Assembly (NCBI RefSeq): GCF_900079115.1 | Contig: NZ_LT549890.1 | Location: 1,380,001-1,412,000 of the forward strand | Source of the DNA: Saccharolobus solfataricus | Lineage (GTDB): Archaea; Thermoproteota; Thermoprotei_A; Sulfolobales; Sulfolobaceae | Reading direction: 5' to 3' | Length of the DNA stretch: 32,000 nucleotides | Shown here: positions 1-32,000 of the stretch, in pieces | Numbering within the stretch: the stretch's first letter is position 1 | Layout: each line of letters begins with the position of its first letter | Position numbers and translations under genes: made by a program | Notes under the pieces: generated by a model | The model's database searches: none | What the model was told of the DNA's origin: nothing | Seen by the model: the letters and a program-made list of their open reading frames with translations, nothing else

Positions 1-1098
1 GGTCTCCTTAACCTCACCCTCATTATAAACCTTTCCACTAAATGGGAAAATGTAAACCTCACCCTCCAACTTCCCTTTTCCTCCCTTACCATATCTCGCA
101 ACCCTACCAGCCCTTTGAATCAGATTATGAGATGGACAAGCTTCAGTTATTAAAACGTCAAAAGAAGTATCAATACCAGCCTCTATGACTTGAGTTGAAA
201 CTACCAACTTTGCATCATTTATCTTATTCACCTTATCTATCCTATCCTTTTTACTGAACTTACTGTGAATCAGAATAGGAGATAATCCCCTTTCCTTTAA
301 CTTCCAGTAAGCTTCAATTGCCCCCATTCTCGTATTGTAAACTAGGAGAACCCTTTTACCCTCTTTTACCTTTTCATCAGCAATGGAAATCTCATCCTTT
401 TCCAATTCATTAACGTATATCTTTCTGTCGATTTTAAAATCACTCGCGTAAACGACCTTTCCGCTCTTACCTAATTTATCCATTAAAACCCTCTCCAACC
501 CCTTATCTATGGTCGCTGAAGTAACTACTATTGGAACACCCGCATCACTTAAAACCTCTATGGCACTAAGACCAGCTCCTAAACTCTTACCGTCCTCACC
601 TAATAAGTGAAATTCATCAAATATTACAATACTACTATATATCAACGCCCTAGGGAACTCATAATGAGAACCGTAATTTTTAAAAATTAACTTAAAATCA
701 ATAGTAGGTAATTTAAATAAATTGAGAATAAAAGTATCTAGAGTCGTAACGTTAACTTTCTTCATGAAAAAAGGCGAATCATGATAATCCATATCTTGAG
801 CTCCTATGCTCTTAGTGTAAATTATCCCTTTATCAGCGTATTTTTTCAGCTTTAAATATAAATCCTGCACAATAGCCCTATACGGCAATACGTGTATAAC
901 TCTACTCCCTATGTCAATATTACTACTAACGGCATTAGCTAAGATCATTGTTAACGTTGTTTTACCGTAACCAGTTGGAGCCTTAAGTATAACATTATGT
1001 CCGTTCTCCAAATATCGTAAAGTCTCCTCAATACCCTTCCTCTCCTCAAACCCTTGACGAGCAATTAAATCGTTATAGAAGTCAACTAAAGACGACAT
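1..1098 (-). CDS. cas3: Cas3' superfamily-2 helicase (type I-A). About 366 N-terminal codons are visible; the 3' end runs off the left edge of the window.
   Basis: Absent from the ORF track because it is open at the window edge. Reverse-strand translation from the ATG at 1098-1096 reads MSSLVDFYNDLIARQ. It continues through KAPTGYGKT (Walker A), IFDEFH (DExH box), TSAT and QRAGRVARYG (motif VI). The start overlaps the cas5 stop by 17 nt, which suggests operon coupling. Confidence 0.9.
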   Translation of the reverse strand, partial: MSSLVDFYNDLIARQGFEERKGIEETLRYLENGHNVILKAPTGYGKTTLTMILANAVSSNIDIGSRVIHVLPYRAIVQDLYLKLKKYADKGIIYTKSIGAQDMDYHDSPFFMKKVNVTTLDTFILNLFKLPTIDFKLIFKNYGSHYEFPRALIYSSIVIFDEFHLLGEDGKSLGAGLSAIEVLSDAGVPIVVTSATIDKGLERVLMDKLGKSGKVVYASDFKIDRKIYVNELEKDEISIADEKVKEGKRVLLVYNTRMGAIEAYWKLKERGLSPILIHSKFSKKDRIDKVNKINDAKLVVSTQVIEAGIDTSFDVLITEACPSHNLIQRAGRVARYGKGGKGKLEGEVYIFPFSGKVYNEGEVKET

Positions 1099-1804
1099 AT
1101 TCCCCGCCGACCTCATAGGCTTCCTTAGCCTCAACTTCAACCTCCTTACTAGCTAAGGGATAAGTAGTTATCGGTAAAATGTACCTTACCGGTGACCCTT
1201 CCTTCCCCCATATATACCCATTCTCTTCCCAGAAAGTAACGTATTCCAAAAACTCCTTCCTACCTACTACCTTCACTGTATCTCTGAAATAGTATCTAGT
1301 TTTTACCCTACCCGAAACCTTTTTAGCCTCACCGACTTCAACGTTCTCCACACTTGCTAAACACTCCTTACATCCTATCCTAGTTATACTCCAGCAGAGT
1401 TTCTCCAACTCCTCCTTACTGATGGAATCAGTTACGTAAACCACAACTAACCGACCGTTGGGTATATATACTTTACCAGTGGGGATCACCCCGTAAATAT
1501 ATCTCGGATTCTCCCTCCTCTCTTTACGTTGAAAATATGATATAACGTTCCTAATAATGTCCTCAGTGTAAACTCCCTCAGACTCCAATCTAGCAGTAGC
1601 CATAATATTCCTAAAATTATATGCAGGACTACCGTAAACATTACCTAAATTAATATTATCCACTCCCCTAAATTTACCGTAAGATAAGGCTCCAATCAGC
1701 GTAGTAGGAGGCGGTAAATAGAAACCTGGCTTCGCCTTAGCAGCTAAAGGCTTAACTACGGAAAACCCCCAATGAAGTTTTAAAAAAACCTTAGAGTAGA
1801 TCAA
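1082..1804 (-). CDS. cas5: Cas5 (type I-A, Cas5a) RAMP subunit of Cascade
   Basis: A 240-aa ORF between cas7 and cas3'. The N-terminus KLHWGFSVVKPLAAKAKPGFYLPPPTTLIGALSYGKF is typical of the Cas5 first beta-strand and glycine-rich region. Position in the csa5-cas7-cas5-cas3' order supports the call. Confidence 0.85.
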   Translation of the reverse strand: MIYSKVFLKLHWGFSVVKPLAAKAKPGFYLPPPTTLIGALSYGKFRGVDNINLGNVYGSPAYNFRNIMATARLESEGVYTEDIIRNVISYFQRKERRENPRYIYGVIPTGKVYIPNGRLVVVYVTDSISKEELEKLCWSITRIGCKECLASVENVEVGEAKKVSGRVKTRYYFRDTVKVVGRKEFLEYVTFWEENGYIWGKEGSPVRYILPITTYPLASKEVEVEAKEAYEVGGEYVVFS

Positions 1805-1819
1805 AACTACCTTACCTCT

Positions 1820-2785
1820 CTACTCTTCCTCTAATTTAACTACTAAGTCCTCAACAGTTGACAGTACTGTAACCCCTTCACCCACTTCTATCCCCTCGTT
1901 GTTAATCACATACGCCTTAGCCAAATTTCCGTTCAGCACACCTTTAGCCTTCCCTAACCTCATAATAGTGGTCTTAATGTAATCATCATCGTGTGCCGGT
2001 TCTGGCATGAATGGGAAATCGGTCTTTGTCACCACTAAAGACATCAACTTCATGGATGGTAAAAACCTAGACCTCTTCCCTCCGAAATTACCTGATAGCA
2101 AAGAGTAAAGGGCTTTAATTGCAGACTTCACCCTTTTAGCCTTTTGCCTCTCTAACTCCTCTTCACCTTTAACCTTTTCCCCAAAAGTTGATGGAACTGC
2201 TATCAAATCTTCGTCAAGTTCAAACGAAAACGTGTAGAGAGCAGAGGATACTTCCACGTTGAAGATAGCTTGAGAACCGCTAACTGGCTTATTTGAAAAC
2301 CTCACATGAAATTGCGCTTCCAGTTGTGCAGGTATTTCATCTCCCCTTAAAGCCGGTATCATATAACCTAACTTTATCCTCGACGTCCTTCTTACCGGAG
2401 CACCTCCGGCGTACATGAAACCTCCAACATCAGCGATAACGTCCTTAAGCATAACCTCTACCTCGAACCTCCTCGCATCGTTGTAATCCTTAGGCTCCTT
2501 TATCCCTTCAATCTTTAACGCCTCATCAGTTGAGAACTTTATGAACTCGTATTGAGAAGATAAACTACCTACTGGTAACCCCTCCTTTTTAGCAATGTCC
2601 ACTAGACTCGCTTGATAGGCATGGGCTAAGGCTTCCCCAGAAATCACTGGGACATATCTCACTAGATAACCAGTTGAAGTCTTTAACACAACCGGAGCAG
2701 TTCTGTGCTTGGTTAAATTTCCTATACTCTCAACACCGTTCAGTGACTCTAGATTTACCAAAAACCTAACTGAACCGCTTATCAT
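1820..2785 (-). CDS. cas7: Cas7 / Csa2 backbone subunit of type I-A Cascade
   Basis: A 321-aa ORF. The N-terminus [33 protein letters not shown] is the characteristic Csa2 start. There is a 4-nt overlap with csa5 (2782-2785). Confidence 0.9.
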
Positions 2786-3234
2786 TTCTTCTCACCACCT
2801 TGCTCACTCTTACTCTGTTTACTACCTAACTTAATTCTATTTGCTATACTCATGGCTAGTGCACCAGCCTTCCTAGCGTAGTACACGTCTTCCTCAATCA
2901 TTCTAAGAAAGTCTTCTATATCTTGACTAGTTGGTAGATAGCCAACTACAGTATACTTAGCCCCACTTGAATTCACGTTAACTGCAGGATAGTCCTTTCC
3001 TTGAGCAGGATAATCCTTTCCTTGAATCGTAATTGTAGTAGTCGCTATCTCACTCCTATCAATGCCCATTTGCACAATCCTTTGAACGTCATATAGAACT
3101 TTAGTTACAGCCTCTTTAGACAATGCGTTAGCAAATCTATCCACTAACGTTGGAGACTCACTATATAGGAAGCCCACAGCCAGTAAGTTCGCTATCCTTC
3201 CTATGATGTTTTCCTTCTCCGATTTCTGAGCCAT
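2782..3234 (-). CDS. csa5: Csa5 (Cas11a-like small subunit of type I-A Cascade)
   Basis: A 150-aa ORF, first gene of the operon directly upstream of cas7. Size and position match Csa5. It contains an in-frame tandem [14 protein letters not shown] duplication (see findings). Confidence 0.75.
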
Positions 3235-3312
3235 GTTATTCTCTATTATTATTCCACTATATAAACATTTCTATTTCTAGTGTACGAAAACTCTTTTCAT
3301 AAATATGAAAAA
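3235..3312 (-). promoter_or_regulatory. Putative promoter of the csa5-cas7-cas5-cas3' operon
   Basis: On the minus strand, TTTATATA (plus-strand coordinates 3258-3265) ends about 23 nt upstream of the csa5 ATG (3234). This geometry fits an archaeal TATA box driving a leaderless or near-leaderless mRNA. Confidence 0.4.
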
Positions 3313-3924
3313 TTAGAACCCATAGATTTTCAATAAAATCTCACCCTTTATGGTTAATTTATTGAACTCATCAATAAATTTTTCTTTCCTCAACTCATTC
3401 AACCTCCTCCAAGTAGTAGTTAGGGGAATTCCCGTGGTCTTACTTATCATATTAGCGGAAGAATATCCATCCTTAATAGCCTTTAATATTGTCAAGTGAG
3501 CCTTAGTTAAGAATAGTGAAGGTGAAGTGACATCGCTTACCCTAAAATAATAAACCTTAGTTAAGTCCTCAGTCTCTATCTCTATAGTAGCGTCTATTCC
3601 AGTCAATAAAAAGGCGGAAAAAACAGCTAATATCATTAGTCTCATCCCTCCGCTCAAGTTAACCATGAAGTCCTTCCCTGCATTATTTACAATAACTTTG
3701 CCAACATTCTCAATAACGTTTTCAAAGTCCCTAGGATCAACTTCAACAATCTCAAAAGGAACGTTAACAGTTCTCAGAAAATTAACGAGAGACTCTAATG
3801 CCTTCTTAGCCTTCTCTTCCTCAAAACCCCCAATAATAATAACTTTATCAACATTCTTACCTTGCCTCATCAATGCACGATACTGAAACTTTTCATCGAA
3901 TCCAAGTGTCAAAATCAATATCAT
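3313..3924 (-). CDS. csa3: Csa3-family regulator (CARF-like N-domain plus C-terminal winged HTH); the copy next to the interference operon (Csa3b-type)
   Basis: A 203-aa ORF. The start MILILTLGFDEKF and the LSGGMR motif are typical of the Csa3/CARF Rossmann-like domain. The C-terminal segment LTILKAIKDGYSSANMISKTTGIPLTTTWRRLNELRKEKFI looks like a wHTH. Confidence 0.8.
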   Translation of the reverse strand: MILILTLGFDEKFQYRALMRQGKNVDKVIIIGGFEEEKAKKALESLVNFLRTVNVPFEIVEVDPRDFENVIENVGKVIVNNAGKDFMVNLSGGMRLMILAVFSAFLLTGIDATIEIETEDLTKVYYFRVSDVTSPSLFLTKAHLTILKAIKDGYSSANMISKTTGIPLTTTWRRLNELRKEKFIDEFNKLTIKGEILLKIYGF

Positions 3925-4435
3925 ACCCTAAAAACGGAAAAAGAGATATTAAATTTTTCTTGAAAAGGGAAAAGAAATATCTTGTATTACGTCAACCTAA
4001 TTCACCAAAGATTTTTTCAAGTTTACTGGTTTTATGTAGAGACTGATGAAAAGAAAAGTTAGAAAAAGGAGTTACAAAAACTATGGTCATAATAAGGGCC
4101 CTAGATGGTTTGTTGATCTGGGGAGTCATAATTCTTGGTAGGTTAGCGAGGCTGACTAGGGACACTAAAGCTGTTAATAGGAAGTGGGATGGTGGAGTTT
4201 GGCCTTGTTGAATGTAATGTATCTTCACGTATTTTCAAGGGAGAAAAGTTATTGAACGAGACTTACCTGAAGGGAGTATAGTATATTAGAGTAAATTTGA
4301 TATAATTTTACTACTAATTGTGGAATAAGATGACTGCATGAGAACACTCCCGTACCAATTTCTTATTAATATTAGTTAGGAATTGCCATTTTAAACAACT
4401 TGGATCACGTCTCAGTGTGTGTTGTTAATCCTACC

Positions 4436-6560
4436 CTTTCAATTCTATAAGAGATTATCTGAGGATATACTTTAATCGGATTGTGTTAGGTGGAGAGATG
4501 TTCTTTCAATTCTATAAGAGATTATCCCATCTACCACACCGCGGACACTGGTATAAACATGCACCGGCTTTCAATTCTATAAGAGATTATCTCAGTCTTA
4601 TTGTCGAGGAGTAGTGGTAGGAGTGATACCTTTCAATTCTATAAGAGATTATCGGAAGAGACAAGACTCTACAGTACAATATGCCCCAGATGCTTTCAAT
4701 TCTATAAGAGATTATCAACCGGAAGTACGAACTATGTTGCTGAGATTGTGGTCTATGTCTTTCAATTCTATAAGAGATTATCTTTGTGGTACTTGTAGTT
4801 GTGATGCTGACGTTCCACTACTCTTTCAATTCTATAAGAGATTATCTCAAATCAACAAGTTACAGTAACCAACGGTACTTCAAACCCCTTTCAATTCTAT
4901 AAGAGATTATCTATGTTGTTGTTTGTTGAGTTGTGGTCTGCTGTGTAGTTGCTTTCAATTCTATAAGAGATTATCATCCAGACGAAGTGGGGGCAATCAT
5001 GCAGCCCCCCTCACTTTCAATTCTATAAGAGATTATCAAAGATAATGGATAATAACTTAACATTACAGAATTTAATGCTTTCAATTCTATAAGAGATTAT
5101 CTAAACTCATGTAGCGTTAGTTGGAGCGGATCTGCACAAGTACTTTCAATTCTATAAGAGATTATCCCAGTGTTTTACTTAACATCAGTACAAGGATCAA
5201 AACCCTTTCAATTCTATAAGAGATTATCAAGAGTTCGATCGGATTAAAGAGGAGATTGAGCAAAACTTTCAATTCTATAAGAGATTATCAGTGACTCAAT
5301 ACCGGTCACAATATCTTCAGGTGCTCCCATTCTTTCAATTCTATAAGAGATTATCCGTCCCCATCGAATACGTAAGAGTCTGGAGGGGAATTTACTTTCA
5401 ATTCTATAAGAGATTATCTAAAGGTTACGTTAGAACTAGAAAAGAATGGAAATCTGAACTTTCAATTCTATAAGAGATTATCTGGAGTTTTCAGATATTT
5501 TGTAAAGTACGTTCAGTTTCTTTCAATTCTATAAGAGATTATCAATAGGCTATGGTGTGTGGATGGACCTGTATCGTAAATACTTTCAATTCTATAAGAG
5601 ATTATCCACGCAAAAGGATAAACAATATGGTGCGATTCGAATGGACTTTCAATTCTATAAGAGATTATCACAAACAGTGTGTGTTACATTATCCTTCGAT
5701 TACAACGAACTTTCAATTCTATAAGAGATTATCCTTCTGTTCTGAAATTATAAAGGACATGCTGATAAAATTTCTTTCAATTCTATAAGAGATTATCCTA
5801 ACTGAAGAAGACCCAATTTATATTGCAGGATTTGTCTTTCAATTCTATAAGAGATTATCTGCAGAACCATTAGCTGGTACAGTAACTGTTTGCCAACTTT
5901 CAATTCTATAAGAGATTATCACCATAGTCCCTGATTTCGGTATTCTTTACCCTGTAACCCCTCTTTCAATTCTATAAGAGATTATCGCTTATCTCTCTCA
6001 TGCGCCATTTCTTCTTTCCTTCTTTCCTTTCAATTCTATAAGAGATTATCTATATCCCAAAAAATCTCAGACATTAGAGAGCATTTTTGTCTTTCAATTC
6101 TATAAGAGATTATCAATAGATCCAGAAAATGAATATGTCAAATTAGCTGACATTTCTTTCAATTCTATAAGAGATTATCTTTATTTTCTTGCGATATTTC
6201 ATTACCGAGACTTTTGCCTCTTTCAATTCTATAAGAGATTATCGTTGGCTGTTGGCTGTTGGCTGTTGTCGGTCGATGGCCCACTTTCAATTCTATAAGA
6301 GATTATCAAAGAATATCTTGACGCGTTAGCCGAATTTGACCGAACCTTTCAATTCTATAAGAGATTATCTTGCTTAGTCTTGATAAGTATACTAAAAGTT
6401 CGTTCTTGCTTTCAATTCTATAAGAGATTATCTACCCAACTAAATCATAACCTCTTTGTTGCAGAATTGTTCTTTCAATTCTATAAGAGATTATCAAGAA
6501 GAACCCCCAACTTGTTACGAGATCTTGCAAAAAGCTCTTTCAATTCTATAAGAGATTATC
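4436..6560 (-). CRISPR. CRISPR array 1: 34 identical 24-nt repeats and 33 spacers of 37-43 nt
   Basis: The plus strand shows CTTTCAATTCTATAAGAGATTATC at 4436, 4503, 4568, 4630 and onward to 6472 and 6537. The reverse complement is GATAATCTCTTATAGAATTGAAAG, which ends in the ATTGAAAG 5'-handle sequence. The array is therefore read on the minus strand from the leader at 6561 onward. Confidence 0.99.
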
Positions 6561-6791
<231 letters not shown>

Positions 6792-6860
6792 ATATTTCTC
6801 TCATCATCAAGCTTATAAGTTATAGAAAAGTTTATGAATCGGTAATACTAATTTTATGGT

Positions 6861-7574
<714 letters not shown>

Positions 7575-7939
7575 ATTTGTACATTGACGTTATGAGAGTG
7601 TGTATAGACATTACAATAGTGTTAAATAACATTTTAACTATTATTATTTACAATAATGTGGTTTTGTAGTATACAAATTCAACTTAAGCCTATATTAGAT
7701 TTACCTTACACCTTACATATTTGCGTAAATTCTTAATAAGAAGATTTTAATAGCTATGAATATATAAGACGTGTAATCTAAAAATTACATAACTCATAAA
7801 CGGAGTATGCTGAATATCTTATATTACACGCCACTTCCAGTAAACTTCCAAACATATAATAAATAATGTTATTCGACAGTATGAGAACAGAATCATCTCA
7901 GCGGTAGAATATATAGTCTTTTTCTTAATAGGCACTACA

Positions 7940-9300
7940 TCAGTATGGGAATCTCATTTTTCTGATATAAATGATAATATATGTAAGATTGAACCACACC
8001 AGTTTTATTCAAATATAACTGCATATATTTTATGAAAATGACAGTTAATAAGTCAGTTTTGAACAGAAGAATATAAATATATAGAATTAATTTCACGTAG
8101 CTGGAAGGAGGTGCATAGGGTTAGCTGGAGTCTGGGGGAATGACGTCTTCACTTCACGGAACGCGCGTTCTTGTTCCACTCTTACCTCCCGATCGAGGAG
8201 ATTCGAGAGGGAGACCGAGAACTCCCACAACTTTACCTTCCTCCAAGAACGGATCAAGAACCAGACATTCAAGAGAAGATAGGAAAGCAGAACGAGAACC
8301 AATTCCTTCCTCACGTCACAAGTCCTAGTCTTGATTCTGAACTCCTCAAGGGAGCGGAAGGCGTTCTCTATCCCCCACCTCTCCCTGTACATCTCGGCAA
8401 GGACTATGGCATCATAAAGATCCATCTCCCTCCTCACGAGGAAGGCAATAATCTTGCCGTCTTCCTTCCTCAGAATAATGAGATAAGCTCCACTCCCATG
8501 TCTCACGCAGAGAAATCCAGTATATCTAACTCCGCTAAAACTCACATCCACATCTTGCAACATCCCCTTGTACTTCTTGTACATCTGGGCCTTGGCAGAT
8601 ATGACGAAGTCCAAGCCCAACTCCAAGAGGAACCTAATCACTTCGTTCACCGCGAACTCCCTGTCCGCGAAGACCATGACGAGCCTCAGCTTGTCCTCCT
8701 CCAACTCCTTCACGATTACCTCCATCACCGCCTTGAAACCTTCAGCTACGTTCTTCACGGTCACTGGGATCACGTCCAAGAAGCTCCTCGTCCTCCCCAG
8801 GAGGAAGATCGCAGCTTGAACCAGTCCCCACGACGTCCCCTTAGTTGGCTTTATCCTACTCAAGAAACTCTTGTCAGCGTGGTATTGAGGTATGGCATGG
8901 AAGTCCACTGCTACCCTCCTGTCCCTGACTCCCCTTAACGTCATCCTCCCCATCTTCCTCAACGCATCCCTCACGTCCTCAACTTGAACCGCGTTCAACT
9001 TTCTCAACGCTCTTCTCCCATCTTTTCCCAACCTGCTCAAGTAGCTCCCACTCGCCTTAAGCAAGGCACTGAGGAGTTCCTCAGGGAAAAGTATTTTAGT
9101 GAGGACCGAGTAAATTATCTTGAGGGCGGACCTGGCGAAGTCCCGGTTGAACTTCGCCGGTTTAGTTGTATTCTCATGTTTCATATGTTCAAGTCCGCCC
9201 TCGTATATACAAACTTTTCTACAGAAATTCTCATCCTCTCGATTTTGTCTGTATTTCATTCATCTCATTTTTTACGCAAAAAATGAGATTCCCATACTGA
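7940..9300 (-). mobile_element. Insertion sequence, 1361 bp, IS4/IS5-type DDE transposase. Size and host suggest an ISC1359-like element; this is not verified.
   Basis: Perfect 22-bp terminal inverted repeats: TCAGTATGGGAATCTCATTTTT at 7940-7961 and its reverse complement at 9279-9300. It contains a single 388-codon ORF. The body is visibly more G+C-rich than the flanks. No obvious target-site duplication is present. Confidence 0.85.
8093..9259 (-). CDS. DDE transposase of the IS element
   Basis: A 388-aa ORF filling the IS. The C-terminal signature YRERWGIENAFRSLEEFRIK matches the Y-x2-R-x3-E-x6-K motif of IS4-family transposases. The true start may be the internal MKHENTT. Confidence 0.85.
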   Translation of the reverse strand: MKYRQNREDENFCRKVCIYEGGLEHMKHENTTKPAKFNRDFARSALKIIYSVLTKILFPEELLSALLKASGSYLSRLGKDGRRALRKLNAVQVEDVRDALRKMGRMTLRGVRDRRVAVDFHAIPQYHADKSFLSRIKPTKGTSWGLVQAAIFLLGRTRSFLDVIPVTVKNVAEGFKAVMEVIVKELEEDKLRLVMVFADREFAVNEVIRFLLELGLDFVISAKAQMYKKYKGMLQDVDVSFSGVRYTGFLCVRHGSGAYLIILRKEDGKIIAFLVRREMDLYDAIVLAEMYRERWGIENAFRSLEEFRIKTRTCDVRKELVLVLLSYLLLNVWFLIRSWRKVKLWEFSVSLSNLLDREVRVEQERAFREVKTSFPQTPANPMHLLPAT

Positions 9301-9531
9301 CATGCTCCGCCTCTAACAAAGTGACCGTAGCAGATCGGGATTCTCTGCCACCGTAGGAGTTGTAAAGAAGTAAAAAGGACTATTAACTGAGGGAATGCTA
9401 GGAATTGCTGAGTTAAGGATTTAACTGGCTATATTTTGTATTGACAAAAGCTAATTCTCTTCGCATCTACTAAGAAAAAGACTATATAATGAATCAATAA
9501 TTATGAGGTCCCTTGAAATGGATAACATTGG

Positions 9532-9662
9532 TCTCCTTTGTGAATTCTAAAATGCGGTGGTAAAGATGTTAACATTGGTAATAGCATATCTCTGCTATTC
9601 CGTAGTTTTCATTGAGTTAAATTCGTAGCAATCTTTAATATAAAGTGAATTCACAATGGATA
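9532..9662 (+). mobile_element. MITE copy 1 (131 bp)
   Basis: Terminal inverted repeats: TCTCCTTTGTGAATTC (9532-9547) against the reverse complement of GAATTCACAATGGATA (9647-9662), 14/16. A second, inverted copy lies at 27059-27197. The two copies share long internal blocks, for example TTAGTTAAATTCGTAGCAATCTTTAA. The size class recalls Sulfolobus SM-type MITEs. Confidence 0.6.
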
Positions 9663-10103
9663 ACCGTATGGCCCCCAATATCACTTAAGCCGGATACTTT
9701 AATTATGTAAGATTTTTTTGGAAAAAAATTAAGAATTATAGCCTCTCTCTTTGTCATCGGCTAAGTCCATATGTTAAGTCGGACCTGAGGTGGGGACAAA
9801 GTACATGTAGTAGTTTTAGGAAATTCCCTTATCATAAAAAGTCAAAATATTTATTCATGTATTTATAAATATCTTTCATTGTACTTCTTAATATTATAGC
9901 TTATCAATAAACATTTTTCATCTAACTAGGAAAGATTCATTATATATTTTTAACGTAACGTAAAAGTGTAACGATTTTCCTATAAATGCTATACATGAAA
10001 AGGCCAGATGAAGACGCTAAGTCTATATGTTAAGTAGGAAAAATATATAAATACGTTAAATAATTTATACTAAATTGGAACAGTCGTTGTTCACTCCCTT
10101 GAC

Positions 10104-10631
10104 TCATAGCAAAACACTAACTGAGCAAACCCTTCTGTACTGGCAAGCCTTACACAACAGAGGTGAGGGATTAACAACTGGAGGACTATCATCTTCTAAG
10201 CTCTCAACCAACTCGTTAACTACCTTACCTATATACTCAACGTGTTCTTTCCTAACCTCGATGTTTATCTTCCTCTCCTTATTCATCAATAACACAGTGT
10301 TCCTAACCCTAAAACCGTTTCTCTCAGCTAAGTAAGCATAAGCTAACAACTGTATCCTGAAGTGATTGTAGAACCTTCTATAGAACGCCTTAATCTCTAT
10401 TACGCTATCTTCAGTTAGAACGTCAACAATTCCATTCAATCCGCTATCCTTATCCCTCAAATGAACTTCGTAATATTTAGGTTCGGGAAAGTCCCTCACA
10501 ATCTCCTTTAAATTCACGTTCTTAGCTATCCTCTGACTATTCGTTATTGGCTCTTTCCATCCCATTTTCTTCCTTATCCAAGGTATGACCTTACATAAGG
10601 AATAGTCTTTTAAATCCGTTACACTAACCAT
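10104..10631 (-). CDS. cas4: Cas4 (RecB-like nuclease with a 4Fe-4S cluster)
   Basis: A 175-aa ORF with an N-terminal Cys (SLCKV) and a C-terminal CKACQYRRVC cluster. IVDVL and VIEIK form the nuclease motif. It overlaps cas2 by 13 nt. Confidence 0.9.
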   Translation of the reverse strand: MVSVTDLKDYSLCKVIPWIRKKMGWKEPITNSQRIAKNVNLKEIVRDFPEPKYYEVHLRDKDSGLNGIVDVLTEDSVIEIKAFYRRFYNHFRIQLLAYAYLAERNGFRVRNTVLLMNKERKINIEVRKEHVEYIGKVVNELVESLEDDSPPVVNPSPLLCKACQYRRVCSVSVLL

Positions 10632-10885
10632 TCCTCTAATCCCTCCCTACCTATTACAATCCTCCTCTCCCAATCCCTTATGCCTAAAGGGATTATGTGA
10701 ACTATGTCAGTATTTGTGTCAACTATTAGCTTAACAACTCTGACTAAATCCTTAACCCTTTGACTGTCAATATCACCCTCAAAGGCACTTCTCTGAATCC
10801 TCTCCAATCCCAGTTTCTTCAAATTATTGGCTAGTTTATTTCTCTTACTGTCATCGGAAACGTCATATACTACCAATAATTTCAA
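10619..10885 (-). CDS. cas2: Cas2
   Basis: An 88-aa ORF. MKLLVVYDVSDDSKRNKLANNLKKLGLERIQRSAFEG is the classical Cas2 ferredoxin-fold N-terminus. It lies directly downstream of cas1. Confidence 0.92.
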   Translation of the reverse strand: MKLLVVYDVSDDSKRNKLANNLKKLGLERIQRSAFEGDIDSQRVKDLVRVVKLIVDTNTDIVHIIPLGIRDWERRIVIGREGLEEWLV

Positions 10886-11805
10886 TCACATCACCAACTT
10901 GAAACCCCTATACTCCTTCCCCTCCCTTATACTTGACGCCAACTTTACCGCATGAGCCCTTATTGCTTGTATCAATGTTTTTGGATTATGATCACTCTCC
11001 TCCTTAACGTTCTCTTCCATTCCCTTCCTTATCAACTTAGCCAAATCTCCCCTACTGTTCTCCTCTATTAAACCCCCCTTAACCTTTAACCTAAAACCAC
11101 TTCTGAGAGCCCTAACTAATAAGAAGTCAATGTATGGTTTAAACATTTCTGAGAAATCGTAAACTAGACTCTCATTTCCAGGTCTATCTTTGTGTATAAA
11201 GCCTAGGTAGGGGTCTAACCCAGCTATAACCAGATATTTGAAAATTGTGTTATAAAGTATTGCGTAAGAGTAGTTCAATGCCATATTAAATTGGTCAGTC
11301 CCATCCACATCTCTACCGTCAAATCCAATATCCTTGGGTAGCAGTTGAGATATGTTCTGCCAATACACTCTAGCAGCAGCCGGTTCATCCTTATCCAACA
11401 ACTCCTTGTAATCGTTCTTAGTTCCAGTTACCCTAGCCCAATACTTTAAGTGTACACTTTGGTTGTAAATCTTTGAACTTATAATCTCCTCTCCGTATCT
11501 ATTGTCCTTCCTTACTACAATTGCCTCGTATTGAGCCTTCTTGGTCTTAACAGTCTCAGTTACGATAGAAGGTAATAATATCCCCCAAGGAGTCTCCCTA
11601 GAGTTCAAGAACATAACGCTTATACCATGAGTTAAGGCTAACGATAGGGCACTAGTTGAAATCGAACAAGACACAGTTATCAGTATTTCGTCGACTTCAG
11701 AAGGCGAAATCTCAACCTTCTTATCACCTTTCTTTATCACTAACATGTTCTTCTTGACGTAAACATATGCACCGTATTCAGATATTACTAAAGTCCTCAC
11801 GCTTA

Positions 11806-11809
<4 letters not shown>
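10886..11809 (-). CDS. cas1: Cas1 integrase
   Basis: A 307-aa ORF placed between csa1 and cas2, with a 4-nt overlap with csa1. Length and the alpha-helical C-terminal half (YSYAILYNTIFKYLVIAGLDPYLGFIHKDRPGNESLVYDFSEMFKP) are typical of Cas1. Confidence 0.93.
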
Positions 11810-12654
<845 letters not shown>

Positions 12655-12814
12655 AATATAATAGCAGTTGAAAAATCTAAAAACCGTTTTAAGGAGGGGG
12701 GTAAAAGAATTCCCGAATTTACTAGGGATTAACCTAGAATTAAGAAGATCATCTCTATATAAAGATTAATAATTAAACTAGGGAAAAAACTTACTTCATC
12801 GTTAAGAGAATAGT
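12655..12814. promoter_or_regulatory. Divergent control region between csa1 and leader 2
   Basis: An AT-rich 160-bp gap. ACTAGGG occurs twice (12721-12727 and 12777-12783). The first copy is part of the small palindrome CTAGG-GATTAA-CCTAG (12722-12737). A TATA-like CTATATAAAG lies near 12755. These are candidate Csa3a or other regulator sites; this is speculative. Confidence 0.3.
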
Positions 12815-13045
<231 letters not shown>

Positions 13046-14017
13046 GATAATCTCTTATAGAATTGAAAGATGCCAGTATGGTATCTGCACTATACCCTTG
13101 TAAGTTGGATAATCTCTTATAGAATTGAAAGGATCTACGGGATTGTCGACCTATACAACATGTTTGCCCGATAATCTCTTATAGAATTGAAAGATCGCTG
13201 ATTTGATGAAAGAGATCTCTGATGAGATGATGTCGATAATCTCTTATAGAATTGAAAGTCAGTACCGCCCGCTTTCCTCTGTTCTGTCACACCCACGATA
13301 ATCTCTTATAGAATTGAAAGGCATACTACTATGGCCTAGCAAAAAGCCTATCTGCAAAATTTGATAATCTCTTATAGAATTGAAAGTAGCACGATTACAA
13401 AGTTGAGTTTCTGCCACGCCCCCAAGATAATCTCTTATAGAATTGAAAGGTACGATACCAAGCGCCTTACCTCTTTCCTCTAAATATGATAATCTCTTAT
13501 AGAATTGAAAGCAACACAGCCACGACACGCCCGGTACTTACACACAAACCGATAATCTCTTATAGAATTGAAAGATCGTTATTAACGAGGCGAATGACGT
13601 GTTCAGGTATACCGATAATCTCTTATAGAATTGAAAGGTTTTCCCCTGGGCTATCCATTCGGTGATCTCCCCGTTTACGATAATCTCTTATAGAATTGAA
13701 AGTCAACTTCTCCTACAATTCTATCTTAGCATTAAAGAATTGATAATCTCTTATAGAATTGAAAGTTCCTCCAGCTGAAGAGTCCAGAAGACGTAACTGA
13801 AGGAGGATAATCTCTTATAGAATTGAAAGAAAGATATAATTCTGCATAGATTTTCTGTGACAGAAAGAGGGGATAATCTCTTATAGAATTGAAAGCATGT
13901 TTACGCCTTTAGAAGAAAGAGAATCAGTGGGCGGATAATCTCTTATAGAATTGAAAGACTGCTCCCCTGTTCTGTCCACAATCACGATACGCCGATAATC
14001 TCTTATAGAATTGAAAG

Positions 14018-14326
14018 GCCAACGTTTCTGCAATCTCTTCTCTACGTGCAGAAAAAAATGGAACAGCCACAGTATTTCCGGAAACTGCTACCGATCTGAG
14101 GAAGAAGAAAGTAGAGGTCGAGGAAACTAAGGCACATGCGCTAGTCCACGGCGCTCTGGGGAATTTGAAGGCAGGGACTACAATGACGTTGGAAAAGTTC
14201 GGACAGAGAGTCGACAACTGGTTGGCATCCCACGGCGTAAGTTTCAAACCATCTGAAACGACAAAACAGCTCATAAAGGAGGTAAGACTACAAAGAGCCA
14301 GAAGAAAAAGGGCGAAAAACGCATAA
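14018..14326 (+). pseudogene. 3' fragment of an unknown gene, truncated exactly at the CRISPR repeat
   Basis: The frame is open from the first base after the repeat to the TAA at 14324-14326 (102 codons). The only in-frame ATG is at 14183. The translation runs ANVSAISSLRAEKNGTATVFPETATDLRKKKVEVEETKAHALVHGALGNLKAGTTMTLEKFGQRVDNWLASHGVSFKPSETTKQLIKEVRLQRARRKRAKNA. Confidence 0.5.
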
Positions 14327-14367
14327 GAAGCTATTTATTTTTTATTCTCTATTTCCTATTTTATTAT

Positions 14368-14820
14368 ATGGAAGAAACAATAGTTATTCCGGATATATTA
14401 GATCTTATCGAAAAGGATAAACTACCAAGAGAACTCTACGCCCCGGACGGCTTTTTGGTTTACAAACCGTACGATCCAGCTATTGAAAGTCCCCTATTAG
14501 TCAACAGAAAGAAATGGAAGCTGTTCGCCAACTATACGCCAATAGAAGGCAGACCAGAAGAGGACACATGGATTGTAAAGTTGAATACTACCGAACAGTA
14601 TGTGGAAATACACGATCCAGAGCTAGTTTGGCTACTTTATTACATTAGGGTGGTACACCCAGGAGCGACACCAGAAGAAGCAGTCAACCACGAACTAGCT
14701 GAAGTTGAAAAGGATGGTGGGAAGTTCAAAAATGACGACGAGTTGATTGGCTATGCGATGTACTTGTATACAGCCTTAGCAATCGCCATTGCCTACGGAC
14801 TCCTTGTCGTAGTCGAATGA
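14368..14820 (+). CDS. Hypothetical 150-aa protein with a C-terminal hydrophobic helix; no family recognised
   Basis: A complete ATG-to-TGA ORF. The AT-rich upstream stretch TTTCCTATTTTATTAT abuts the ATG, giving a leaderless-style layout. The C-terminus is YAMYLYTALAIAIAYGLLVVVE. A T6 tract follows directly after the stop. Confidence 0.6.
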   Translation: MEETIVIPDILDLIEKDKLPRELYAPDGFLVYKPYDPAIESPLLVNRKKWKLFANYTPIEGRPEEDTWIVKLNTTEQYVEIHDPELVWLLYYIRVVHPGATPEEAVNHELAEVEKDGGKFKNDDELIGYAMYLYTALAIAIAYGLLVVVE

Positions 14821-14856
14821 TTTTTTCTGATTAACCGGGGAGTTAATTCTTTTTTT
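14821..14856 (+). terminator. Oligo-T terminator candidates downstream of the insert ORF
   Basis: T6 at 14821-14826 and T7 at 14850-14856. Archaeal RNA polymerase terminates at such T-runs. Confidence 0.45.
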
Positions 14857-17800
14857 AACGAATAACGTATGTTCTACCCTTATAATGCCTTAGGAGCGCT
14901 GCATACAGATTCCTGTCGGATAATCTCTTATAGAATTGAAAGACATTGTACCAGTGAAGGAATATTTCGATGCTATTATGAGATAATCTCTTATAGAATT
15001 GAAAGTCTTTCTATCGAAGTACTTTGCCAATGCTTCCTTGAGGGATAATCTCTTATAGAATTGAAAGAGTTTATTTCTAGTAACTCACGCCACGTTCTTT
15101 CAATTGTGATAATCTCTTATAGAATTGAAAGGATGTTGAAGCGGAAGATAGTATAATCACCACCTTGACGATAATCTCTTATAGAATTGAAAGTCGGGTC
15201 ATCTGCATCCAATGTCACGTATAACAGCTGTGGATAATCTCTTATAGAATTGAAAGTACAACGAGTTTCATCTTCTTTATTTCATGCCACCGTTTTGGAT
15301 AATCTCTTATAGAATTGAAAGAAATGGGATGATGAGGGTGTTCAACAGATACAACACCGATAATCTCTTATAGAATTGAAAGCAGGATTACCTCTAGAAT
15401 ATAACGTACGTAGGGTGCATTTGATAATCTCTTATAGAATTGAAAGTACAAATAACTAAGAACGCTGACGATTTCGTGAAGACCGCGATAATCTCTTATA
15501 GAATTGAAAGCTTCATATGTTAAACCATAACAGATTGCACGTGCCACTAGATAATCTCTTATAGAATTGAAAGAGGACAGCATCAAGGAGTTCTGGTTGT
15601 AATTGTTTCTCGTATGATAATCTCTTATAGAATTGAAAGATCTCTCATTTCTTGGCTTACCCTCACACGAATTTGGGCTTGATAATCTCTTATAGAATTG
15701 AAAGACAGTAATGAGGTGTAACCCCTGAGACCTCAGGAGAAGATAATCTCTTATAGAATTGAAAGTGGGAATACGTCTATGACTTACTAATGCCAGCGAA
15801 AGAGAGATAATCTCTTATAGAATTGAAAGCCGTGCTTCACGCCCTGTTTCTCCAAAACAAGAAAGGAGATAATCTCTTATAGAATTGAAAGATGTACCCA
15901 TATGGGTGAACTTGAAGAAAAAATGGTTAAGATAATCTCTTATAGAATTGAAAGATGCTGTACAGTTCTGCAGTTATCTTTTGGCTTAGAAATAGTGATA
16001 ATCTCTTATAGAATTGAAAGTTCAGAAGAGGAAGAGGAAGCAGACAGAGCGGTGGGGCTGATAATCTCTTATAGAATTGAAAGTTCAGTTTGCTAACGCC
16101 TGGGCTATTGATCCTTTTGCCGATAATCTCTTATAGAATTGAAAGTTATTTTCGCAATGATAGCTGGATCGATACCGTTCTTTGCCGATAATCTCTTATA
16201 GAATTGAAAGGCCACATAGTATTGACTACGTGACGGGAATAATAACTGATAGATAATCTCTTATAGAATTGAAAGCTTCTATGGCCATGATTCTTGCCAT
16301 TGGACGAAGTCCTCGATAATCTCTTATAGAATTGAAAGATCATCGAGTACGGAAGATTCCTAGGGTGGAGATCATTAGATAATCTCTTATAGAATTGAAA
16401 GTTCGTTGCGTTTACCATGTTCATGTAAATTAATACTTGGGATAATCTCTTATAGAATTGAAAGTCTTCGTCATAGCCTGGTCTTCCTGCACGTCCGCAA
16501 AGATAATCTCTTATAGAATTGAAAGATTATCTTCACATTAAACCCCACTCCTAGAGTTGAATTTGAGATAATCTCTTATAGAATTGAAAGGTATCAGCAG
16601 TGAACCATTCATACTGGATGTTGCGAATCGATAATCTCTTATAGAATTGAAAGGATAATAATCAACGAGGCAAACTCCATGTTCTACAAACGATAATCTC
16701 TTATAGAATTGAAAGTTTCAAAGGGAAAATCTGAATAAATACGTCTGGAAATTGGATAATCTCTTATAGAATTGAAAGAGTTGCTTTTTATAGTTTCTCT
16801 GACTGTGCACTGTCATGGATAATCTCTTATAGAATTGAAAGAGCTCTTCTCATGAAAGTTTATAAATTTTGTAGTTACATACTGATAATCTCTTATAGAA
16901 TTGAAAGACAAAATAATTTCTAGTCCAAGCTTTCACGGCTGCTTCTGATAATCTCTTATAGAATTGAAAGTACTGCAATGCGCGTTTCAATGCTAACAAT
17001 GCTCCGATGATAATCTCTTATAGAATTGAAAGCTTCAAGAATGAGCAAACCGCAAGCACTTAAAAAGATTGATAATCTCTTATAGAATTGAAAGTAACTA
17101 CTGCAGTAGTATTTTTTGCGTTAGCTACAATGTGATAATCTCTTATAGAATTGAAAGTAATTTCTGCATAAATATCTTCCACAACACGTTTGCTTACGGA
17201 TAATCTCTTATAGAATTGAAAGTCTTCAAGGCTTAATTCGCCTTGTTGTGTCCCACCCTCTAGATAATCTCTTATAGAATTGAAAGAAAGTACTTAGTCG
17301 TATAACAGTCTTCTTGGGCGAGGGATAATCTCTTATAGAATTGAAAGACTCAAAAAGAGTTTGAAAATTTTGTTGAATTTGTAAAGATAATCTCTTATAG
17401 AATTGAAAGGTAACTGGGTCGTGGACTGTGTACAACGACGGCGATAATGATAATCTCTTATAGAATTGAAAGGAAACTCGTGCCAATTTGTTGAGTCAAA
17501 ACTTAAATAGAATGATAATCTCTTATAGAATTGAAAGCATGGTGGGGGGGCGTCAAAAATTCAGAAATATTTTGCATGATAATCTCTTATAGAATTGAAA
17601 GAACTCCTTTGCAATCCTATATCTAGTGTAGCCGTCTAAGATAATCTCTTATAGAATTGAAAGCTGCTCCATCAAACGGCCCCGTGAGGGATACTATGAA
17701 GATAATCTCTTATAGAATTGAAAGAATTTGAACATAATTCGGCCTCGTCAGTTTTCCACAGATAGATAATCTCTTATAGAATTGAAAGTCCCTAACTTAG

Positions 17801-20800
17801 GTTGGGGTAAAGAAATAGAACATAGATGATAATCTCTTATAGAATTGAAAGTTTACTGACAACGCCATCATACTTACTAGCCCAACTAAGATAATCTCTT
17901 ATAGAATTGAAAGGTCCATTCTCCATTTATCTCAACCTTATCACAAATTTGGAGATAATCTCTTATAGAATTGAAAGTCAGTTCTAGAAAGAATTATTAG
18001 CATTAGATCTTCTAGACTGATAATCTCTTATAGAATTGAAAGCTCTCTATCCCAGATGGAATTCCAAAGGATCAAGCAGGATAATCTCTTATAGAATTGA
18101 AAGATCTGAATTTCCTCAGCTTCCATTGCATAATTTATTCTAGATAATCTCTTATAGAATTGAAAGTATTTACCTTAATATTATGTATAATAGATAAGAG
18201 CTCCCTGATAATCTCTTATAGAATTGAAAGACTATGGACCTACTACAGGGCCTATCTGACTTTCTGTCGATAATCTCTTATAGAATTGAAAGTTATTGTC
18301 AGAAAAAGAAATTATACTCCGATTAATAGCGATAATCTCTTATAGAATTGAAAGGTCAAAATTGCCCAACCGAACGTTAGCAAAAATGCAGCACGATAAT
18401 CTCTTATAGAATTGAAAGTCCCTTTCAGATTTGCAATATGTTAGAGCGAGCTTCGCAAAGATAATCTCTTATAGAATTGAAAGGCTGAATTGTAAAATTA
18501 CGTTTATTACTTTCAGTCAACCGATAATCTCTTATAGAATTGAAAGGTTTTATTTATAAACGGCGGGTCTAGATAAAATACAGTTGATAATCTCTTATAG
18601 AATTGAAAGTCACTCTTTCAGTCATCATTCTCTTTGCTGAGATTGCTCTGATAATCTCTTATAGAATTGAAAGGCGAAAACAATAGCAGGCGAAATAGAA
18701 GATAAAATGATAATCTCTTATAGAATTGAAAGGCAATAGACAATATAAGGAAGAGCTTACCACCTAGAGGCGATAATCTCTTATAGAATTGAAAGCCTAG
18801 AGGCGTAGCGGGCTCACAAGAAAACATTAATGATAATCTCTTATAGAATTGAAAGAATGCCTGAAGCAATAACGCCCAAGTTACATGCTCTTGGATAATC
18901 TCTTATAGAATTGAAAGATCCCGCTACGGCAATCCCTACGAATAGATCGGCATTAGATAATCTCTTATAGAATTGAAAGGTGTATAAGCACATTAGTAGG
19001 ATTAGGCACGGTACAAGGATAATCTCTTATAGAATTGAAAGAATCACGAAAGCGATACTAAGGGCAATACAATACAAACATGGATAATCTCTTATAGAAT
19101 TGAAAGCTTATTTTGGTGTCAATAATCTGTATGTTGCCGTATTGCGATAATCTCTTATAGAATTGAAAGAGATTGTTTTATTAATACCAAGTAGACAATT
19201 ATATATTTTGATAATCTCTTATAGAATTGAAAGCCAAAACATGTCACATGTGCCGATATTGATATTTACAAAGATAATCTCTTATAGAATTGAAAGAAAT
19301 CTACCGATCAACGGACGAGGGGGAACGCTAAGAAGATAATCTCTTATAGAATTGAAAGGGGAGTTCCCATTCGATTTTGGGAACCCTCAAGCACAGTCTG
19401 TGGATAATCTCTTATAGAATTGAAAGTTGTGCGCCTAGAGTTGCTACGCCTTGTTTCCACACCTCATGATAATCTCTTATAGAATTGAAAGCTAACTTGT
19501 TAAAGTTCTGTTGTAGCTCGTTAAGTTGTGATAATCTCTTATAGAATTGAAAGGTTCCAGCTAAGATGTTCTTTCCTGCAGTCTTTGTTGATAATCTCTT
19601 ATAGAATTGAAAGAACTAAGCCTTCACTAGGTGAGATAAAGAGCATAGCTATGATAATCTCTTATAGAATTGAAAGATCCGTTCTCCGTCCCGATCCGTA
19701 CCGTTCTCTGTACTGATAATCTCTTATAGAATTGAAAGAGCATAACTTCATCTTCTTCTACAACTTCGACAGCTTGATAATCTCTTATAGAATTGAAAGT
19801 TAATTTATTGTCATCAAATCTATTTAGATACGCTAGTATTAGATAATCTCTTATAGAATTGAAAGATATTTCTTCGAATGGGTTTTCTGTATCACCTTCT
19901 TCATGATAATCTCTTATAGAATTGAAAGCATTTGTTATCAACTGTCCGGGTCCAGCGCTAGATGCGGTGATAATCTCTTATAGAATTGAAAGCAAAGTCA
20001 GAGCTGGACTATCGTAGACATCTATAATAGATAATCTCTTATAGAATTGAAAGACGTAGCCTAGACTTGCTATAACTCCGTTGTATTGCCCGATAATCTC
20101 TTATAGAATTGAAAGATACCAACAGCAACAACAAACTTATTCTTCGCTCATACAGATAATCTCTTATAGAATTGAAAGACGAACACACCCCTTAAAACTC
20201 TTTTTCCAACATTCACCTGATAATCTCTTATAGAATTGAAAGCAAAGTCAGAGCTGGACTATCGTAGACATCTATAATAGAGGATAATCTCTTATAGAAT
20301 TGAAAGTCTTAGCGAACTTGCAAAATATTCCGACCAAAGCTAATAGATAATCTCTTATAGAATTGAAAGTCAGGTGAGGAAGATGGTCTCCAAAACTACT
20401 GTTATTGGTGATAATCTCTTATAGAATTGAAAGGAGAGCTACAAACACGCTACCTAATAAAATTTCCAGATTGTAGGATAATCTCTTATAGAATTGAAAG
20501 ATACAGATTTCGTTATCCATATCCTACATGACTTTCCGATAATCTCTTATAGAATTGAAAGATACATCGATCTTGTAATTAGATATCCATTGACTGTTAT
20601 GATAATCTCTTATAGAATTGAAAGATGGAATAGGCTCTCAACAGCAGTATAATTGGCAAGTATTGATAATCTCTTATAGAATTGAAAGTCTACTCTTATA
20701 ATTCCGTTACTTATCTTAACAGAGAACGGATAATCTCTTATAGAATTGAAAGCGTTTCTATTGCAAGGTCTGAGATTTTTGGCCTGAGTAGATAATCTCT

Positions 20801-23800
20801 TATAGAATTGAAAGGTATTGAAACGCTTAAGGTCAGCTCTAATTCTGTACGGATGATAATCTCTTATAGAATTGAAAGATGTTACTAAGTAAGTTTAATA
20901 ATATATTATAAAATGCCATATAGATAATCTCTTATAGAATTGAAAGCTAAGCAGTGACTCACAGTTTAGACATTCACAAGTATCGATAATCTCTTATAGA
21001 ATTGAAAGTTCTAAGCGTGTAAAGATCTATCTGACAACACGAAACTATGGATAATCTCTTATAGAATTGAAAGTTGAATATTGTACAAAGGAACGTTTAA
21101 CCCTATAATAGACGATAATCTCTTATAGAATTGAAAGCAATCCCATTCGTTTTACTCACTTCTAAGAACCTCGCGATAATCTCTTATAGAATTGAAAGAG
21201 TCTCTGCATCATGATCCCTGCCCCAGCTAAGACGTTCTGATAATCTCTTATAGAATTGAAAGACGATTTTCGGTGTGAATAATGTAAATTTGCAAGTATC
21301 TGGATAATCTCTTATAGAATTGAAAGGTCTTTATGGCCCTCTGGGTCTTTCCACCATTGAGAGGAGATAATCTCTTATAGAATTGAAAGTTATCCTCATT
21401 CTATCGGTGAGTGGAACAAATTGGGTAGCGATAATCTCTTATAGAATTGAAAGATCGTTATGCTGTAAACTTCCCCGGTTCTCAATCCCGTTTGATAATC
21501 TCTTATAGAATTGAAAGAGTTAACAATACTTTATTGTCAAAGAAGCAAGGATATGCGGATAATCTCTTATAGAATTGAAAGTTCAAACTAGATCTAGAAG
21601 ATTTCTATCGGCATCTTTACATGATAATCTCTTATAGAATTGAAAGACGATATGAAAGTTGCCAGAGCCTTAAACAGAATTGGTTCGATAATCTCTTATA
21701 GAATTGAAAGGCTTCTTGTCCCTGAACTCCTTCTTGAAATGGATTTATTGATAATCTCTTATAGAATTGAAAGTTTCGTATAAGGACCAGAACGGCAATA
21801 CCCAAACTGTGATAATCTCTTATAGAATTGAAAGCTACTACATCATCCTCTACCACGCCAAGCCAACAACCGATAATCTCTTATAGAATTGAAAGATCTA
21901 GCGTTGTCTCTGCCGTTATATATTTGAAAGTGTGATAATCTCTTATAGAATTGAAAGATCGCTGATCCAGAACCACGTGGCGAATACAGGAAGAACTAGA
22001 TAATCTCTTATAGAATTGAAAGATCAAAAGTCCGCTATGGTCTAACGGTGTAAATAATTCTGATAATCTCTTATAGAATTGAAAGAATTGGATCCCTACG
22101 GTTGACGGATCACCGAAAGTGTGATAATCTCTTATAGAATTGAAAGATCATATTTTGAATTCTCTTATACAGAAATCTTTGATATGATAATCTCTTATAG
22201 AATTGAAAGATAGCTATATATGGAAATGTTCCAGACGCGGAATATGTTGCGATAATCTCTTATAGAATTGAAAGAAGCCTACACAGGATAGGATACTCAA
22301 ATTATATGAAAATGATAATCTCTTATAGAATTGAAAGTTTGCGCATTTACTTTTGTATGAGCTAGGCTATTTACATCATGATAATCTCTTATAGAATTGA
22401 AAGCTGAAATATCCTTCAAATTGATTTGCCAATAAATTAAGATAATCTCTTATAGAATTGAAAGTGTTCTGTCGTTACTGTCGTAAAGCACGTCCTATTA
22501 TGATAATCTCTTATAGAATTGAAAGACAGTGCAGAAGTCTAATCCAAATTATTCTACTTTAGCGATAATCTCTTATAGAATTGAAAGTCCTTGGAGATGT
22601 TGATGTTTTATACGGTATTATGTGAAGATAATCTCTTATAGAATTGAAAGGCACAATTCGCCAACGATTTCGGTTCGCTTTATACCTTGATAATCTCTTA
22701 TAGAATTGAAAGCAAATTTCGGCGAAAATTGTACCGAATTTCGGCATTGCTGGGATAATCTCTTATAGAATTGAAAGAAGATCATGGTATTGATATTCAA
22801 AAACATTATTCAGAGTGGATAATCTCTTATAGAATTGAAAGATTAGAAAAGTTTAAGATTACGCATGCAAATATGTTTTTGATGATAATCTCTTATAGAA
22901 TTGAAAGTTCTGTTTCGAAGAAAACCCGCCTCAGATTCATTATGGGGATAATCTCTTATAGAATTGAAAGAAATCAAACGGAAACTCCCCGGATATTATC
23001 ATGTCTAAAGATAATCTCTTATAGAATTGAAAGCCTCATCGTAAACATGCAATCTTGCATATTCAGTGTAGATAATCTCTTATAGAATTGAAAGGCGATA
23101 TATGTTATAAGAGGAGAAGGGACTTTACCCCCTGATAATCTCTTATAGAATTGAAAGATATACATCGCCGGTTTTATAGCAACTGCACAGCAACAAATGA
23201 TAATCTCTTATAGAATTGAAAGGAAGTTGCAAAAATTGCCAATGTTTTTTTCAAACGCGTGATAATCTCTTATAGAATTGAAAGATTTATGATGAAAATA
23301 GGAAATTTTTCAGAAGAATTATAGATAATCTCTTATAGAATTGAAAGAAAAGTTTAAATACCCGAAGCCACAAAGGTAAAAATAGATAATCTCTTATAGA
23401 ATTGAAAGCGTTCTAGAGCTAAACGATGCATACGCGGTGGTACAACTAGATAATCTCTTATAGAATTGAAAGATTCGGGGAAAACTTATGCATTATAAGA
23501 AGAAGAGATATTTGATAATCTCTTATAGAATTGAAAGTCAAATAAGGAACAACTCTGGGTAAGCCCACAATACGCAAGATAATCTCTTATAGAATTGAAA
23601 GCTTAGCGTCTCAACCTGAACCAAACTTCCTAGATCAACGATAATCTCTTATAGAATTGAAAGTAAACTAGATCCTTATATTTCACGTAAATGTAAAGGG
23701 GGATAATCTCTTATAGAATTGAAAGTAAGGAGTAAGCTAGCACTAGCAATAGCGGTTGCAATAGATAATCTCTTATAGAATTGAAAGGTTCATCAGTTCT

Positions 23801-23850
23801 ACCTTTTGGTCCAAAGGCTGATCCAAGAGAATCTCTTATAGAATTGAAAG

Positions 23851-24202
23851 ATCTTGATGATATTCAATGAAGTCCATTAGTACTTCCCCCCAAGGAGGTT
23901 GGAGAGAGGGAGAAAAAGAGTCGTTTGAGAGGTTGATAAATAGGATTATGAGGTTGGGAAGGGTTAGAGGGATGAGAGTGATTTTTGCAACGTATAAACC
24001 CCAAGATTTAAATGATTTAATGTTAACGTTAACTAACTTAAAGATTGCATTGAGGGTTAAAGAAGACGCTTTAGATAGGATTAACATGAAGGAATAAGCT
24101 AAGTTGTTGCAAGCTTCACCACCAGGGTATGGAGCGTTGAGGACTTTCTCGTTAAAGGTGAGAGATCTGATATTCAGAAATGAGAAGTATCAAGATTCAT
24201 GA
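23851..24202 (+). pseudogene. Remnant of a HerA/FtsK-like (DUF87-type) ATPase C-terminus, cut off by the end of array 2
   Basis: The 76-aa ORF 23867-24097 reads INRIMRLGRVRGMRVIFATYKPQDLNDLMLTLTNLKIALRV. This resembles the arginine-finger/sensor region of HerA-like ATPases. An in-frame TAA at 24095-24097 is followed by 34 more codons in the same frame (AKLLQASPPGYGALRTF...). No N-terminal ATPase core is present, and the sequence begins directly after the terminal repeat. Confidence 0.5.
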
Positions 24203-24226
24203 AGATTAGATAGATCTTAGTAGTGT

Positions 24227-24859
24227 TTAGAAGGTAGTATTATTTCTAGTTAAAGTGCCAAGCACTGCCTTAGGTGTAAAATCCCTTCCATCATAGGTCC
24301 ACACGCTATTTAAACTGTAAGCGTATTCTAAAAACCTCCTTAACAAATTGTCATTTGGCAACTCATTATGCTATTCTCATTTCCTAAAACGATTAGTTTA
24401 TACCTTGGTCTAGTAAAGGCAACGTTTAACCTCCTTCTATTGGTAACAAATCTCAAGCCATTAGTCGCGGTCACGCTAAAAATTATCACGTCTTTCTCCC
24501 TCCCTTGAAATGCGTCAACTGTGTTTACCTCAACATATGGCTTATAGTTTGCCAATTCTTGGTCTAACTTTCTCACTTGAGTTCTATAAGGCGATATAAC
24601 TCCAACATCTTGTCCTATTAATTTGGATATAAGAAATTTAATGGCTTTCACGATTTCCTCTGCGACCTTGTAAGCTTTTCCTGAAGCTTGAATAGTATCT
24701 CCTTTCTTTAAGTACTCGTAAGCTTCAGCCATATATTTTTCGGCAATTTCTAACCTCAATCTAATTCCTTCTTGTGGGTCATCCTTAGATATTTCTCTGA
24801 TCAGTAGATCCTCTACGTCAATGCCTTTCTCTCTAGCCTTTTTTTATTAACTCTTCCAT
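24227..24859 (-). pseudogene. Chimeric, frameshifted remnant: a PaREP1-like N-terminus joined to the C-terminal end of an SF1 (Upf1/Dna2-like) helicase
   Basis: ORF 24340-24759 has a PaREP1-like helix pair (LEIAEKYMAEAYEYLKKGDTIQASGKAYKVAEEIVKA). It then has helicase motifs V-VI: VNTVDAFQGREKDVIIFSVT and RRLNVAFTRPRYKLIVLGN. The upstream ATG at 24859 is connected only through a frameshift in an A7 run (plus-strand T7 at 24839-24845). The helicase tail continues in another frame to a stop at 24227-24229. Confidence 0.5.
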
Positions 24860-25271
24860 AAGTAAATTAAGGTGAGACGGGGTTATAAATTAAAGCTCAT
24901 ATAATCATAACATGACTCAAGCTTTCATTGTGAATTATAATTTATGATTAACATCCCAAGGAAAATTCTAGACTATGAAAATTTTATATTAAAAGGATCA
25001 AGAGAGCGAAAGTCTTCTCCCATGAGGAATATGGCTCCCTATACATTTTGCTGAATCCTTTAATTTTCTTAAATGCTAGGATAATAAATTTTCCTTGAAC
25101 TAGAGTGTTAATTTGAAAGCAAATTCAATGTTAGCATTGTTGAAAATTTAAGCAATCCACAAAGCATTGAAAGCGTTAATGGGTGCAATTATAGGATAGT
25201 ATTTTTGCGTAAAATCCTAGAATGCGGGGTTTTGGCATACGTTAGTATTACTTATAAAATATAAATCTTGC

Positions 25272-25358
25272 TCTTTAAAATCTAACGATGTATAAAATCA
25301 AGTTAGCGACAGACGCAGTAGTCTTAAACCAAATCTTTAAAATCTAACGATGTATAAA
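25272..25358 (-). repeat. Two perfect 25-nt direct repeats separated by 37 nt, forming a CRISPR-like mini unit
   Basis: TCTTTAAAATCTAACGATGTATAAA occurs at 25272-25296 and 25334-25358, a period of 62 nt. The first 12 nt of CTTTAAAATCTA match the resident repeat CTTTCAATTCTA at 10/12. Confidence 0.5.
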
Positions 25359-25495
25359 CTTCCTATCTTGTTCCTATTACTTTTAGAAGGATTCTGGAAT
25401 CAATTTATCTTTTGCACTATAGGAAAATTGTGTATTAAAAAATTTTAAAATTAAGTTGGAATAATTTTTTATTCTTAAATCATTAAGGGTAGAAC

Positions 25496-26755
25496 ATGGA
25501 GGAACTTCTTACTTCGAATTTATTGGTTCAACAAGTTAAGAAGTTGTATAAAGTTGGTGAATTGTTGGGTTTAGATAGTGAGACTATAGATGTCCTTTCT
25601 CAACCAGAAAGGGTTATGCAAGTTAAGATACAGATTAGGAGTTCTGATGGTAAGTTAAGGACGTTTATTGGTTGGAGAAGTCAGCATAATTCAGCCTTGG
25701 GTCCATATAAGGGAGGAGTTAGATACGGTCCCAATGTTACACAAGATGAAGTAATAGCACTATCGATGATTATGACGTGGAAGAACTCCCTTTTATTACT
25801 ACCCTATGGGGGAGGAAAGGGTGGGATAAGAGTAGATCCTAAGAAGCTAACATTAAAGGAATTGGAGGATTTGTCTAGGAAATACGTTCAATTGATTCAC
25901 AAGTATTTGGGTAGTGATGTTGACATTCCTGCACCTGACATTAATACTAACCCGCAAACTATGGCTTGGTTCCTAGATGAATACATAAAGATAACTGGTA
26001 AAGTAGATTTCGCAGTGTTTACTGGTAAGCCTTCCGAGCTAGGTGGGATAGGTGTTAGACTCTACAGCACTGGGTTGGGTGTAGCGACAATAGCTAGAGA
26101 TGCTGCTAATAAGTTTATAGGAGGAATTGAAGGATCAAGGGTTATAATTCAAGGGTTTGGAAACGTTGGTTTTTTTACCGCTAAATTCTTGAGCGAAATG
26201 GGGGCTAAAATAATTGGAGTTAGCGATATTGGAGGAGGGGTAATTAATGAAAATGGAATAGACGTTAATAGGGCGTTGGAAGTTGTTCAGAGTACAGGTA
26301 GTGTTGTGAATTACCTTGAGGGTAAAAAGGTTACGAATGAGGAGTTGTTAATAAGCGATTGTGATATATTGATTCCGGCTGCAGTGGAAAACGTTATAAA
26401 TAAGTTTAATGCTCCGAAGGTTAGGGCAAAGCTTATTGTTGAAGGTGCAAATGGTCCATTGACTGCAGATGCTGATGAAATAATGAAGCAAAGGGGTGTA
26501 ATAGTCATACCAGACATTTTAGCTAACGCAGGGGGAGTTGTGGGTAGTTATGTGGAGTGGGCTAACAATAGGTCTGGTGGAATAATTAGTGATGAGGAGG
26601 CTAAGAAACTTATTGTAGATAGAATGATAAATGCTTTTAATACTTTATACGATTTTCACAAGAGAAAGTTTGCTGATCAGGATTTGAGGACTGTAGCGAT
26701 GGCTTTAGCTGTGGATAGAGTAGTAGGGGCAATGAAGGCGAGGGGTCTACTATAA
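25496..26755 (+). CDS. gdhA: Glutamate dehydrogenase (NAD(P)+)
   Basis: A 419-aa ORF with GPYKGGVRY, the catalytic-Lys motif [13 protein letters not shown], and the dinucleotide-binding GFGNVG. Confidence 0.95.
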
Positions 26756-26805
26756 TATGTTCTTCTTTTCTCAGTCTTAAACTTATGCTAGGTATTAGAC
26801 AGCTA

Positions 26806-26816
26806 TTTTTTTTTTT
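26806..26816 (+). terminator. Oligo-T terminator candidate downstream of gdhA
   Basis: A run of 11 T residues about 50 nt after the gdhA stop. Confidence 0.45.
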
Positions 26817-26980
26817 GTGTTTGTTCACCTATCAAATATTTTTTACTAAGAGCTATATTATCTTATTTTAGAGAAATGATCAGAGATAATATTAGTTCTT
26901 CACACCTCTTAACTATTGGTGAAAGTTCGACAATTTCTGCTTAGTTGGTACATTGAATACCTTATATACTATTTTACTAT

Positions 26981-27044
26981 CTTCCTTTCAATTAATGATT
27001 GGATGTTCAATTAGATCTATGATGCCTCTTAACTTTTAGTGAGA
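26981..27044 (+). repeat. Copy A of a diverged direct repeat flanking the PolB2 cassette
   Basis: CTTCCTTTCAATTAATGATTGGATGTTCAATTAGATCT... aligns by eye at about 70% with 30095-30154. The first 15 nt are identical and the shared block GTTCAATT follows. Patchy similarity also extends about 130-150 nt to the left of both copies. Confidence 0.5.
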
Positions 27045-27058
27045 ATGGGAGATTCAGA

Positions 27059-27197
27059 TATCCATTGCGAATTCACTTTATTTTAAAGATTGCTACGAAT
27101 TTAACTAAATGGAGGCGATTAACTAGCAGAGACACTCAATACCAATATTAACATTTTTTACAACGTATTATTAACAAATTACAATTCGCAAAGGAGA
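27059..27197 (-). mobile_element. MITE copy 2 (139 bp), inverted relative to 9532-9662
   Basis: It begins TATCCATTGCGAATTC and ends CAATTCGCAAAGGAGA. These are the same termini as copy 1 with a few substitutions, and the internal blocks are conserved. Confidence 0.6.
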
Positions 27198-27394
27198 ACT
27201 GAATCGTCCTGAATGACTGATATGTTTACAAAGATCATTAAAATAGAATTTTTATAGTATTTTTATCAGATAACACTAGACTATAAATCTAATGGAAACA
27301 GTAACGTTACTCTAGTCCAGATGTTGGATCGTATTGTTAGCAAAGTAACGTTTTTAGATCTTCATGTTTCTCTAGGGTTAAGAAAAATCAGTTA

Positions 27395-27970
27395 CTAAAC
27401 CATATATTTCAACAAACCCCCATCATCACTTACTTTACCGTATAAATCCAACAAATAATTAGGAATTTCAATCTCTCTACTAGTAACGCTTTTCACTATA
27501 ATGAACTTAAAACCCCTAGTGCTCTTAATTAGCTTAATCATTGAGTGAGAAGTGTGTGAACCGAAAATCGAACCTTCTCTTTCCCTATCCATAAAGCTGA
27601 ACAAGAACTTCCTGCCCTTAACTTTCCTCAATGACGAGACGATCTTAGTGTAGTTCTTTCTATAATGATAAGGATCAATAATAATTAAGTCGTTATCTCC
27701 CATTGAGTCTATAGTAATTGGCACATCTTCAGCCTTGAAAGCCCTCCTTATATACACCTCTGCGTGATTGTCGAAGATGTTTTGAAAACGCTCTATTAAG
27801 TAAGGATCTAATCCACCTCTTTCGGAAACCACTACAACGTAAACTGGGGCTGAAATGGCTATAACTCTATGATAGAACGTTCTTAACAAATCGTTATCAG
27901 TTGAGAAGAACTCCACAATTTCATCCCTCTTTATTATCTCGTCTAAAAAGGGAAAGCCAGTAGTTAACAC
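27395..27970 (-). CDS. Hypothetical protein resembling a RecA/KaiC-superfamily (RadA-paralogue-like) core without a Walker A motif
   Basis: A 191-aa ORF overlapping the polB2 stop by 7 nt. The N-terminus MLTTGFPFLDEIIKRDEIVEFFST parallels the TG-x-x-x-LD...G-x-I segment of RadA paralogues. GxxGxGKT is replaced by STDNDLLRT. DLIIIDPY sits where Walker B would be. The call rests on pattern recognition only. Confidence 0.4.
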   Translation of the reverse strand: MLTTGFPFLDEIIKRDEIVEFFSTDNDLLRTFYHRVIAISAPVYVVVVSERGGLDPYLIERFQNIFDNHAEVYIRRAFKAEDVPITIDSMGDNDLIIIDPYHYRKNYTKIVSSLRKVKGRKFLFSFMDREREGSIFGSHTSHSMIKLIKSTRGFKFIIVKSVTSREIEIPNYLLDLYGKVSDDGGLLKYMV

Positions 27971-29649
27971 CTAGACATCACCTCTTCCACGTCTTCATAA
28001 ACCCTCTTCAAGTAATTGATGTAGTAATTTACGTCCCTTCCCATATAACCTAGCCTAGCCTCATAAAATCCCTTAATTCCCCTTACGTAAGGAACGTCCT
28101 TAATCCATATTACGTAATCTATTGGCTCACCGTTTATAGCCCTCTTTCTATAATGCTCGAATAAATCCCTAATCCTAAGCTTTTTAACGTCAGAACAAGT
28201 CTTAGCTGATGAGAACTCCCTTAGCACGTCTTCCAAAAACGATTTAACGATATTGGGCATGTTCTCCCTTATTAGTCCCTTAGCTATCATTTCACCGTTC
28301 ATGTTTGCAATATATCTTGTAGGATATGGTGTATTGTTTCTGGTAATAGTGAAGATAATCCAATTGTAACGTTTATAATCCAGTCTTAACCCCGTTTCTT
28401 TCTCGACTTTCTCAATGAATTTATCAACGTTATCACCCTTAACAACCAGTGAATCTATTATACCATGTAAAACCCTTAACCCCATCTCCTCAGCAATCTC
28501 CATTGTTCTCCTTAACGTTTTCCTAGCTAAATATGTGACCATTTCGTATGCCTCAATCTTTCCAAACAAGGAATTCCTATAACCTAGATAGCCAAAAGAG
28601 GCTACTAAAATCCACTTTATTGCCTCAGCTCTCTCTTCGTCAATTTTCTTCAATTCCGATTTTCTCTCTATCAACCACTGTAAGGCTTCTGGTATAATTC
28701 CCTTTTCCTTTAAGCAAATTGAGTGCAACTCAGTTTTTATATCATCACATGCTTCAACGGTTTCAGCTGAAATATTATGCTTTACAATTAAGGAGGGATA
28801 CATTGAAGAGAAGTCAACTTGATAAACATTATCATAACATCCGGGCTGTGGGAAGAGTATTAGCCCACCCTTATCCACCATCATTATATCCTCTAATCTT
28901 CTCAATTTCTCAACTCTAGGAACAACTTTAGGTATGATAATTCTTCTCTTAAATGCGACCCACGCTTCATTTATTGTTAACACTTTACCAATAGTGGCAT
29001 AGGCTATTTCGTGAATTGGTGTAAGCGAAATAAAGGACCACTCTATTAATCCCTTTGCCGAAACTGGGGACCTCTTCTTCTCAATTCTAATCTTAACGTT
29101 TGACTTTACGTAATTGCAGGCTTCTCCTAAACATTCAGCGATATCGACCTCAACTTCAGGCTTTTCGTAAAATCTCCTAACCTCGTTATTTATTTTAACT
29201 TCAAACACTTTCCCTTTTAACGATTCACCGTACCAATCCAAGGGTACAACTCTTGCAATGGTTACCTTTGGAAATTCATCATCAGAAGAGCGAAATCTCC
29301 TAAATGGTTTTATCCCTAGGCGGTATAGCGTTTGAGATAGTACTGTTGGTGTTTCGTTCACGACGTTTAACCTTTTCCTCATGTAATAATAAGCGTCAAG
29401 GGATTCTACCTCAAAGCGATAAACCTTAACCTCTTTCCCATCTAACGTTTTCCACTTTTCCTTTTCGTAATATCTCACCTCTGGGTGCTGTAGTACTATA
29501 TCTGGGTTATCTGTTATGGTGTAAACTGGGAAGGTTGTTCTGATAGTTTTCTCCTTGAAATTGCTTAGGAATAGTTTCACTCCTCCCTTGATTGGATAAG
29601 CGTCAAGTACGTACTCCTCCATTTCTCGCATTCCTCCGCCAAAGCCCAA
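27964..29649 (-). CDS. dpo2: Family B DNA polymerase, PolB2/Dpo2 type (short form, degenerate motif C)
   Basis: Motif A is QVDFSSMYPSLIV. Motif B is KWILVASFGYLGY. Motif C reads HGIIDSLVV instead of YGDTDS. The N-terminus EEYVLDAYPIKGGVKLFL is the usual PolB start. The real initiation codon is probably M at 29631 or 29622 rather than 29649. Confidence 0.88.
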   Translation of the reverse strand: MGFGGGMREMEEYVLDAYPIKGGVKLFLSNFKEKTIRTTFPVYTITDNPDIVLQHPEVRYYEKEKWKTLDGKEVKVYRFEVESLDAYYYMRKRLNVVNETPTVLSQTLYRLGIKPFRRFRSSDDEFPKVTIARVVPLDWYGESLKGKVFEVKINNEVRRFYEKPEVEVDIAECLGEACNYVKSNVKIRIEKKRSPVSAKGLIEWSFISLTPIHEIAYATIGKVLTINEAWVAFKRRIIIPKVVPRVEKLRRLEDIMMVDKGGLILFPQPGCYDNVYQVDFSSMYPSLIVKHNISAETVEACDDIKTELHSICLKEKGIIPEALQWLIERKSELKKIDEERAEAIKWILVASFGYLGYRNSLFGKIEAYEMVTYLARKTLRRTMEIAEEMGLRVLHGIIDSLVVKGDNVDKFIEKVEKETGLRLDYKRYNWIIFTITRNNTPYPTRYIANMNGEMIAKGLIRENMPNIVKSFLEDVLREFSSAKTCSDVKKLRIRDLFEHYRKRAINGEPIDYVIWIKDVPYVRGIKGFYEARLGYMGRDVNYYINYLKRVYEDVEEVMSRC

Positions 29650-29843
29650 ATTAGCGCAAAGTAAACTAGGTTATAGGGATCAACCAGTTCGTCATATGAT
29701 GCACTTTGAGTATACCTTACTTTTTCCTTAACCCTTTCTAGTAAAAGGGATAATATGGGAGAGTGTAAGCGTTCTATAATTCTTTCCAGCTTTTCCAATT
29801 CTCTGTTCACCGCCATGGTGTATGAGGGTTGTGTTCTTCCCAT
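29577..29843 (-). CDS. Small helical hypothetical protein, first ORF of the PolB2 cassette
   Basis: An 88-aa ORF whose 3' end overlaps the polB2 5' end by about 45-70 nt in another frame. No family is recognised. The coding status of the overlapping tail is uncertain. Confidence 0.35.
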   Translation of the reverse strand: MGRTQPSYTMAVNRELEKLERIIERLHSPILSLLLERVKEKVRYTQSASYDELVDPYNLVYFALIWALAEECEKWRSTYLTLIQSREE

Positions 29844-30094
29844 GTGTTACATCTCTCCTCTGGTAAATTAAGTCTTTAGAGAGAATACTGAAAGTGTAGG
29901 TTTTAACTTTTGTAGTTAAATATTAGGAAGATAGTATCTTAAAGAGAGTATTATCTTTTAATTATAGAAGAAAAAGTTTCGACAAGGTGTGAGAGTCTGT
30001 CCTAGCGGAATGTATAGATACCCTATAAGGTATTTGCAATTATGAAGATCACTGTTGAGTAACTTAATTTATTGAGATGAAATACTTGTATTAC

Positions 30095-30154
30095 CTTCCT
30101 TTCAATTAACCTTAGAGTGTTCAATTTTAGGTTTCTAATACCTCTTTGTGAGAG
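30095..30154 (+). repeat. Copy B of the diverged direct repeat flanking the PolB2 cassette
   Basis: CTTCCTTTCAATTAACCTTAGAGTGTTCAATTTTAGGT... See copy A at 26981-27044. Confidence 0.5.
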
Positions 30155-30276
30155 TTCAACACAAGATAAGAGGCCTATAAATATAAAGATATGTCGGACG
30201 ACTATTATAGAAACTTTTTTATAAAATTTGGTCAACACAAGTATAATATGGAAAAGAAAAAGAGGTGTAATAGTGA

Positions 30277-32000
30277 TTGAAAAGATATAATTACCTCATA
30301 ATAGCTGTATTAGGGATTTTATTAGTTATTCTTTCCACCTTTACAACATCCCTATCAATTTTAAATCCATTTCTCGGAATTTGGTACTCTTCTGGTAACG
30401 TTAAAATTTTAAACGAAATCGTTTCAATCCCTGGCTTAATCGGCAACGTAAATATATGCATAGATAGCAATGGAATAGCTCACATTTACGCAACCAATCC
30501 CGGCGACCTCTTTGTAGCTGAAGGCTATTACGAGGCTAGCCAGAGGTTGTTCGAAATGGAGCTACTTGGTCTTCTGTCCATGGGAAATTTAAGCTCTTGG
30601 GTTGGTTCTAAAGCCTTATCTTCAGACATCGCTATGCATTTAATAGGAATACCTCAGAACGCAATAATGAGCTCACAATACTTAGAACAGAATTATCCAA
30701 CAATTTACTTTTATCTGGAAGCCTTTTCTCAAGGTGTTAACGATTACATAAATACTCTAAACTATAGGAATTTGCCTTTAGAGTTCAAGTTATTAAACGT
30801 TAAGCCTTATTATTGGTCTCCCGTATACTCGTTAGCCATCGGTGAATACATGGCGTGGAGCTTAACTTCCGGCTTTAGCGAAGAACTTGAATCCGGGCTT
30901 CTTTACGCTTACTTTAACTACACTGAAATTAATGAAATTAACCCATATTATCCTCATTTCATAGATGGGAACCTCACTGTGGTCCCAGGTGATGGTACAG
31001 TTAACGGTTATAATTTAACCGATCAAGGGATTTCACCTCAGTATCTGTGGTCGCTAAACTGGTATCAGCCATGGGCTACTGGTATTAGTAAAGATCAGTT
31101 AAAAGAGTTAGTACCCCTAATGAAGTATGCCCTACTCAACATTTCGGATCCCTTTATCCCATTTCCGAAATTCGCAAGCAACTCATGGGTCATAACTTCC
31201 AACTTTTCCACTCAAGGTCCAATACTGGCTAATGACCCACATTTACCTTTATTCTCACCCTCATTGTGGATCCCATTACAGCTTATAGCAGCAATGTTTA
31301 ATGTGACTGGTTGGTCATTAGTTGGTATACCCGGAGTACTAATTGGGCACACACCTTACACTGCATGGGGATTGACTACACCCGAAGGAAGCTCCTCAAA
31401 CGCCTATCTGGAAATACTGAGAGAGAACGGACTTGAATACTACTATAACGGCAAATGGTATTTAACAGGTGTGTATTATTATACATTAATGGGGAAAACA
31501 TACACTGTCTACTATACGAATAATGGACCGCTAGTAGCTAGGTATAAGAATTACGGAATAAGCTTGTATTGGTCTGCATGGAAGGAGCCTATTCTTACAG
31601 TAGTTTCCATAATTCTTTTAGACAGTTCAACGTCCTTTAGCGATCTAATAAACGCAGCAAGGTATTGGGTAATTCCTCCACAGAACTTGGCAATCGTAAG
31701 TAGGCACCACGCAGGGATAATCGTAGCTGGGCTATATCCGCTCATAAATGAGACCTTACCTAACGGAAAAAGCGTGTTGGTAGTAGGTGCAAGAATGCCA
31801 TTAAACGGTACTACTGCGAAATACGAACCAATTGGTTACATACCCTTCAAATACCTACCGCAGACGTTTGATCCCTTAAGGGGTTTCGCTTTCGCACCTA
31901 ATCAGCCTACTGTTTGGATAAATTATCCATTCCCGTTCATTGGCGGATTCTGGAGCTCTGGTGGTAGGGCTGAGGACATTTATCATTATTTAGAGTATCA
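30277..32000 (+). CDS. Penicillin acylase / peptidase S45 family Ntn-hydrolase; N-terminal about 574 codons, continuing past the right edge
   Basis: Absent from the ORF track because it has no stop within the window. The frame opens right after TAA-TAG-TGA with a TTG at 30277. A signal-anchor segment follows (YLIIAVLGILLVILSTF). GIAHIYATNPGDLFVAEGYYEASQRLFEMEL is the typical alpha-subunit start. FASNSWVI...ANDPHL is present, with the nucleophile Ser codon at 31177. The start codon is uncertain. Confidence 0.8.
   Translation, partial: MKRYNYLIIAVLGILLVILSTFTTSLSILNPFLGIWYSSGNVKILNEIVSIPGLIGNVNICIDSNGIAHIYATNPGDLFVAEGYYEASQRLFEMELLGLLSMGNLSSWVGSKALSSDIAMHLIGIPQNAIMSSQYLEQNYPTIYFYLEAFSQGVNDYINTLNYRNLPLEFKLLNVKPYYWSPVYSLAIGEYMAWSLTSGFSEELESGLLYAYFNYTEINEINPYYPHFIDGNLTVVPGDGTVNGYNLTDQGISPQYLWSLNWYQPWATGISKDQLKELVPLMKYALLNISDPFIPFPKFASNSWVITSNFSTQGPILANDPHLPLFSPSLWIPLQLIAAMFNVTGWSLVGIPGVLIGHTPYTAWGLTTPEGSSSNAYLEILRENGLEYYYNGKWYLTGVYYYTLMGKTYTVYYTNNGPLVARYKNYGISLYWSAWKEPILTVVSIILLDSSTSFSDLINAARYWVIPPQNLAIVSRHHAGIIVAGLYPLINETLPNGKSVLVVGARMPLNGTTAKYEPIGYIPFKYLPQTFDPLRGFAFAPNQPTVWINYPFPFIGGFWSSGGRAEDIYHYLEY

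Follow-up and report, generated by a model that had tools for sequence, protein, structure and literature searches.

A plasmid fragment occupies one slot of CRISPR locus D

We observed that a single spacer slot in a long CRISPR array of S. solfataricus holds a gene-bearing insert, and we conclude, at a probability of roughly 0.95, that it is one contiguous 901-bp piece of an unsequenced pNOB8-type plasmid that fills a slot of locus D in a single lineage of the species. Regularity is the norm in CRISPR arrays, where a molecular ruler fixes the spacer length. A slot of 0.9 kb that carries a gene and has perfect borders is in effect an experiment of nature, one that bears on routes other than normal adaptation by which foreign DNA can get into an array.

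The array lies in the window (the whole 32,000-nucleotide stretch of DNA that was analysed) in the following arrangement.

4436..6560, minus strand: array C, divergent, 34 repeats
6861..12654: adaptation cassette, between the two arrays
6861-7574, plus strand: csa3, in the cassette
8093-9259, minus strand: IS transposase, in the cassette
10104-10631, minus strand: cas4, in the cassette
10619-10885, minus strand: cas2, in the cassette
10886-11809, minus strand: cas1, in the cassette
11806-12654, minus strand: csa1, in the cassette
12655..13045, plus strand: array leader, flanked by csa1 and repeat 1
13046..23850, plus strand: CRISPR array with 158 repeats enclosing 157 slots; homologue of locus D in strain P2
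13994..14017, plus strand: repeat 16, perfect, left border of the insert
14018..14918, plus strand: insert, 901 bp, contiguous fragment of a pNOB8-type conjugative plasmid, filling one spacer slot
14919..14942, plus strand: repeat 17, perfect, right border of the insert

The Pfam labels of the cassette come from a 99.97%-identical stretch of CP050869.1 and from P2. Judged from its position and its shared spacers, the array corresponds to locus D. The last 200 bp of its leader aligned to the leader of array C with near identity (score 395; the best shuffle reached 30), and no spacer of array C matched the insert.

The repeat, GATAATCTCTTATAGAATTGAAAG, was found 158 times on the plus strand between 13046 and 23850. 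The final copy carries one mismatch and the other 157 are perfect, while 100 shuffles of the sequence gave 0 matches. The repeat map bore out the original observation that the gap between the perfect repeats 16 and 17 is 901 bp, as against 35-44 nt in the other 156 slots; the mode of these was 39 nt. The insert is bordered like a spacer, with an intact repeat on each side and zero extra bases, but its 901 nt lie far outside the 35-44 nt ruler of canonical spacers in this type I-A array. Nothing in the rest of the window matched the insert beyond 14 nt, and an Rfam scan of 13900-15000 detected no family.

The insert derives from a pNOB8-type conjugative plasmid

The insert could be divided into the following parts.

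14018..14326, plus strand: 3' end of a truncated large plasmid gene, 102 codons and the stop TAA (14324-14326), cut at the repeat border
14327..14367, plus strand: AT-rich intergenic region upstream of ORF150, conserved among the plasmid homologues (alignment columns ~585-640)
14338..14343, plus strand: first T-tract (T6), terminator-like
14368..14820, plus strand: ORF150, intact, 150 codons; protein conserved in conjugative plasmids of Sulfolobales, C-terminal helix hydrophobic
14821-14826, plus strand: second T-tract, terminator-like
14831..14846, plus strand: TTAACCGGGGAGTTAA, degenerate copy related to the 16-nt palindromic plasmid motif TAAACTGGGGAGTTTA
14850-14856, plus strand: third T-tract, terminator-like
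14855..14917, minus strand: remnant of a convergent small plasmid gene, DRNLYAALLRHYKGRTYVIR, the last 20 codons and stop of a 53-codon gene
14877..14879, plus strand: CCC, a triplet of CCN PAM form, immediately 5' of the terminal 39 nt
14880..14918, plus strand: last 39 nt of the insert, TTATAATGCCTTAGGAGCGCTGCATACAGATTCCTGTCG, candidate former ordinary spacer of modal length
First ~39 nt of the insert: begins GCCAACGTTTCTGCAATCTC

This anatomy agrees with what had been read from the letters alone, namely a frame open from 14018 to the TAA at 14324-14326, a complete 150-codon ORF (located at 14368-14820) and oligo-T tracts (runs of at least six T start at 14338, 14821 and 14850). The plasmid homologues concur that the open frame is the 3' part of a cut gene. 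The more general proposal of foreign virus or plasmid DNA was supported as plasmid, since the two ORFs have their counterparts side by side and in the same order in pNOB8 and in metagenomic plasmid contigs; pNOB8-type plasmids had been named as a place to look.

The truncated gene showed 52% identity to the pNOB8 CDS 40548-40799 and aligned to the C-terminus of a 485-aa partial gene of contig L002; its full length, seen in contig L072, is 735 aa. This large gene (~735 codons) belongs to the conjugation region. The SD and GTG start of pNOB8 and of contig L049 are missing from the insert, as read directly from the alignment, and the truncated gene at 14018..14326, lacking the conserved start codon, is therefore probably a pseudogene.

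ORF150 was 62% identical to the pNOB8 CDS 40038-40496; against six full-length homologues the identity was 58-63%, and 68 alignment columns were invariant. Its AF2 model had a pLDDT of 92; no relative was found in Pfam or PHROG, and no fold match in PDB or BFVD. The AT-rich region at 14327..14367 is a putative TATA-type promoter, which would give a leaderless ORF150 mRNA.

The copy TTAACCGGGGAGTTAA of this plasmid hairpin motif differs from TAAACTGGGGAGTTTA by 3 mismatches, one pair of which is compensatory. In nearly all homologous loci the motif sits after the ORF150 stop; it was counted 108 times within 427 kb of plasmid-like loci and in 0 copies in chromosomal cas loci. It is a putative recombination site.

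The right border of the insert also cuts a gene, the convergent 53-codon one, which had been overlooked in the first reading. Its remnant was detected by tblastx (insert positions 839-898 against 1994-2053 of L002), and its frame was read by hand from the sequence. Both ends of the insert thus fall inside plasmid genes, exactly at the repeat ends.

Positions 54-894 of the insert were co-linear with plasmid contigs L002, L005 and L006, and co-linearity was also seen with L007; all four have a TraG/VirB4-like context. With such metagenomic conjugative-plasmid contigs the co-linearity reaches nearly to the last base of the insert. In pNOB8 the co-linear region is 40060-40818, where the two ORFs match 40805-40563 and then 40484-40116, adjacent and in the same order and orientation. 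The insert therefore has both the gene order and orientation of a pNOB8-type plasmid and the palindromic motif at its conserved position.

A closer donor was not found in IMG/VR, in JGI metagenomes (best 62%) or in GTDB genomes (best 59%). The 901 bp had no DNA-level match in phage and plasmid collections and no match to phages in protein mode, and the donor search as a whole gave nothing above ~62-63% amino-acid identity.

Spacer 2 of the window matched, at the protein level, the same large plasmid gene as the truncated ORF, and several further spacers matched related plasmid loci. The pNOB8-type family is a regular target of these arrays. The neighbouring spacers 13-20 showed no significant protein-level match to related plasmids. 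In the 4 long spacer-protospacer matches of this analysis, the CCN PAM rule held in all 4.

The insert entered the young part of the array in one lineage

When the array was aligned with those of related strains, locus D was seen to be continuous and to lack the insert in both P2, which shares spacers 58-77 and 124-157 of the window, and 98/2, which shares spacers 59-157; neither has an oversized slot. The complete genome CP050869.1 carries the identical 901 bp between the same flanking spacers, in slot 32, and its leader-proximal spacers differ. As only the older spacers recur in P2 and 98/2, neither of which has the insert, entry was into the young, leader-proximal part of the array in one lineage. 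The insert arrived after the split from P2 and 98/2 and was inherited later like a spacer. Since the insertion, 15 slots have been gained upstream in the window and 31 in CP050869.1; the spacers downstream number 141.

CP050869.1 has a second long slot, slot 80 (spacer 70 of the window), which is 1105 bp, carries a DDE transposase and is a true IS insertion.

Possible routes of entry

The first reading had offered two routes, aberrant Cas1-Cas2 integration of a long prespacer and a scar of recombination with an invader. We tentatively favour gap repair through two plasmid-matching spacers, a reading that we rate at somewhat less than even odds. The host would first have held two ordinary spacers whose source sites on the plasmid share one orientation and are separated by ~0.9 kb. 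Once the plasmid invaded again, a gap or break between the two spacers would have been repaired on the plasmid template; equivalently, a plasmid fragment released by interference could have recombined 'ends-out'. The two ~39-bp spacer/protospacer homologies would have served as crossover sites, the repeat or repeats separating the two spacers would have been replaced by the intervening plasmid DNA, and the spacers would have ended up as the outermost ~39 nt at either end of the insert. Both plasmid-targeting crRNAs would have been destroyed, an outcome that would be selected if targeting was harmful.

Such repair via spacers would place the borders exactly at repeat ends while cutting the plasmid genes arbitrarily, and the observed borders, at repeat ends yet within genes, support it. 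Regular targeting of pNOB8-type plasmids by these arrays also supports it, as does the ORF150 homologue of contig L064, which is cut exactly at a repeat border as a single spacer/protospacer crossover would leave it. The CCC before the end segment of modal length (39 nt) adds a weak argument, as a CCN at that distance from the right end is expected by chance in 11% of cases for 38-40 nt and in 33% for 35-44 nt. Contig L049 has an internal 390-bp slot with no CCN before its last ~39 nt, and so gives the PAM argument no added support. Against gap repair, homologies of 39 bp would be expected to give two crossovers only rarely.

The end segments (~39 nt) of the insert were not among the 339 distinct C and D spacers of four strains, none of which keeps that part of the array without the insert. 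A protein-level search for the last 39 nt as a spacer, made through a spurious array ORF, was empty and missed the insert's own lineage too. None of the 339 C/D-array spacers of the four strains matches the insert, and no self-targeting was therefore seen.

Spacer-protospacer recombination was reportedly described by Varble et al. in 2019 in staphylococci and staphylococcal phages, and Sulfolobus is said, after Kurosawa and Grogan in 2005, to recombine using short homologies. The staphylococcal case resembles gap repair in that 30-40 bp of spacer-target identity is the crossover site and the junctions lie at repeat borders. It differs in that the bacterial case has one crossover, by which phage and array become fused for transduction, whereas the event proposed here would take two crossovers and leave a fixed internal fragment in an archaeon. 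If gap repair is true, spacers are recombination handles, and targeted plasmids can erase their own immunity and leave genes behind.

Unlikely, though still to be taken seriously, is an aberrant adaptation in which Cas1-Cas2 (with Cas4/Csa1) took a plasmid fragment that was untrimmed and too long, inserted it at the repeat that was leader-proximal at the time and duplicated that repeat, as happens with any normal spacer. The exact borders with perfect repeats on both sides fit this, as do a contiguous fragment with no internal repeat and arbitrary cuts in genes, the position in the young, lineage-specific part near an intact csa1-cas1-cas2-cas4 cassette, and the plasmid gene of L064, likewise joined exactly at a repeat border. 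However, all 156 other slots keep to the 35-44 nt ruler, and a CCN at the modal distance from the right end is not predicted. To our knowledge, CRISPR Cas1-Cas2 has not been reported to make spacers of kb size. If this route is true, the CRISPR integrase retains a casposase-like capacity in vivo.

We consider it doubtful that the insert came from repeat-to-repeat recombination with a plasmid mini-CRISPR beside ORF150, either by integration followed by deletion or by transfer of a pre-formed repeat-fragment-repeat unit. Plasmids do offer the material: pNOB8 has 6 repeats, each 2 nt off the host repeat, and CRISPR repeats lie near the ORF150 homologue in L049 (a mini-array 150 bp downstream, which includes the gene-bearing 390-bp slot), in L050 (a 2-repeat mini-array 1.2 kb downstream) and in L064 (repeats fused to the homologue). 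Rearrangement of arrays through recombination between repeats is moreover stated in a review (PMC4390879, section 4.4). Against this route, to account for the left border a further event would have to stop precisely at a repeat edge within a gene, which a random deletion would do in ~1 of 63 cases, and neither flanking repeat carries a plasmid-type variant. The final 98 bp of the insert are plasmid coding sequence and not a leader, and they match plasmids that have no array. A donor that already carried the structure would merely shift the question.

A broader proposal, which we regard as improbable, is that Cas1-Cas2 behaves like a casposase and, from time to time, integrates or removes DNA of several hundred bp to kb at repeat borders, those of L064, L049 and L050 included. 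If true, this would account for 'giant spacers' that bring genes into host arrays as well as for the leaderless plasmid mini-arrays beside ORF150.

We give almost no credence to two independent arrays flanking a resident chromosomal gene, for which the one argument is the raw picture of repeats on either side of a gene: the P2 and 98/2 arrays run on without the segment, the segment is plasmid DNA, its tail is plasmid coding sequence with no similarity to the C or D leaders and hence holds no second leader, and repeat 16 is perfect and not a degenerate terminal repeat. An assembly artefact or a transposable-element insertion is equally negligible, as nothing except the unusual length speaks for it, two complete genomes agree on the junctions with five independent Logan assemblies (separate sequencing runs) that cross both at 100% identity, the insert has no target-site duplication and, as had been claimed, neither terminal inverted repeats nor a transposase domain, and the true IS in slot 80 of CP050869.1 looks different. 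IS, MITE and transposon were thus rejected as candidates.

Present effect of the insert

At present the insert would be a passenger rather than a working spacer. Runs of at least six T number 3 in its 901 bp and 2 in the remaining 9904 bp of the array, a ~16-fold enrichment. The three T-tracts probably terminate leader-driven pre-crRNA transcription, in which case the 141 downstream spacers would rely on read-through or internal promoters. This bears on how very long Sulfolobus arrays are transcribed. In a variant of the broader proposal, likewise improbable, the plasmid module would be selected within arrays because its terminators silence the downstream spacers. ORF150 may still be expressed from its native promoter.

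Relation to known systems and to an earlier record

Casposons are elements with a Cas1-solo integrase. Were the Cas1-Cas2 route right, the likeness would be that a Cas1-type integrase inserts kb-sized DNA and duplicates its target, here the repeat. Unlike casposons, the insert has no casposase, polymerase or terminal inverted repeats; it holds just the truncated ORF, ORF150 and the gene stub, with no Pfam hit, and a casposon was therefore rejected.

An IS or MITE insertion, for example ISC1359 within a spacer (PMC4390879, section 4.5), likewise leaves an oversized slot that interrupts the array. An IS, however, lands inside a spacer and has a transposase and terminal repeats, whereas the insert spans from repeat edge to repeat edge and has neither. 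Mini-CRISPR arrays are found on Sulfolobales plasmids and viruses, e.g. pNOB8 and pKEF9 (PMC4390879, section 2.2). The pNOB8 family bears host-like repeats, and those of L049, L050 and L064 lie near the ORF150 module; the pNOB8 and pKEF9 mini-arrays are arrays on plasmids, whereas the insert is plasmid DNA within a chromosomal array.

Section 4.5 of the same review, which dates from 2015 and cites Lillestøl et al. 2009, records an 899-bp plasmid fragment between two repeats in S. solfataricus. The fragment described there shares with the insert the species, the repeat family, the kind of donor, the placement between repeats and a near-equal size (901 bp here). The two are almost certainly the same object, and going by that section the finding is essentially known already. 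The section places the fragment in the leaderless locus F, whereas the insert lies in locus D, adjacent to leader and cas genes. P2 locus D shows none of the irregularity that the review assigns to D, and no ORF150 gene is on record in P2; the review may therefore have swapped the locus labels. Its account of the fragment in section 4.5 gives no gene content, timing or mechanism. With the object already recorded, the value of the present analysis lies in its anatomy, its dating and testable mechanisms. New here is that CRISPR repeats directly adjoin the ORF150 plasmid gene in at least two further and unrelated contigs.

An oversized slot in the large CRISPR array

Repeat mapping placed two divergent CRISPR arrays in the window, both with the repeat GATAATCTCTTATAGAATTGAAAG:

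4436-6560, minus strand, smaller array (34 repeats)
13046-23850, plus strand, large array (158 repeats)

The genes separating them are csa3, an IS transposase, cas4, cas2, cas1 and csa1, as identified from Pfam labels in strain P2 and in CP050869.1 (S. solfataricus, 3.02 Mb), the latter over a stretch 99.97% identical to the window. The transposase (DDE_Tnp_1; 8093-9259, minus strand) lies between csa3 and cas4 inside the adaptation cassette; P2 and CP050869.1 have it too. Two two-spacer blocks of the large array (19968-20115 and 20218-20369) are about 85% alike (cross-matches; TRF period 127), which points to repeat-spacer units having been duplicated within the array long ago. The only degenerate repeat is the terminal one (23827-23850, GAGAATCTC..., 1 mismatch).

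Repeats 16 (13994-14017) and 17 (14919-14942) are both perfect, yet 901 bp separate them, while the remaining 156 slots measure 35-44 nt (mode 39). The frame is open from the first base after the repeat (14018) up to a TAA at 14324-14326, and a complete 150-codon ORF (ORF150) follows at 14368-14820 (plus strand). A search for terminal inverted repeats in the insert found none, and three runs of T≥6 were counted in it. All of this agrees with the original prediction. The feature is real, foreign, contiguous and inherited, and had been accurately described.

The insert comes from a conjugative plasmid

A virus or plasmid origin had been proposed, and the comparisons point to a plasmid. Of the database searches suggested, the nucleotide search of phage and plasmid collections gave no match to the insert, while the protein searches found neighbouring genes of the plasmid pNOB8. 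ORF150 was 62% identical to the CDS at 40038-40496 and the truncated ORF 52% identical to that at 40548-40799, and the two CDSs are ordered and oriented as in the insert. Metagenomic homologues occur in conjugative-plasmid settings, with DUF87/TrwB and VirB4-like ATPases nearby, and positions 54-894 of the 901 are co-linear with four related contigs (L002, L005, L006 and L007). The parts flanking ORF150 are:

left 309 bp of the insert, last 102 codons of a truncated large gene (735 codons when complete, in contig L072)
14831-14846, degenerate copy of the 16-nt palindrome TAAACTGGGGAGTTTA, 3' of the ORF150 stop
14855-14917, minus strand, C-terminus of a convergent 53-codon plasmid gene (DRNLYAALLRHYKGRTYVIR*), the last 63 nt being coding there

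These co-linear plasmid genes, both truncated ends included, indicate that the insert is a single contiguous plasmid fragment, cut within genes at either end.

In the alignment, an internal SD+GTG start that is conserved in pNOB8 and in the metagenome contig L049 is absent from the insert, so the left remnant is probably a pseudogene. ORF150 is full length and keeps the 68 invariant columns. The intergenic region 5' of it, which is conserved across the plasmids, is retained, and ORF150 may be expressed. The structure of its product is predicted with confidence (pLDDT 92), yet searches of Pfam and PHROG gave no family and those of PDB and BFVD no relative by fold.

The TAAACTGGGGAGTTTA motif is very abundant in plasmid-like loci, with 108 copies in 427 kb (17 in pNOB8 and 10 in pKEF9), and has no copy in the chromosomal cas loci. 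Nearly all loci have one about 17 nt 3' of the ORF150 stop. In the window copy the arms show a compensatory change and the GGGG/CCCC centre is inverted. A second copy is present in pNOB8 and L049 where the left end of the insert maps.

Oligo-T tracts are termination signals in archaea. Since three of the array's five T≥6 runs lie in the insert, leader-driven transcripts may end inside it, in which case 141 spacers would rely on read-through or internal promoters.

Inheritance and locus

The exact ORF150 protein is recorded in CP050869.1 and, from separate sequencing runs, in 15 short Logan contigs. CP050869.1 has the identical 901 bp in slot 32, and both repeat junctions match the window at 100% in the five Logan contigs compared, which rules out the assembly error that had been considered. 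The CP050869.1 array shares window spacers 13-28, 35-69, 71-108 and 139-157, and its 28 leader-proximal spacers are unlike those of the window. From the identical insert, the shared spacers and the differing leader-proximal ones, the insert is older than the split of the two strains and has been transmitted in spacer-like fashion. Window spacers 29-34 and 109-138 are missing from CP050869.1. Two IS insertions interrupt its locus: one (DDE transposase) in the leader of locus D, some 60 bp before repeat 1 (6537-7662 of the retrieved locus), the other inside the slot of window spacer 70 (13547-14651).

Homologous loci of P2 (AE006641.1) and of 98/2-type strains were retrieved via Csa1 and aligned, as had been proposed. 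P2 locus D (95 spacers) has window spacers 58-77 and 124-157, and 98/2 has spacers 59-157; the large array is therefore locus D. Neither array contains an oversized slot. Window spacers 1-57, insert included, are leader-end growth peculiar to this lineage. Compared with the leaders of loci C and D, themselves a nearly identical pair, the final 100 bp of the insert showed no similarity. These comparisons refute the other contrary reading foreseen, a conserved resident segment with an array on either side.

The feature was already on record and has little novelty. Section 4.5 of the review by Garrett et al. (PMC4390879), with a 2009 paper as its source, assigns an 899-bp fragment to locus F. That fragment agrees with the insert in size, donor type, species and placement and is almost certainly the same object, although the locus label is at odds with our finding. 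That section mentions the fragment without anatomy, dating or mechanism. It also attributes a 'half spacer plus two atypical repeats' to P2 locus D, which we found fully regular (95 spacers of 35-42 nt); the D and F labels may thus have been swapped there. No ORF150 gene is recorded for P2.

How the insert arose

Any model has to explain both plasmid genes cut at arbitrary points and borders exactly at repeat edges. Searches, P2 and 98/2 included, found neither a donor plasmid nor an array in which the end segments are ordinary spacers; the choice among mechanisms is therefore one that we infer. We favour, at a probability of about 0.4, gap repair (or ends-out recombination) that would have used two spacers acquired from the plasmid. 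What had been spacers would now form the outermost ~39 nt at each end of the insert, and neither targeting spacer would survive in the product. A CCC stands directly 5' of the last 39 nt, the modal spacer length, and CCN preceded the protospacer in all four long spacer-protospacer matches found. This lends gap repair weak support, as a CCN would be there by chance in 11% (38-40 nt) to 33% (35-44 nt) of cases. These arrays often target the plasmid family of the insert. Spacer 2 (13132-13169) has a protein-level match (11/12 residues) to the upstream part of the truncated large gene in a related contig (L004:154-189), and spacer 59 (17602-17639) matches an element of Metallosphaera yellowstonensis MK1 at 38/38 positions (L010:7393-7430; CCT PAM).

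Cas1-Cas2 integration of an over-long prespacer would account for the borders as well as gap repair does, but it is at odds with the strict length ruler of the 156 other slots, and we know of no precedent for so long a prespacer; we regard it as doubtful. Recombination with plasmid-borne repeats, which has in its favour six near-identical copies in pNOB8, repeats 150 bp (L049) and 1.2 kb (L050) downstream of ORF150 homologues and an array fused to a homologue (L064), would demand a second event ending exactly at the repeat edge on the left border, and appears unlikely.

CRISPR repeats beside ORF150 homologues

Repeats of three different families are joined to the ORF150 module, in contexts independent of one another; repeat 17 of the window begins 98 bp after the ORF150 stop. 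By a post-hoc estimate, not a computed test, chance would give ~0.02-0.05 loci with an array start within 200 bp among ~50-55 loci. The excess suggests either a hot spot of recombination or a place where plasmid mini-arrays are commonly located. This association may be new, and both it and the mechanism are testable.

The L049 mini-array (OGCG01001870.1, 4424-5712) has four good copies and one degenerate copy of GATAATCCTTGATGGAATTGAAAG and a 390-bp slot of its own, a second gene-bearing slot. The slot holds a 106-codon DUF5658-like membrane ORF and is followed by another repeat and a partial repeat. The surroundings (AAA_14/DUF4143, wHTH, PsiE, methyltransferase) are not clearly plasmid. In L064 (OGCG01026766.1, 528-1131), a distant homologue (28% identity) runs straight into an array whose repeat, GTAACAACACAAAGAAACTAAAAC (at least 3 copies), belongs to another family. 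The final ~5 codons of this homologue have been replaced, and it ends at a stop codon within the first repeat. It is the second case of a plasmid gene truncated precisely at the edge of a repeat. The L050 mini-array (2305-2463; two repeats, one spacer), with the repeat GTTAATCCTCAAT[G/A]GAATTGAAAG, lies 54 nt 3' of a copy of TAAACTGGGGAGTTTA.

Follow-up and report, generated by a model that had tools for sequence, protein, structure and literature searches.

A host sequence duplicated around a spacer-sized insert near a CRISPR array of Saccharolobus solfataricus: a candidate scar of off-target spacer integration

A short two-repeat unit located between a CRISPR array and the gdhA gene of Saccharolobus solfataricus is best explained, with a probability of about 0.55, as a "neo-CRISPR" unit, a fixed scar left where the resident type I-A Cas1-Cas2 integrated a spacer off target (ectopically). 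In the window, meaning here the whole 32,000-nt stretch of chromosome that was analysed, the 25-nt segment TCTTTAAAATCTAACGATGTATAAA is found exactly twice, at 25272-25296 and at 25334-25358, with a period of 62 nt, and the two copies enclose a unique 37-nt insert, the putative spacer, at 25297-25333. The duplication of a target of repeat length around an insert of spacer length is the signature of Cas1-Cas2 integration, and both elements of it are present in the unit: the duplicated sequence is of repeat length and is not a CRISPR repeat, and the insert is unique and of spacer length. The supporting evidence is circumstantial; it indicates that the unit is real, non-chance and CRISPR-related, and most likely a natural example of a known process. 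In its present state the unit is assumed to be a passive fossil.

The initial annotation had described a perfect 25-nt repeat present at two sites around a unique 37-mer, and this description proved correct in both respects. No third copy of the 25-mer occurs at up to three mismatches (100 shuffles gave 0 matches), and the 37-mer is single both in the window and in all the loci compared with it. The unit starts 1,421 nt past the last repeat of array 2, which ends at 23850, and stands 137 nt 5' of gdhA; the earlier placement at 1.4 kb beyond array 2, amid gene debris, is therefore accurate, the debris consisting of a 76-aa ORF and a PaREP1/AAA_12 chimera. Successive 62-mers have only the 25-mer in common, and when the 37 nt preceding copy 1, the insert and the 37 nt following copy 2 are compared, at most 12/37 positions agree. 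A tandem duplication of 62 nt was considered and is ruled out, the flanking 37-mers being unrelated. Moreover, a scan of some 0.37-0.52 Mb of Sulfolobales DNA outside CRISPR arrays found no other interspersed direct repeat of CRISPR size. Around it there are no tandem repeats, inverted repeats or MITE-like termini; the scan of the window for tRNA/att sites found no tRNA, and Rfam, at gathering as well as permissive thresholds, gave nothing relevant at the unit.

The "questionable" two-repeat CRISPRs returned by CRISPR finders are mostly chance or tandem repeats. The unit resembles them in having two identical short repeats and one spacer-sized interval; it differs from them in that a single-copy host site has been duplicated at repeat length and in that this site resembles the resident repeat in register. 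The locus belongs to S. solfataricus, and CP033235 (98/2-type), CP050869, ACUK01 and several Logan assemblies have the identical gdhA product and flanking DNA. An identical unit is present in all seven of the S. solfataricus contigs examined, and none of these seven carries an empty-site allele.

The window also holds two resident arrays and the genes of the candidate integrase. Array 1 (4436-6560, minus strand, 34 repeats) and array 2 (13046-23850, plus strand, 158 repeats) have in common the 24-nt CD-family repeat GATAATCTCTTATAGAATTGAAAG, and their leaders are identical over 120 nt; array 2 was the reference for the dimensions of repeats and spacers. Array 2 also contains a "giant spacer" of 901 nt. 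Between the two arrays lies a type I-A adaptation cassette composed of Csa3, an IS element, Cas4, an 88-aa ORF in the position of Cas2, Cas1 and Csa1. In terms of coordinates, it comprises the csa3-type regulator (6861-7574, plus strand, PF22662) and, all on the minus strand, cas4 (10104-10631, PF01930), the 88-aa ORF between cas4 and cas1 (10619-10885, putative cas2 by position only), cas1 (10886-11809, PF01867, E=5e-52), encoding Cas1CD, the proposed integrase of the insertion, and csa1 (11806-12654, PF06023, E=3e-110). A cognate integrase is thus at hand, with Cas1, Cas4, Csa1 and Csa3 recognized by Pfam and a putative Cas2 by the position of its ORF, and the Cas1-Cas2-Cas4-Csa1 module is 13 kb from the two-repeat unit. 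The Cas1 of loci C and D is sso1450 and their Cas2CD is sso1450a (PMC5815122).

The statement that the dimensions of the unit match those of the resident arrays holds for the spacer, but not for the repeat, which in the arrays measures 24 nt and not 25. The insert, 37 nt long, or 38 nt if the duplication is of 24 nt, falls inside the range of the resident spacers (35-44 nt, mean 39.3, n=189), among which lengths of 37 and 38 nt account for 10.6% and 20.1%, respectively. The duplication and the resident repeat are equal in length if the T at 25272/25334 matches by chance; because the duplicated length is 25 nt, a 24-nt model needs this one chance-matching base. With regard to base composition, the GC content of the insert (40.5%) is at the median of the resident spacers (39.4±8.5%), as against 28.8% for the local intergenic DNA.

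The nature of the duplicated segment can be appreciated by comparison with Saccharolobus shibatae. The left flank of the unit (25222-25271) is 81% homologous to S. shibatae intergenic DNA that precedes a single-copy site; this homologue, of about 58 nt, is found in CP077713 and in B12 CP077717, next to a 191-aa gene. The homology reaches ...AAATCTTGC, that is, the base just before copy 1, the end of the left-flank homology being placed at 25271-25276. The next 25 bases of S. shibatae, CTTTTGAGGTCTGGCCGGGCATAAT, match the 25-mer at 13/25 positions at offset 0, and transitions make up 9/12 of the mismatches. In a test of register, this agreement had p=0.0006 when identity alone was scored and p=0.0003 when transitions were scored as well (background 3.6e-5 per position), and at offsets of ±1 it was not significant. 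Neither a second copy of the 25-mer nor a counterpart of the 37-mer was found in S. shibatae (downstream z 0.0 and −1.3), where the DNA to the right of the single copy, ACTTATTGATG…, differs from the right side in S. solfataricus, which is rearranged. Since S. shibatae has one in-register copy contiguous with the left flank and lacks the 37-mer, the 25-mer is, on this comparison, native chromosomal DNA, continuous with the left flank in copy 1; in the lineage of S. solfataricus it became duplicated, with a foreign 37-mer between the copies. The single-copy site can be reconstructed as …AAATCTTGC-TCTTTAAAATCTAACGATGTATAAA-CTTCC…, with S. shibatae, diverged and differently arranged, as the only comparator for the empty site. 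The 25-mer has diverged from its S. shibatae counterpart at 12/25 positions and the left flank at 11/58, a difference that counts against the integration model.

The host segment that was duplicated bears a partial likeness to the resident CRISPR repeat. Read on the minus strand, the 24-mer at 25273-25296 is TTTATACATCGTTAGATTTTAAAG and, aligned to the resident repeat in register, agrees with it at 13/24 positions (54%). As the initial annotation had noticed, the agreement is concentrated in the 3', leader-distal half, where TAGATTTTAAAG matches the resident TAGAATTGAAAG at 10/12 positions and is in register with the point where the duplication ends, while the 5', leader-proximal half is unrelated (3/12). 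In 144 kb of Saccharolobus DNA outside CRISPR arrays, matches of 10/12 to this half have a background frequency of 1.2e-4 (per position and strand), which rises to 2.9e-4 in AT-rich stretches. The in-register match thus has a p of ~1e-3, yet ~9 such matches are expected anywhere per 32 kb in shuffled sequence. Neither flank of the unit resembles the resident leaders (z −1.3 to −0.2), a point against the integration model.

The bases at the putative integration sites were also considered. In the 24-nt model, the plus-strand acceptor at the repeat-like end has C at +1 and C at −2 (bottom strand CTTTAAAATCTA, resident CTTTCAATTCTA), and S. solfataricus Cas1-Cas2 favours C or G at +1 and C at −2 (PMC5815122). 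The acceptor base at the opposite end is T, the least favoured in the order G>C>A>T established for SsoCas1 (PMC4574026), and this base, like the unrelated 5' half, weighs against the model.

From a mechanistic perspective, the following course of events is proposed. Ordinary intergenic DNA that by chance resembled the leader-distal half of a CRISPR repeat would have been attacked by Cas1-Cas2 in two transesterifications on opposite strands, one repeat-length apart. A spacer-sized fragment of ~37-38 nt would have been joined in, and the target of 24/25 nt would then have been duplicated by gap filling, giving a product made of pseudo-repeat, spacer and pseudo-repeat, with one spacer and devoid of a leader. 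Under this model, a protospacer for the 38-mer would be expected to carry a 5'-CCN PAM at the end adjoining ...TTTTAAAG. We infer the agency of Cas1-Cas2, the 24-nt cuts and the order of the insertion relative to the gdhA rearrangement.

Biochemical precedents for such an event come from two archaea. S. solfataricus Cas1-Cas2CD is promiscuous in vitro and integrates all around plasmids, and specific integration in the same system requires a leader of at least 400 bp (PMC5815122). Pyrococcus furiosus Cas1-Cas2 performs full-site integration, measured by a repeat-length ruler, at sites outside CRISPR whose identity to the repeat is as low as 43% (PMC6698737), and the repeat of P. furiosus shares the ending ...ATAGAATTGAAAG with that of S. 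solfataricus. Off-target integration giving "neo-CRISPR" loci is the nearest known parallel. As in the off-target integration of these two organisms, a non-CRISPR target of repeat length is here duplicated around a spacer-length insert, one border has a C acceptor with C at −2, and a cognate adaptation module is present; the identity between target and repeat is 54%, the best off-target site of P. furiosus reaching 43% (PMC6698737). The unit differs from these products in that its likeness to the repeat is confined to the leader-distal half, in that it lacks a leader-like flank and in that its second acceptor is T. Furthermore, it is a natural, fixed fossil that abuts a rearrangement junction, with neither a protospacer nor an empty site in the same species. 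According to a preprint that cites Nivala, Shipman and Church 2018 (Nat Microbiol), off-target integration spawning new arrays was reported in Escherichia coli, and two further species provided circumstantial cases.

Relatives of the repeat and a source for the insert were sought in larger collections. The 22-mer core of the repeat, searched by exact words, had no match in JGI metagenomes, in IMG/VR or in a set of 185,579 species genomes that apparently contains no cultured Saccharolobus, so that the negative result in this set applies to other taxa only. The viral matches to a 17-mer of the repeat are single-copy and due to chance. No protospacer or PAM for the 37-mer was found in phage, plasmid, IMG/VR (three sub-words) or JGI metagenome sequences, where only 18-mer chance matches appeared, in unrelated contigs of ~48% GC. 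The phage collection does include Sulfolobales viruses, and only a minority of the resident spacers match anything in it; because so few resident spacers find a match, the missing protospacer is weak evidence.

These results bear on the three readings offered by the initial annotation, namely a decayed or minimal third CRISPR locus, a viral mini-array left behind in the chromosome and a regulatory RNA mimicking a crRNA. The CRISPR-related origin is retained, none of the three is retained as worded, and off-target integration comes closest to the "minimal third CRISPR locus". It is very improbable that the unit was left by a CRISPR array, whether foreign or decayed, or by a virus-borne mini-array. 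Its dimensions are CRISPR-like, its repeat ends in ...AAAG as in Sulfolobales, and array 2 is close. Against this, copy 1 continues, and is homologous to, native intergenic sequence present once in S. shibatae, and with a 25-mer of native origin neither an imported viral mini-array nor the remnant of a foreign array is tenable; the absence of the 22-mer core from the collections just described, with chance 17-mer matches in viruses, points the same way. A decayed third locus fails for a different reason: the two copies are identical to each other and yet differ from the resident repeat at 11/24 positions, and independent decay cannot yield identical copies so far removed from it. In addition, the unit has none of the leader with promoter that marks a canonical array, nor a repeat of the family used by the resident Cas6 and effectors.

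Mini-arrays carried by Sulfolobales viruses (SPV1 and SPV2, and others such as ATV) have repeats identical or very similar to those of the host (PMC6858448, PMC8616872), and those of SPV are preceded by host-like leaders with promoters and have spacers against related viruses (Medvedeva et al. 2019, PMC6858448). The unit is like them in having one spacer between two repeats, in its host-array dimensions and in lacking adjacent cas genes. It is unlike them in that its repeat is native to the chromosome and 54% identical to the host repeat, in that a leader is missing and in that no target was found. In fact, each feature expected of a virus-borne array is contradicted: the repeat is of low identity to that of the host, the flank is homologous to the S. 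shibatae chromosome, and no viral or plasmid matches exist in the collections searched.

The right side of the unit coincides with a rearrangement. The gdhA cassette (25356-26772, plus strand) comprises a promoter region of ~140 nt, the gene itself (25496-26755, with its ATG at 25496) and a short 3' tail, and is homologous to gdhA loci elsewhere. Homology to every other gdhA locus begins at 25356, and the DNA to the left of this point was joined to the cassette by rearrangement; in E5-1-F and S. shibatae the homology of the gdhA locus extends further toward PMSR. The downstream neighbours of gdhA, a 191-aa ORF and PolB2, are conserved. The closest relative of this gdhA copy is at most 93% identical, and no orthologue with an intact upstream region comes closer than that. 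A search for a syntenic locus by means of the PaREP1/AAA_12 remnant gave only S. solfataricus contigs with the identical unit and a non-syntenic E5-1-F locus. The junction at 25356 lies within 3 nt of the border of the duplication. This is the most important weakness of the integration model, and under that model this overlap is either a coincidence, to which we give a rough estimate of our own of 3-5%, or calls for an extra assumption.

Because the right border of copy 2 coincides with the rearrangement junction, the main rival to off-target integration is a template-switch junction (a templated insertion by MMBIR/MMEJ), unrelated to Cas1-Cas2 and formed while the block with the CRISPR locus and the left flank was joined to the gdhA cassette. 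According to this scenario, which we consider unlikely, 37 nt were copied from elsewhere, the nascent strand slipped back, the last 25 nt were copied again and synthesis jumped to the gdhA cassette. It accounts for the fact that both edges of the unit are breakpoints of homology with S. shibatae and E5-1-F (25271-25276 and 25356), the region is heavily rearranged among Saccharolobus species, and a microhomology of 2-3 nt (AAA) is possible at the junction between copy 2 and the cassette. What it does not predict is a duplication of repeat length, an insert in the range of spacers and an in-register 10/12 match with C at +1 and C at −2, coincidences that by a rough estimate would jointly have a chance probability of 1e-4 to 1e-5. 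It also requires three switches, two of them at one base, and no template for the 37-mer is present in the 32-kb window or in any compared locus. Should the unit be a mere rearrangement scar, it would serve as a caution against over-reading two-repeat "CRISPR" calls.

The vicinity of gdhA also raises the possibility, which we judge to be remote, that the 25-mers are protein-binding or promoter elements for gdhA or for a divergent transcript. The pair occupies AT-rich DNA at 137-224 nt from gdhA on its upstream side, the spacing of 62 bp corresponds to six helical turns and would place both copies on the same face, and by inspection each copy holds TATA-like TTTAAAA and TTTATA stretches, resembling TATA boxes on both strands. 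However, the conserved gdhA promoter is ~100 nt downstream of copy 2, the 25-mer shows no dyad symmetry on inspection (11/25 against its own reverse complement), and S. shibatae has a single diverged copy at a different gene. A conserved gdhA operator had been named in the initial annotation as the finding that would speak against a CRISPR-related origin; the pair is in fact absent upstream of all the other gdhA genes examined, which comprise the S. solfataricus and S. islandicus paralogues, the genes of 17 other Sulfolobales and the positional counterparts in S. shibatae and E5-1-F.

It is likewise improbable that the unit, whatever its origin, works as a mini-array or mimics a crRNA. It would be transcribed from the minus strand, cut by Cas6-3, a Cas6 of relaxed specificity, at 8 nt before the ends of the pseudo-repeats and loaded into an effector, the predicted crRNA-like RNA being 62 nt long and running from 25342 down to 25281. 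The bases around the would-be Cas6 site are largely kept (UAGA/UUUUAAAG in the unit against UAGA/AUUGAAAG in the resident repeat, with the slash at the site). When inspected against the published rule (PMC4041471), the Cas6-1 hairpin retains 1/3 of the stem pairs and 1/5 of the loop bases in the pseudo-repeat, and the crRNA 5' handle differs from the resident repeat at 2/8 positions; judging by these bases, recognition by Cas6-1 looks lost. A parallel is offered by ncRNA60 of S. solfataricus, an abundant RNA with one motif that resembles the AB repeat, keeps 1/3 of the stem pairs and all 5 loop bases, is cleaved by Cas6-3 and is CSM-enriched (Sokolowski et al. 2014, PMC4041471). Like ncRNA60, the unit is a repeat-like sequence outside the arrays of the same organism, with the bases of the Cas6 site kept and 1/3 of the stem pairs; unlike it, the unit has two motifs, similar to the CD repeat, with 1/5 of the loop bases. 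The mimic reading agrees with the fixation of the unit, identical across the S. solfataricus assemblies, but the strains are ~99.9% identical overall, so that this identity says little about selection. The reading is further weakened by the lack of a leader or of any recognisable similarity to a promoter, by RNA folding that on both strands was no better than shuffles (z +0.5), by the absence of an Rfam match and by the failure to find a target for the 37-mer.

Off-target integration has ample documentation from in vitro work and engineered E. coli, and natural fixed examples are few and circumstantial. The natural cases in the 2018 work of Nivala are reportedly those of Yersinia pestis and Sulfolobus islandicus. 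If confirmed, the unit described here would add a natural case from an archaeal type I-A system, and one where a sister species allows part of the target to be restored to its state before integration. In vivo, the integrase of S. solfataricus would then seem able to work in the absence of the 400-500 bp leader, with guidance provided by the leader-distal half of a repeat and a 24-bp ruler, and the unit would bear on the birth of CRISPR arrays and repeat families and on the role of Cas1 in chromosomal rearrangement.

A more far-reaching version, to which we assign little likelihood, is that the unit is a newborn CRISPR locus with a repeat family derived from the host, giving rise to a crRNA-like guide processed by Cas6-3, in the manner of ncRNA60, and/or suffering repeated Cas1 attack that caused the adjoining rearrangement. 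If true, it would connect the birth of arrays and the rearrangement of genomes with the CRISPR integrase, in an archaeal lineage found in nature. Under this newborn-locus reading, the giant spacer of array 2 would be a parallel, in which long DNA was joined at repeat borders.

The 25-mer that occurs twice around a 37-nt insert upstream of gdhA has a homologue in S. shibatae, present there as a single copy. When the copy at 25272-25296 is aligned with this homologue (locus L126, reverse complement, 7531-7555), 12 of the 25 positions differ, and the mismatches mostly consist of an A in S. solfataricus where S. shibatae has a G; the flank adjoining the 25-mer shows 11 differences over 58 positions. 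Judged from this alignment, the divergence of the 25-mer is a local excess of transitions.

The DNA that separates the trailer of array 2, the resident CRISPR array of 158 repeats, from the 25-mer pair contains two gene remnants at 23867-24759. One is a 76-aa ORF that matches no Pfam family; the other, 139 aa long, is a chimera in which a PaREP1 N-terminus is joined to the C-terminus of an AAA_12 helicase. An element of about 120 nt (25047-25166) is dispersed, with copies of about 70% identity elsewhere in S. solfataricus (locus L091/L092, 492-619), where they lie partly in both orientations, and also adjoining the 191-aa gene in S. shibatae. This element could be MITE-like or a regulatory repeat.

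The region 25356-26772 behaves like a cassette whose homology ends sharply; besides gdhA itself it takes in about 140 nt on the upstream side and about 20-50 nt on the downstream side. At least three contexts of the gdhA cassette were found, namely the window locus, the paralogue locus of S. solfataricus and S. islandicus, and the PMSR locus of S. shibatae and E5-1-F; Saccharolobus species also differ in how gdhA, AAA_14, peptidase S9 and the 191-aa ORF are ordered. In an S. shibatae-like MAG (locus L090), the 18-nt sequence TTTTTAAACCCTTTGATA forms a perfect direct repeat a short way downstream of gdhA, with two copies (4599-4616 and 4633-4650) at a spacing of 34 nt. Farther along the window, PolB2 is encoded by a 561-aa DNA_pol_B ORF (27964-29649) with an overlapping 88-aa ORF ahead of it (29577-29843), and this split layout is also found in the S. 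islandicus, S. shibatae and E5-1-F loci.

Within array 2, a segment of 901 nt resembling a giant spacer (14018-14918) is precisely bounded by two intact repeats. It contains a 53-aa ORF (14165-14326) with only a weak, sub-threshold Pfam match and a 150-aa ORF (14368-14820) with no Pfam family, and blastn of the segment against the phage and plasmid collections gave no match. Two spacers of the same array (family D11; 19993-20031 and 20243-20281), placed four units apart, have at least 39 identical nt in common, full-length identity being absent. Of the 158 repeats, the final one (23827-23850) alone is degenerate, carrying a single mismatch (GAGAATC… instead of GATAATC…). The type I-A adaptation cassette, located between arrays 1 and 2, is interrupted between csa3 and cas4 by an IS element (8093-9259) encoding a 388-aa DDE_Tnp_1 transposase.
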